Source: a virus | Taxonomy: Duplodnaviria > Heunggongvirae > Uroviricota > Caudoviricetes | Virus record (IMG/VR): IMGVR_UViG_2617271049_000014 | DNA: 17,875 bases | Reading direction: 5' to 3' (one strand) | In this document: positions 1 to 17,875 of the stretch, one piece after another | Position numbering within the stretch: position 1 is the stretch's first letter | Layout of the letters: every line of letters begins with the position of its first letter | Notes under the pieces: model-generated | What the model saw: only the letters and a program-made list of their open reading frames with translations | What the model was told of the DNA's origin: nothing | Database searches by the model: none | Position numbers and translations under genes: made by a program

Positions 1-1236
1 CTACGATAACCGCGCATTCAACATGGCTACCTGTTCGTCGTTCATGTCATCAATCCACATACCGTAAATTTCATACACCATCTGCGCAGTTTCATGCCCC
101 ATCTGGCTGGCTATAAACGCCGGGTTCGCTCCTGCCGTCAACAGCCAGCAGGCAAAAGTATGCCGCGTATGGTACGGATTACGGCGGCGAATACCAGCAC
201 GTTTTACTGCTGCATTCCATCTCGCACCCAAACTGCTTACCGAGTAATAAGGTTTCTGTTTTCCGTTACACACTCTGGGCATGAAAACAAAATGCAGTTT
301 TTGCTTTTCGGTTCTGCCGTACTCCCGATGATAAAAAGTGATTTCGCTTTTGCGATGATGCCCGGTCAGTTTGTATTGCTCCTTCAGTGCTTCAAGAGCA
401 GGCTGCAGTAGTGTTACCGTCCGGATCCCCGCATTTGTTTTTGGGGGACCGAACATATCCAGTATCGTCAGGTTTCTTCTGACATTCACAACTCCCTTCT
501 CGAAATCCACATCCTCCCACGCCAGAGCAGCCAGTTCCCCGTGACGAAGCCCGGAGTATACGGCAAATTTCCACAAGTTCTGGCTCTGTCCTTTTTCACT
601 TTCCATTAATGCATTGAATTCTGTTTTAGATAACGGGTCAGGCTTTATTCTGTTTCTCTGTAATTTCTTTACTCCTTCAAATGGTTTGGTTGATATAAAT
701 CCCGACTGATACGCAAAACGTAACAACGAACAGAGCAGGGCGATATAGTTATCAACTGTGCGCACGGTTCTTCCTTTTTTGTTGGATCTTGGATTATCCA
801 GGTAAAGCGTTTCTCCATGCAGCAGTTCATTCCGGTAGTTTAAGATATCGCTATAACGAATATGCGATATCGGAGTACTCTCACAAATTATTATCCTGAG
901 TGTTTTTAATTGTGATTTCGTTTTCTTCATTGTGTTTGTTGTTAACTCTGTTTCTTTAATTTTTGTCCAGATATCACAAAGCTCCCCAAACGTTTTTATG
1001 ACCCTCGTTGTCACCATTTTTGCCCCAGTGCTGGACTAGGGAAAACGTCTTAAATACTCAAACTCACCGGAATTGATTTCATGAACTATCAACGCTCTTA
1101 AATTCCCGGCTTTTTTAATGTTACTGTTAGTAACCTCCCAGCCTTTCAATGTTTCCCGACATCGTTTTCCTCGAAACATGAACCAGATGCGAATGTATTT
1201 ACCTCGAATCTCGACACCTGTTGGTAATTTAGACAT
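1..1236 (-). pseudogene. intR: Tyrosine-recombinase prophage integrase (Rac IntR-type) interrupted by an in-frame TAG at 1036-1038; fragments 1..1017 (338 aa, core and catalytic domains) and 1039..1236 (66 aa, N-terminal arm-binding domain)
   Basis: ORFs 1..1017 and 1036..1236 are in the same minus-strand frame, separated only by codon 1036-1038 (plus cta = TAG on the coding strand). The read-through sequence is ...RRFP*SSTGAKMVTT.... The catalytic region shows tyrosine-recombinase motifs (HTRHTFACWLLTAGANPAFIASQMGHE). The combined span is 412 codons, matching the 411 aa I recall for K-12 IntR. ATG at 1234-1236. Confidence 0.8.
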
Positions 1237-1237
1237 A

Positions 1238-1453
1238 TCATGAGTCTTTGATAAACTGATTTATCTTTGGATAGTTATACCAGATAATCCCTCGCTTACT
1301 GTCTGGCTTCCCTAAAGGAGATACTCGTTTGAAGTGGAAGCCTTCCACCCAACAGTTCTGGCGGTATGCTTCAATTTGTCTGGCCCCCAGACCAGTGCGA
1401 AGCATCAGGCCGTATTCAACCATCCACTCTTCATTAAAGATTACTTGTGCCAT
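1238..1453 (-). CDS. ydaQ: Excisionase-like small protein (YdaQ/XisR-like), 71 aa from the ATG at 1451-1453
   Basis: Small ORF immediately upstream of int on the same strand. The track ORF begins at a TTG (1475-1477); the first ATG gives [10 protein letters not shown]..., 71 aa. Stop at 1238-1240 lies 1 nt from the int start. Confidence 0.6.
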
Positions 1454-1552
1454 CGCATCACCTCTGGCAGGCGCCAATGTTAGACTTAAATTGACGCCCG
1501 ATGTTGATTATTAATAATCAGCTATGAAGTTTTAATTTGAATACAATGCAAT

Positions 1553-1753
1553 TCACGAGGACTGAAGTTTCTCGCAATTAAAATTTATCAGTTTTACTTT
1601 CTGCTCTCTGGAAACGCCTGCTTCTTTTTTACCTGAGAGCATTTTTTCGCATTCTGATTTCGTTAGTTTAGATTTTGAATATCTTGTCCAGTTAGTAGGA
1701 GTGCCACCTTCCTTTTCAATAGTGGCGGTAATTTTATACATGAACACCTCCAT
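1553..1753 (-). CDS. ydaC: YdaC-like small prophage protein (DUF1187-like); start ambiguous (ATG 1751-1753 gives 66 aa, ATG 1811-1813 gives 86 aa)
   Basis: ORF 1553..1813 on the minus strand. The internal ATG at 1751-1753 (MEVFMYKITATIEK...) is preceded by GGAA and clears the ralR reading frame better; the upstream ATG has no RBS. Confidence 0.5.
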   Translation of the reverse strand: MEVFMYKITATIEKEGGTPTNWTRYSKSKLTKSECEKMLSGKKEAGVSREQKVKLINFNCEKLQSS

Positions 1754-1928
1754 TATTATTTCCAGTGGTTCGTTTATTTCATCGTTCGAGTGCTTCTTTT
1801 TCACTTCCACCATAACCGGTTCGGGATTCGCATCCGTTACACTTCGCTCGGTAATATCCTGAAATGGCTTTCACCGTTACTGATGGACAACCACAAAATG
1901 GACATGGTTTAACATTGTCATATCTCAT
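1734..1928 (-). pseudogene. ralR: Restriction-alleviation protein RalR/Lar with a premature TGA at 1779-1781 (codon 50 from the MRYD start); predicted truncated product 49 aa instead of 64 aa
   Basis: Minus-strand translation from ATG 1926-1928 gives MRYDNVKPCPFCGCPSVTVKAISGYYRAKCNGCESRTGYGGSEKEALER, then TGA, then in-frame NKRTTGNNNGGVHV and TAA at 1734-1736. The read-through is exactly 64 codons and matches my recollection of Lar (CPFCGC...CNGC zinc-ribbon-like motif). Below the 60 aa ORF-track cutoff; found by manual translation. Confidence 0.6.
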
Positions 1929-1983
1929 AATTTTTCTCATAAAAATATTTCAAGTTGGCGGTGCATTACACCGCCAGGCTGAA

Positions 1984-2793
1984 TTATTCCTCTGAATTAT
2001 CGATTACACTGTATTCCCCGGTTAATACAGAGGAATCTGCAGGATCGATTGTCAGTGGTTCCTTTTCATCCATTGATACTGCACGCTGGATCTCAATTGA
2101 TACGGGCAGATATTTGAACAGGCGACGAATAGCCGTTTTCTTTGCCATTTCTTCCCAGTGAGTTACCCACGGCCCGTTATTACCAGCTTTACTCTGGCTG
2201 CGCACCAGCTCAATCTGTTTGCGCGTCATAACTTCAAACTGAGTACCTCCGTCTTTCAGTCTTGCGACAGCATAGACGTGGGTAACAGGGGCATCTTCGT
2301 TTTCTCCTGGGCGGTGTATTAACTTTTCATCAAGGCCAAATTCGAAATTAAACTCGTCACCTTCACGGACAACACGGGCTGACAGGCTGGCGATTTGACC
2401 TGAACGGCGAGCCAGATCAATCATGCCGCGATAGCCAATGATTAGCTGAACGTTTTTTTTACCGCTCTTTTCGTTTTTATTACCAAAAGGCAGTAAATAT
2501 GCATGACCGAGGGCGCTACCGGGCTCAAGTCCGAGCTGTGAACACTGTACGATTGCACTGACAAAACTCATAGTGTCACAGTTTCCTAACGCCGGAACTT
2601 TACGAATTTCTGTGGTGGCGATACGGATCATACGTTCAGCCGTCATATGGCGTGGAAGAGCTGCTGCCAGTTGCTCTTTCATTGATGGCTGGTTAATAAA
2701 ACTAATCACGTCGTTATTTTTAATTGCTGCTGGTGCACGGTTTCCCTGAGTTTTTTGCAGATCGGCTTTTGCGATTGGTGGTTGCTTAGTCAT
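1984..2793 (-). CDS. recT: RecT recombinase (single-strand annealing protein), 269 aa
   Basis: Translation from ATG 2791-2793 ([28 protein letters not shown]...) matches RecT as I recall it. RBS AAGGAA upstream. The start overlaps the recE stop (2786-2788) by 8 nt. Confidence 0.9.
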
Positions 2794-5386
2794 TTGCATA
2801 TTCCTTAGCCCAGCGGGGCAGTGATAACGTCTTAATAGCTGGCCATTCATCGGTATTGAGGCAGTCAGCCAGGGTTCGCAGATTGCGGTGATATTCCAGC
2901 TGACCTGCCAGTTTTGCTTCTTCGCCCATCATGAAAATTTCAACCGGATAACGTCCGCATTCAATAGTTGTGCTGGCAACCAGAAAAACGAAAGTTGGCT
3001 GCACTCCAAACTGTGCTTCATAACCGTCACTGTAGAATGCATCCTGAACGTGATAGCGGTAGTCGTAATAAGCGGTTTTGAATCGTTGAATATCCGCCGT
3101 AGTTTTCACGTCCATGATCCAGTGAAATTCAGGGATAATTTTGTCCGGACGGCACCGACACAAAATTGCTGTTTCAGGATCTTCCCAGTAAATTGATGAT
3201 TCAGCGTGTCCGGCGCTTTCAACAAGCCATTGCCCCAGCGGCAAAGCCATAACGCTCTGATACATGAGTTCAATTTTCCGGCCTTCTTCGGCAGTGATAA
3301 CCGTTTTTCCTGTGCTTGCGCATTCCCTCAGAAACGCTTTCTCTTCTTCTTTTCCGGAGTTTGTCCGGCGGTTAAATTCAGGTGCTACGATAAAGCGGTT
3401 ACTGAATTCTTCCGGCTCAAGTACCCGGCAGTGGAAAGCGGTTCCTAAATCGAGCGTTTTTGTCTTTGTGGTGTCCACGGGGGCATTTTTACGCCACAAA
3501 TACAGTGCCGGAGTATCAGCAATGTCATCGAGCTGAGACTTACTGACACCGGGACCCGCGTGGTAATTCTCATTCGAAATTCCGTAATAAATACCTGGCT
3601 CTATGTCTTCTACGATTACGGGATCTGCGACTTCGCCAGTTTCATCACTGCAATCGCGATGCGGATCGCTGCCAGCATTCTCATTGTGCGGATGTTCAGC
3701 GCCTTCCATTTCCTCCGGATCATTTTCCTTAGCTTCAACCTGACTCTCTTCATCGAATGTTTCCTGGTATGTTGCGTCGCCCATCACCGCACCACAGTCA
3801 GGGCAGTTATCCCCGCCAGTCTGGCCGCAGGCATTGCAGGCTATTTCCGGTTCCTGTTGCACTACTGGCTCAGGTTGATTCATATCCGGGCTGGTTTTTT
3901 CCGTTTCTGGCTGGTTCTGGTACACACAATCGCGAGTCTGGATCCCCTTTACCCATTTCGGATCGTTCGGGTCGCTAATTCCGTCAACAAATTCACCACG
4001 TGATGCAGCAAGCAATTTATCGGCATCGACAGGATTTTTTGATGGAATGTTTTTCCGGGCTTCATGGAGTTCTGCCCGCAGTTCCTGATATTTCGCATCA
4101 ACAGAATTTACCTGTGACTGAGCATCCAGCGGCTGCGTGTCCTGATGATGTTCAGTTGCGTCCGGTTCCATTGTTTCAGCCTCTCCCTGTTCAACTGCCG
4201 TTGTTCCAGATGGTTGCGGTTTTTCTTCATCATCCTGTTTTCCTTCTTCTGTTACTCGCTGCGGCATCGGGGCAGAGGAGCGACCGCAGGCAATATCCAC
4301 GATTTCCGGATCAGGGTTGGCATGATCGGTTTCAGTCAGTACTTTGTTCAGATATTCAGTGACGTGCGCGGGGATGACCTCGATCCCAATTGGTGCTTCT
4401 TTTACGGACGCAACCACGATGGCGCGGGAATAATCCAGCCCGCCAGGCATGGTGATGAATTTGTCGCGGAAAACAGAAAAGGGCGGTTTATTTTCAGCGA
4501 TAATTTCCTCAATGCGTTTAGCGTGTGCCGGATGAAGGTTATAGATGTCCAGATCCATTGAACGGGCCAGTACGCCAGTGGCTACGTCCCGCGCCAGTGA
4601 CGTCAGATCGTGTACGAAACCTTCGCCGCGATCGGTGAGGTTTCCGCCGCCAGCATTAGCACCGGAAGCCGTGCGAGTGATGTGTGAAACACGATTACCC
4701 TTCATCCACTCTTTTGTCAGCAGTCCTCGATCGGTGTAGTCAGCGTTCAGGTATGCTTCGAAAAAAGCAGTTATCAGTCCCAGGTTTGAATTACCAGGAT
4801 TAGGGAAAACTTTGTCAGTGTCACGAACCAGTTTGTGGAGTTCGCGAATTTCCAGCGGGTCGAGCAGGCTGGTTTTGTGGGAAACAGCCAGGGCAGTAAC
4901 AGCCGGTAGTTCTTCAGCCCGAGCAATGTGTAATGCCTGGAGTCCGTCGCGTGAAACGTGCGTTACCGGTTTTTCGCTGCCGTGTTGAGCAAGCCAACGA
5001 ATGGGCAGTTCCTGGCCAGAAATTGGGAGTAGCATATTCTCCTCAATCTCAGTCATGTCTTCGCCGTTGACGTTGGTATTGCCTTGATAGTGAGCGTTGT
5101 CTGGTGCTGCTCCCGGTTTTAGTTCCCATGTCATGGAGTCTTTGCTGAGTTGATAGCGTTCACTCCAGGTAAAATCGATCTCACCTTCAGCGGGCAGGTC
5201 ATTAACGACAGGAAAATTCGTGGCAACAGCTTTAAAATAGCTGCTCAGTTTTTTACCTGACTTAACGATCAGGTAGTCCAGAGTGGCACAGGTCGATTCA
5301 AAATCGTTGCTTGCCCACAGGACGACGTCAGGTTCACCGGATGATTTTTTCGCTTTCCGTAACAGGAAGAGTGGTTTTGTGCTCAT
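2786..5386 (-). CDS. recE: Exodeoxyribonuclease VIII (RecE), 866 aa
   Basis: 866 aa ORF from ATG 5384-5386. Acidic, low-complexity N-terminal half and C-terminal nuclease domain; length and sequence consistent with Rac RecE. Coupled to recT. Confidence 0.9.
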
Positions 5387-5457
5387 TGTTTTTTAACCTC
5401 AACTCAGATTAAAATTCGTTTTGTTCAGTGAATGATCTTGCCGGATACACACTGTTC

Positions 5458-5482
5458 ATAGCCTGCGCCATACGCAGGCTAT
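5458..5482. other. Perfect inverted repeat (10 bp stem ATAGCCTGCG / CGCAGGCTAT, 5 nt loop) in the racC-recE intergenic region
   Basis: Read directly: atagcctgcg-ccata-cgcaggctat at 5458-5482, about 5 nt downstream of the racC stop (5488-5490) and about 75 nt upstream of the recE start. The minus-strand RNA has no U-tract after the stem. Confidence 0.5.
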
Positions 5483-5487
5483 TTCTT

Positions 5488-5763
5488 TCAGATTTCACCT
5501 TTTAATTTCATTGCAATTAGAGTTGCCAGAAATTCGGCTTTTTTTTCTGCGGGCAGATTCTTTCCGATATGCACCAGGCACATTTTTTTGACACCTTCAT
5601 CAAGTGTTTTTACGTTGCCTGATGGACCATCGATATCAACCACAGTGAATGGGGTTTCTTTATTTTCTGTTTTAATTACGTAGCCAATGCGCTTTCCTTC
5701 CAGATTCACCTCGTGAACAATGTCATCGGTAGTTACAACAGTGGCTTCATAATTGGTAATCAT
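5488..5763 (-). CDS. racC: RacC, small prophage protein, 91 aa
   Basis: ATG at 5761-5763 preceded by a strong RBS (AAGGAGAAAAAC-ATG). Product MITNYEATVVTTDDIVHEVNLEGKRIGYVIK.... The track ORF extends to an upstream ATG at 5811 that lacks an RBS. Confidence 0.8.
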   Translation of the reverse strand: MITNYEATVVTTDDIVHEVNLEGKRIGYVIKTENKETPFTVVDIDGPSGNVKTLDEGVKKMCLVHIGKNLPAEKKAEFLATLIAMKLKGEI

Positions 5764-5837
5764 GTTTTTCTCCTTAATTAAGGTTGAGCGAATACCTGCC
5801 ATTTCTGGCATAAATTCAGTTTCGAATAGTCAATTAA

Positions 5838-6008
5838 TTAAAGTTCATGTGCCATCTGGTCTTTTTCGGCACAAGCTTCACTGCAATATTTTCTCGGTTC
5901 GTCTTTTGATAAAATCCCGTGCATGAAGTGAAGCATTCTTTCAATAGCTTTGCTTTCTTCAACGTCTTTTTTGCAAAGGTGGTAAGCACATTTTATTTTC
6001 TTAGTCAT
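5838..6008 (-). CDS. ydaE: YdaE-like small Cys-rich (zinc-binding type) protein, 56 aa
   Basis: Manual translation from ATG 6006-6008: [56 protein letters not shown], stop TAA at 5838-5840. The start overlaps the kilR stop (ATGA). Below the ORF-track size cutoff. Confidence 0.7.
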   Translation of the reverse strand: MTKKIKCAYHLCKKDVEESKAIERMLHFMHGILSKDEPRKYCSEACAEKDQMAHEL

Positions 6009-6229
6009 CACCATGACTCCGCCTTTACAGGTAAACCATCACGACCGAGGAAGACTTTAATCATGCGGTCAGTAATGCATGTTTTTGTGGTCAGGTTACG
6101 AATATATAGTTTTCGCTTTTTAATATTGTTTGCCGAGGCAATATATGTCCGGCCTTCATGAAGAACATAATCGCCAGGAGTCACACACTGACGTGGTATT
6201 TCATCAGTTCCGAAGTGATGTGCAATCAT
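6008..6229 (-). CDS. kilR: KilR, FtsZ-targeting cell-division inhibitor of Rac, 73 aa
   Basis: ATG 6227-6229 with GGAG RBS. Product [46 protein letters not shown]... matches KilR as I recall it. The track ORF starts 4 codons further upstream. Confidence 0.8.
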
Positions 6230-6670
6230 AATTATCTCCATTTTTACAAATGAACTTTGTTGATGCGGTGCCTGGTGCCTCCAGGTGACTGCAACCAGTT
6301 AACAATTACAGTCGGCTTTCCCACCCAAACCAATAAGGACTAACATGACTTTTAACTGTGCCACGTGCGCTTAGCCGCATTCACCGCATCACAAAATTCA
6401 CTTTAAAAAGGGCGGACATCAGCCGAACTTCAAGAAAAAAACTGATGCCGCCAGGACTACACACAGCAATGTCGTTATTTACAACCGGAGGCGCACTCCC
6501 ACCATTTAAATTTAACAGACAAGACCGACTCTTTATGGATATCGGAAATGCGCCTTCGTGTTGTGCCCGGTTTTATTTCACCACCTCCGGGCTTCGGTGG
6601 TCTCGGCTATACCCCTACAGCGAGAGCTTGTGTTAACATTTCAATACCCTTACAGTTGAGAGTTATTGAT

Positions 6671-7159
6671 ATGTTGGATGTATTTACTCCATTGTTGAAA
6701 CTTTTTGCTAACGAGCCACTCGAAATACTTATGTATACGATTATCATTTTTGGTCTCACTCTCTGGCTGATACCGAAAGAGTTTACTGTCGCATTCAATG
6801 CTTATACTGAAATACCTTGGCTCTTTCAGATTATCGTTTTTGCCTTTTCTTTCGTGGTCGCCATTTCCTTCTCAAGATTGCGAGCACATATTCAAAAGCA
6901 TTATTCATTACTACCAGAGCAACGAGTATTGCTTCGTTTATCTGAGAAAGAAATCGCTGTATTTAAAGATTTCCTTAAAACAGGAAATCTTATTATCACT
7001 TCTCCTTGCCGTAACCCGGTTATGAAAAAATTAGAACGGAAGGGCATCATTCAACATCAGAGTGATAGCGCAAACTGTTCTTATTATCTCGTCACCGAAA
7101 AATACTCCCATTTTATGAAGTTATTCTGGAACAGCAGGAGTAGACGTTTTAATCGTTAG
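6671..7159 (+). CDS. sieB: Superinfection-exclusion protein SieB (membrane protein), 162 aa
   Basis: ATG 6671 (MLDVFTPLLKLFANEPLEILMYTIIIFGLTLWLIPKEF...) with two hydrophobic segments and SieB-like length. The track ORF start at 6548 is an unsupported upstream extension. Confidence 0.8.
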   Translation: MLDVFTPLLKLFANEPLEILMYTIIIFGLTLWLIPKEFTVAFNAYTEIPWLFQIIVFAFSFVVAISFSRLRAHIQKHYSLLPEQRVLLRLSEKEIAVFKDFLKTGNLIITSPCRNPVMKKLERKGIIQHQSDSANCSYYLVTEKYSHFMKLFWNSRSRRFNR

Positions 7160-7311
7160 CTTACTGTGTGCTTCTCCAACCATCGGCGCGCACCAGTTTC
7201 GGTTTTAAATGTTTTGCTTTTGGTATACGTCATGGCAGTGAACGTTCCATCCTGGTTGGGGAACACGCCGCACACCAGGGATTCGTTGTTGCCGAGGTCG
7301 ATTTTTTGCAT
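7156..7311 (-). CDS. ydaF: YdaF-like small prophage protein, 51 aa
   Basis: Manual translation from ATG 7309-7311: MQKIDLGNNESLVCGVFPNQDGTFTAMTYTKSKTFKTETGARRWLEKHTVS, stop TAA at 7156-7158. Convergent 4-nt overlap with the sieB stop. The 51 aa length matches what I recall for K-12 ydaF. Below the ORF-track cutoff. Confidence 0.55.
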   Translation of the reverse strand: MQKIDLGNNESLVCGVFPNQDGTFTAMTYTKSKTFKTETGARRWLEKHTVS

Positions 7312-7321
7312 TTTGCGAATC

Positions 7322-7456
7322 TCACATCTTGTTGCTGTGTATAGCGACTTCTGCCTGCCAGAGATCCCAGTCGTTGCTGCGTAAAGCCTGCACAGCCTGG
7401 TTGTAAGTGATACCGCAACAATCCATCAAATACTGAACTACTTCGTAATGCACCAT
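7322..7456 (-). CDS. ydaG: YdaG-like small prophage protein, 44 aa
   Basis: ATG 7454-7456 preceded by GGGGAGAGATAAG. Product MVHYEVVQYLMDCCGITYNQAVQALRSNDWDLWQAEVAIHSNKM. The track ORF begins at an upstream GTG. First gene downstream of the putative leftward promoter. Confidence 0.6.
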   Translation of the reverse strand: MVHYEVVQYLMDCCGITYNQAVQALRSNDWDLWQAEVAIHSNKM

Positions 7457-7624
7457 CTTATCTCTCCCCTTAACGCCGGGTGGCGGAACTGAAACCTGCT
7501 GCACTGCAAAATCTGAACCCTGCCGTCATGTTCATACGCCTCGGGCTGGCTACTTAACCCCTGACCACTGCCTGGTAACTCGAAGTATTGCCCTGCGTTC
7601 TGTGGGGCGGGGTGGGTTGGTAGG

Positions 7625-7680
7625 TATATAATGTACTTTGTGTTCATTGATGTAAAGTACTTTAAGTACATTTTGTGTGT
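7625..7680 (-). promoter_or_regulatory. Putative leftward early promoter (pL-like) with overlapping operator repeats (oL-like)
   Basis: On the minus strand: -35 TTTACA (plus 7651-7656), 17-nt spacer, -10 CATTAT (plus 7628-7633). ATGTACTT at 7631-7638, the 10-bp palindrome AAAGTACTTT at 7655-7664 and AAGTACAT at 7665-7672 overlap the -35 and -10 elements. Confidence 0.45.
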
Positions 7681-7746
7681 AAAAAAATGAGATGGGATAA
7701 AGTGAAGCACAAACCCGGAGGGGGACGCTACCGGATTTATGCTGGT

Positions 7747-8166
7747 TTAAGAGGCTTTTTGTTTTTTCTTTCGTGCTAGCTCTTCGTAAATTGCATTGTA
7801 CTTCTGTTTTTTCTCCTCAAGAGTTTTTAAAAGTTCATCTGTCTCACTGTCAGGGAGCTCGTCCAGAAGGTCAATGATGATTTTTTGTCTTGGATTTAAC
7901 TCCTGATAGAAACGTACCTGTCCACTTTCTTCTGTATCCTCTCCCAAAAGATAGGTTGGTGTTGTTCCAATGAGTGTTGCTAATTCCCTTAATTTCTCTC
8001 GGCGAGGAATTGTTTCGCCATTAAACCATTTGCTAACCGCTTTTGGTGTTAATTTCATTCGACGGGCAATTTCTGCCTGCCTTCCATGTTGTTCATAACC
8101 AGCGTTTTCACAGGCTAGCGCAAGCCTACTGGCGAACTCTTTACGCGCTTTATCTTCATGAACCAT
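7747..8166 (-). CDS. racR: Prophage repressor (RacR-like), N-terminal HTH, no LexA-like peptidase domain, 139 aa
   Basis: ATG 8164-8166. HTH-like segment QAEIARRMKLTPKAVSKWFNG. Divergent from the Cro-like gene across an ~80 bp operator region. The C-terminus is charged and coiled-coil-like (ELARKKKQKAS). Confidence 0.7.
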   Translation of the reverse strand: MVHEDKARKEFASRLALACENAGYEQHGRQAEIARRMKLTPKAVSKWFNGETIPRREKLRELATLIGTTPTYLLGEDTEESGQVRFYQELNPRQKIIIDLLDELPDSETDELLKTLEEKKQKYNAIYEELARKKKQKAS

Positions 8167-8245
8167 AAGTTCAATGATATTCGCTCTTGAATGTACTGTC
8201 AGTTCTGTTATAGCATGTACTCAAAGTTCACATTGTGAGGGTGAT
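8167..8245. promoter_or_regulatory. Divergent promoter/operator region (oR-like) between the repressor and the Cro-like gene
   Basis: Rightward -35 TTGAAT (8187-8192) and -10 TATAGC (8209-8214), spacer 16. ATGTACT occurs at 8191-8197 and 8215-8221, overlapping those elements; the same heptamer recurs in the oL-like region. Confidence 0.5.
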
Positions 8246-8500
8246 ATGAACCAGAAAACACTTGAAGATGTAATCAAAACTGTTCGCGTTTCTGTTGTGG
8301 CCGACGTTTGTGGTGTCAGCCAAAGAGCAATCTACAAATGGATGGATAACGGAAAATTGCCTCGCACAGAATATACCGGCGAAACAAATTACGCTGAAAA
8401 AATCGCTCATGCATCAAACGGATTATTTTCTGCTGATGTAATTTTAACTATTGGCAGAAATAAAACTACTACGAAAAAGCTGATGGGAGTTGATTCATGA
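8246..8500 (+). CDS. ydaS: Cro/XRE-like small HTH protein (YdaS-like), 84 aa from the ATG at 8246
   Basis: ATG 8246 preceded by GAGGGTGAT. HTH-like VSQRAIYKWMDNGKLP. The track start at 8174 lies only 8 nt from the racR start, leaving no room for a promoter. Stop overlaps the ydaT start (ATGA). Confidence 0.65.
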   Translation: MNQKTLEDVIKTVRVSVVADVCGVSQRAIYKWMDNGKLPRTEYTGETNYAEKIAHASNGLFSADVILTIGRNKTTTKKLMGVDS

Positions 8501-8919
8501 AAATCAAGCATGAGCACATCGAGTCAGTGTTGTTAGCCCTGGCAGCCGAAAAAGGGCAGGCATGGGTAGCCAATGCCATTACTGAAGAATATCTGCGCCA
8601 GGGGGGCGGCGAATTGCCCCTGGTACCAGGCAAGGACTGGAATAATCAGCAGAATATCTATCACCGTTGGTTGAAAGGTGAAACGAAAACGCAAAGAGAA
8701 AAAATTCAGAAGCTGATCCCAGCAATTCTGGCAATCCTTCCGCGCGAGCTGCGTCACCGACTCTGCATCTTCGATACCCTGGAACGCCGTGCATTACTGG
8801 CGGCGCAGGAAGCGTTAAGTACGGCAATTGATGCGCATGATGATGCAGTCCAAGCCGTTTACCGGAAAGCGCATTTCAGCGGCGGCGGGTCTTCCGACGA
8901 TTCTGTCATTGTTCATTAA
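8497..8919 (+). CDS. ydaT: YdaT-like prophage protein, 140 aa
   Basis: ATG 8497 coupled to ydaS. Product MKIKHEHIESVLLALAAEKGQAWVANAITEEYLRQGG...; length matches the 140 aa I recall for Rac YdaT. Confidence 0.75.
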   Translation: MKIKHEHIESVLLALAAEKGQAWVANAITEEYLRQGGGELPLVPGKDWNNQQNIYHRWLKGETKTQREKIQKLIPAILAILPRELRHRLCIFDTLERRALLAAQEALSTAIDAHDDAVQAVYRKAHFSGGGSSDDSVIVH

Positions 8920-8931
8920 GCAAAAGTTTCC

Positions 8932-9684
8932 ATGCTGTTTGTGCTTATTCTAAGCCACCGGGCAGCATCATACGGGGCAATTATGGCCGCATTACCATAC
9001 ATGCAACTGTACATAGCTGATTACCTGGCTGACACCATGCATTTGTCAGCAGAGGAGCATGGTGCGTATTTGTTGCTGATGTTCAATTACTGGCAAACAG
9101 GAAAGCCAATACCTAAAAACAGGCTGGCAAAAATTGCCCGTCTGACTAACGAGCGATGGGCTGATGTTGAACCATCCTTGCAGGAGTTTTTTTGCGATAA
9201 CGGCGAGGAATGGGTGCATCTTCGGATTGAGGAAGATCTGGCATCAGTCAGGGAAAAATTAACCAAAAAATCAGCCGCAGGAAAAGCATCTGTTCAGGCC
9301 AGAAGAAGCAGAAAGGAAGCAGATGTTCAAACAAAACAAGAGAGAAATTTAACAGGTGTTCAAACAGATGTTGAAGTGGTGTTTGAACATGATGTCAACA
9401 CAAAGGCAACTAATAAAGATACAGATAAAGATCTAAAAACAGATCCCCCCCTAAATCCCCCCCGGGGGAATCGAGGTGTCAAAAAGTTTGACCCTCTGGA
9501 TATTGCTTTGCCGAACTGGATTTCTGTCTCGCTTTGGCGTGAGTGGGTTGAATTTCGCCAGGCATTGCGAAAACCGATTCGAACGGAGCAGGGCGCTAAC
9601 GGGGCGATACGGGAGCTGGAAAAATTCCGCCAGCAGGGTTTTTCACCTGAGCAGGTGATTCGACACAGCATCGCCAATGAATAA
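8932..9684 (+). CDS. ydaU: YdaU-like replication-region protein (DUF1376-like N-terminus); start ambiguous (ATG 8932 or ATG 8983, MAALPYMQLY...)
   Basis: N-terminal motif YIADYLADTMHLSAEEHGAYLLLMFNYW. The ORF ends at 9684, shorter than the 285 aa I recall for K-12. Contains two C7 homopolymer tracts at 9445-9463. Confidence 0.65.
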   Translation: MLFVLILSHRAASYGAIMAALPYMQLYIADYLADTMHLSAEEHGAYLLLMFNYWQTGKPIPKNRLAKIARLTNERWADVEPSLQEFFCDNGEEWVHLRIEEDLASVREKLTKKSAAGKASVQARRSRKEADVQTKQERNLTGVQTDVEVVFEHDVNTKATNKDTDKDLKTDPPLNPPRGNRGVKKFDPLDIALPNWISVSLWREWVEFRQALRKPIRTEQGANGAIRELEKFRQQGFSPEQVIRHSIANE

Positions 9685-9812
9685 GAGCCTCAACGTGATG
9701 CTATGCCGACCTGCTCCCTGAGAATTCACACAGAAGGCTGCTAGCAATGTCTGCAGATCGCTCAAAGCGGACTAAAATGTTGGCTTGTTTCTGACTTAGA
9801 GCATTTAAGGAA

Positions 9813-10037
9813 GTGCTGGTGGTGACTGGTTGTTGTGTTCCATTTCTACAGAATAAAATCACAGAAACTATACCCAATAGTTGTATTGAATCACTGACGA
9901 GACAGCCTCATATTTATCAGGACTGGTGTGCGTCTAATACAGGGGGTTGTCGTGCTGGTTCTCAAATGTGCGCTGGCTATTGCGGCTGTAATGGCAATTT
10001 ATTGTCTTGCTGTTGTTCTTATGGAGCGGCTTTCTGA
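9813..10037 (+). CDS. Hypothetical Cys-rich small protein (12 Cys in about 72 aa); speculative
   Basis: ORF with GTG starts at 9813 and 9819; AGGAAG at 9806-9811 gives a 7-nt spacer to GTG 9819. Product ...CCVPFLQNK...CIESL...WCASNTGGCRAGSQMCAGYCGCNGNLLSCCCSYGAAF. No recognised family. Confidence 0.2.
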   Translation: MLVVTGCCVPFLQNKITETIPNSCIESLTRQPHIYQDWCASNTGGCRAGSQMCAGYCGCNGNLLSCCCSYGAAF

Positions 10038-10196
10038 TTGATTACATACTGGCTAGAAAAAAGGTGTTACCTTGGTTTATCTTTGTCCGGCAAGGTGCGC
10101 TCATTAATCTTAAGTAAATTTATTGCTCAAGTATTCAGATTACTTCTTATGGTTGAAGTCTCCTGTCAATGTAGAACCAATATATTTACAAAAATG

Positions 10197-10226
10197 AGAC
10201 CCGTCGGGGATAGCCCTGCCGGGTCT
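10197..10226 (-). terminator. Rho-independent terminator for the minus-strand DUF1971-like gene
   Basis: Stem AGACCCG (10197-10203) pairs with CGGGTCT (10220-10226), with an inner GGG/CCC extension. On the minus strand the hairpin is followed by CAUUUUUGUAAAUAU. It lies about 30 nt downstream of the stop at 10256-10258. Confidence 0.5.
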
Positions 10227-10255
10227 GACTGTTAAAGCATTTTTAATATGATCAT

Positions 10256-10594
10256 CTATTTTTTGGTGCTATAGACTTTTTCGCCCGAAAAGTCTGGAGC
10301 GACCCAAAAGTTAATATTAAACTGAGCATCATCGCTTAGTTCAACACGGTGCCAGTATTGTGGTGGGCTTGTTGCAAAAGCGCCAGCATTAATGACTACT
10401 TTTATCTCCGGTTCAGTAGCATTCTCATCAGTAAAACCATAATATGTTACAGTGCCTTCCATTACGCACAACTGCCCAAAAATACCTGCTGCTGTATTAT
10501 GATGTGTTAATAACGCTGAAGGTACGTTCTCTTTTGTGAAGAACGGAGTTGAGCGTTTGATTACCCAATCTTTAGGAATTCTCTTGTGTGTCAT
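10256..10594 (-). CDS. DUF1971 (YeaR / TehB N-terminal domain-like) small protein, 112 aa
   Basis: ATG 10592-10594 preceded by a strong RBS (GGAGGAGGTGGTT-ATG). Motifs RSTPFF...HHNTAAGIFGQLCVMEGTVTYYGF...EP...INAGAFATSPPQYWHRVE...DDAQFNINFWVAP fit the DUF1971 pattern as I recall it. Opposite orientation to the flanking phage genes. Confidence 0.5.
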   Translation of the reverse strand: MTHKRIPKDWVIKRSTPFFTKENVPSALLTHHNTAAGIFGQLCVMEGTVTYYGFTDENATEPEIKVVINAGAFATSPPQYWHRVELSDDAQFNINFWVAPDFSGEKVYSTKK

Positions 10595-11407
10595 AACCAC
10601 CTCCTCCAAAACATGCATTAAAAATGCATCTTTTGGAGGGTTATGTCAAGCTGTTATGAAACACATAATTGATATGTTGATTAGAGGAGAAGATAGAATA
10701 AATATGGTTGTTTTTCGTATAACTATTTGTTTTACTTTTAGTTTATGCATTCTGTGTGTTAGGAATAAGTTATTAAAGTTTAATCAAAAAATCTCGATGT
10801 AGTCCACATAGATTACTGTTACTGAACCTTATTGTGTGTATTAGTTGTGTTCTGAAATTTCAGCTTAATTATTTATGATGTATTTTTTAACGATAAATAT
10901 TTTCCCAGGATACCTTTACTGTGTATATAAATAAATTATATACGCATAAATAATGTAAAGGCGTCCTTTTAGATATATCTTATCAAATGTTAATGACTTG
11001 AGTGGGAAATATGATTCCAGCAACTTATCATGTGGCTACTTTATAAAAATAATGCCCATATAAAACAACAAGCGAAAAGGATTACGGATAAAAAAGGAGC
11101 GAGATGTGCGAACTTGTTATTTTCCATGTTTAACCACCTTAAATAATTGATGATGACGGGATGATTGCATCTGTAATGCTTTTATTGAAATGTTATGATA
11201 AAAAAGAACTTTTGCATAACATTAAAATGTAATTTATCTAATCGTTTTTAATAATAAGTGTCGTATTTCTATCCTTGTACCAGCTATTTGATATGTAGTG
11301 TTTGTTCATGCTATGTGGGGCTTTACACCATAGCCAGTTTATTTATACTTTATTCGTCAGCCTGAACAACTGGCATCTGCTGCGCTGCGCCATCGAGAGA
11401 TTGAGAA

Positions 11408-12007
11408 ATGGCGCATATACAACTGGTCAAACAAACCTCTTCTGGTTTACTTCTCCCGGCGACGCCGGAGAGTTGCGATTTTCTGCATCAAATCAAAATA
11501 GGTGAGTGGATACACGCAGACTTTAAGCGTGTGCGTAACTACGCATTCCACAAGCGTTTTTTCAAACTCCTGCAACTGGGATTCGATTACTGGACTCCGG
11601 TCGGTGGGGCGATCACGCCTCGCGAACGAGAACTGCTGTCTGGTTTCGTTGATTACCTGTGCGAATCAGTTGGTCGGGAACACACGCCAGCCCTGAGTGA
11701 TGCCGCAGAGCAATACCTTAACACCGTTGCGACTCGTAGAACCCGGGATACGGCGTTGCTAAAGTCGTTTGAGGCTTTCCGCGAGTGGGTAACCATTCAG
11801 GCCGGATTTTACACCGAGCATATTTATCCGGACGGTAGCCGTGGGCGTCGGGCAAAATCCATCGCTTTTGCGAATATGGACGAAGTCGAGTTTCAGCAGG
11901 TTTATAAATCTGTACTGAATGTGCTGTGGAACTGGATTCTGTTCCGTAAATTCTCCTCTCAGGAGGAAGTTGAAAATGTGGCCGCACAACTACTGGAGTT
12001 TGCGTAA
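11408..12007 (+). CDS. Phage nin-region protein (DUF1367-like), 199 aa
   Basis: ATG 11408 with GAGAG upstream. Stop overlaps the next start (TAATG). The family call is from position and recollection only. Confidence 0.5.
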   Translation: MAHIQLVKQTSSGLLLPATPESCDFLHQIKIGEWIHADFKRVRNYAFHKRFFKLLQLGFDYWTPVGGAITPRERELLSGFVDYLCESVGREHTPALSDAAEQYLNTVATRRTRDTALLKSFEAFREWVTIQAGFYTEHIYPDGSRGRRAKSIAFANMDEVEFQQVYKSVLNVLWNWILFRKFSSQEEVENVAAQLLEFA

Positions 12008-12297
12008 TGGTGAATTTACGTAAAGCGGCTAAAGGCCAGATGTGCCAGATCAGAATCCCTGGCTACTGCAATCACAATCCCGAAACCTCTGTGCTGGCGC
12101 ATTACAGGCTGGCGGGGACGTGCGGAACAGCGACAAAACCACATGATATGCAGGCGGCGATAGCCTGTAGCTCATGCCACGATCTAATCGACGGGCGGGT
12201 AAAAACCAGCGATTACACCAAAGAAGAATTGCGCCTGATGCATGCTGAAGGGGTTTTTCGCACACAAGAAATCTGGAGAAAGAAAGGTCATTTATGA
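12007..12297 (+). CDS. ybcO: YbcO-like (DUF1364) zinc-binding nin-region nuclease, 96 aa
   Basis: Motif KGQMCQIRIPGYCNHNPETSVLAHYRLAG.CGT.TKP.D...IACSSCHD matches the Cys/His pattern of YbcO as I recall it. Translationally coupled on both sides (TAATG and ATGA overlaps). Confidence 0.7.
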   Translation: MVNLRKAAKGQMCQIRIPGYCNHNPETSVLAHYRLAGTCGTATKPHDMQAAIACSSCHDLIDGRVKTSDYTKEELRLMHAEGVFRTQEIWRKKGHL

Positions 12298-12836
12298 TTT
12301 ACCCAACGAATACAGGAAAAAGCGGAGAACACCTTCGCCTCACCACGCTGGAAAGTGTCTGGATTCAGGGAAAACTACGTATGTGGGGGCGCTGGTCGTA
12401 TATTGGCGGTGGCAGGTCAGGGAATATGTTCAATCAGTTGTTGGCATCCAAAAAACTGACGAAAACAGCCATTAATGAAGCCCTGCGCAGAATGAAAAAA
12501 GCGGGAATAGAGAAAGCTGAGCTGGAAGCGTTTTTGCGAGAGATGATCAACGGCAAGCAAAAGAGCTGGCTGGCGCATTGTACTGATGCAGAGGCGTTAT
12601 GTATTGATCGAGTCATAAGTGAGGTGCTGGCAGAGCATCCAGGATTGATTTGCATTCTCCGGCAACGCTATGAAGGGCGGGGGATGACTAAGCGCAAAAT
12701 GGCTGAATTGCTAAATGATGCACACCCAGAGTGGTGTTTTAGCACATGCGAAAAACGGATTGCTAATTGGTTAGCTGTTGCTGAGTATGCCCTATATATT
12801 CCCATGCGTGAATCATTTGCTGAGAAAATGGCTTGA
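12294..12836 (+). CDS. Putative late-gene antiterminator (Q-like), 180 aa
   Basis: Last gene of the nin-like operon, immediately upstream of a promoter-like region and a strong terminator, and upstream of the lysis cassette. Cys/His pairs (C...H...C..C) are compatible with a zinc-binding Q protein. Assignment is mainly positional. Confidence 0.5.
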   Translation: MIYPTNTGKSGEHLRLTTLESVWIQGKLRMWGRWSYIGGGRSGNMFNQLLASKKLTKTAINEALRRMKKAGIEKAELEAFLREMINGKQKSWLAHCTDAEALCIDRVISEVLAEHPGLICILRQRYEGRGMTKRKMAELLNDAHPEWCFSTCEKRIANWLAVAEYALYIPMRESFAEKMA

Positions 12837-12916
12837 TTTCTTACGTATAAACTGCTTCAATTTTGCTATGCTTCGCAAAGCTGTATCGCGAGGCGGATTG
12901 CAGACATGGACATCGT
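12837..12916 (+). promoter_or_regulatory. Candidate late promoter region (PR'-like, with Q-binding element) between the Q-like gene and the first terminator
   Basis: Positional inference. TATAAA at 12846-12851 and TTGCTA at 12863-12868 are present, but I cannot assign a confident -35/-10 pair. Confidence 0.3.
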
Positions 12917-12943
12917 AAAAAAACCGCTTAATGCGGTTTTTTT
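12917..12943 (+). terminator. Rho-independent terminator (tR'-like), potentially bidirectional
   Basis: AAAAAAACCGC-TTAAT-GCGGTTTTTTT: a GC stem flanked by an A7 run upstream and a T7 run downstream. Confidence 0.6.
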
Positions 12944-13263
12944 ACGTCAGGAAAGCAGGGGAGAATGCTGCTAGTTGGGCAACTGGTCTTTCTGCTCCAA
13001 ATTATAACAGAGACCAGTTATAGTTTCGGTGCTGTGTTTTTTTTACAATATTGTGATAACACATTGCTGGCGGGAGTTTTGATATTTCTTGGCAGGGGCT
13101 GATGATGCGTTATCCTGATGTCGTCAACTCATATAAAATGAGATGAGAGATCATTGCAGGGTGGTTTGTAATTCGCTGTTTAGCGGGACAATATGTTGTC
13201 TGATACAAGACACCCGACGCCTCAGATTACTATAATAAAGACGAAGCATCCTTTGTATTGACC

Positions 13264-13289
13264 AACCGCCTGTTTAGGCGGTTCTTTTT
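13264..13289 (+). terminator. Rho-independent terminator
   Basis: AACCGCC-TGTTTA-GGCGGTT followed by CTTTTT. No large ORF lies upstream (12944-13263). Confidence 0.55.
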
Positions 13290-13821
13290 GGGCTGGTTTA
13301 TTGTATGCCAAATGATTATTAAAAAGGTTGTGTTAATAACAAAATCCGAAATAATATGCCTGCATATTTTTATCTTGCTTATATTCTGCATATTGTGCAT
13401 AGCAGGCTCATCCCTGCAATCAAAACTGTATGATGAGTATTTTTTGTTTTCCTTTTTTCCAGTCATCTGATGATGACCTGCTTCTTTTTAATCCGGATCG
13501 ACATCAGTTTTTTAAGATAATTCCTGCGAGTTATATGCATAAATGCCACAAACTCCGCATTTTATGTGGTTGGGAGTTGCCGGGCGCGCAGTGAGTTTGC
13601 TAAGAAAACTCCTGCATGGTGAATCCCCCTGTGCGGTGGGGTGATACCATTAACCTTTTCTGTCGCCGACAGGTATCACGAACATTTTGTTCACCGGGAG
13701 GCACCCGGCACCATGCACTTCAATAGATTCTCTCCACATTATGGATATTCTTTCAGAATATCCCACGCAGACTTTGTGTAAATGTTAACAAATGTGCGTT
13801 TTATTTGATCTGATTCGCTGT

Positions 13822-13850
13822 TTGAGCGTCCAAAACAACGGTATATATAA
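13822..13850 (+). promoter_or_regulatory. Sigma-70-like promoter for the lipoprotein cassette
   Basis: -35 TTGAGC (13822-13827), 17-nt spacer, consensus -10 TATAAT (13845-13850), about 30 nt upstream of ATG 13881. Confidence 0.4.
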
Positions 13851-13880
13851 TCCTTTACTATATGACATATGTGAGGAAAA

Positions 13881-14309
13881 ATGGGTTTTCGTAGCGCATC
13901 AATTCTTACGTTGATTATTAGTGGGATTATTATCGGGTGCACTGATGCTGTATCGACAAATTATCATGACCGTACATCATATTACTCCGATAAAGCAATA
14001 GAGACACAGTATGTGAGTTCATCTGAACGTACTTCTGATGTTAGTGAGGATATCCGTCTGTATGCCCATCAAATCAAGAGCGCCATCGAAAAACAGTTCG
14101 GGGATGCGAGTAAGTATTCAGGAAAAGAGTGTACACTGAGAATGCATATGGCCCCGAATGGCCTTCTACTGGAGGTTAAAAGAGAAAGTGGAGACCTCGA
14201 TTTATGTCGTGAAGCGATGAATGCGATAAAGAATGCTGATATACCTGCCCCCCCTTCGCCGGAAGTATATAAAGTATTTCAAAATGGGGTGCTGGATTTT
14301 AAACCCTGA
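13881..14309 (+). CDS. Outer-membrane-type lipoprotein with a C-terminal TolA domain III-like domain, 142 aa
   Basis: ATG 13881 with GAGGA RBS. Signal peptide and lipobox IIGC followed by Thr at +2. The C-terminal ~85 aa (YAHQIKSAIEKQFGDASKYSGKECTLRMHMAPNGLLLEVK...DLCREAMNAIKNADIPAPPSPEVYKVFQNGVLDFKP) resembles the TolA C-terminal domain as I recall it, including the terminal LDFKP. Confidence 0.75.
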   Translation: MGFRSASILTLIISGIIIGCTDAVSTNYHDRTSYYSDKAIETQYVSSSERTSDVSEDIRLYAHQIKSAIEKQFGDASKYSGKECTLRMHMAPNGLLLEVKRESGDLDLCREAMNAIKNADIPAPPSPEVYKVFQNGVLDFKP

Positions 14310-14459
14310 TATTTATTGTTTTGTAATAAACGGTTTCGGCTTAGGTTTGTTCTGACACAGCTACGGCACTGAGCTAAATTTAGCGGATAGTCAGCTCTGA
14401 GCCAGTGGCGGACGTAACAACTACTATTGCTGAGATTTTAATGGATTGAGGAGCAAGAA

Positions 14460-14855
14460 GTGGGATTAAAGAAAATCGTTATGTTGACTTTTTGGGTCGG
14501 TTTTGTTGCGGGATGCACACCTTTACACCCTTCAGATTGCCACAAAACTACTGCTACAGGTAGTTGCAGTTCAGGACGCTGGGATGATCAGGATGAATGG
14601 GGGGCGCAAGCGCGGGGAATCAGAGCTGCAATTAATGCCAAACTTGATGAGCCGCATAACTGGAAAGGGAAAAAATGCAGGTTGCATATGGAATTCTCTC
14701 AGGATGGCACGGCGTTAAAAATATCTACCAGTAACGGTGATAAAGCCTATTGCGAAGCGATAAAGTCCGCAGCTCATAAAGCCAAATTTCCGGCCTTCAA
14801 CAATCCGGAAGTCTACAGAGATTTTCAGAAATCTGGCTTTGACATGCGAGGTTAG
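14460..14855 (+). CDS. Second lipoprotein, paralogous to the first in its TolA domain III-like C-terminal domain, 131 aa
   Basis: GTG 14460 with GAGGAG RBS at a 6-nt spacer (alternative ATG at 14481). Signal peptide and lipobox VAGC, Thr at +2. C-terminal region GIRAAINAKL...GKKCRLHMEFSQDGTALKIS...GDKAYCEAIKSAAHKAKFPAFNNPEVYRDF aligns with the first lipoprotein (GKxCxL, DGxxLxI, GDxxxC, NPEVY/SPEVY). Confidence 0.7.
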   Translation: MGLKKIVMLTFWVGFVAGCTPLHPSDCHKTTATGSCSSGRWDDQDEWGAQARGIRAAINAKLDEPHNWKGKKCRLHMEFSQDGTALKISTSNGDKAYCEAIKSAAHKAKFPAFNNPEVYRDFQKSGFDMRG

Positions 14856-14980
14856 CTCTTCAATTACTATATCTCATTCATAGCAAACTGACAGATTTGA
14901 TGATGTTCTATATACGAAACCTGTGATGTCAAGTCTGAGCTAATACAAATAAACATAATATCAGAGAAATACATTTTATT

Positions 14981-15004
14981 AGCTCGCTACGGCGAGCTTT
15001 TTAT
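14981..15004 (+). terminator. Rho-independent terminator closing the lipoprotein cassette
   Basis: AGCTCGC-TACG-GCGAGCT followed by TTTTTA, about 125 nt after the stop of the second lipoprotein and about 100 nt before the holin start. Confidence 0.6.
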
Positions 15005-15106
15005 ATTGCATCGTCTCCAGCATATATATCAATTAAGGCTCTGATTGATGTGTCTGAAAGCCTACACATAATAACTATGCCATCCGTTCCGTGCGGAGGT
15101 GAGGCT

Positions 15107-15322
15107 ATGAAATCCATGGACAAAATTTCAACAGGCATTGCCTACGGCACCTCCGCAGGCAGTGCTGGCTACTGGTTTTTACAGTTGCTCGATAGAGTAA
15201 CTCCGTCACAGTGGGCTGCAATCGGTGTGCTGGGTAGTCTGGTATTTGGCCTGCTGACGTACCTGACAAACCTTTATTTCAAGATTAAAGAAGATAAGCG
15301 CAAGGCTGCGAGAGGTGAATAA
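15107..15322 (+). CDS. essD: Phage 21-type class II holin / pinholin (S21/EssD-like) with dual-start motif, 71 aa (68 aa from Met4)
   Basis: [71 protein letters not shown]: two TMDs and the Met1-Lys2-Ser3-Met4 dual start. RBS GGAGGTGAGG. The track ORF extends to 15050. Stop overlaps the endolysin start (TAATG). Confidence 0.8.
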
Positions 15323-15819
15323 TGCCTCCATCATTACGAAAAGTCGTTGCTGCTGCTATTGGTGGCGGAGCAATTGCTATAGCATCAGTGTTAATCACTG
15401 GCCCAAGTGGTAACGATGGTCTGGAAGGTGTCAGCTACATACCATACAAAGATATTGTTGGTGTATGGACTGTATGTCACGGGCATACAGGAAAAGACAT
15501 CATGCTCGGTAAAACGTATACCAAAGCAGAATGCAAAGCACTCTTGAATAAAGACCTTGCCACTGTCGCCAGACAAATTAACCCGTACATCAAAGTCGAT
15601 ATACCGGAAACAACGCGCGGCGCTCTTTACTCATTCGTTTACAACGTGGGTGCTGGCAATTTCAGAACATCGACGCTTCTTCGCAAAATAAACCAGGGCG
15701 ATATCAAAGGCGCATGTGATCAGCTACGTCGCTGGACATATGCTGGCGGTAAGCAATGGAAAGGTCTCATGACTCGTCGTGAGATTGAGCGTGAAATCTG
15801 TTTGTGGGGTCAGCAATGA
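15322..15819 (+). CDS. rrrD: SAR endolysin (phage 21 R-type lysozyme, RrrD-like), 165 aa
   Basis: N-terminal Gly/Ala-rich signal-anchor-release segment ([20 protein letters not shown]) followed by a T4-lysozyme-like domain. Coupled to the holin and to Rz. Confidence 0.85.
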
Positions 15820-16280
15820 ACAGAGTAACCGCGATTATCTCCGCTCTGGTTATCTGCATCATCGTCTGCCTGTCATGGGCTGTTAATCATTACCGTGATA
15901 ACGCCATTACCTACAAAGCCCAGCGCGACAAAAATGTCAGAGAACTGAAGCTGGCGAACGCGGCAATTACTGACATGCAGATGCGTCAGCGTGATGTTGC
16001 TGCGCTCGATGCAAAATACACGAAGGAGTTAGCTGATGCGAAAGCTGAAAATGATGCTCTGCGTGATGATGTTGCCGCTGGTCGTCGTCGGTTGCACATC
16101 AAAGCAGTCTGTCAGTCAGTGCGTGAAGCCACCACCGCCTCCGGCGTGGATAATGCAGCCTCCCCCCGACTGGCAGACACCGCTGAACGGGATTATTTCA
16201 CCCTCCGGGAACGACTGGTAATGATGCAGGCCCAACTTGAAGGTGCTCAGCAATACATAACCGAGCAGTGTTTAAAGTAA
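15816..16280 (+). CDS. rzpD: Rz-like inner-membrane spanin subunit, 154 aa
   Basis: ATG 15816 overlapping the endolysin stop (ATGA). N-terminal TMD ([20 protein letters not shown]) followed by a coiled-coil periplasmic domain. The track ORF starts at an upstream GTG. Confidence 0.8.
16036..16221 (+). CDS. rzoD: Rz1-like outer-membrane lipoprotein spanin subunit embedded in the +1 frame of Rz, 61 aa
   Basis: ATG 16036 with AAGGAG RBS (7-nt spacer). Lipobox VVGC, then a proline-rich mature region ([18 protein letters not shown]). Entirely inside the Rz gene, as is typical. Confidence 0.75.
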
Positions 16281-16417
16281 AATCTTAACTACAATATGAT
16301 TCATTTTGATGATTGTTTCATAAGGAACAGTGAAGTAAGATCTAAGAGGAGTTAAATTTTATACAGTATAATCATAATATTGCAGCAAGGTGGTTATAAT
16401 TGAAAGAATATTTAGAT

Positions 16418-17875
16418 ATGAATACATCTCATGTAAGAGTTGTTACTCATATGTGTGGGTTCCTGGTTTGGCTCTATAGTCTTTCAATGTTGCCACCAAT
16501 GGTTGTAGCATTGTTTTATAAAGAAAAAAGCCTGTTCGTTTTCTTTATAACTTTCGTTATATTTTTTTGCATTGGTGGCGGAGCGTGGTATACAACTAAG
16601 AAATCTGGCATTCAATTACGTACCCGTGATGGGTTTATTATAATTGTAATGTTTTGGATTTTGTTTTCTGTTATTAGTGCATTCCCTTTATGGATTGACT
16701 CAGAACTTAATTTAACGTTCATTGATGCTCTGTTTGAAGGGGTTTCTGGAATAACAACAACAGGAGCAACTGTAATTGATGATGTTAGTTCATTACCTCG
16801 GGCATATTTGTACTATCGGTCACAGTTAAATTTTATAGGTGGTTTAGGAGTTATTGTTCTGGCGGTTGCAGTATTGCCATTATTGGGTATTGGTGGTGCA
16901 AAGCTTTATCAGTCAGAAATGCCGGGGCCATTTAAGGATGACAAACTCACTCCCCGCCTGGCCGATACGTCACGGACACTGTGGATAACTTATTCTTTAT
17001 TAGGTATTGCTTGTATTGTCTGTTATAGACTTGCAGGAATGCCTTTGTTTGATGCTATTTGTCACGGGATTTCCACAGTTTCGCTTGGTGGTTTCTCAAC
17101 TCATAGCGAGAGTATCGGATATTTTAATAACTATTTGGTTGAGCTGGTGGCTGGTTCTTTTTCCCTGCTATCGGCTTTCAACTTCACTCTTTGGTATATT
17201 GTTATTAGCAGAAAAACGATAAAACCTTTAATCAGAGATATTGAACTTCGTTTCTTTCTGTTAATAGCCTTAGGGGTGATCATTGTTACCTCTTTCCAGG
17301 TCTGGCATATAGGTATGTATGACTTGCATGGAAGTTTTATTCATTCGTTTTTTCTTGCCAGCTCCATGCTCACTGATAATGGTTTAGCTACGCAGGATTA
17401 TGCAAACTGGCCCACGCACACGATAGTGTTTTTGCTGTTGTCAAGTTTCTTTGGGGGATGTATAGGTTCAACCTGTGGTGGAATTAAGTCACTTCGATTT
17501 CTTATACTTTTCAAACAAAGCAAACACGAGATAAATCAGCTTTCTCATCCCAGAGCGTTGTTGAGTGTAAATGTAGGAGGGAAGATAGTTACAGATCGTG
17601 TAATGAGGTCTGTATGGAGTTTCTTTTTTCTTTATACTCTCTTCACGGTGTTTTTTATACTGGTGTTAAATGGTATGGGATATGATTTTCTTACATCATT
17701 TGCAACAGTGGCTGCATGTATTAATAATATGGGATTAGGTTTTGGGGCTACTGCATCGTCATTCGGAGTGCTTAATGACATTGCAAAATATTTAATGTGC
17801 ATAGCTATGATTCTTGGTCGCCTTGAAATTTATCCTGTTATTATATTGTTTTCAGGTTTTTTTTGGCGCTCCTAA
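16418..17875 (+). CDS. trkG: TrkG potassium uptake transporter (TrkH family), 485 aa
   Basis: Polytopic membrane protein from ATG 16418 (MNTSHVRVVTHMCGFLVWLYSL...); the track ORF begins at an upstream TTG. AT-rich codon usage. Stop TAA at 17873-17875 is the window end. Confidence 0.9.
   Translation: MNTSHVRVVTHMCGFLVWLYSLSMLPPMVVALFYKEKSLFVFFITFVIFFCIGGGAWYTTKKSGIQLRTRDGFIIIVMFWILFSVISAFPLWIDSELNLTFIDALFEGVSGITTTGATVIDDVSSLPRAYLYYRSQLNFIGGLGVIVLAVAVLPLLGIGGAKLYQSEMPGPFKDDKLTPRLADTSRTLWITYSLLGIACIVCYRLAGMPLFDAICHGISTVSLGGFSTHSESIGYFNNYLVELVAGSFSLLSAFNFTLWYIVISRKTIKPLIRDIELRFFLLIALGVIIVTSFQVWHIGMYDLHGSFIHSFFLASSMLTDNGLATQDYANWPTHTIVFLLLSSFFGGCIGSTCGGIKSLRFLILFKQSKHEINQLSHPRALLSVNVGGKIVTDRVMRSVWSFFFLYTLFTVFFILVLNGMGYDFLTSFATVAACINNMGLGFGATASSFGVLNDIAKYLMCIAMILGRLEIYPVIILFSGFFWRS

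Follow-up and report, generated by a model that had tools for sequence, protein, structure and literature searches.

An apparently recent amber mutation divides the integrase gene intR of a Rac prophage and probably locks the prophage in the Escherichia coli chromosome

The intR locus and its prophage setting

The stretch of DNA analysed in this study, hereafter the window, has a length of 17,875 nucleotides. Translation of its minus strand from position 1236 to position 1 gave a frame of 411 codons with a single internal stop, a TAG at codon 67 (1038..1036), and the natural stop, also a TAG, was found after the 411 codons at 3..1. The original prediction, which was made from the letters of the window, had described a Rac integrase frame that is continuous across 1..1236 except for a TAG at 1036-1038 of the minus strand. 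Both the translation and the list of open reading frames agreed with this description, and the interval that had been marked (1018..1056) brackets the stop. In the list the gene appears as two ORFs, of 66 aa (1036..1236) and 338 aa (1..1017), which lie in one frame with the TAG and six sense codons between them. The second ORF starts at the downstream ATG (1015-1017) to which attention had already been drawn.

The remaining 410 residues of the frame are identical to those of the intact 411-aa protein WP_000040839.1 of strains O55:H7 RM12579 and NCTC10444, and the locus was therefore taken as one interrupted gene and not as two ORFs adjoining by chance. Since the TAG at codon 67 leaves no unbroken 411-aa polypeptide with both the arm-binding and the catalytic part, intR of the window was classed as a pseudogene and not as a functional member of the IntR proteins, which are heterobivalent tyrosine recombinases.

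Judged by its sequence and its neighbours, the gene is a Rac-type intR, that is, the integrase gene of the defective (cryptic) prophage Rac. The assignment to Rac, which had been proposed beforehand, is in agreement with the 96% nucleotide identity to K-12 b1345, with the adjoining xisR and with the presence of ttcA in the source contig. A megablast search with positions 1..1500 against 5426 complete E. coli genomes found the stretch in 2919 of them, and the annotation among the matches listed was intR (tyrosine-type integrase) and xisR (excisionase). In O55:H7 RM12579, NCTC10444 and K-12 MG1655, intR is an uninterrupted 411-aa CDS flanked by xisR and ttcA, and it marks the left end of Rac. 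The same arrangement was found here: 1 nt separates the xisR stop from the intR start, and the Rac attachment gene ttcA is located 51 nt downstream of intR in HG977190.1, the identical contig, likewise as in K-12. The gene thus occupies the orthologous position: it follows xisR as the closing gene of the pair, at the end of the prophage that is inserted in ttcA, with the attachment sites falling outside the window. K-12 IntR (b1345, NP_415861.1) and WP_000040839.1 share with the window gene the locus, the length of 1236 nt and the domain order.

The rest of the window contains the Rac early region, with ralR, recT, recE, racC, ydaE, kilR, sieB, ydaF, repressor/cro-like genes, ydaT and ydaU, as well as the late and lysis region and trkG. 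The features of the locus are collected in Table 1. Read from an upstream ATG, sieB has an open frame of 203 aa at 6548..7159, while RefSeq gives 162 aa (6671..7159); gene callers differ in this start between assemblies.

Table 1. Features of the intR locus, the deletion in the same prophage copy, and intR lesions in other assemblies (window positions, unless an intR codon is given)
Feature	Position	Strand	Basis or remark
intR, Rac-type tyrosine integrase gene, pseudogene	1..1236	minus	Translation; 411 codons, interrupted at codon 67
338-codon ORF from Met74, SAM-like core-binding and catalytic	1..1017	minus	Pfam PF14659, PF00589; deposited as CDU35953.1
Silent TTC>TTT at Phe83, second private change	988..988	minus	Alignment to O55:H7, difference lists
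Possible restart site	1015..1026	minus	GGGG (1026..1023), 5-nt A-rich spacer, ATG (1017..1015)
Amber TAG in place of CAG (Gln67)	1036..1038	minus	Alignment to O55:H7, difference lists
66-codon N-terminal ORF, arm-type DNA-binding domain	1039..1236	minus	PF12167 Arm-DNA-bind_2, E=4.9e-26; deposited as CDU35954.1
xisR (ydaQ) excisionase, intact	1238..1453	minus	Without internal stop; Pfam PF06806; annotated xisR in relatives
Junction of 4.3-kb deletion	9682..9683		BLAST against NCTC10444 (missing stretch L002 11684..15982)
Lesion in L005	intR codon ~35		1-nt deletion
Lesion in L006	intR codon 53		GAA>TAA (ochre)
Lesion in L007 and L009	intR codon 66/67		CCCC>CCC
Lesion in L008	intR codon 71		GGGG>GGG
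Gap in L003			Run of N (assembly gap)

Ancestral codon, rarity and reliability of the amber allele

Alignment of the window gene with those of K-12, O55:H7 and NCTC10444 showed CAG (Gln) at codon 67 in all three, and the same codon was read in the other loci, so that the wild-type codon is the one that had been expected. The window gene and the O55:H7 (or NCTC10444) gene are 2 nt apart in 1236 nt, the differences being Q67amber and the silent change at F83; with the commonest closely related allele the comparison gave two C>T changes only. The amber codon corresponds to C>T on the coding strand (G>A at plus-strand position 1038), and the Phe83 change, 50 nt downstream of it, is also C>T on the coding strand.

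When window 1..1236 was compared with K-12 b1345 (L021 2001..3236), the nucleotide identity was 96.2%. Only 5 of the 47 nucleotide differences change an amino acid, the amber stop apart, and on this ratio IntR is clearly under purifying selection across E. coli, even though the prophage is called cryptic. This makes the amber stop a departure from a maintained gene. Downstream of the stop there is one silent change and nothing else is damaged; this lack of further accumulated damage suggests that the nonsense mutation is recent.

A 151-nt query centred on the stop (960..1110) matched 1832 complete E. coli genomes, none of them with fewer than two mismatches (best identity 98.7%), and neither Q67amber nor the silent F83 change was found among these 1832 genomes. 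In a look-up by exact product in about 15 billion proteins, the TAG allele was found only in contig HG977190.1 (assembly GCA_000731355.1) of E. coli D6-113.11, in which the two products are recorded as CDU35953.1 (338 aa, "Putative integrase for prophage CP-933R") and CDU35954.1 (66 aa). It had also been considered beforehand that intact homologues might naturally begin at the downstream ATG. This was not the case in the complete genomes inspected, where the homologues are single 411-aa proteins and not a small arm ORF followed by a separate catalytic ORF.

Two groups of apparent further carriers were rejected. The 66-aa product also matched a dozen short contigs (L012-L020), which have wild-type sequence and break off no more than 2 nt from the amber position, in ...TTTTCCC, ...CCCC or ...CCCCA; because the look-up is made by exact product sequence, these matches reflect a selection effect and not a hot spot of mutation. 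Nor are the other assemblies in which a 338-aa product is called relatives of the TAG allele; each of them has a different lesion or a gap (Table 1). These lesions in the arm-coding part represent either recurrent inactivation or read errors in Logan assemblies, and the homopolymer changes in some of them may be read errors; at most, they indicate that intR is occasionally disrupted, and not always in the same manner.

By BLAST, positions 1..11017 of the window are 100% identical to HG977190.1, and on this basis the allele belongs to D6-113.11 or a near-identical strain, with the base call resting on one public assembly. E. coli D6-113.11 is a clinical bovine mastitis isolate that was sequenced to >200x by Illumina HiSeq with paired-end and mate-pair libraries, Velvet being used for the assembly (PMC4392153). 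At this depth an error in the consensus base at the amber codon is unlikely.

It would follow from such an error that the strain really carries an intact intR with CAG, and we regard this as very unlikely. The occurrence of the TAG allele in a single deposited assembly, the two private C>T changes within 50 nt and the homopolymer-length "frameshifts" nearby in L007, L008 and L009, which resemble read errors, are compatible with it. However, the amber change is a substitution and not a homopolymer indel, and substitution errors in the consensus are rare in HiSeq data of that depth. Moreover, the deposited contig matches the window throughout 11,017 bases, and in the whole 17.9 kb only about 10 positions (ordinary transitions and one indel) separate the window from NCTC10444, so that the assembly does not look noisy. 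The closeness of the two private C>T changes was rejected as a signal in itself, since with about 9 substitutions in 17.9 kb it would arise by chance roughly 1 time in 5 (a rough estimate).

Domain boundary and predicted fate of the recombinase

Pfam analysis separated the two ORFs in the way that had been predicted, with an arm domain (PF12167) on the 66-aa product and the core-binding (PF14659, weak) and catalytic (PF00589) domains on the 338-aa product. The PF12167 match spans profile positions 1-62 of 65. On the 338-aa ORF the catalytic domain was matched with E=1.2e-23, and the match to the SAM-like core-binding domain was below the Pfam cut-off. The box motifs GLRHGE, KTNAGIR, HTRHT and GHE...EIY could be recognised in the translation, and with them the catalytic R, K, H-x-x-R, H and Y, as read by eye and not from a structure-based alignment. 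A tyrosine-recombinase catalytic domain and an N-terminal arm-type domain are thus both encoded, on separate ORF segments. In intact IntR the domain limits are residues 5-69 (PF12167), 82-139 (SAM-like) and 205-391 (catalytic), which on the Pfam profiles puts codon 67 right where the arm domain ends, in the linker that leads to the core-binding domain.

Translation of the window gene would stop in this linker, after the arm-binding domain, and the products would be at most a free 66-aa arm-binding peptide and, possibly, a 338-aa arm-less fragment with the core-binding and catalytic parts, formed by restart at Met74. An integrase of the lambda type has to bridge arm and core sites with one polypeptide in order to build the recombination complex. 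Since binding to both kinds of site is needed in one polypeptide, the split IntR should fail at excision and integration, and the prophage would be "grounded" in the chromosome. Most likely IntR is dead and this Rac copy no longer excises by its own enzyme. The reading as a whole, a recent CAG>TAG change in intR that splits the protein and locks the prophage in the chromosome, is held with high confidence.

Among proteins of solved structure, the one closest to IntR in sequence was Tn1549 Int, and no match to lambda Int was obtained at E<0.001. The arm domain of IntR is PF12167, whereas that of lambda Int belongs to a different Pfam family. IntR is only distantly related to lambda Int, and results obtained with split lambda Int are best used as an architectural analogy and not as a test on IntR. 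With this proviso, a study of lambda Int (PMC9791396) describes the same break, after the arm-binding and before the core-binding domain, between an NTD (1-64) and a CTD (65-356); the pieces are thus of 64 and 292 residues, as compared with 66 and 338 in IntR. According to that study, the C-terminal portion alone gave no recombination, mixing of the N- and C-terminal polypeptides did not restore it, and a binary lambda Int worked only with an activating mutation and an added peptide. The lambda fragments are laboratory constructs, whereas the split in IntR is a natural mutation that leaves residues 68-73 absent from both products.

Loss of the recombinase is a described route to grounded prophages, a mutation in its gene being recognised as one of the events by which prophages are fixed in the chromosome (PMC6379469). 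In K-12 the Rac prophage excises at low frequency, aided by XisR, and excision is undetectable for prophages that have no active integrase, which is the explanation given for the grounded (cryptic) prophages Qin and CP4-44 (PMC4632033). With codon 67 as TAG instead of CAG, the Rac copy of the window should not excise, unlike that of K-12, and would resemble Qin and CP4-44 in having lost its recombinase. It differs from these grounded prophages in that the lesion is a single, apparently very recent, point mutation in one lineage, the gene being intact in the matching complete genomes inspected.

The ATG of Met74 lies 18 nt past the amber codon. The calculated duplex of the possible restart site with the 16S 3' end was -4.7 kcal/mol, as compared with -0.9 kcal/mol at the start of intR itself. 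Pairing as good as that of this site is reached by about 15-20% of random 20-mers in the window. Restart at Met74 is therefore plausible, with the weak Shine-Dalgarno-like GGGG being suggestive only, and some putative arm-less protein may be made. From this it could be argued that the split gene still works, either as a two-piece recombinase or through an arm-less fragment with a useful activity of its own, given that both ORFs are otherwise undamaged with their catalytic motifs intact, that the GGGG is suitably spaced from the ATG, and that an engineered lambda Int can act as a binary enzyme (PMC9791396). We consider this highly improbable. The unmodified lambda pieces did not recombine when mixed, as cited above, the Shine-Dalgarno match is no better than that of many random sites, and the split arrangement occurs in 0 of the 1832 complete genomes, so that nothing indicates selection for it. 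The more specific proposal, that the natural break has given rise to a two-piece integrase that works, or to an IntR core that lacks the arm and has its own function, by termination and restart at Met74, is more doubtful still. If it were true, the activity of the arm-less fragment could be cleavage or recombination at core sites, or interference with incoming Rac-like phages. The loss of IntR function thus remains the preferred reading of the split.

Deliberate decoding of the amber codon, through programmed read-through or a resident suppressor tRNA as a means of conditional integrase expression, is scarcely credible. Although the wild-type residue is Gln, the one that a supE-type suppressor inserts, the TAG is conserved in no relative (in none of the homologues of the 1832 complete genomes), TAG is an ordinary terminator at the ends of intR itself and sieB in the window, which argues against reassignment, and the stop is in the context UAG-U. 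E. coli terminates comparatively well at stops that are followed by a U. In the sequence nothing points to recoding or programmed decoding of this TAG.

The amber suppressor supE (glnV44) inserts Gln, and because the ancestral codon is CAG the suggested rescue by such a suppressor is logically sound: the exact wild-type residue would be restored. In the flank downstream (L004 11015..11071), intR and ttcA share one frame, in which nothing but two TAG codons at a distance of 10 codons keeps them apart. In a host with amber suppression, IntR could be lengthened and, in rare cases, joined to TtcA.

A second lesion and the significance of the allele

The same prophage copy carries a second lesion, a 4.3-kb deletion relative to NCTC10444. 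It cuts ydaU to 250 aa with loss of the 3' end and removes ydaV (encoding a DnaC/IstB-like ATPase), DUF1627 and DUF977 genes and two hypothetical genes, the loss being counted here as ydaV and four more genes. The junction shows a 2-nt microhomology (TA), and it was spanned in 0 of the 5426 complete E. coli genomes. Besides its integrase, the Rac copy in the D6-113.11 lineage has thus lost part of its replication module, which fits ongoing decay.

Prophage decay of this kind is ordinary and well described, and here the lesion is confined to one lineage and affects a prophage that was already defective. It has little significance beyond D6-113.11 and opens no new question. Should excision indeed be abolished, Rac would be locked in the chromosome of D6-113.11, recET, ralR, kilR, sieB and trkG would no longer be lost by excision, and the strain could not restore an uninterrupted ttcA in this way; in K-12, Rac excision with restoration of ttcA affects biofilm and antibiotic phenotypes (PMC4632033). 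With one nonsense mutation and one deletion, both private to the lineage, the locus is a clean and dated illustration of how prophage domestication begins. As a natural counterpart of the NTD/CTD dissection of lambda Int, the amber allele might also serve as a convenient test allele.

A 1-nt deletion as compared with NCTC10444 was observed at position 10608 of the window, just upstream of a DUF1971/TehB-like gene (10256..10594, minus strand).

Follow-up and report, generated by a model that had tools for sequence, protein, structure and literature searches.

The present analysis concerns a stretch of DNA of 17,875 nucleotides (the window) that spans the left portion of prophage Rac between the intR stop codon and trkG, and that comes from an E. 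coli source of wild-type-like character. The closest complete genome is that of the calf isolate NCTC10444, which has 99.9% identity to the window and differs from it by 9 substitutions, one single-base indel, and one segment of about 4.3 kb that is absent from the window. This segment, missing at window positions 9682/9683 and corresponding to L003 11184–15482 in NCTC10444, takes in the last part of ydaU, then ydaV, genes of the DUF1627 and DUF977 families, and two hypothetical genes. Both the map of open reading frames and the annotations of matching genomes place ralR (lar) between recT and the rcbA, xisR, and intR genes at the ttcA end of Rac. As it stands, ralR occupies 1779..1928 on the minus strand and has 49 codons (MRYDN...EALER) followed by TGA at 1779..1781, at the codon that is Trp50 (TGG) in K-12 (plus-strand T at 1779, compared with C in K-12). 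Beyond this premature stop there is an untranslated 3′ remnant of the gene (1734..1778, minus strand), consisting of 14 codons, NKRTTGNNNGGVHV, and TAA, the same as in K-12, and also containing the Shine-Dalgarno sequence and start codon of rcbA.

An earlier note on this DNA, made without database searches, had read the frame as remaining open for 14 codons after the TGA, as far as a TAA at 1734–1736, and had proposed that Trp at the stop position would restore a Lar protein of 64 codons. Both points proved correct. Minus-strand translation of 1734–1940 gives MRKIMRYDNVKPCPFCGCPSVTVKAISGYYRAKCNGCESRTGYGGSEKEALER, a stop, the 14-residue tail and a second stop, and placing Trp at the TGA yields exactly the 64-amino-acid RalR/Lar of K-12 MG1655 (b1348, 195 nt; MRYDN...EALERWNKRTTGNNNGGVHV), which is the same as the window apart from W at the stop position and ends at the same TAA. 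Across 500 aligned nucleotides the window and K-12 differ at four places in total: one T fewer in the T-run upstream, between recT and ralR; a synonymous difference at Arg49 (position 1784, minus strand; CGA in the window, AGA in K-12); TGA rather than TGG at codon 50; and TGA rather than AGA in rcbA. With so few differences the frame is not a chance open reading frame, and the identification of the gene as ralR/lar of prophage Rac carrying a TGG to TGA change is borne out by this alignment and by a tail exactly as in the reference. An in-frame stop thus interrupts a reading frame that is intact in orthologues, and the frame downstream of it still matches those orthologues. The span originally proposed for the gene, 1734–1940, was right at its end and wrong at its start: the 64-codon K-12 protein begins at the ATG at 1928–1926, and the upstream in-frame ATG (1938..1940, minus strand; MRKIM...) is the start neither in K-12 nor in RefSeq, being used in some phage annotations, with a 53-amino-acid version in phage vB_EcoS-673R7. 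RefSeq gives the same 150-nt coding sequence as ralR (WP_001443846.1) in E2865, NCTC10444, and O157:H7 strain 3384, with no pseudogene flag. It had been considered that reference RalR proteins might themselves end at ...ALER. K-12 RalR ends ...GGVHV, and the 49-amino-acid RefSeq protein that does end in ALER is the same allele and no independent reference.

The antitoxin sRNA of the type I toxin-antitoxin pair RalR/RalA, ralA, lies on the plus strand at 1557..1735, convergent with ralR and adjoining it. It scores 225.1 bits on Rfam RF02694, for which the gathering score is 170, covers model positions 1–179 of 179, and is base-for-base as in K-12 (b4714). The core of the RalA-pairing repeat in the ralR mRNA (1791..1804, minus strand), 9 nt upstream of the TGA, is intact, as is its partner within ralA (1619..1632, plus strand, sRNA positions about 63–76), and the two form a direct repeat with 13 of 14 positions matching. 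The position of this pair agrees with the published repeat (PMC4041452), which has 16 nt, of which 11 match contiguously, and is situated 62 nt from the 5′ end of RalA and roughly 105 nt beyond the stop codon of ralR. The next gene, rcbA/ydaC (DUF1187; 1553..1741, minus strand; WP_001302840.1), has 62 codons and a Pfam match of 132 bits over positions 1–61 of 61. In K-12 the rcbA ATG overlaps the ralR stop codon (ATGTATAA), whereas in the window ralR ends 37 nt upstream of rcbA, for which its own GGAGG ribosome-binding site is visible in the sequence.

Some further variation was seen in this part of the locus. The 62-codon form of rcbA is shared by the window, E2865, NCTC10444, and Rac-SA53 and matches the DUF1187 model end to end, and K-12 has AGA in place of the TGA at window 1553–1555, giving 69 codons; the K-12 gene thus appears to be a stop-loss extension. 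The variable base of the rcbA stop, at 1555, precedes the RalA 5′ end by 2 nt. Fusion proteins of RalR and RcbA occur in some E. coli (...GGSEKEA|GVSREQKVK...; P0012 and P0015, both from NCBI). The junction in P0012 falls at the two RalA-pairing direct repeats, 172 nt apart, which suggests a deletion between the repeats that would have joined both frames and removed most of ralA; P0015 is joined at a different point.

The frequency of the premature stop was obtained with 55-mer queries in which the variable base stands at position 28 and is therefore contained in any 28-nt seed word, each query thus retrieving solely its own allele, in a searched set of 5426 complete E. coli genomes. The TGA allele was present in 310 of these genomes, all identical to the query and all CGA-TGA. 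The TGG allele was present in 1310, comprising 123 with CGA-TGG and 1187 with at least one mismatch, which were of the K-12 AGA-TGG type where checked. TGA accordingly accounts for 310 of the 1620 genomes scored at codon 50, or approximately 19%, and its carriers include O157:H7, O26, O111, and O103 strains along with various human, chicken, and cattle isolates. The 601-nt region around ralR has 100% identity in at least 40 complete genomes, the allele is also identical in three phage or prophage records, and the exact 49-amino-acid protein is found on at least 1000 contigs in a large protein collection. The ralR TGA is an established natural allele common to about 300 complete E. coli genomes. 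The earlier suggestion of sequencing error or recent point-mutational decay does not hold for ralR, given an identical TGA in so many independently finished genomes of several lineages; error or private mutation is ruled out by the 55-mer counts, the three phage records, and the nearest relative, NCTC10444. The comparison with ralR alleles from other Rac-carrying genomes, which had been proposed as a check, thus gave a divided answer: the truncation is real, and a recent private origin is not, with TGA at 310 against TGG at 1310.

Two other forms of the gene alter the same end of the protein. In variant P0002, assembled from public reads, the same codon has become Ser (LERSNKRT; 26 member sequences), and P0005 is a frameshifted form whose sequence departs beyond residue 54. 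These hint that the end of the RalR domain may be repeatedly hit.

TGG is the ancestral state, because W is retained in all of the more distant sources compared. Orthologues of ralR in Salmonella and Citrobacter retain RWNK/RR at the codon-50 site, full-length RalR of 64 amino acids with W kept is on record for E. albertii and E. marmotae, and the divergent active phage Rac-SA53 has CGA-TGG. The earlier note had allowed that the read-through frame might not be conserved in other strains; it is conserved in Salmonella and Citrobacter, and W50, N51, and R53 are near-invariant across the Lar family. The history of the haplotype that carries TGA can be partly read from pairwise comparisons. Between the window and E2865, which also carries TGA, there are 55 differences in int/xis (1–1487) and 2 in 1488–4600, that is, 55 in 1.5 kb as compared with 2 in the 3.1 kb of rcbA-ralR-recT-recE, a mosaic that points to a possible recombination breakpoint between xisR and rcbA. 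O157:H7 strain 3384 and NCTC10444 have identical RalR, RecT, XisR, and IntR proteins; identity between the two is 99.76% in the left arm of Rac and 98.53% in the adjacent ttcA-dbpA flank, the latter being a short comparison of 1.5 kb in one genome pair. These patterns fit a single origin of TGA on one recE-recT-ralR-rcbA haplotype, which may later have spread between lineages by recombination, and this haplotype is now found in about one fifth of the E. coli genomes that have this ralR segment. The immediate TGG parent haplotype was not identified in the two CGA-TGG genomes examined of the 123 (L73 and 2011C_3361), both of which belong to a divergent Rac-SA53-like lineage with a different recT.

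The effect of the stop on the protein may be judged from the conservation of the Lar family. A search of 1.84 billion representative proteins returned 1690 members at E ≤ 0.001, and nearly all among the 150 matches listed reach query residue 52–55 or further. Among 60 distant single-domain Lar proteins, C9, P10, F11, C12, C30, and C33 are invariant, and W50 (60/60), N51 (60/60), and R53 (59/60) are conserved at the level of the four cysteines; none of the 60 ends before the W-N-x-R motif, and an alignment of 48 Lar sequences gave the same picture. The stop at codon 50 therefore hits one of eight invariant residues and takes away two more conserved ones, N51 and R53. The four-cysteine zinc ribbon (C9-P-F-C12 ... 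C30-x-x-C33, residues 9–33) is present in the 49-amino-acid product, and the C-terminal W-N-x-R motif is absent from it, although still encoded after the stop. With the loss of the last 6 profile positions the score against Pfam PF14354 (Lar_restr_allev) falls from 53.5 to 39 bits, above the cut-off of 28.6, over profile positions 2–52 of 58. The product barely passes TIGR03655 (anti_R_Lar), with 40.3 against a cut-off of 39.6. Against the NCBIfam RalR equivalog NF007260 it scores 126.9 bits (cut-off 113) over positions 1–49 of 64, compared with 166 bits over positions 1–64 for K-12 RalR, and so fails a full-length match; the score above this cut-off is a likely reason that RefSeq gives the product no pseudogene flag. 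In an AlphaFold model of a full-length relative with 92% identity (mean pLDDT 77, in the mid-80s for residues 11 to 50), a beta-hairpin at 17–30 is followed by a helix at 43–54, of which the truncated product retains the first seven residues alone. A sequence search yielded no solved structure of the Lar family, its two weak matches to chitin-binding proteins looking spurious, and Foldseek gave no significant fold match, with a best E of 0.29 to generic zinc ribbons and no nuclease fold recognised. Many Lar relatives (P0050, P0055, P0071, P0156, and others) differ from the single-domain phage form in being long and having 2 to 5 Lar domains in tandem; one example has 322 amino acids and 4 matched stretches.

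King and Murray are said to have described restriction alleviation in the original lar paper, of 1995. K-12 RalR is toxic, causing a 100- to 1000-fold drop in CFU; changes at residues 14, 37, 39, 49, 51, and 52 lower this toxicity, and purified K52Q protein shows no DNA cleavage (Guo et al. 2014, PMC4041452). Residues 51 and 52, which matter for toxicity, and K52, which matters for DNase activity, all fall after the W50 stop. Judged from the sequence, the toxin and DNase activity of the 49-amino-acid RalR is very probably lost, and the conserved activity of the Lar family is probably lost as well. The function predicted to be missing from the truncated product is that of a growth-inhibiting, Mg/Ca-dependent, non-specific DNase. 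Partial activity is conceivable, because zinc ribbon 9–33 is complete. A literature search found no paper on the truncated ralR allele.

Most probably, then, the W50 nonsense form of ralR is a widespread natural toxin-null or hypomorphic allele with an orphaned antitoxin RNA. This would be gene decay of the kind usual in prophages, and the stop itself is a routine nonsense polymorphism affecting the toxin gene of a cryptic prophage. The change from TGG to TGA would leave a 49-residue product that keeps its four-Cys zinc ribbon and is predicted to lack DNase and toxin activity, and the type I pair would be disarmed with RalA, the pairing site, and rcbA unchanged. The translational coupling of ralR and rcbA that the K-12 overlap implies would be lost, with rcbA still having its GGAGG site. 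Loss of a self-toxic gene in a cryptic prophage could be neutral or mildly favourable, which would account for the persistence and spread of the allele. Against loss of function, the Pfam, TIGR03655, and RalR equivalog models all still score the truncated product above their curated cut-offs, and the tail after the stop shows no further decay in the carriers examined. The latter fits an allele that is young or a locus in which substitutions are slow to accumulate, but the intactness of the tail is also compatible with its continued use.

Continued use of the tail would be expected if the stop were leaky, with read-through of UGA by tRNA-Trp at a low rate restoring W50 and producing a toxin reduced in dose, so that both the tail and RalA would still serve a purpose. 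UGA is the leakiest stop codon in E. coli, with tRNA-Trp as its near-cognate reader, and the tail is unchanged (55-mer at 100% in 310 genomes; 601 nt at 100% in at least 40), as are RalA and its pairing site, both fully kept. We nevertheless consider this explanation unlikely. The next base in the window is A, and UGAA is a fairly efficient context for termination; natural E. coli isolates generally have a more active variant of RF2 than does K-12; and no stimulatory structure was found 3′ of the TGA (−6.2 kcal/mol, z = 0.45). Moreover, diversity at the locus is very low in TGG carriers too, which makes conservation of the tail weightless as evidence for read-through.

Alternatively, the zinc ribbon of 49 residues may retain some useful activity; it might, for instance, bind the EcoKI methylase/restriction complex or be a competitor that does no harm, and the truncation may have been kept by selection. 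The four cysteines and the beta-hairpin at 17–30 are present, the product scores above the family cut-offs, and the allele is frequent in successful lineages. This must be set against the conservation of W50, N51, and R53, as invariant as the zinc ligands, with 0 of 60 relatives ending before the motif and nearly all among the 150 matches listed extending to residue 52–55 or further. Toxicity also depends on residues 51 and 52, and DNase activity on K52 (PMC4041452), and a functional short form is in our judgment quite improbable. Similarly doubtful is a tuned toxin, in which rare read-through by tRNA-Trp would supply wild-type RalR at perhaps 1/100 of the dose and the W50 nonsense allele, with its tail, RalA, and pairing site intact, would be kept by selection for that reason; if it were true, O157:H7 and other Shiga-toxin-producing lineages could have in it a low-level, stress-gated DNase or restriction alleviation function. 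Programmed recoding of the UGA, whether to selenocysteine or through some other dedicated mechanism, has the open frame after the stop and nothing else in its favour and can be given almost no weight, there being no hairpin downstream of the UGA and the family position being an invariant Trp rather than Cys or Sec. A sequencing error or very recent private mutation in ralR has an equally negligible probability, since TGA is present in 310 finished genomes, three phage records, and NCTC10444, even though the window does contain one truly private nonsense change.

That change is an amber codon in intR, CAG to TAG, at 1036..1038 on the minus strand, with A on the plus strand at 1038 compared with G in the closest genome. 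The earlier note had described the two nonsense changes as plus-strand transitions, C to T at 1779 and G to A at 1038, which is confirmed by comparison with K-12 for the former and with the closest genome for the latter; it had further grouped them as one episode of decay, which is contradicted by their distribution. The 55-mer containing the amber had no match among the 5426 complete E. coli genomes, and in NCTC10444, at 99.9% identity, intR is intact and the ralR TGA is present. With the amber private and the ralR TGA common, the two nonsense codons differ in age and history. The amber may be a mutation of recent date or an error of sequencing and, if real, would leave this copy of Rac unable to excise with its own integrase. 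A second difference from NCTC10444 in int lies at 988, where E2865 and O157:H7 strain 3384 also differ from the window. Deliberate engineering or mutagenesis was considered because both lesions are of the C-to-T type that a cytosine base editor would produce (CAG to TAG, TGG to TGA), and was rejected: the change in ralR occurs as a natural polymorphism, and no more than 10 differences and one deletion separate the window from a wild calf isolate.

The components of this locus, namely the ralR gene, its antitoxin, and the exact TGA allele, are already known from public databases. RalR/Lar of K-12 Rac (b1348, 64 amino acids, UniProt RALR_ECOLI) occupies the same locus between recT and rcbA and has the same 49 N-terminal residues, and the window agrees with it exactly in the downstream DNA (except for the rcbA stop), in the RalA sRNA, and in the pairing repeat; among the differences, TGG to TGA at codon 50 takes away WNKRTTGNNNGGVHV. 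The 49-amino-acid WP_001443846.1, carried by O157:H7, O26, O111, NCTC10444, and others, is identical to the window in protein and DNA. From its name, [quoted passage not shown], one would take the toxin to be active, which is doubtful. More broadly, the product shares with the zinc-ribbon phage proteins of the Lar family the CPFCG...C..C ribbon and the helix but is without the W-N-x-R end. A parallel may be drawn with the decayed chromosomal hok loci of K-12, which have been disrupted by insertions or rearrangements, whereas the lesion in ralR is a single nonsense codon. In those loci the toxin is disabled and the locus and antisense RNA gene persist, as is inferred here for ralR. Inactive hok copies in E. 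coli K-12 have been mentioned in connection with RalR (PMC4041452).

If the W50 nonsense allele is toxin-null or hypomorphic, as we favour, what annotation calls the "RalR toxin" in O157:H7 and numerous further strains probably has no activity. Approximately 19% of scored genomes (310/1620), including those of O157:H7 and the main non-O157 Shiga-toxin-producing serogroups, have a RalR without residues required for activity, and, since annotation pipelines name the truncated protein as an active toxin, tallies of toxin-antitoxin systems for these pathogens probably include one too many. Findings made with RalR/RalA in K-12, on fosfomycin tolerance and DNA damage for example, call for a test in TGA lineages before they are applied there. 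The allele may also serve as a natural control for the role of RalA when its toxin target is disabled. Its significance for wider biology is small.

Two minor features of the window may be recorded. On the minus strand at 1960–1990, in the interval from recT to ralR, the recT stop is followed by a GC-rich hairpin, GGCGGTG-TAAT-GCACCGCC, which the terminator scan did not report; the T-run lies about 12 nt further on. At 13584–13770 on the plus strand there is a full-length match to the STnc100 sRNA (Rfam RF02076), with 86.6 bits against a gathering score of 47.

Follow-up and report, generated by a model that had tools for sequence, protein, structure and literature searches.

The perfect inverted repeat at 5458-5482 of the window (by which we mean the whole stretch of 17,875 nt analysed here), lying between racC and recE, is by itself most probably an ordinary intrinsic (Rho-independent) terminator, and the RNA 3′ end that falls just beyond it, at 5486 on the + strand, is an abundant one. 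We have little doubt that the hairpin terminates a + strand RNA, and we put at roughly 65% the probability that what it terminates, in the intrinsic manner, is a discrete, short cis-antisense RNA running against the leftward operon.

In E. coli K-12 the recET genes of Rac form the classical silent pathway of recombination, and one of the two recombineering systems derives from them; the silence is usually explained solely by the leftward prophage promoter being repressed. A second layer of control would be added by an abundant antisense RNA with its promoter over the start of recE, and the best-annotated bacterial genome would gain a small RNA gene. If the RNA is without effect, the finding amounts to an ordinary terminator on the strand that the first-pass annotation of this DNA had not considered.

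The hairpin and the RNA end beside it

The features to which the argument refers are the following, the promoter and the RNA body being predictions.

2786-5386, − strand: recE (exonuclease VIII), downstream in the leftward operon, and the gene on which any cis effect would presumably act.
5384-5422, − strand: recE leader, with the start codon at 5384-5386, the Shine-Dalgarno sequence GAGG at 5396-5399 and a local 9-bp hairpin.
5386-5415, + strand: predicted sigma-70 promoter, with −35 TTGTTT at 5386-5391, an 18-bp spacer and −10 TAAAAT at 5410-5415.
5423-5486, + strand: predicted antisense RNA of 64 nt, 5′-GUUCAGUGAAUGAUCUUGCCGGAUACACACUGUUCAUAGCCUGCGCCAUACGCAGGCUAUUUCU-3′, its 3′ end mapped by Term-seq and its 5′ end deduced from the promoter.
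5423-5457, + strand: predicted 5′ part of this RNA with stem-loop 1 (CAGUG...CACUG and an inner helix), from the fold, with equivalents in the B, B′ and B″ alleles.
5458-5482, + strand: hairpin taken as the terminator of the antisense RNA, from the repeat search, the terminator scan and the fold; kept across alleles by compensatory and G·U changes.
5483-5490, + strand: U-rich tail TTCTTTCA, extending into the racC stop codon, with the 3′ end at 5486 (...GGCUAUUUCU-3′).
5488-5763, − strand: racC, the upstream gene of the leftward operon, its stop codon abutting the antisense terminator.

The first-pass annotation had described a perfect hairpin with a 10-bp stem in a gap of about 100 bp, and its coordinates were exact: the arms at 5458-5467 (ATAGCCTGCG) and 5473-5482 (CGCAGGCTAT) are 100% complementary around a 5-nt loop, CCATA, and the spacer measures 101 bp between the recE ATG at 5384-5386 (−) and the racC stop codon at 5488-5490 (−). 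The hairpin thus stands 5 nt past the racC stop and 72 nt from the recE start codon, without contact to the recE ribosome-binding site. The inverted repeat exceeds chance, the window holding three distinct perfect hairpins with stems of at least 10 bp, as against 0.165 per dinucleotide shuffle of the window (13.5% of such shuffles contain any). Folded as RNA, the + strand hairpin has −16.1 kcal/mol (z = −5.9) and its − strand counterpart −17.3 kcal/mol (z = −4.4), and on neither strand was any of 200 shuffles as good.

What tells the strands apart is the sequence 3′ of the stem, which is T-rich on the + strand (TTCTTTCA) and reads GAACAGUG, with no U-tract, on the − strand. The earlier statement, which denied the hairpin a role as canonical intrinsic terminator of the leftward transcript, stands; what it overlooked is the T-rich tail of the + strand. 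With this tail after the stem, the + strand hairpin is the best terminator-like match in the window, ranking first in a consensus scan (10 pairs, six of them G-C, tail TTCTTTCAGA). It has a G+C-rich stem-loop (6 of 10 pairs G-C, −16.1 kcal/mol), a 3′ U-rich tract on the + strand (UUCUUUCA in allele A, UUUCUUUUUUU in allele B) that the − strand lacks, and, in published Term-seq data from MG1655, 3′ ends in vivo within the U-tract. In its G+C-rich 10-bp stem, short loop and U-rich tail it is like canonical intrinsic terminators, from which it differs in that the U-tract of the K-12 type is interrupted (UUCUUUC); that of the B type is longer.

The window is a Rac-type prophage, 98.7% identical to MG1655 over 1-7622, and many K-12 records match its part from 5250 to 5850 with 100% identity; adding 1,412,000 to a window position at the hairpin gives the MG1655 coordinate (a mapping that was checked), and because the sequences are identical the MG1655 data hold for exactly this stretch. 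A strong + strand 3′ end is placed by Term-seq in MG1655 at 1417486 (Adams et al. 2021, eLife, PMC7815308, supplementary file 1), that is, at 5486 of the window, 4 nt past the stem and 7 nt past the last G-C pair. Its mean read count is 185,664 (LB, OD 0.4), and 146,140 in a second sheet, where the same table has 66,698 reads for the sokC end and 6,222 for that of sgrS (PMC7815308). The end is entered three times in a file with three condition sheets, and is classed there as “antisense to racC” only and not discussed (PMC7815308). No further curated 3′ end is listed in the Term-seq set between 1,417,000 and 1,417,699, and a bicyclomycin data set lists no Rho-termination region over the same interval, an absence that is a weak sign. 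Mapping of 3′ ends across racC-recE, which had been proposed as a check, exists therefore in published form; it does place an end at the hairpin, but the only end so mapped belongs to the + strand.

According to the list of open reading frames, none on the + strand ends near the hairpin, so that, if a terminator, it closes a non-coding transcript and not a protein gene. A coding reading of the + strand RNA was also tried and rejected, its short open reading frames either overrunning the mapped 3′ end or not being conserved in the B alleles.

A predicted antisense RNA with several alleles

A candidate promoter for this RNA lies at the other end of the spacer, its −35 element overlapping the recE start codon and its spacer including the complement of the recE Shine-Dalgarno sequence. 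In a position-weight scan it is the best on the + strand within the 650 nt upstream of the terminator, and ranks 49th of about 178,000 placements in the window. The match is moderate (8 of 12 consensus positions overall, 3 of 6 in the −35), and because only 8 of 12 positions agree a stricter consensus scan does not list it. The candidate lies 8 nt upstream of the conserved 5′ stem-loop, and a start at G 5423 would give an RNA of 64 nt made of this stem-loop followed directly by the terminator hairpin, with a minimum free energy of −24.9 kcal/mol (z = −4.9). Predicted promoter, RNA body and terminator would then occupy the entire 101-bp spacer, the U-tract running into the racC stop codon. That a discrete RNA of about 64 nt comes from this predicted promoter is, in our judgement, fairly probable.

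The RNA would be a prophage cis-antisense small RNA that carries no gene name and has no relative in Rfam, its standing as a promoter-driven regulator being a prediction. Overlap with a transcript of the opposite strand, a feature of cis-antisense RNAs, is found here, since racC and recE are co-transcribed over the spacer and derepressed together. Rfam 15 has no family at the hairpin (within 5300-5560 no score exceeds 18.9 bits, where 55 would be required), and the MG1655 RefSeq record, which annotates ralA and kilS in Rac, has nothing at 1417486. The supplements of the Cappable-seq, SMRT-Cappable-seq and Shinhara 2011 studies gave no match near the site. Searches of the available full texts found no paper that prints the RNA sequence, and nothing relevant for racC combined with sRNA, Hfq or antisense; the paper naming KilS does not mention an antisense RNA at racC-recE, nor does the main text of a paper on EHEC prophage small RNAs, and the apparent matches in PMC5493296 were false word matches.

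Two other classes were considered and set aside. As a type I toxin-antitoxin RNA the transcript would face a toxin gene, and the only − strand open reading frame of the spacer has 20 codons (MAQAMNSVYPARSFTEQNEF), is not hydrophobic and has no Shine-Dalgarno sequence; read by eye, it begins in the hairpin loop and is absent from loop-flipped and B-type alleles. A repeat family of the REP kind does not fit a sequence found at a median of one place per genome and with no second copy in the window.

About 280 loci were sampled by means of RacC, the conserved recE leader and an allele-specific word, and their racC-recE spacers are of four types, A (that of K-12), B, B′ and B″. The order of elements is common to all four: a promoter-like TTGTTT-N17-19-TAAAAT, a 5′ stem-loop, a G+C-rich hairpin and a T-run, which in the B types (TTTCTTTTTTT) is longer than in A. 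From the −10 to the T-run the sequence is strongly type-specific, so that the variable cassette begins right past the −10 and stops at the U-tract. Alleles A and B have part of the stem-loop 1 loop in common (UGAAU.A..U.CC.G), and a covariance model built on the B family finds allele A (E = 0.0012). The −10 hexamer is invariant in 106 loci (55 haplotypes) fetched by a word that excludes it, a conservation of the promoter that is inseparable from that of the leader because the recE ribosome-binding site shares the same bases and the whole block is conserved. The cassette occurs in 1836 of 5426 complete E. coli genomes (about one third), O157 strains included. Homologues of RacC were found only in Escherichia and Shigella, with identities of at least 56%, and as the most divergent of them carry the same A or B-type cassettes, they supply no independent distant lineage for comparison.

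Comparison of A with the B types shows 91.4% of cells in the terminator stem paired, as against 17-43% in slid controls, and three pairs of this stem are altered on both sides between alleles (A-U/U-A, G-C/A-U and C-G/U-A). In stem-loop 1, one pair runs from G-C (B) through G·U (locus L007) to A-U (B″), and a U·U mismatch is mended to U-A in B″ and in locus L240. Within the B family covariation is not significant: a single pair is altered in both arms, and the observed value is reached in 75 of 500 shuffles. Such covariation is shallow, its between-allele signal coming from few lineages, and may be taken as supporting the predicted structure rather than proving it.

The one-sided changes in the stems, which leave pairing on one strand only, appear to be more telling than the covariation. 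They give G·U pairs on the + strand at five to six positions and on the − strand at one, the loop-closing pair in locus L123, an asymmetry of about 6:1 (binomial p about 0.06). The common B allele itself has a + strand G·U at the second pair of the terminator stem (pair 42-62), the − strand equivalent being a C·A mismatch. The B-type RNAs fold with −26.8, −25.3 and −30.8 kcal/mol on the + strand against −19.4, −18.5 and −27.7 kcal/mol on the − strand, the former being 3-7 kcal/mol more stable. A comparison of whole-RNA ddG between the strands across variants gave no signal.

The loop of the hairpin (5468-5472) occurs in nature in both orientations, as CCATA or TATGG in allele A loci (L107, L110, L135) and as ACT or AGT in many allele B loci, in a manner resembling inversion of the centre of a palindrome, the stems being unaffected. 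That loops flip and stems stay fits a terminator, where stem and tail alone matter.

Other readings of the hairpin

The reading with which the first-pass annotation began places the hairpin in the leftward racC-recE mRNA, where, by obstructing transcription or translation or by being processed by RNase III, it would help to keep recET silent. On the − strand of allele A it is indeed just as stable (−17.3 kcal/mol), and it follows the racC stop codon by only 5 nt; moreover, the Rac genes induced most strongly upon titration of RacR include, in one transcriptome report, racC but neither recE nor recT, which fits some polarity and leaves room for a partial one at the racC-recE junction. However, an RNA-seq compendium, in its part on this operon, has racC and recE co-transcribed and predicts one operon from kilR to ralR (Tjaden 2023, PMC10392735), and silencing of racR derepresses racC, recE, recT, ralR, xisR and intR jointly (bioRxiv 10.64898/2026.09.06.749655), so that the hairpin can be no strong barrier to leftward transcription. 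The structure, moreover, is 72 nt from the recE start and leaves the ribosome-binding site untouched. RNase III normally needs about two helical turns (about 20 bp) of double-stranded RNA, and the stem of 10-11 bp offers about half of that on either strand. The − strand, in addition, has no U-tract, and natural variants keep pairing on the + strand by G·U and break it on the − strand by A·C, the majority B allele being already mismatched there. A barrier or processing site in the leftward mRNA is thus quite improbable, whilst the junction itself is still a plausible place for the control of recE, with the structure acting on the opposite strand.

Granted a + strand RNA, the hairpin might instead end or protect a long transcript begun within recE, and insulate racC and kilR from pervasive antisense transcription. 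The 5′ end of the short RNA is after all a prediction, and what is mapped could be the 3′ end of a longer transcript or a fragment trimmed back to the hairpin; weaker promoter-like sites do occur upstream on the + strand (e.g., with −10 elements ending at 5238 and 5040), and antisense transcription is frequent in AT-rich, horizontally acquired DNA. Against this, reads at the 3′ end are very numerous for a product of pervasive antisense transcription, the 500 nt upstream contain no listed Rho-termination region and no other listed + strand end, the conserved 5′ stem-loop is preceded at 8 nt by the best promoter candidate, and the variable cassette runs exactly from the −10 to the U-tract; we consider the long transcript unlikely. 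A small RNA acting chiefly in trans, by base-pairing or as a sponge and bound by ProQ or Hfq, with its overlap with the recE leader incidental, would agree with the stem-loop and terminator layout typical of small RNAs, with the long U-tail of the B type, which suits Hfq, with the part of the stem-loop 1 loop common to A and B, and with the neighbouring Rac RNAs RalA and KilS, which act or are proposed to act on other transcripts. Yet the body of the RNA diverges strongly between alleles, as is unusual for a seed-dependent regulator, the K-12 tail UAUUUCU is short for Hfq, and no trans target was found, the sole extra match of at least 12 nt in the window, at 3836, involving the sequestered 3′ arm of the terminator. 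Action mainly in trans is accordingly improbable. The palindrome could, lastly, act as DNA, as a protein site, a cruciform or the boundary of a recombination module, with the RNA end as a by-product, and the perfection of the allele A repeat, the loops that invert as at DNA palindromes and the position of the spacer, where variable recE 5′ ends meet racC alleles in a mosaic, would all be in keeping with this. But the variants tolerate changes of the G·T type that break the symmetry of the DNA and keep RNA pairing on one strand, the stem sequence varies by allele whilst the layout of stem and U-tract stays, and the conserved T-run on one side is left unexplained by a DNA site, all of which makes such a function highly improbable.

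Possible consequences for recE and the surrounding prophage

If the short cis-antisense RNA exists as predicted, it would be convergent with, and antisense to, the kilR-ydaE-racC-recE-recT operon of Rac, and would be made constitutively, whilst the prophage is repressed. On any leftward transcript it would pair perfectly with the recE leader from −37 to −100, and the resulting duplex of about 64 bp may be a substrate for RNase III, whose cleavage would detach recET from racC and leave recET open to decay. Polymerase at the promoter over the recE start region, by occupying it or by firing from it, would also collide with leftward polymerases. Duplex and collision together would lower leaky expression of recET in lysogens and yet not block it upon full derepression. 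An RNase III step, if there is any, could thus act on the duplex between RNA and mRNA rather than on the hairpin itself. With 23 nt between the end of the duplex and the Shine-Dalgarno sequence downstream of it, ribosomes are unlikely to be occluded directly, and any repression must be partial because recE is derepressed when racR is silenced. That the antisense RNA represses recE is a tentative proposal, possible but rather less than even.

A wider reading, of which we are more doubtful still, is that the spacer is a complete, swappable antisense cassette whose constitutive RNA of about 64 nt would set a threshold for recET expression in lysogens independently of the repressor, with at least four alleles that each match their own recE leader only. 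Were this so, the classical silence of the wild-type Rac recET genes would be partly post-transcriptional, as would the requirement for sbcA events of the strong promoter-up kind. (A review gives sbcA only as a synonym of racC and recE.)

As to a translational brake, if there is one, the better candidate is not the hairpin at 5458-5482 but that of the recE leader, which pairs 5391-5399 with 5406-5414 (UUUUAAUCU/AGGUUAAAA) and sequesters most of the Shine-Dalgarno sequence. It is A/U-rich, folds with −6.3 kcal/mol (8 of 200 shuffles are as good), is conserved in all alleles, and coincides on the DNA with the spacer and −10 of the predicted antisense promoter.

In layout and position the predicted RNA resembles the OOP RNA of lambda and the sar RNA of P22. 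OOP is a 77-nt antisense RNA opposite the end of cII, and acts through cleavage by RNase III of its duplex with the cII mRNA. Both it and the Rac RNA are short, come from a constitutive promoter (predicted for Rac) in a lambdoid early region, converge with an early operon, end at an intrinsic terminator and have a gene junction, not a ribosome-binding site, as their complement. They differ in having no sequence similarity and in the operon concerned, which comprises the leftward recombination genes in Rac and the rightward cII-O in lambda; the effect on the target and its dependence on RNase III, moreover, are known for OOP and only proposed for the Rac RNA, the 5′ end of which is predicted. 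The sar RNA of P22, of 68-69 nt, is antisense to the arc-ant intercistronic region. In both cases the antisense gene fills an intercistronic spacer, with its promoter in the start region of the downstream gene and directed against the operon, but sar covers the ribosome-binding site of ant, whereas the predicted Rac RNA would stop 23 nt short of that of recE, only its promoter overlapping it. RalA (RF02694) is likewise a + strand small RNA opposite the same leftward operon of the same prophage; unlike the racC-recE RNA it has 179 nt and an Rfam family and neutralises the toxin RalR, no toxin-like open reading frame lying opposite the former. The retroregulation hairpin sib/tI of lambda is closer to the idea of the first-pass annotation, being a structure in a prophage transcript that controls a gene through processing by RNase III; it is, however, a long imperfect double helix formed in read-through transcripts only, and here the stem has 10-11 bp and the evidence favours the other strand.

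With RalA, KilS and the racC-recE antisense RNA, the leftward operon of Rac would have at least three small RNAs. RalA, the antitoxin small RNA of RalR, matches its Rfam family at 1557-1735 (+) with 225 bits, and KilS, from the 5′ UTR of kilR (Bar et al. 2021), corresponds to about 6405-6505 (−), that is, 1418405-1418502 of MG1655. The only other Rfam family found in the window is STnc100, at 13584-13770 (+), with 86.6 bits. The part at 7623-8490 has no alignment to the racR region of K-12, between flanks that are 98.7-99.3% identical, so that the immunity (repressor) module of the window is another one, and the window is not K-12 itself.

The 5′ end of recE is itself mosaic (L007, L008, L075 and other loci), with two unrelated N-termini, one of which reads M(N/S)TDKQVYPLYYE...; since each of the two occurs with the one conserved leader and with either spacer allele, recombination has its joints immediately at the start codon of recE. 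One locus with a B-type spacer and a kil-ydaE-racC-recE module of the Escherichia type (L096, PP818812.1) is entered as ‘Actinobacillus phage vB_Apl-pPE4’, a stated host that looks doubtful.

Within recE, a 12-nt word made of the 3′ terminator arm and the start of the U-tract (GCAGGCTATTTC) recurs at 3836-3847, where about 0.1 occurrences are expected by chance; the antisense RNA could pair there, by its 3′ end, with the recE mRNA, but the match is compatible with chance. The longest perfect hairpin of the window is a 14-bp palindrome at 12914-12946 (CGTAAAAAAACCGC-TTAAT-GCGGTTTTTTTACG), with A-runs and T-runs on both sides, which resembles a bidirectional terminator. Another perfect 10-bp hairpin, AAGATTTCCT-TAAAAC-AGGAAATCTT, lies at 6966-6991, within the region matching sieB of K-12.

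Follow-up and report, generated by a model that had tools for sequence, protein, structure and literature searches.

Predicted operators of the HK022/933W type on both sides of a short DicA-like repressor gene in a Rac-type prophage

Introduction

The 17,875-bp stretch of DNA analyzed here (the window, to which all coordinates refer) carries a gene for a 139-aa repressor, and the heptamer ATGTACT recurs in the non-coding spacers on both sides of that gene. This locus raises the question of whether these copies are operators, what their actual unit is, which protein would read them, and to which immunity type they belong. In lambda, divergent pL and pR promoters flank the repressor gene, the operators are 17-bp pseudo-palindromes with adjacent sites spaced 24 bp, and the cI mRNA is leaderless. 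A preliminary description of the window had proposed a similar layout with a different operator sequence. We followed up this proposal by motif counts, promoter scans, comparison of related loci, and analysis of the encoded proteins.

Results

Distribution of the ATGTACT heptamer

The heptamer or its complement had been placed at 7631 (+), 7665 (-), 8191 (+), and 8215 (+). A search of the window returned all four positions and no further copy elsewhere. The whole-window total was unremarkable, with 4 copies observed vs 1.67 expected, and 19 of 200 shuffles reached four. However, all four copies fell within the 203 bp of non-coding spacer on either side of the repressor ORF. The Poisson probability of this clustering under the local composition was ~1e-7, and the corresponding placement value was (203/17875)^4 = 1.7e-8.

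A 20.7-kb stretch of E. coli E2865 with the same prophage contained the heptamer at the same four places only. The frequency check suggested in the preliminary description showed no overall enrichment in the window, but confinement of the copies to the repressor-flanking spacers in both stretches. In the 46-kb genome of phage Tritos, four of the seven heptamer copies were located at these places of the immunity region. A literature search for the literal ATGTACT motif returned nothing relevant.

Five candidate operators and three predicted promoters

When the four heptamers were aligned, each was the left half of a 17-bp pseudo-palindrome, ATGTACT-N3-AGTWCAT. The general operator core was TGWAC-N5-GTWCA, with the heptamer as the stronger half of each pseudo-palindrome. 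Searching the window with the pseudo-palindrome pattern yielded a fifth site at 8158-8174 (OR3) that had gone unnoticed before. The ATGAAC-type half-sites had been overlooked as well. The five candidate operators, which carry zero or one mismatch to the core, were as follows.

7631-7647, plus strand: oL1, ATGTACTTTGTGTTCAT (core TGTACTTTGTGTTCA); exact core match, in the pL spacer and overlapping the pL -10
7655-7671, minus strand: oL2, ATGTACTTAAAGTACTT; one core mismatch, contains the decamer palindrome
8158-8174, plus strand: OR3, ATGAACCATAAGTTCAA; exact core match, overlaps the repressor start codon (8166-8164) and the predicted pRM start
8191-8207, plus strand: OR2, ATGTACTGTCAGTTCTG; one core mismatch, in the pR spacer and containing the pRM -35
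8215-8231, plus strand: OR1, ATGTACTCAAAGTTCAC; exact core match, covers the predicted pR start

Exact core matches numbered three in the window against 0.07 expected, all of them at predicted sites. The 46-kb Tritos genome also contained three, all in the immunity region. One-mismatch matches numbered five in the window (2.07 expected), and two of these are the remaining operators. Because the three that lie outside the operators fit the expected number, a match at 11293-11309, with its one mismatch at the essential C, was treated as chance and rejected as an extra operator. No third oL site and no HK022-like distal site was found in a sensible position in the window with up to two mismatches. 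The centre-to-centre spacing was 24 bp for both oL1-oL2 and OR1-OR2, and 33 bp for OR2-OR3. The distance between oL and oR is ~560 bp.

The earlier view that the motif forms operator elements to the left and right of the repressor gene, arranged as oL/oR in a lambda-like manner, was retained, but the unit is a pseudo-palindrome of 15-17 bp and not a heptamer, and the right-hand sites are three rather than two. The decamer AAAGTACTTT is a perfect palindrome as described, although it spans 7654-7663 and not 7655-7664. It corresponds to the weaker half of oL2 and is not a separate element.

The promoters predicted around these sites were the following.

7628-7656, minus strand: predicted pL; -35 TTTACA (7656-7651), 17-nt spacer, -10 CATTAT (7633-7628), from the promoter scan
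8174-8202, minus strand: predicted pRM; -35 CTGACA (8202-8197), 17-nt spacer, -10 TATCAT (8179-8174)
8187-8214, plus strand: predicted pR; -35 TTGAAT (8187-8192), 16-nt spacer, -10 TATAGC (8209-8214), with TG at 8206-8207

The pRM hexamers had 10 of 12 consensus matches in the promoter scan and coincided with conserved columns in the 21 related loci described below. The pRM start is predicted at or next to the repressor ATG, which would give a leaderless mRNA. The pR promoter fits the consensus weakly and did not reach the scan threshold, and was placed by reading the sequence and by column conservation; its -10 TATAGC aligned with CATAAT of the relatives. The predicted pR and pRM starts are ~54 bp apart. 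A put-like or other RNA was sought in the pL leader (7460-7622), where there was no Rfam match and folding was ordinary (z = +1.3).

Each heptamer copy had been said to overlap a -35 or -10 element. This was the case for two copies: that at 8191-8197 touches both the pR -35 and the pRM -35, and that at 7631-7637 overlaps the pL -10. The other two do not. The copy at 8215-8221 adjoins the pR -10 and covers the predicted start site, and the copy at 7665-7671 lies upstream of the pL -35, which is touched only by the opposite half of oL2.

Conservation of operators and promoters across loci

For comparison, 35 genomic loci encoding repressor-family proteins were fetched. In each of 21 distinct loci, the three right-hand sites kept the same positions with respect to the repressor start. 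These loci belong to Shigella/E. coli, Kluyvera, Klebsiella, Enterobacter, Brenneria, Providencia, Photobacterium, Vibrio, Pseudomonas, a Pseudooceanicola MAG, and phage HK022. In the column tally, the half-sites were kept, while the operator centres and the spacers varied freely. A CATAAT-like -10 and a TTGC-like -35 were kept for pR, and a TAtnAT -10 and a CTGAtA -35 for pRM.

OR1 was conserved in all related loci, and OR2 was conserved as GGAACTGAtAGTaCA in the 21 loci. OR3 occurred in almost every related locus that encodes the repressor family and was missing from a few variants. The Pasteurellaceae loci retained OR1 and OR3 in a variant layout, in which the OR3 equivalent TTGAACCGTTAGTTCAA is located upstream of the ribosome-binding site. 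This position indicates that OR3 is conserved as DNA and not through the codons Met-Val-His/Gln.

The two-site oL was also conserved in the 21 loci, in the order TGTAC-N5-GTACT, TTACA, four bases, TGAAC-N5-GTACA, and TTAT. This conservation can be read as a strong phylogenetic footprint. These columns defined pL as TTTACA-17-CATTAT; oL1 falls within its spacer, and oL2 immediately upstream. oL1 was kept at the same place in the 21 loci, HK022 among them, and the pL hexamers were kept at these positions in most of them, with a few variants differing. The core mismatch of oL2 recurred in most of the 21 loci, and is explained by the overlapping pL -35, which forces a mismatch.

Domain composition of the repressor

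7747-8166, minus strand: repressor gene, 139 aa; Pfam HTH_3, with an HK022-CI-like HTH at residues 1-75 and a DicA-like C-terminal module at residues ~88-139

The absence of a LexA-like autocleavage domain, already suspected, was confirmed: the repressor matched Pfam HTH_3 and had no match to S24 (PF00717). In the alignment, the GDSM and KR peptidase motifs occurred in the long relatives only. By tblastn of the phage genomes, the N-terminal domain was 58% identical to HK022 CI and 51% identical to 933W CI. The recognition helix reads TPKAVSKW, compared with TPKAISKW in HK022 and SSKGVSKW in 933W. K42 and K46 are conserved, and residue 41 is Pro, as in HK022.

The relatives found by database search comprised short proteins in E. 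coli and Salmonella and proteins of 216-240 aa that carry an S24 peptidase domain and share 62-72% identity over the first 75 residues. TPKAVSKWFNG was invariant across the relatives found. In BLASTP, the repressor was 29% identical to K-12 DicA over residues 30-137, covering both domains, with an E value of 5e-15. Its score against the NCBIfam DicA model (NF007257) was 56.8 bits, under the cut-off of 101, which places it outside that family. The C-terminal domain alone was matched by phrog_5736 (E 6.5e-17). The motif LLxLFxxLPxSE...EKKxxYDxLxEEL of this module recurs on many 120-160-aa repressors with differing HTH domains.

The AF2 model (mean pLDDT 82.6) consisted of a five-helix HTH domain at residues 2-74, a disordered linker at 77-87, and two confident C-terminal helices at 92-103 and 106-138. 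A Foldseek search of this model against the PDB gave generic HTH matches only, none with E <= 0.001. The PDB sequence search with the repressor matched only the N-terminal domain of P22 C2, and no PaaR2 entry was matched. The predicted architecture is an HK022-type DNA-binding domain joined to a DicA-type C-terminal module. A description of this combination was not found in the literature searched.

Extent of the immunity cassette

8246-8500, plus strand: cro-like gene, 84 aa; 62% identity to HK022 Cro (E 2e-34), aligns with 933W Cro, phrog_35
8497-8919, plus strand: YdaT/CII-like ORF, from domain and profile searches
7623-8490: exchangeable immunity cassette of 868 bp (oL, repressor, oR, cro), from the flank comparison

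The window represents a Rac-type prophage with RalA/RalR, recET, kilR, and sieB, followed by Q-like and lysis genes and a trkG-like gene. It is defective: the lysis genes are followed by the trkG-like gene, and virion genes are absent. In E. coli E2865, the same prophage is located beside ttcA, next to the Rac-type integrase intR.

The preliminary description had suspected an immunity type unlike that of the 158-aa RacR of K-12. The RacR type has operators of its own between racR and ydaS. Consistent with this, phage vB_EcoS-683R6 carries a 158-aa RacR cassette between the same flanks. The left flank of the window, up to 7622, was 92.8% identical to this phage and the right flank, from 8491, was 98.9% identical; the DNA between these points was without similarity. 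These boundaries define 7623-8490 as the exchangeable unit, which takes the place of the RacR cassette between flanks that are otherwise of Rac type. Its predicted content is exactly oL, repressor, oR, and cro, as expected of an immunity module.

Comparison with HK022

The operator sequence had been called different. It does differ from that of lambda, but it belongs to the already known HK022/933W type, TGWAC-N5-GTWCA. The immunity region of HK022 (CI, Cro, OL, OR) was described by Carlson and Little in 1993, as cited in PMC8053113. From the HK022 sequence, we located OR1 GTGAACTTATGGTTCAT, OR2 CGGAACTGATAGTACAG, and OR3 TTGAACTTATGGTTCAA, the last over the cI start, and the OL sites ATGTACTATTGGTACTT and ATGAACTTTAAGTACAT. 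The 15-bp core of OR3 is identical in HK022 and the window. The DNA was 80% identical over oL and 70% identical from the repressor N-terminal domain through oR to cro. The spacing of OR1, OR2, and OR3, the two adjacent OL sites, and the promoter placement are all shared, and both repressors have the recognition helix TPKA(V/I)SKWFNGE.

The two systems differ outside this core. HK022 CI (235 aa) contains an S24 Ser/Lys peptidase and an Ala-Gly site, whereas the window repressor has the DicA-like helical module. Two further HK022 sites, a distal operator ~267 bp past OR1 and a third one at OL, were not seen in the window. HK022 also has a lambda-type cII and putL, whereas the window has a YdaT-type gene and a different leader. 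HK022 CI binds cooperatively to adjacent operators and forms OL-OR loops (PMC8053113). These properties belong to a protein with an S24-type C-terminal domain and need not extend to one with a DicA-type C-terminal domain.

Comparison with 933W and 24B

The repressor and operators of 933W/24B have been studied in the Koudelka and Friedman laboratories. The GenBank record of phage 24B, which has 933W immunity, annotates OR1 CGTACTTTCAGTACG, OR2, and OR3 CGTACTCATGGTTCA, the last over the cI start, together with the hexamers of pR and pRM and a pRM start one base ahead of the ATG, in the same arrangement as in the window. The two pR hexamers take the same positions with respect to OR2 and OR1 in both.

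The 933W half-site is C-G-(A/T)-A-C-T, with T favoured at position 3; the repressor makes contacts through S41, K42, and K46, and the two lysines contact half-site positions 4 and 5 (PMC3317979). The window shares the half-site form x-G-(A/T)-A-C-T, the three OR and two OL sites, K42 and K46, OR3 over the cI start, the leaderless pRM transcript (as predicted), and the pRM -35 within OR2. It differs in an N-terminal domain identity of 51%, in residue 41 (Ser in 933W, Pro in the window), and in the outer half-site base (C in 933W, T in the window). The 933W repressor is moreover a cleavable S24 protein.

Comparison with lambda, DicA, Gifsy, and PaaR2

The flanking divergent pL and pR, the 17-bp pseudo-palindromes, the 24-bp spacing, and the predicted leaderless repressor mRNA are shared with lambda. 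Differences are found in the operator sequence, in the number of oL sites (two in the window vs three), in the OR2-OR3 distance (33 bp vs 23), and in the pRM -35, which lies inside OR2 in the window and beside OR2 in lambda. The window repressor also has no S24 domain.

The likeness to DicA of Qin and the short Gifsy repressors lies in the protein of ~135-140 aa, with an HTH, a short helical C-terminal module, and the motif LLxLFxxLPxSE...EKKxxYD. Neither an Ala-Gly site nor S24 is present, the operators flank the gene on both sides, and a DUF1391 gene lies downstream. DicA, however, has a P22-C2-like HTH and binds TTGTTAGTCATAACTAACAA-type sites (PMC3441716). Identity with the DicA operators was rejected, since those are of the TTAG...CTAA type.

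DicA is relieved by the antirepressor Rem (PMC10448788), and the short Gifsy repressors by the LexA-controlled GfoA, GfhA, and GftA (PMC3121763). A Rem-like antirepressor gave no tblastn match in the window or in Tritos, although antirepressors are divergent enough for such a search to miss one. TRITO_42 of Tritos is unrelated to Rem. No perfect LexA box (CTGT-N8-ACAG) was present in the window or in Tritos. One-mismatch boxes numbered 11 against 5.4 expected, and none was convincingly placed.

A further likeness is with PaaR2/YdaS/YdaT of CP-933P (O157:H7): its CI analogue is also short and has no S24, its repressor mRNA is leaderless, it has sites at both OR and OL, and YdaS/YdaT serve as Cro/CII analogues (PMC8630535). 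It differs in its GTTTAGTAA-repeat operator, and the window has no toxin-antitoxin genes downstream of the repressor. PaaR2/CP-933P identity was rejected because the operator is unlike these GTTTAGTAA repeats and the PDB search gave P22 C2 only.

Discussion

Proposed function of the five sites

The heptamers are very probably the better-conserved halves of five 15-17-bp operators in a lambdoid immunity cassette of the HK022/933W family. We infer repressor binding, promoter start sites, order of occupancy, and induction route from the analysis as a whole. Dimers of the 139-aa repressor would bind the operators through the HTH, whose recognition helix TPKAVSKW equals that of HK022 CI save one position. 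Occupancy of OR1 and OR2 would cover the pR start and spacer and keep cro, the ydaT/cII-like gene, and the replication genes off. Occupancy of oL1 and oL2 at pL would do the same for the leftward operon (kilR, recET, and others).

OR3, over the start of the putative leaderless repressor transcript, may limit repressor synthesis. In 933W, repressor concentrations sufficient for OR2 occupancy repress PRM in part (PMC4848623). Because the pRM -35 lies within OR2 and the pR and pRM starts are close, the present repressor probably dampens its own promoter as the 933W repressor does. Cro is homologous to HK022 Cro and presumably shares the same sites.

An alternative is that the sites serve mainly Cro or the YdaT/cII-like protein, and less so the 139-aa repressor. 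The Cro protein is homologous to HK022 and 933W Cro, and lambdoid Cro and repressor use common operators. However, the sites co-occur with the conserved recognition helix of the repressor across loci, and they include the oL pair and an OR3 over the repressor start. The YdaT of CP-933P, moreover, recognizes TTGATT-N6-AATCAA instead (PMC9986795). Shared use by Cro is already part of the repressor-operator explanation and does not replace it. We regard this alternative as improbable.

It is likewise quite unlikely that the locus is a decayed remnant, in which the 139-aa protein would be a truncated HK022-type CI minus its peptidase and the operators would be relics. The defective state of the prophage, with its virion genes absent, and a repressor shorter than its S24 relatives would agree with decay. 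Against this, the C-terminal domain is a DicA-like module that is conserved and shared by many short repressors, with two confident AF2 helices. An identical gene is expressed in lysogens of phage Tritos, which forms plaques, and 1047 complete E. coli genomes have the cassette in intact form.

That the copies reflect AT-rich promoter sequence or chance, and are no protein-binding sites at all, can hardly be maintained: the non-significant heptamer total (4 vs 1.67) and the overlap with promoter hexamers fit it, but it is opposed by the confinement of all copies to 203 bp (P ~1e-7), by a palindromic 15-mer at fixed positions across genera with otherwise unrelated spacers and variable centres, and by equivalents annotated as operators in the 933W-immunity record, the 933W sites having been characterised experimentally.

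Induction of the switch

With a DicA-like module in place of the S24 peptidase, RecA-stimulated self-cleavage could not flip the repressor-operator switch proposed here. It would be flipped spontaneously or by another factor, such as an antirepressor. Tritos, which is prophage 3 of the Crohn's-associated E. coli LF82, has a CI 100% identical to the window repressor. In lysogens, its CI gene was expressed 24-fold above the prophage background, and virions were released spontaneously at 2.8e6 genomes per mL and formed plaques on K-12 (PMC9928086).

Under trimethoprim, Tritos output fell 3.4-fold. Gally and Cyrano responded strongly to ciprofloxacin, while Tritos is absent from the phages reported as induced by this drug (PMC9928086). 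The ciprofloxacin result for Tritos comes from qPCR on a polylysogen at one drug dose. The prediction of the preliminary description that induction would not proceed by RecA-mediated cleavage fits this absence of Tritos (PMC9928086), for which the lack of S24 in the repressor offers an explanation.

Significance and distribution of the cassette

Judged from the sequence comparisons, the operator type is a known one (HK022/933W), and the short repressor is in the known non-cleavable class of DicA/Gifsy-like proteins. The cassette is an outcome of ordinary modular exchange and contains no new kind of regulatory element. The analysis provides a precise map of predicted operators and promoters for a cassette carried by 1047 of 5426 complete E. 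coli genomes and by the viable phage Tritos. The map describes an HK022-type switch whose repressor has apparently swapped the SOS-sensing peptidase domain for a DicA-like module, and it predicts possible cross-immunity with HK022-type phages.

We suggest, tentatively and with some doubt, that a short uncleavable repressor in about one fifth of complete E. coli genomes reads the same operators as HK022 CI. If this is true, the often cryptic carrier prophages could confer immunity to phages with HK022 immunity. The cassette would also constitute a natural experiment, in which one operator geometry is placed under either of two unrelated C-terminal domains, an S24 (SOS-cleavable) or a DicA-like helical one. 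This would allow a direct test of the contribution of that domain to cooperativity, looping, and induction.

The genomes with the cassette included O157:H7 and O104:H4 strains, and several sequenced phages carried it as well. The carrier prophages were mostly Rac- or Qin-like.

Operator and repressor N-terminus

The predicted operator OR3 (window 8158-8174) was compared among the related loci, including L025-L034. In Enterobacterales and Vibrio, OR3 also forms the first codons of the repressor, Met-Val-His/Gln. In the loci of Pasteurellaceae, OR3 lies upstream of the ribosome-binding site of the repressor. Because the site is coding in the former but upstream of the ribosome-binding site in the latter, the operator, judged from these sequences, seems to dictate the conserved MV(Q/H) N-terminus in the family of the 139-aa repressor.

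Distal and additional operator-like sites

HK022 possesses one distal operator (L040, the HK022 locus, 1164-1178), approximately 267 bp beyond OR1, whereas the cassette of the window lacks such a site. The distal operator was kept in three related loci (L013, L016, and L018) and is probably the published 'antivirulence element'. HK022-like oR and a repressor start were also present on a 1-kb contig labelled Streptomyces sp. (L012), which probably represents enterobacterial contamination of that assembly.

Beyond the operators, three near-matches were found in the window compared to 2.07 expected, consistent with chance. They include the following site, which is situated in the AT-rich spacer (600 bp) that precedes a DUF1367 gene:

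11293-11309, operator-like near-match ATGTAGTGTTTGTTCAT, one mismatch, at the essential C

pL leader and mosaic boundary

The leader block directly downstream of the predicted pL start (window 7465-7622) showed 89-93% identity to lambdoid phages of other immunity types, and the mosaic boundary beside it was positioned exactly at 7622/7623. The equivalent place in HK022 is occupied by the putL antiterminator RNA, and the similarity between the leader block and putL was only patchy. An Rfam search with the block gave no match, and its RNA folding was not unusual (z = +1.3). A 62-nt segment (window 7424-7485) showed 98% identity with a portion of the genome of the jumbo phage AP1 of Aeromonas (254 kb), an odd partner for the leader region of an E. 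coli prophage.

Peptidase and other genes

Short XRE repressors of other elements are cleaved by ImmA-type proteases. The ORFs scanned in the window included no gene of the ImmA/IrrE type. Phage Tritos has a gene (L044, the Tritos locus, 36945-38090) whose product joins a metallopeptidase of the ImmA/IrrE type to an XRE HTH domain, and this fusion gene is expressed in lysogens.

Other features located in the window were as follows:

13584-13770, match to the STnc100 sRNA
13881-14309, ORF with a TolA C-terminal domain, first of a pair inside the prophage
14460-14855, ORF with a TolA C-terminal domain, second of the pair
16400-17875, trkG-like gene (TrkH family), continuing past the end of the window

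What the first reader, a model, noticed from the sequence alone, without database searches (positions are those of the whole stretch)
9685..11407. Replacement segment after ydaU: opposite-strand DUF1971/YeaR-like gene plus ~0.8 kb AT-rich ORF-poor DNA
Where lambdoid phages normally carry the helicase-loader gene and the start of the nin region, this window has a segment with no long forward ORF. It contains a minus-strand gene with a strong RBS and its own terminator, encoding a DUF1971-like protein (a family linked to TehB and the nitric-oxide/nitrate-responsive yeaR), followed by a very AT-rich stretch (10620-11400) containing only tiny ORFs. This looks like horizontally acquired cargo with a long regulatory region, plausibly H-NS-silenced, or an undetected RNA gene.
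Basis: partly seen in the sequence, partly recalled or inferred. Interest (0 to 1): 0.45.

Follow-up and report, generated by a model that had tools for sequence, protein, structure and literature searches.

The report
Prophage cargo gene under nitric-oxide repressor control
This stretch of a Rac-like E. coli prophage carries a small imported gene of unknown biochemistry (DUF1971) whose promoter sits inside a near-perfect binding site for the nitric-oxide sensor NsrR, so it is an ordinary kind of phage passenger gene with a clear, testable switch.

Summary
9685-11407 has no credible long forward ORF. It has a minus-strand DUF1971 gene (10256-10594, 112 aa) with a strong RBS and an intrinsic terminator, and a 26-34% GC stretch (10620-11400).

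It is not a replacement. A near-identical prophage shows the window has a private 5.6-kb deletion at 9683/9684. This truncates ydaU and removes ydaV, DUF1627, DUF977 and cargo genes. No other complete E. coli genome of 5,426 spans this junction.

The DUF1971 gene is a moron (a self-contained passenger gene), found in about 465 of 5,426 E. coli genomes. Its promoter is TTGACA-17-CATTTT. The -10 lies inside a 23-bp NsrR operator (10610-10632), which has 1 mismatch to the consensus and is 21/23 identical to the ytfE site. The same promoter-operator layout precedes the chromosomal orthologues in Kluyvera, Leclercia, Citrobacter, Klebsiella and others (52 of 80 loci; 5 of 2,057 background windows). 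Repression by NsrR with induction by NO is therefore the likely control.

Only about 60 bp of the AT-rich DNA is this promoter. 10650-11024 is a module-specific spacer with one strong hairpin. 11025-11407 is conserved phage backbone, holding a candidate 28-codon minus-strand ORF and the DUF1367-operon promoter.

A conserved, mostly unannotated 29-codon membrane-peptide gene lies at 9952-10041.

There is no Rfam match. H-NS binding is untested.

The parts
8932..9684 (+). Truncated ydaU-like gene (DUF1376), 250 aa instead of 285 aa. Its last codons and TAA stop are created by the deletion junction.
   Evidence: Pfam DUF1376 E 2e-26. The full-length 858-nt ydaU is annotated in the near-identical prophage L001. 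The junction was read.
9683..9684 (.). Junction of a private 5.6-kb deletion, with 2-nt TA microhomology. It removed the ydaU 3' end, ydaV, DUF1627, DUF977, IS2 and two hypothetical cargo genes.
   Evidence: blastn: window 5322-9683 = L001 1-4362, and window 9682-17875 = L001 9998-18191, at 99.8-99.95% identity. None of 5,426 complete E. coli genomes spans the junction.
9685..9757 (.). Leftover intergenic DNA from downstream of the lost cargo genes. Positions 9700-9773 are 80% identical to 74 bp in the Z/fun cargo hotspot of phage P2.
9886..9914 (+). Promoter of the small ORF sORF-A: -35 TTGAAT (9886-9891), 17-nt spacer, -10 CATATT (9909-9914).
   Evidence: The hexamers and their spacing are kept in diverged variants (L005, L006, L083) whose spacer and flanks differ. 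One variant (L004) has lost the -35.
9952..10041 (+). sORF-A, a 29-codon hydrophobic peptide (GTG start, MLVLKCALAIAAVMAIYCLAVVLMERLSD) with SD GGGGG at 9942-9946. It is part of a ~300-bp element (9758-10056) present in about 1,750 of 5,426 E. coli genomes and almost never annotated.
   Evidence: The ORF is intact in 40 loci with 13 distinct DNA variants. Variable sites by codon position are 7/3/16, and the periodicity is seen only inside the ORF. A few GenBank records call it 'putative membrane protein'. It is present in phages mEp460, Tritos, Evi and HannyBb. It has no family match.
10188..10226 (-). Intrinsic terminator of the DUF1971 gene: GC-rich stem followed by UCAUUUUUG. It probably also ends the convergent sORF-A transcript.
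   Evidence: Fold dG -19.4 kcal/mol, z -2.6.
10256..10594 (-). DUF1971 gene, 112 aa, a short stand-alone TehB-N/YeaR-like cupin-type domain.
   Evidence: Pfam E 5.7e-26. phrog_34268 E 4e-78. PDB 3DL3 E 4.8e-59, about 80% identity. YeaR 3BB6 E 2e-24. RefSeq CDS WP_000149055.1.
10600..10607 (-). Shine-Dalgarno GGAGGAGG, 5 nt upstream of the ATG.
   Evidence: Sequence read.
10610..10632 (.). NsrR operator, an 11-1-11 inverted repeat: AACATGCATTAAAAATGCATCTT.
   Evidence: It has 1 mismatch to AANATGCATTTNAAATGCATNTT. It is the only match in the window at up to 3 mismatches, with 0.01 expected by chance. It is 21/23 identical to the ytfE site in PMC5320621 Table 4. It is conserved in the phage variants and in 52 of 80 orthologous loci, against 5 of 2,057 background windows.
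10621..10649 (-). Promoter of the DUF1971 gene: -35 TTGACA (10649-10644), 17-nt spacer, -10 CATTTT (10626-10621). The -10 lies inside the operator.
   Evidence: Sequence read. A -35-like hexamer starts 17-18 nt before the operator in 31 of 51 distinct upstream regions. The -10 equivalents are TATTTT, TATATT and CATATT in the orthologues.
10650..11024 (.). AT-rich spacer (GC about 0.26-0.30) found only together with the DUF1971 gene. Its function is unknown, and it is a candidate H-NS target.
   Evidence: Present in 465 of 5,426 genomes and always unannotated. No relatives in plasmids or other phages. A 57-bp indel flanked by TTCCCAGG repeats distinguishes variants.
10907..10972 (+). Long imperfect hairpin followed by UUUU. 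It is a candidate rightward terminator or structured RNA.
   Evidence: dG -25.7 kcal/mol, z -6.0, 0 of 200 shuffles fold as well. The outer 13-bp stem is perfect in the L011 variant.
11041..11127 (-). sORF-B, a candidate 28-codon hydrophobic peptide (MENNKFAHLAPFLSVILFACCFIWALFL) with SD AAGGTGG at 11134-11140.
   Evidence: It is 28 codons and intact in 63 loci with 14 DNA variants, across two leader types that are only about 77% identical. It has no indels, whereas the flanks do. Codon-position bias is weak, 7/9/11. It is not annotated anywhere.
11128..11321 (.). Conserved AT-rich divergent control region between sORF-B and the DUF1367 operon. It is phage backbone and is present with or without DUF1971.
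11322..11349 (+). Promoter of the DUF1367-DUF1364-DUF1133 (Q-like) operon: TTTACA-16-TATACT.
   Evidence: Scan hit with 10 of 12 matches. The hexamers are conserved and the spacer varies across leader types. Unrelated leaders keep a TATAAT/TACAAT/TATACT at the same place.
11356..11374 (+). Hairpin at the start of the DUF1367 transcript, with a constant UGAAC loop motif and different stems in different leader types.
   Evidence: Stems are GUCAG/CUGGC, GCCAG/CUGGC, GCUAG/CUGGC, GCAGGA/UCCUGC and GGG/CCC. There are only three independent stem types. It is single-copy in the window.
11408..12007 (+). DUF1367 gene, the first gene of the late-regulator module and the right boundary of the finding.
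   Evidence: Pfam E 6e-98.

Best explanation
The segment is the right-hand end of the variable cargo region of a Rac-like lambdoid prophage. A strain-specific 5.6-kb deletion has brought it next to a truncated ydaU.

Its core is a moron: a stand-alone DUF1971 gene captured from an enterobacterial chromosome together with its promoter and NsrR operator. It is transcribed leftward, against the phage early-right direction, and is ended by its own intrinsic terminator.

The -10 hexamer lies inside a near-consensus NsrR 11-1-11 operator. NsrR should therefore occlude the promoter in unstressed cells. Nitrosylation of the NsrR iron-sulphur cluster by NO should release it and switch the gene on from the resident prophage, independently of phage induction. 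The protein is a small cupin-type domain of unknown biochemistry. By analogy with yeaR and other NsrR-regulon members, it most likely contributes to coping with nitrosative stress.

The AT-rich DNA is composite. About 60 bp is the promoter and operator. About 375 bp is a module-specific spacer containing a strong hairpin. About 380 bp is conserved phage backbone carrying a candidate divergent 28-codon ORF and the promoter of the DUF1367-DUF1364-Q-like operon.

Shown here: gene identity, the deletion, the distribution, the operator match and its phylogenetic conservation, and the promoter layout. Inferred: NsrR binding in vivo, NO induction, the physiological role, and translation of the small ORFs.
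For: Gene identity.

Deletion.

Presence/absence among related prophages, within a hotspot whose cargo varies (DUF262+TPR, FRG, Drt2+RipA, QueH, KilA-N, S8 peptidase).

Operator: 1 mismatch to the 23-bp consensus with chance expectation 0.01. It is 21/23 identical to the ytfE site; the predicted sites listed for yeaR and tehA in PMC5320621 Table 4 have more mismatches to this consensus.

Phylogenetic footprint: 52 of 80 orthologous loci have an operator with at most 4 mismatches, 15-27 nt (43 nt in one Photobacterium locus) upstream of the ATG, against 5 of 2,057 background windows. A -35 hexamer sits at a fixed 17-18 nt offset in 31 of 51 distinct upstream regions, and the -10 lies within the operator.

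Capture unit: DNA homology to the Kluyvera/Leclercia-type orthologues runs from the stop codon to 10633, that is, CDS plus SD plus operator.

Terminator.

Backbone nature of 11025-11407.

Indirect support: Yersinia 'tehB' is reported as RNS-responsive in vivo (bioRxiv 10.64898/2026.03.25.714363).
Against: There are no expression, ChIP or binding data for this locus. The literature searches found nothing on a prophage DUF1971 gene.

The -10 CATTTT matches only 3 of 6 consensus positions, and the generic promoter scan did not report it.

Most Vibrionaceae orthologues show no operator within 200 nt, so NsrR control is not universal in the family.

The biochemical function of DUF1971 is unknown, and no phenotype is known for yeaR from the papers searched.

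The donor is unidentified: the best chromosomal relatives are only 83% identical in protein and about 73-75% in DNA.

The role of the 375-bp spacer is unexplained.
Confidence: 0.7

Rival explanations
1. The whole AT-rich stretch is xenogeneic DNA coated and silenced by H-NS, and that silencing, rather than a specific repressor, determines expression of the DUF1971 gene.
For: GC is 0.26-0.30 over about 400 bp. The spacer travels only with the acquired gene. AT-rich horizontally acquired DNA is the usual H-NS target in E. coli (established knowledge).
Against: It was not tested here, because no ChIP data are accessible. It is not exclusive of NsrR control. It does not explain the conserved operator and promoter layout shared with GC-richer chromosomal orthologues. 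The right half of the AT-rich DNA is native phage backbone, not acquired cargo.
Confidence: 0.3
2. The AT-rich region encodes an unrecognised small RNA. One candidate is a rightward transcript of about 90 nt, from the promoter-like site at 10852-10879 to the hairpin and U-run at 10907-10972. Another is a leftward RNA covering sORF-B.
For: The hairpin has dG -25.7 and z -6.0 and is followed by UUUU. The outer stem is improved by paired changes in another variant. There is a promoter-like match at 10852-10879. Conserved blocks lie upstream of sORF-B.
Against: There is no Rfam match, even at E up to 5. Promoter-like matches in the region are no more frequent than in shuffles (4 found against 6.5 expected). 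Only three close sequence variants exist, so covariation cannot be assessed. The hairpin could equally be just a terminator for read-through from the early operon.
Confidence: 0.15
3. The palindrome at 10603-10639 acts at the RNA level rather than as a protein operator: it would form a hairpin that sequesters the Shine-Dalgarno sequence, giving translational control.
For: The arms are 17 nt and 94% complementary, and they include GGAGG. Weak miRNA-precursor-like Rfam hits reflect the hairpin.
Against: The extension beyond the 23-bp core, including the part that pairs with the SD, is not conserved in the other phage variants or in the orthologues, while the 23-bp core is. With the inferred start site, the left arm would not be transcribed.
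Confidence: 0.05
4. The gene is a tellurite-resistance TehB, as some RefSeq records name it, or an anti-phage defence gene, given its position in a defence-rich hotspot.
For: PGAP names it 'TehB family protein' in some genomes. Neighbouring prophages carry Drt2, DUF262 and FRG-type cargo in the same region.
Against: The NCBIfam TehB equivalog scores 48.6 bits against a cut-off of 303, and only the N-terminal 96 of 289 model positions match. The methyltransferase domain is absent. There is no PADLOC match. The orthologues are ordinary single chromosomal genes with the same NsrR promoter, for example next to murQ/murP-like genes in Kluyvera.
Confidence: 0.07

Closest known systems
E. coli yeaR (yeaR-yoaG operon), an NsrR- and NarL-regulated DUF1971 gene
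   Same: Both have a stand-alone DUF1971 fold (PDB 3BB6, E 2e-24). PMC5320621 lists a predicted NsrR 11-1-11 site upstream of yeaR, and yeaR is one of the most strongly nitrate/NO-induced genes.
   Different: This gene belongs to a separate orthologous group, which is about 80% identical to PDB 3DL3 and 75-83% identical to the Kluyvera, Citrobacter, Klebsiella and Vibrio proteins. It has no yoaG partner. It lies on a prophage. Its operator is much closer to the consensus (1 mismatch; the listed yeaR site AAATGGTATTTAAAATGCAAATT has more). A consensus -35 suggests no activator is needed; NarL sites were not examined.
ytfE / hmp-type NsrR-repressed promoters
   Same: The operator is 21/23 identical to the ytfE site. 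It overlaps the -10, which is consistent with repression by occlusion.
   Different: The regulated product is a protein of unknown function carried by a mobile element. Binding was not shown.
Lambdoid phage morons (for example lambda bor and lom, and cargo in the Rac/Qin hok-rel region)
   Same: It is a self-contained promoter-gene-terminator unit inserted between phage operons, with lower GC than its flanks. It is present or absent among otherwise similar prophages and could be expressed from the repressed prophage.
   Different: It brings a host global-regulator operator with it from the chromosomal orthologue. It is oriented against early-right transcription.
TehB of Haemophilus influenzae (PDB 3M70)
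   Same: The N-terminal domain is homologous (E 7.5e-11).
   Different: The SAM-dependent methyltransferase domain that defines TehB is absent.
Type I toxins and small membrane proteins (Hok, Ibs, ShoB, TisB and similar), as the nearest analogy for sORF-A and sORF-B
   Same: Both are 28-29-residue single-helix hydrophobic peptides with a strong SD. Both lie beside hokD in many prophages.
   Different: There is no sequence family match. No antisense RNA was identified. Toxicity is untested.

Membership tests
DUF1971 (Pfam PF09313; TehB-N/YeaR-like domain) | Full-length match to the family profile above the curated threshold | tested here: met
   90.8 bits against a cut-off of 23.1, model positions 1-80 of 80. 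phrog_34268 E 4e-78.
DUF1971 (Pfam PF09313; TehB-N/YeaR-like domain) | Sequence similarity to the solved structures of the family | tested here: met
   3DL3 E 4.8e-59 over residues 1-111. 3BB6 (YeaR) E 2e-24. 3M70 N-terminal domain E 7.5e-11.
TehB SAM-dependent methyltransferase (NCBIfam NF008992) | Presence of the C-terminal methyltransferase domain and a score above the equivalog cut-off | tested here: not met
   48.6 bits against a cut-off of 303. Only model positions 11-106 of 289 are matched. The protein is 112 aa.
NsrR regulon | An 11-1-11 inverted repeat matching the NsrR consensus in the promoter region | tested here: met
   10610-10632 has 1 mismatch, with chance expectation 0.01. It is 21/23 identical to the ytfE site.
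NsrR regulon | Operator positioned to interfere with RNA polymerase (overlapping -10/+1) and conserved in orthologues | tested here: met
   The -35 sits at a fixed 17-18 nt offset and the -10 lies inside the operator, in the phage copy and in the enterobacterial orthologues. The promoter itself is inferred, not mapped.
NsrR regulon | NsrR binding in vitro or in vivo, and derepression by NO or in an nsrR mutant | not testable with these tools
   There are no data for this locus. CFT073 ChIP-seq/RNA-seq (PMC5320621) does not list it.
Phage moron | An autonomous unit with its own promoter and terminator, inserted between phage genes | tested here: met
   Promoter and operator. Terminator. It lies between the cargo hotspot and the DUF1367 operon.
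Phage moron | Present or absent among otherwise related phages, with composition differing from the flanks | tested here: met
   It is absent from L002, L009, L010 and L012, which have the same DUF1367 module. It is present in about 465 of 5,426 genomes. GC is 0.26-0.42 against 0.45-0.55 in the flanks.
H-NS-silenced xenogeneic DNA | An AT-rich acquired tract | tested here: met
   GC 0.257-0.30 over 10650-11100.
H-NS-silenced xenogeneic DNA | H-NS occupancy and derepression in an hns mutant | not testable with these tools
   No ChIP or expression data are available here.
Known RNA families (Rfam 15) | A covariance-model match at or near the gathering score within 9600-11500 | tested here: not met
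   Nothing at gathering thresholds. The best sub-threshold hit is 22 bits against a gathering score of 100.
Type I toxin-antitoxin (for sORF-A and sORF-B) | A small hydrophobic peptide gene under coding constraint | tested here: inconclusive
   sORF-A shows clear third-position bias, 7/3/16. sORF-B stays intact but with weak bias, 7/9/11.
Type I toxin-antitoxin (for sORF-A and sORF-B) | A cognate antisense or divergent antitoxin RNA, and toxicity on overexpression | not tested
   No antisense promoter was searched for systematically. Toxicity needs experiments.

The most novel reading that the evidence does not exclude
The prophage wires host nitric-oxide sensing into its own early-to-late junction. 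On NO exposure, derepression of the strong NsrR-controlled leftward promoter would do more than make a stress protein: it would drive convergent transcription into the early-right read-through path, between the replication genes and the Q-like operon. Together with the hairpin at 10907-10972 and the two unannotated membrane-peptide genes flanking the position that hokD occupies in related prophages, this would form an uncharacterised control and addiction module. That module would modulate prophage induction or host survival in inflamed tissue.
Probability: 0.12. Interest if true: 0.6.

Novelty: new member of a known kind. Interest (0 to 1): 0.35.

Why it matters
About 9% of complete E. coli genomes carry this module. 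If the prediction holds, it is a clean case of lysogenic conversion in which a phage passenger gene arrives already wired to a host global stress sensor (NsrR). That adds a mobile member to the nitric-oxide regulon, in strains from gut, urinary and poultry sources.

It also gives DUF1971 a sharper handle. The family has two crystal structures but no known function, and this orthologous group carries an NsrR-controlled promoter across many Enterobacteriaceae.

As by-products, the analysis identified a widespread, essentially unannotated 29-codon gene present in about a third of E. coli genomes, a second candidate small gene, and the promoter of the late-regulator operon of Rac-like phages.

Tried and rejected
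Rfam at gathering thresholds over the whole window, and at E up to 5 over 9600-11500, gave nothing relevant.

The 120-aa reading of the minus-strand ORF was rejected. Its ATG lies inside the operator palindrome, and RefSeq, the PHROG profile and PDB 3DL3 all align from the 112-aa start.

The Cys-rich 74-aa forward ORF (9813-10037) was rejected. It has no family match, and the substitutions show third-position periodicity in the other frame, that of sORF-A.

The extended 17-nt-arm palindrome as an SD-sequestering RNA hairpin was rejected, because the extension is not conserved.

TehB membership was rejected. Membership of a defence system was rejected (PADLOC).

The search for relatives of the AT-rich spacer found none beyond the module itself, in plasmids, in phages and in E. 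coli genomes in distant mode.

Literature searches for DUF1971, for NsrR+prophage+TehB, for yeaR/yoaG function and for the small peptide sequences found nothing describing this locus.

No second copy of the UGAAC hairpin was found in the window, so a nut-like paired-site idea has no support.

Neighbours of the Kluyvera orthologue (PTS EIIBC, SIS-domain protein, fimbrial genes) gave no functional clue.

No FNR-type inverted repeat was seen by eye upstream of the promoter. NarL/NarP sites were not analysed.
Full report
**What is at the coordinates**

The window is a Rac-like E. coli prophage. It carries the RalA sRNA at 1557-1735, a racR-like repressor, ydaS/ydaT/ydaU-like genes, a DUF1367-DUF1364-DUF1133 late-regulator module, lysis genes and trkG.

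Between the ydaU-like stop (9684) and the DUF1367 start (11408), the forward ORFs are 74, 65, 88 and 67 aa and have no family match.

The minus-strand ORF is a DUF1971 protein. Pfam gives E 5.7e-26 with the full model covered, and phrog_34268 gives E 4e-78. RefSeq annotates the 112-aa form, 10256-10594.

GGAGGAGG lies 5 nt before the ATG. A GC-rich hairpin followed by UCAUUUUUG follows the stop.

GC falls to 0.257-0.343 between 10501 and 11400.

**Not a replacement but a deletion**

A prophage in E. coli O78 strain 3 (L001) is 99.8-99.95% identical to the window on both sides: window 5322-9683 = L001 1-4362, and window 9682-17875 = L001 9998-18191.

In L001 the intervening 5.6 kb holds the ydaU 3' end (285 aa in full), ydaV, DUF1627, DUF977, an IS2 and two hypothetical cargo genes.

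The junction shows 2 nt of microhomology (TA) and creates the TAA that ends the truncated 250-aa ydaU.

No complete E. coli genome of 5,426 spans this junction. The deletion is therefore private to the source strain, and the prophage has lost its helicase loader. The segment right of the junction is a normal part of such prophages: its full length is found in 354 genomes.

**The surrounding architecture**

In related prophages and phages, the DNA between DUF977 and the late-regulator module is a cargo hotspot with changing content. Examples are DUF262+TPR, an FRG-domain protein, Drt2+RipA, QueH, KilA-N, and an S8 peptidase with an FtsH-like protein.

At its right end lies a ~300-bp element (window 9758-10056) present in about 1,750 of 5,426 genomes and almost never annotated. 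It is followed either by hokD or, as here, by the DUF1971 unit.

**The DUF1971 unit and its control**

The protein is about 80% identical to PDB 3DL3 (E 4.8e-59). It is more distantly related to E. coli YeaR (3BB6, E 2e-24) and to the N-terminal domain of H. influenzae TehB.

It is not a TehB. It scores 48.6 bits against a cut-off of 303, and the methyltransferase domain is missing.

Read on the minus strand, the upstream sequence is CTTGACA-taaccctccaaaagatg-CATTTT-taatgcatgttttGGAGGAGGtggttATG.

Positions 10610-10632, AACATGCATTAAAAATGCATCTT, match the NsrR 11-1-11 consensus with one mismatch. This is the only such site in the window, with chance expectation 0.01 even at three mismatches. 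The site is 21/23 identical to the ytfE site listed in the CFT073 NsrR ChIP-seq study. That study also lists predicted NsrR sites at yeaR and tehA (PMC5320621).

The operator is kept in the other phage variants.

One-genome-per-species sampling returned 80 orthologous loci at 74-99% protein identity. Of these, 52 have an operator with at most 4 mismatches, 15-27 nt (43 nt in one Photobacterium locus) upstream of the ATG, against 5 of 2,057 background windows. The 52 comprise the Enterobacteriaceae sampled, including Kluyvera, Leclercia, Citrobacter, Klebsiella, Raoultella and Salmonella arizonae/diarizonae, plus that Photobacterium locus. Most Vibrionaceae lack the site.

A -35-like hexamer (TTGACA, TTTACA or TTGACG) starts 17-18 nt before the operator in 31 of 51 distinct upstream regions. 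This places the -10 (CATTTT, TATTTT, TATATT or CATATT) at operator positions 7-12.

Nucleotide homology between the phage copy and the Kluyvera/Leclercia-type orthologues runs from the stop codon to 10633 and no further.

I conclude that the phage captured the gene with its NsrR-occluded promoter. The gene should be repressed by NsrR and induced by NO from the resident prophage. Binding and induction are inferences.

The longer 17-nt-arm palindrome that includes the SD is not conserved, so I treat it as incidental.

**The AT-rich DNA is composite**

1. About 10595-10650 is the SD, operator and promoter.

2. 10650-11024 occurs only with the DUF1971 gene. It is in 465 of 5,426 genomes and unannotated, with no relatives in plasmids or other phages.
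   - It contains a 57-bp indel polymorphism flanked by TTCCCAGG repeats.
   - It contains a long hairpin at 10907-10967 followed by UUUU (dG -25.7, z -6.0). The outer stem is perfect in another variant.
   - This hairpin could terminate rightward read-through or mark a small RNA. Rfam gives no support.

3. 11025-11407 is phage backbone. It is found at about 77% identity upstream of DUF1367 in prophages that lack DUF1971.
   - It holds a minus-strand 28-codon ORF (11041-11127, MENNKFAHLAPFLSVILFACCFIWALFL) with SD AAGGTGG. The ORF is intact in 63 loci and 14 DNA variants without indels, but its codon-position bias is weak at 7/9/11. It is a candidate gene only.
   - It holds a promoter, TTTACA-16-TATACT, at 11322-11349. 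The hexamers are conserved while the spacer varies, and even unrelated leaders keep a -10 at this place.
   - The transcript would begin with a hairpin whose loop keeps UGAAC while the stem differs among leader types. There are only three independent stem types, so this stays an observation.

**The small gene at 9952-10041**

This is a GTG-initiated 29-codon ORF (MLVLKCALAIAAVMAIYCLAVVLMERLSD) preceded by GGGGG.

It is intact in 40 loci with 13 DNA variants. Variable sites by codon position are 7/3/16, and the periodicity is confined to the ORF.

Its promoter, TTGAAT-17-CATATT (9886-9914), is retained in diverged variants whose spacer and flanks differ.

A few GenBank records call it 'putative membrane protein'. 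It is also in phages mEp460, Tritos, Evi and HannyBb. No family library contains it.

Its role is unknown. It could be a membrane-active peptide, a toxin or an exclusion factor.

**Comparison with known systems and verdict**

The unit works like a classical lambdoid moron and like an NsrR-regulon promoter of the ytfE/yeaR type. It meets the sequence-level criteria of both. The experimental criteria (binding, induction) cannot be tested here.

It is a member of DUF1971. It is not TehB and not a known defence gene.

Literature searches found no description of a prophage-borne DUF1971 gene or of its NsrR site. A recent preprint, citing earlier Yersinia pestis work, lists a Yersinia 'tehB' among genes protecting against reactive nitrogen species that are induced by activated macrophages. 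This is consistent with the prediction, but I did not check what that 'tehB' encodes.

Overall, this is a new member of a known kind with a specific, testable regulatory prediction. Its 'replacement' and 'long regulatory region' readings were wrong. Interest is moderate to low.

Noticed in passing
window 9758-10056 (ORF 9952-10041, +): A ~300-bp element in about a third of complete E. coli genomes, almost never annotated. It encodes a 29-codon hydrophobic peptide with a clear coding signature and its own conserved promoter. In many prophages it sits immediately upstream of hokD.
   Followed up: yes
window 11041-11127 (-): A candidate 28-codon hydrophobic ORF with a strong SD, divergent from the DUF1367 operon. 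It is intact in all 63 loci examined, including leader types that are only about 77% identical, but its codon-position bias is weak. At 87 nt it is too short for gene callers.
   Followed up: partly
window 11356-11374 (+) and equivalent positions in L016, L085, L087, L089: A hairpin right after the DUF1367-operon promoter. It keeps a UGAAC loop while the stem sequence differs between leader types (GUCAG/CUGGC, GCAGGA/UCCUGC, GGG/CCC). Its function is unknown and it is single-copy in the window.
   Followed up: partly
window 10907-10972 (+): A very stable long hairpin (z -6.0) followed by UUUU, inside the DUF1971-specific AT-rich spacer. It is a possible terminator for early-right read-through or the 3' end of a small RNA.
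   Followed up: partly
window 9700-9773; L173 (phage P2) 1801-1874: A 74-bp stretch 80% identical to unannotated DNA in the P2 Z/fun cargo hotspot, between the tail-fibre assembly gene and FI. This suggests cargo, or its flanks, moves between the hotspots of unrelated phages.
   Followed up: partly
L002-L012 (region between DUF977 and hokD/DUF1367): The region left of the finding is a cargo hotspot in Rac/mEp460-like prophages. Its contents vary: DUF262+TPR, an FRG-domain protein, Drt2+RipA, QueH, KilA-N, and an S8 peptidase with an FtsH-like protein. In the window this region has been deleted.
   Followed up: partly
window ~10902; L005, L008, L011: A 57-bp insertion/deletion polymorphism in the AT-rich spacer, flanked by TTCCCAGG direct repeats. 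It is absent in the window.
   Followed up: no
window 1557-1735 and 13584-13770: Rfam matches above the gathering score to the RalA antitoxin sRNA (225 bits) and to STnc100 (86.6 bits). Both lie outside the finding.
   Followed up: no
E. coli genomes NZ_CP182331 and NZ_CP043821 (hits H17, H23): IS1 and IS3-family insertions interrupt this same segment in some strains.
   Followed up: no
L124, L128, L137-L142 and other Vibrionaceae/Shewanella loci: Orthologues at 74-78% protein identity mostly lack an NsrR-type site within 200 nt upstream. One exception is the Photobacterium locus L145. Control of this gene family therefore differs outside Enterobacteriaceae.
   Followed up: no

Follow-up and report, generated by a model that had tools for sequence, protein, structure and literature searches.

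Putative lipoproteins resembling TolA domain III at the Q-holin position of a Rac-like Escherichia coli prophage, and their possible role as co-receptor decoys

[quoted passage not shown] The best reading of these genes, to which we give a probability of roughly 0.45, is that they encode outer-membrane-tethered TolA-III copies that would act as co-receptor decoys against colicins and filamentous phages, and the argument is stronger for the first product (P1) than for the second (P2). The window, as the term is used here, is the whole stretch of viral DNA that was analysed, 17,875 nucleotides in length (IMG/VR record IMGVR_UViG_2617271049_000014). No paper on such TolA-III lipoproteins was found in the open full-text literature, in agreement with the initial annotation of this DNA, which knew of no characterised system of this kind.

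Two putative lipoproteins with the fold of TolA domain III

P1 is encoded at 13881..14309 (plus strand; 142 aa, ATG start) and P2 at 14460..14855 (plus strand; 131 aa, GTG start). A Shine-Dalgarno-like GAGGA, read from the sequence, lies ahead of the P1 ATG at 13873..13877 (+), and a Shine-Dalgarno GAGGAG lies 6 nt 5' of the P2 GTG at 14448..14453 (+). Both open reading frames have the features that the initial annotation had described: a signal peptide (aa1-19 in P1, aa1-18 in P2), a lipobox (IIGC at aa17-20 and VAGC at aa16-19, respectively) and a threonine at +2 (Thr21 after Cys20 in P1, Thr20 after Cys19 in P2). The N-terminus of P1 reads MGFRSASILTLIISGIIIGC and then T, that of P2 (GTG)MGLKKIVMLTFWVGFVAGC and then T; each lipobox fits the pattern [LVI][ASTVI][GAS]C and is preceded by a basic n-region and a hydrophobic core. 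PGAP places the start of P2 at the ATG at 14481, a choice by which the Lys-Lys n-region is lost. The P1 family has an invariant Gly-Cys in its lipobox, which does not change even among variants as low as 65% identity; the P2 family has an invariant Cys, preceded by a nearly invariant Gly. P1 and P2 are thus putative lipoproteins, probably lipidated at Cys20 and Cys19, and since Asp is absent at +2 in both, sorting to the inner face of the outer membrane is proposed.

Beyond the lipidation site the two proteins are built differently. In P1 a tether (aa21-54, modelled with low confidence) leads into a TolA-III domain at aa55-142, encoded by nt 14043-14306. In P2 the domain occupies aa50-131, and the region before it (aa20-49) holds a Cys-rich motif, PLHPSxCHKTTATGSCSSGRWDDQDEWG, that is invariant in the P2 family. 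AlphaFold2 (AF2) assigned pLDDT values below 50 to both N-terminal tethers, the invariant P2 motif included, so the models give no structural clue to either.

The resemblance of the C-terminal domains to TolA, which had first been noticed from short motifs, is well above what chance would give. Pfam PF06519, with a gathering threshold of 25 bits, matched P1 at 82.6 bits (E=2e-23; aa49-140 on profile positions 4-96 of 96) and P2 at 54.6 bits (E=1e-14), and phmmer against the TolA chains of the PDB returned E=5e-28 for P1 and E=5e-9 for P2. Residues 55-142 of P1 align with E. coli TolA 334-421 up to the last residue and with no gap, 52 of the 88 positions (59%) being identical; the P2 domain is 34% identical to TolA and 32% identical to that of P1. 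The motifs QIKSAIE, CTLR, APNGLLL, IPAPPS and VYKVF and the terminal LDFKP are all present in P1. AF2 models of both domains (pLDDT >90) superpose on solved TolA-III structures at 0.6-1.1 Å: Foldseek placed P1 on 2X9A_B with TM 0.94 and rmsd 0.6 Å, and P2 on 3QDP with TM 0.92 and rmsd 1.1 Å. The conformers nearest to the P1 model were the g3p-bound ones, 2X9A and 1TOL (rmsd 0.6-0.7 Å). Both models have the alpha-beta-beta-alpha-alpha-beta order of TolA-III, and both proteins keep equivalents of Cys363 and Cys388, so that the three helices, three strands and Cys363-Cys388 pair of the solved domain (TolA 334-421; 3QDP, 1TOL, 2X9A, 1S62) recur in each. The edge strand beta3 is likewise retained, and the chain of P1 stops at TolA's own end position, that of P2 two residues short of it.

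Despite this likeness, neither protein is TolA proper: a full-length equivalog match, domain I, domain II and a tol gene cluster are all absent. Both score below the cut-off of 213 bits set for the TolA equivalog NF007065 (P1 107.8, P2 53.7), and although P1 passes the 59.45 cut-off of TIGR02794 with 75.6 bits, the match covers only positions 265-362 of 362; P2, at 47.2, falls below it. Where TolA has a transmembrane domain I and a helical domain II, P1 and P2 have a lipoprotein signal, and their genes lie outside the tolQRAB-pal operon, so the proteins would not be energisable by TolQR. PHROG 5772 matches both end to end (P1 1.6e-62, P2 6.7e-65), and for P2 the domain is already on record in RefSeq ('cell envelope integrity TolA C-terminal domain-containing protein', WP_001348108.1); neither entry assigns a function ('unknown function'), and for P1 the record wrongly gives a pseudogene of tolA.

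Ligand-binding surfaces and the decoy reading

We infer from the sequences and models a mechanism in which the pair would serve as lysogenic-conversion cargo assembled from two independently acquired genes. Expressed in the lysogen from a promoter-like site, with a terminator that would keep lysogen transcription out of the holin gene, P1 and P2 would be exported, lipidated and delivered to the periplasmic side of the outer membrane, where each TolA-III copy would hang on a tether of 30-35 residues with neither the inner-membrane anchor nor the TolQR motor link of real TolA. The invading parts that have to take hold of TolA-III just beneath the outer membrane are N1 of the filamentous-phage protein g3p, the translocation domains of directly TolA-binding colicins, and the N-terminus of TolB as displayed by E-type colicins. 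Colicins K and E1 bind TolA directly, as has been shown in the literature for colicins N and A. By beta-strand addition such domains would dock on the tethered copy, an unenergised dead end, and binding of this sort may protect the lysogen by rendering it tolerant.

The laboratory precedent for a decoy effect is dominant-negative TolA-III, which dates from 1993; in the work of Levengood-Freyermuth, exported TolA-III is also said to have brought tolerance to colicins E1, E2, E3 and A. A later paper that cites Levengood-Freyermuth 1993 and Wan & Baneyx 1998 states that exported free TolA-III perturbs Tol functions dominantly and causes leakage of periplasmic proteins (PMC6195910). The engineered domain resembles P1 and P2 in being a free TolA-III sent to the periplasm. 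It was a laboratory construct, soluble, overexpressed and of wild-type sequence, whereas P1 and P2 are natural, predicted to be lipid-anchored, diverged, and carried on mobile elements.

The surfaces by which TolA-III meets its ligands are kept to different degrees in the two proteins. Binding of g3p-N1, colicin N and TolB to TolA occurs at beta3 through backbone hydrogen bonds at D418 and K420 (PMC4339652), and the TolA sequence APLDFKP corresponds to GVLDFKP in P1 and to SGFDMRG in P2. Retention of this shared site gives circumstantial support to the decoy reading. In a comparison of true TolAs with 68 short homologues, beta3 appeared as conserved in the latter as in the former (F419, 0.88 in the short homologues; D418, 0.66 in the short homologues versus 0.34 in TolAs), figures biased by the choice of those 68 matches for their similarity to P1. 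The colicin A box LLDIKP reads LLEVKR in P1, which keeps K379 and K396; in P2 the box is lost (ALKIST), and the cation-pi lysines with it. With 34% identity to TolA, no colicin A box and an additional invariant N-terminal motif, P2 is a much weaker candidate for mimicry, and its Cys-rich motif is left unexplained by the decoy model.

The end of helix 1 is not kept, Y353 being replaced by Gly in P1 and by Asp in P2. This Tyr, which has been linked to TolB binding (PMC2707214) and by whose loss both proteins depart from TolA, has a conservation of 0.71 among TolAs and of 0.28 among the short homologues in the same comparison. A decoy that also bound TolB could be costly because a leaky outer membrane would result, and loss of Y353 would fit a decoy that avoids titrating TolB. 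Moreover, TolA-III binds g3p-N1 and colicin N at about 1 µM and TolB at about 40 µM (PMC4339652), affinities that favour selective trapping by TolA-III copies. The initial annotation had also counted Pal among the partners of TolA domain III; direct TolA-Pal binding is disputed in the field (PMC7391070).

Scans gave no kinship by sequence to known defence systems or exclusion lipoproteins: in PADLOC-DB v2 no defence model was matched by P1, P2 or the Q-like protein at E<=0.01, a point against the decoy reading, and Pfam and PHROG scans of P1 and P2 returned only TolA-type families, none of them related to Cor, Llp, TraT or Bor. In the literature, a preprint on FhuA:Llp included, Cor (phi80/N15/mEp), Llp (T5), TraT (F) and Bor (lambda) are small lipoproteins encoded by mobile elements; working from the inner side of the outer membrane, they block entry. 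P1 and P2 are like them in being small putative lipoproteins borne as mobile-element cargo, and differ in the proposed mode of action, since Cor and Llp plug the receptor FhuA, while mimicry of a periplasmic co-receptor is not described for any of the four. If the decoy reading is true, mobile elements would have, besides receptor masking (Cor, Llp) and repressor immunity, a further way of shielding their hosts in the mimicry of a periplasmic co-receptor, and this could help explain differences between strains in sensitivity to colicins and filamentous phages.

The locus and its transcription

The placement of the pair was as first described, between a Q-like gene and a holin. The Q-like gene (12294..12836, +) encodes a DUF1133 protein with a borderline match to Phage_antitermQ (26.1 bits, cut-off 26), and downstream of the pair lies a P21-type, essD-like holin gene (15107..15322, +), the first gene of a lysis cassette that also includes the lysozyme. 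The G+C content of the cassette is 0.40-0.46, versus about 0.51 upstream. A sigma-70-like promoter candidate at 13822..13851 (+), TTGAGC-18-TATAAT, agrees with the consensus at 10 of 12 positions and is known from that match only; the claim of a promoter of the pair's own holds as regards a consensus-like site, with the TATAAT one base further on, at 13846-13851, than the 13845-13850 first given. Directly upstream of this site, and inside the block of DNA that travels with P1, is an STnc100-family prophage sRNA element at 13584..13770 (+), which matches Rfam RF02076 with 86.6 bits where the gathering score is 47. An intrinsic terminator is predicted between the cassette and the holin gene at 14981..15003 (+), as had been proposed, with a 7-bp G+C-rich stem (14981-14998) followed by TTTTT (-13 kcal/mol, z=-2.5). 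Between P1 and P2 there is no terminator and no strong promoter, the best candidate being a weak 9/12 match at 14352-14380, so P2 was treated as co-transcribed with P1. As far as sequence patterns go, these features would fit a moron-like cargo unit at the Q-holin position.

The promoter-like site is not equally preserved in related elements. It is identical in phage mEp460_ev081, where the same block stands behind a different Q gene, and P1 is found in at least three lambdoid backgrounds. In a 91% variant (L019), in which four copies of STnc100 flank P1, the -10 sequence is TGTAAT; a 66% variant (L015) lacks the site and has two strong terminators after its P1. This apparent weakening in the one and absence in the other count against a decoy made in the lysogen.

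A further difficulty for the decoy reading is that the cassette lies inside a presumed late transcript, so that P1 and P2 may be made mainly in lytic growth. One can imagine that both proteins are made mainly off the Q-dependent late transcript, alongside the holin, endolysin and spanins, and compete with TolA for the N-terminus of TolB, thereby loosening the link between outer membrane and cell wall and aiding lysis, virion release or the shedding of vesicles. The location of the cassette is what such late-phase sabotage of Tol-Pal would call for, with the Q-like gene on one side, the holin on the other, and a candidate late promoter with a short terminator (13207-13290) upstream of the cassette, and exported TolA-III does cause periplasmic leakage in E. 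coli, according to the paper already cited (PMC6195910). Moreover, a tol phenotype results when mutations in beta3 of TolA prevent it from binding TolB (PMC4339652), and beta3 is kept in both P1 and P2. That said, the prophage already has a full set of pinholin, SAR-endolysin, Rz and Rz1, the terminator parts the cassette from the holin, a promoter-like site precedes the cassette, and relatives of P2 occur on chromosomes and plasmids that have no lysis genes. The TolB-linked Tyr is not conserved, and the weak affinity of TolA for TolB means that high protein levels would be needed. On balance we consider sabotage of Tol-Pal unlikely.

The window is not collinear with the genome of strain SCU-316, as BLAST matches it at three segments only (3281-7622, 8491-9683 and 11651-17875); by the same search, the iteA/iteS defence genes of SCU-316 are absent from the window.

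Origin of the pair and distribution of its relatives

The pair had been taken for two paralogous genes forming a single self-contained cassette, a view that did not survive comparison with relatives. Judged by these comparisons, two families that move independently have been combined here; elsewhere each is represented by a single gene, and only in this prophage lineage are they joined. Origin by tandem duplication was ruled out because the P1 and P2 domains are only 32% identical, P1 is nearer to TolA (59%), and each gene is found alone elsewhere. In other lambdoid prophages, relatives of P1 occupy the Q-holin (stx) position by themselves, as the survey of that position suggested by the initial annotation brought out, and a block corresponding to 13504-14310 is common to the P1-only prophages at 94% identity. 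DNA homology to chromosomal and plasmid P2 genes begins at 14425 and therefore covers only the P2 open reading frame and its ribosome-binding site. Whatever its function, TolA-III lipoprotein cargo can thus occupy the stx position of lambdoid prophages.

Both genes are under purifying selection: dN/dS lies at 0.09-0.34 in the P1 domain and at 0.06-0.09 in P2, with the strongest constraint on the Cys-rich N-motif of P2 (about 0.02). PGAP nevertheless flags P1 as a pseudogene in hundreds of genomes ('tolA, incomplete, missing N-terminus'), which would imply a decaying, functionless fragment of tolA. The flag arises because full-length TolA equivalog models match P1 only in their last ~95 positions, and given the selection on P1 the call is an artefact. 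P1 is an intact open reading frame with a start, ribosome-binding site and lipoprotein signal of its own, and is 99-100% conserved in about 780 genomes; the pattern of equivalog matches, the invariance of the lipobox and the dN/dS values already contradict decay on sequence grounds, and we give it scarcely any credence. Hundreds of RefSeq genomes accordingly mislabel P1, whatever it does.

In Enterobacter (btuE-P2-ridA) and Citrobacter, relatives of P2 are conserved single genes with a fixed chromosomal position, and purifying selection on them is strong. Such stable residence could reflect a housekeeping role in the envelope and speaks against a decoy. Under that explanation the proteins, as TolA-III paralogues anchored in the outer membrane, would engage TolB, CpoB or some other partner in the periplasm and tune Pal mobilisation, vesiculation or stress tolerance, with no part in defence, and would be carried by prophages as fitness cargo. 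The invariant N-motif of P2 suggests a dedicated partner, and dozens of further clusters of short TolA-III lipoproteins occur across Enterobacterales, for example in Kosakonia, Serratia and Klebsiella, all automatically named 'TolA' or 'colicin import membrane protein'. However, the loci differ between genera, many copies reside on prophages and conjugative plasmids as is typical of accessory conflict genes, and to our knowledge E. coli K-12 does without any such gene. A purely physiological role seems to us improbable, if worth keeping in mind. One chromosomal homologue of P2 adjoins a GmrSD/HEPN pair, which lends the decoy reading circumstantial support.

Other relatives of P2 lie on IncK/Z-type (IncK2/Z, MPF_I) conjugative plasmids, 68 bp past the relaxase gene and adjoining trbABC. 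A P2-type remnant is present on pO157, and a third lipoprotein family occurs on Klebsiella IncFIB/FII (MPF_F) plasmids beside a thioredoxin-like gene. Phage IF1 is specific for I-type conjugative pili. Because TolA-dependent filamentous phages attach to the pili of conjugative plasmids, the plasmid relatives are circumstantial support for a decoy; TolA-III is the co-receptor of IF1 (PDB 2X9A). The plasmid settings, next to relaxase and trb genes in one case and in the Klebsiella IncF version next to the thioredoxin-like gene, might instead point, mainly for P2, to a role in conjugation, such as blocking incoming transfer or loosening the envelope locally round the type IV secretion machine. 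We think this very unlikely, as in the classical IncI1 plasmid pESBL nikB runs straight on to trbC and the plasmid, though it lacks such a gene, still transfers (PMC4288162), pO157 retains its gene beside a truncated relaxase, and no transfer genes lie near the copies on prophage and chromosomes.

Taken further, the decoy reading would make short outer-membrane-tethered TolA-III copies a widespread and unrecognised class of decoys on prophages, IncK/Z-type and IncF plasmids and chromosomal islands of Enterobacterales. By capturing entry domains in a complex that is not energised, they would shield both host and pilus-bearing plasmid from group A bacteriocins and from filamentous phages that depend on Tol, and the present cassette would stack two decoys of different specificities. 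We put this extension forward tentatively, the odds being somewhat against it; if decoys they are, they would bear on conjugative plasmids and on the pilus-specific phages that have been proposed as anti-plasmid agents.

Among 5426 complete E. coli genomes, 888 have P1-type genes and 1269 have P2-type genes. Among 50,697 records of sequenced phage genomes a single one (mEp460_ev081) has either gene. In IMG/VR, 145 viral contigs encode a relative, and the 80 of these that were kept are 99-100% identical to P1.

Two lipoproteins ending in TolA domain III

P1 (13881-14309, + strand, 142 aa, ATG start) and P2 (14460-14855, + strand, 131 aa, GTG start with GAGGAG six bases before it) are ORFs of a Rac-like E. 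coli prophage. Each encodes a basic n-region and a hydrophobic core followed by a lipobox, IIGC with Cys20 in P1 and VAGC with Cys19 in P2. The residue after the lipobox cysteine sets the membrane sorting of lipoproteins (the +2 rule), and the Thr found there in both proteins predicts the outer membrane.

The C-terminal halves of P1 and P2 are TolA domain III (TolA-III, residues 334-421 of E. coli TolA). The Pfam profile for this domain, PF06519, matches P1 with 82.6 bits and P2 with 54.6 bits (cut-off 25), which places both in the TolA_C domain family, and phmmer searches of PDB sequences returned TolA chains only (E=5e-28 and 5e-9, respectively). E. coli TolA 334-421 aligns with P1 55-142 ungapped through the terminal LDFKP, with 52 of 88 positions identical (59%), while P2 is 34% identical to TolA. 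AlphaFold2 models of both proteins reach pLDDT values above 90 over the domains, against less than 50 for tether and signal peptide; Foldseek matched the P1 model to 2X9A_B (TM 0.94, 0.6 Å) and the P2 model to 3QDP (TM 0.92, 1.1 Å). The initial annotation had described two lipobox proteins with TolA-III-like C-termini, a reading that ORFs, profile, alignment and structure all bear out. P1 and P2 differ from TolA proper: domains I and II are missing, the genes are not part of the tol operon, and both proteins score below the NF007065 cut-off.

Both are functional genes, judging from dN/dS values of 0.09-0.34 over the P1 domain and 0.06-0.09 for P2, and from lipobox conservation: Gly-Cys-Thr is invariant in the P1 family, and in the P2 family the cysteine is invariant and the preceding glycine nearly so. 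Constraint stronger than that on the TolA-like domain (dN/dS ~0.02) falls on the mature N-motif of P2, CxPLHPSxCHKTTATGSCSSGRWDDQDEWG (14514-14606, aa19-49), which includes two extra cysteines and is largely invariant across genera, 27 of its 30 positions being at least 90% identical. AF2 gave no confident structure for this motif.

In hundreds of E. coli genomes, the RefSeq/PGAP entry for P1 is confined to the 3' part of the gene and calls it a pseudogene ("tolA, incomplete, missing N-terminus"), for example at 16550-16810 of the E. coli SCU-316 region L001 (14049-14309 of the window); P2 is started at an internal ATG (14481), at the cost of the Lys-Lys n-region. Both calls look like annotation artefacts, the first because full-length TolA equivalog models match over the last ~95 positions only. 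Given this partial match, the dN/dS of the P1 domain and the invariance of the lipobox, it is hardly credible that the genes are pseudogene remnants. PHROG 5772 ("unknown function") and a RefSeq domain-level name already cover these proteins; the TolA-domain annotation is thus in the databases, where a role was never assigned. No published characterisation of such proteins was found in open-access papers and preprints, in keeping with the initial annotation, which knew of no characterised prophage system of this kind.

Binding surfaces and a tethered decoy

TolA-III serves as a hub. Its edge strand, beta3 (A415-K420), takes a strand from filamentous-phage g3p-N1, colicin N and the TolB N-terminus, and the hydrogen bonds made by the backbone of D418 and K420 are critical; colicin A instead adds a strand to beta2 (375-LLDIKP-380) and makes cation-pi contacts with K368, K379 and K396 (PMC4339652, PMC3365938, PMC7391070). 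Affinities are ~1 µM for g3p-N1 and ColN and ~40 µM for TolB (PMC4339652). In alignment, the beta3 sequence APLDFKP of TolA reads GVLDFKP in P1 and SGFDMRG in P2, and the colicin A box LLDIKP reads LLEVKR and ALKIST, respectively. K368 is replaced by His in P1 and Glu in P2; K379 and K396 are both Lys in P1, and Ser and His in P2. Y353 ("Y352" in older numbering), which has been linked to TolB binding (PMC2707214), is Gly in P1 and Asp in P2. Among 68 short homologues, a sample biased by the picking of matches for similarity to P1, beta3 matches or exceeds its conservation in 58 true TolAs, whereas the conservation of 348-353 falls far short of that in the true TolAs.

The best-supported model, to which we assign a probability of roughly 0.45, is that of an outer-membrane-tethered decoy. 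P1 and P2 would act as unenergised copies of TolA-III that capture the entry domains of Tol-dependent colicins or filamentous phages as these emerge beneath the outer membrane, and self-harm would be limited by the ~40-fold higher affinity of the entry domains over TolB and by loss of the TolB-linked tyrosine. Exported TolA-III is said, in work by Levengood-Freyermuth in 1993, to give tolerance to colicins E1, E2, E3 and A. Exported free TolA-III is also known to act dominantly, with leakage of periplasmic proteins (PMC6195910). The decoy model stands on firmer ground for P1 than it does for P2, and it leaves the invariant N-motif of P2 unexplained.

As decoys the two would count among mobile-element-encoded exclusion or tolerance lipoproteins. 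A functional likeness to the exclusion lipoproteins Cor, Llp and TraT is proposed, without homology to them; Cor and Llp plug receptors, whereas the mode proposed here is co-receptor mimicry. No PADLOC model matched P1 or P2.

A composite pair with wide relatives

The P1-P2 pair is a composite. A duplication origin is ruled out by the distinct DNA blocks and by relatives of each gene that occur without the other; with only 32% identity between the proteins, the initial description of the genes as paralogous has to be dropped. The block at 13504-14310, which takes in the STnc100 element and the promoter-like site and ends at the P1 stop codon, is found at 94% identity in other lambdoid prophages without P2. 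DNA homology between P2 and its relatives covers 14425-14856 only, that is, the ORF and its ribosome-binding site.

P1 relatives are found in E. coli and Shigella only. A 66%-identical variant stands alone in Stx-phage-like prophages (L015/L017, 4566-5429 and downstream), in the order two tRNA genes, variant, nanS-p-type esterase (DUF1737/SASA), DUF1378, DUF826 and holin genes, with two strong terminators 3' of the variant; this site is the stx position of Stx phages. Close by on the 5' side are an AraC-type regulator and a TfpB-family gene. Of 5426 complete E. coli genomes, 888 carry P1-type DNA, 1269 carry P2-type DNA and 768 the whole 1.9-kb region (coverage of 80% or higher). In these genomes 782 copies of P1 and 784 of P2 reach at least 99% identity, so at this level the two essentially always occur together. 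The cassette is present in one of 50,697 phage records, mEp460_ev081, behind a different Q gene.

The P2 family is much larger, with at least 370 clusters at 90% identity. Single chromosomal relatives occur in Enterobacter (btuE-P2-ridA) and Citrobacter, and in genomes labelled Serratia (L007/L008, 6001-8736) a homologue follows nrdDG and directly precedes GmrSD_N and HEPN (MAE_28990/RiboL-PSP) proteins, neighbours that place it at the edge of a defence-type island. Such stable chromosomal loci could reflect a role in host envelope physiology with no defence function, but the enrichment on mobile elements makes this unlikely.

E. coli plasmids hold 525 P2-type copies (~88% aa identity). In I-complex conjugative plasmids of IncK2/Z type (MPF_I, MOBP; L024, L026) the gene lies 68 bp past a nikB-type relaxase gene, before trbC, and in pO157 of EC4115 (L023, 8964-9395) it sits beside a truncated relaxase, near toxB; the classical IncI1 plasmid pESBL is without it (PMC4288162). 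A conjugation-linked role for P2 seems decidedly improbable. For the decoy model, relatives on conjugative plasmids are the strongest new circumstantial support; the pili of these plasmids are the attachment sites of TolA-dependent filamentous phages. The g3p of phage IF1 has been crystallised with TolA-III (PDB 2X9A).

Short TolA-III lipoproteins are an unrecognised class, wider than one cassette. A third family (144 aa, lipobox LITAC, TolA-III domain ending ALDFRL) occurs in ~310 plasmid records (PLSDB), mostly Klebsiella IncFIB/IncFII; in the Klebsiella pneumoniae IncFIB/IncFII plasmid pMR0617ctx (L025, 4217-5246) its gene is immediately 3' of a thioredoxin-like (PF13098) gene. With P1 as query, HMMER was run exhaustively against 1.84 billion cluster representatives and returned 333 matches at E<=1e-3. 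The 146 best new representatives include 84 proteins of up to 175 aa; a strict lipobox test is passed by at least 41 of the 84, others qualify by eye, and a few carry ordinary signal peptides. The short representatives, from Serratia, Kosakonia and Klebsiella, bear the source names "TolA" or "colicin import membrane protein". The cassette was correctly recognised at the outset as a real feature, and the phenomenon is much broader.

Setting between the Q-like gene and the lysis genes

From 11651 to 17875, its right-hand third, the window shows 99.7% identity with a Rac-type prophage of E. coli SCU-316. Upstream of the cassette lie genes for DUF1367, YbcO and a DUF1133 protein with a borderline Phage_antitermQ match (the Q-like gene), and downstream a P21-type holin, lysozyme, Rz with embedded Rz1, and trkG. 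The G+C content of the cassette is 0.40-0.46, lower than that of the upstream genes (~0.51). Directly past the Q-like gene, at 12870-12998, each strand shows one weak isrK-like Rfam match (~20-22 bits, gathering score 50); a hairpin, and not an isrK homologue, is the probable cause of both.

Approximately 1 kb without long ORFs separates the Q-like gene from P1. Here the + strand holds a candidate late promoter by consensus match only (AAGACA-18-TATAAT, 13207-13236) and, 28 nt past it, a short terminator with an 8-bp G+C-rich hairpin and a T-run (13264-13290); 13207-13290 is a candidate pR'/tR' analogue, a terminated leader, for the DUF1133 Q-like protein. The promoter-like site of P1 is immediately preceded by an STnc100-family prophage sRNA element (RF02076; 13584-13770, + strand; 86.6 bits versus a gathering score of 47), a family tied to PasD sRNAs near Q genes (2026 preprint, 10.64898/2026.05.13.724894). 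Four STnc100 copies flank P1 in L019, a P1-only prophage with a 91% P1 variant (2589-2802, 4704-4877, 5599-5803 and 5854-6061), which suggests that cargo between Q and holin may be exchanged through recombination at these repeats.

The promoter-like site before P1 (TTGAGC-18-TATAAT, 13822-13851, + strand) has the TATAAT of the initial annotation, whose -10 coordinates were one base off, and the terminator it had placed downstream of the pair is a clean intrinsic one (14981-15003, + strand). The P1-P2 gap offers no more than a weak promoter match and lacks a terminator. The terminator directly before the holin gene fits transcription in the lysogen that would start upstream and be kept out of the lysis genes. 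Sabotage of Tol-Pal late in infection, aiding lysis or vesicle release, would suit the late-operon position and the known leakiness effect of TolA-III; that said, the lysis cassette is already complete, the terminator stands ahead of the holin and homologues occur outside phages, leaving this a doubtful explanation.

Within the lysis genes, a Rz1-type Pro-rich lipoprotein ORF (16036-16221) lies out of frame inside the Rz gene (15804-16280), and trkG (16400-17875), which follows, is markedly low in G+C (0.34-0.42), as in K-12 Rac. The window is unlike SCU-316 at 7622-8491 (the immunity region) and at 9684-11650 (before DUF1367). In the latter segment SCU-316 has iteA/iteS and an IS3-family insertion, and the window carries different sequence, including a minus-strand ORF of 120 aa (10256-10618); these differences are mosaicism among otherwise 99%-identical Rac-type prophages.
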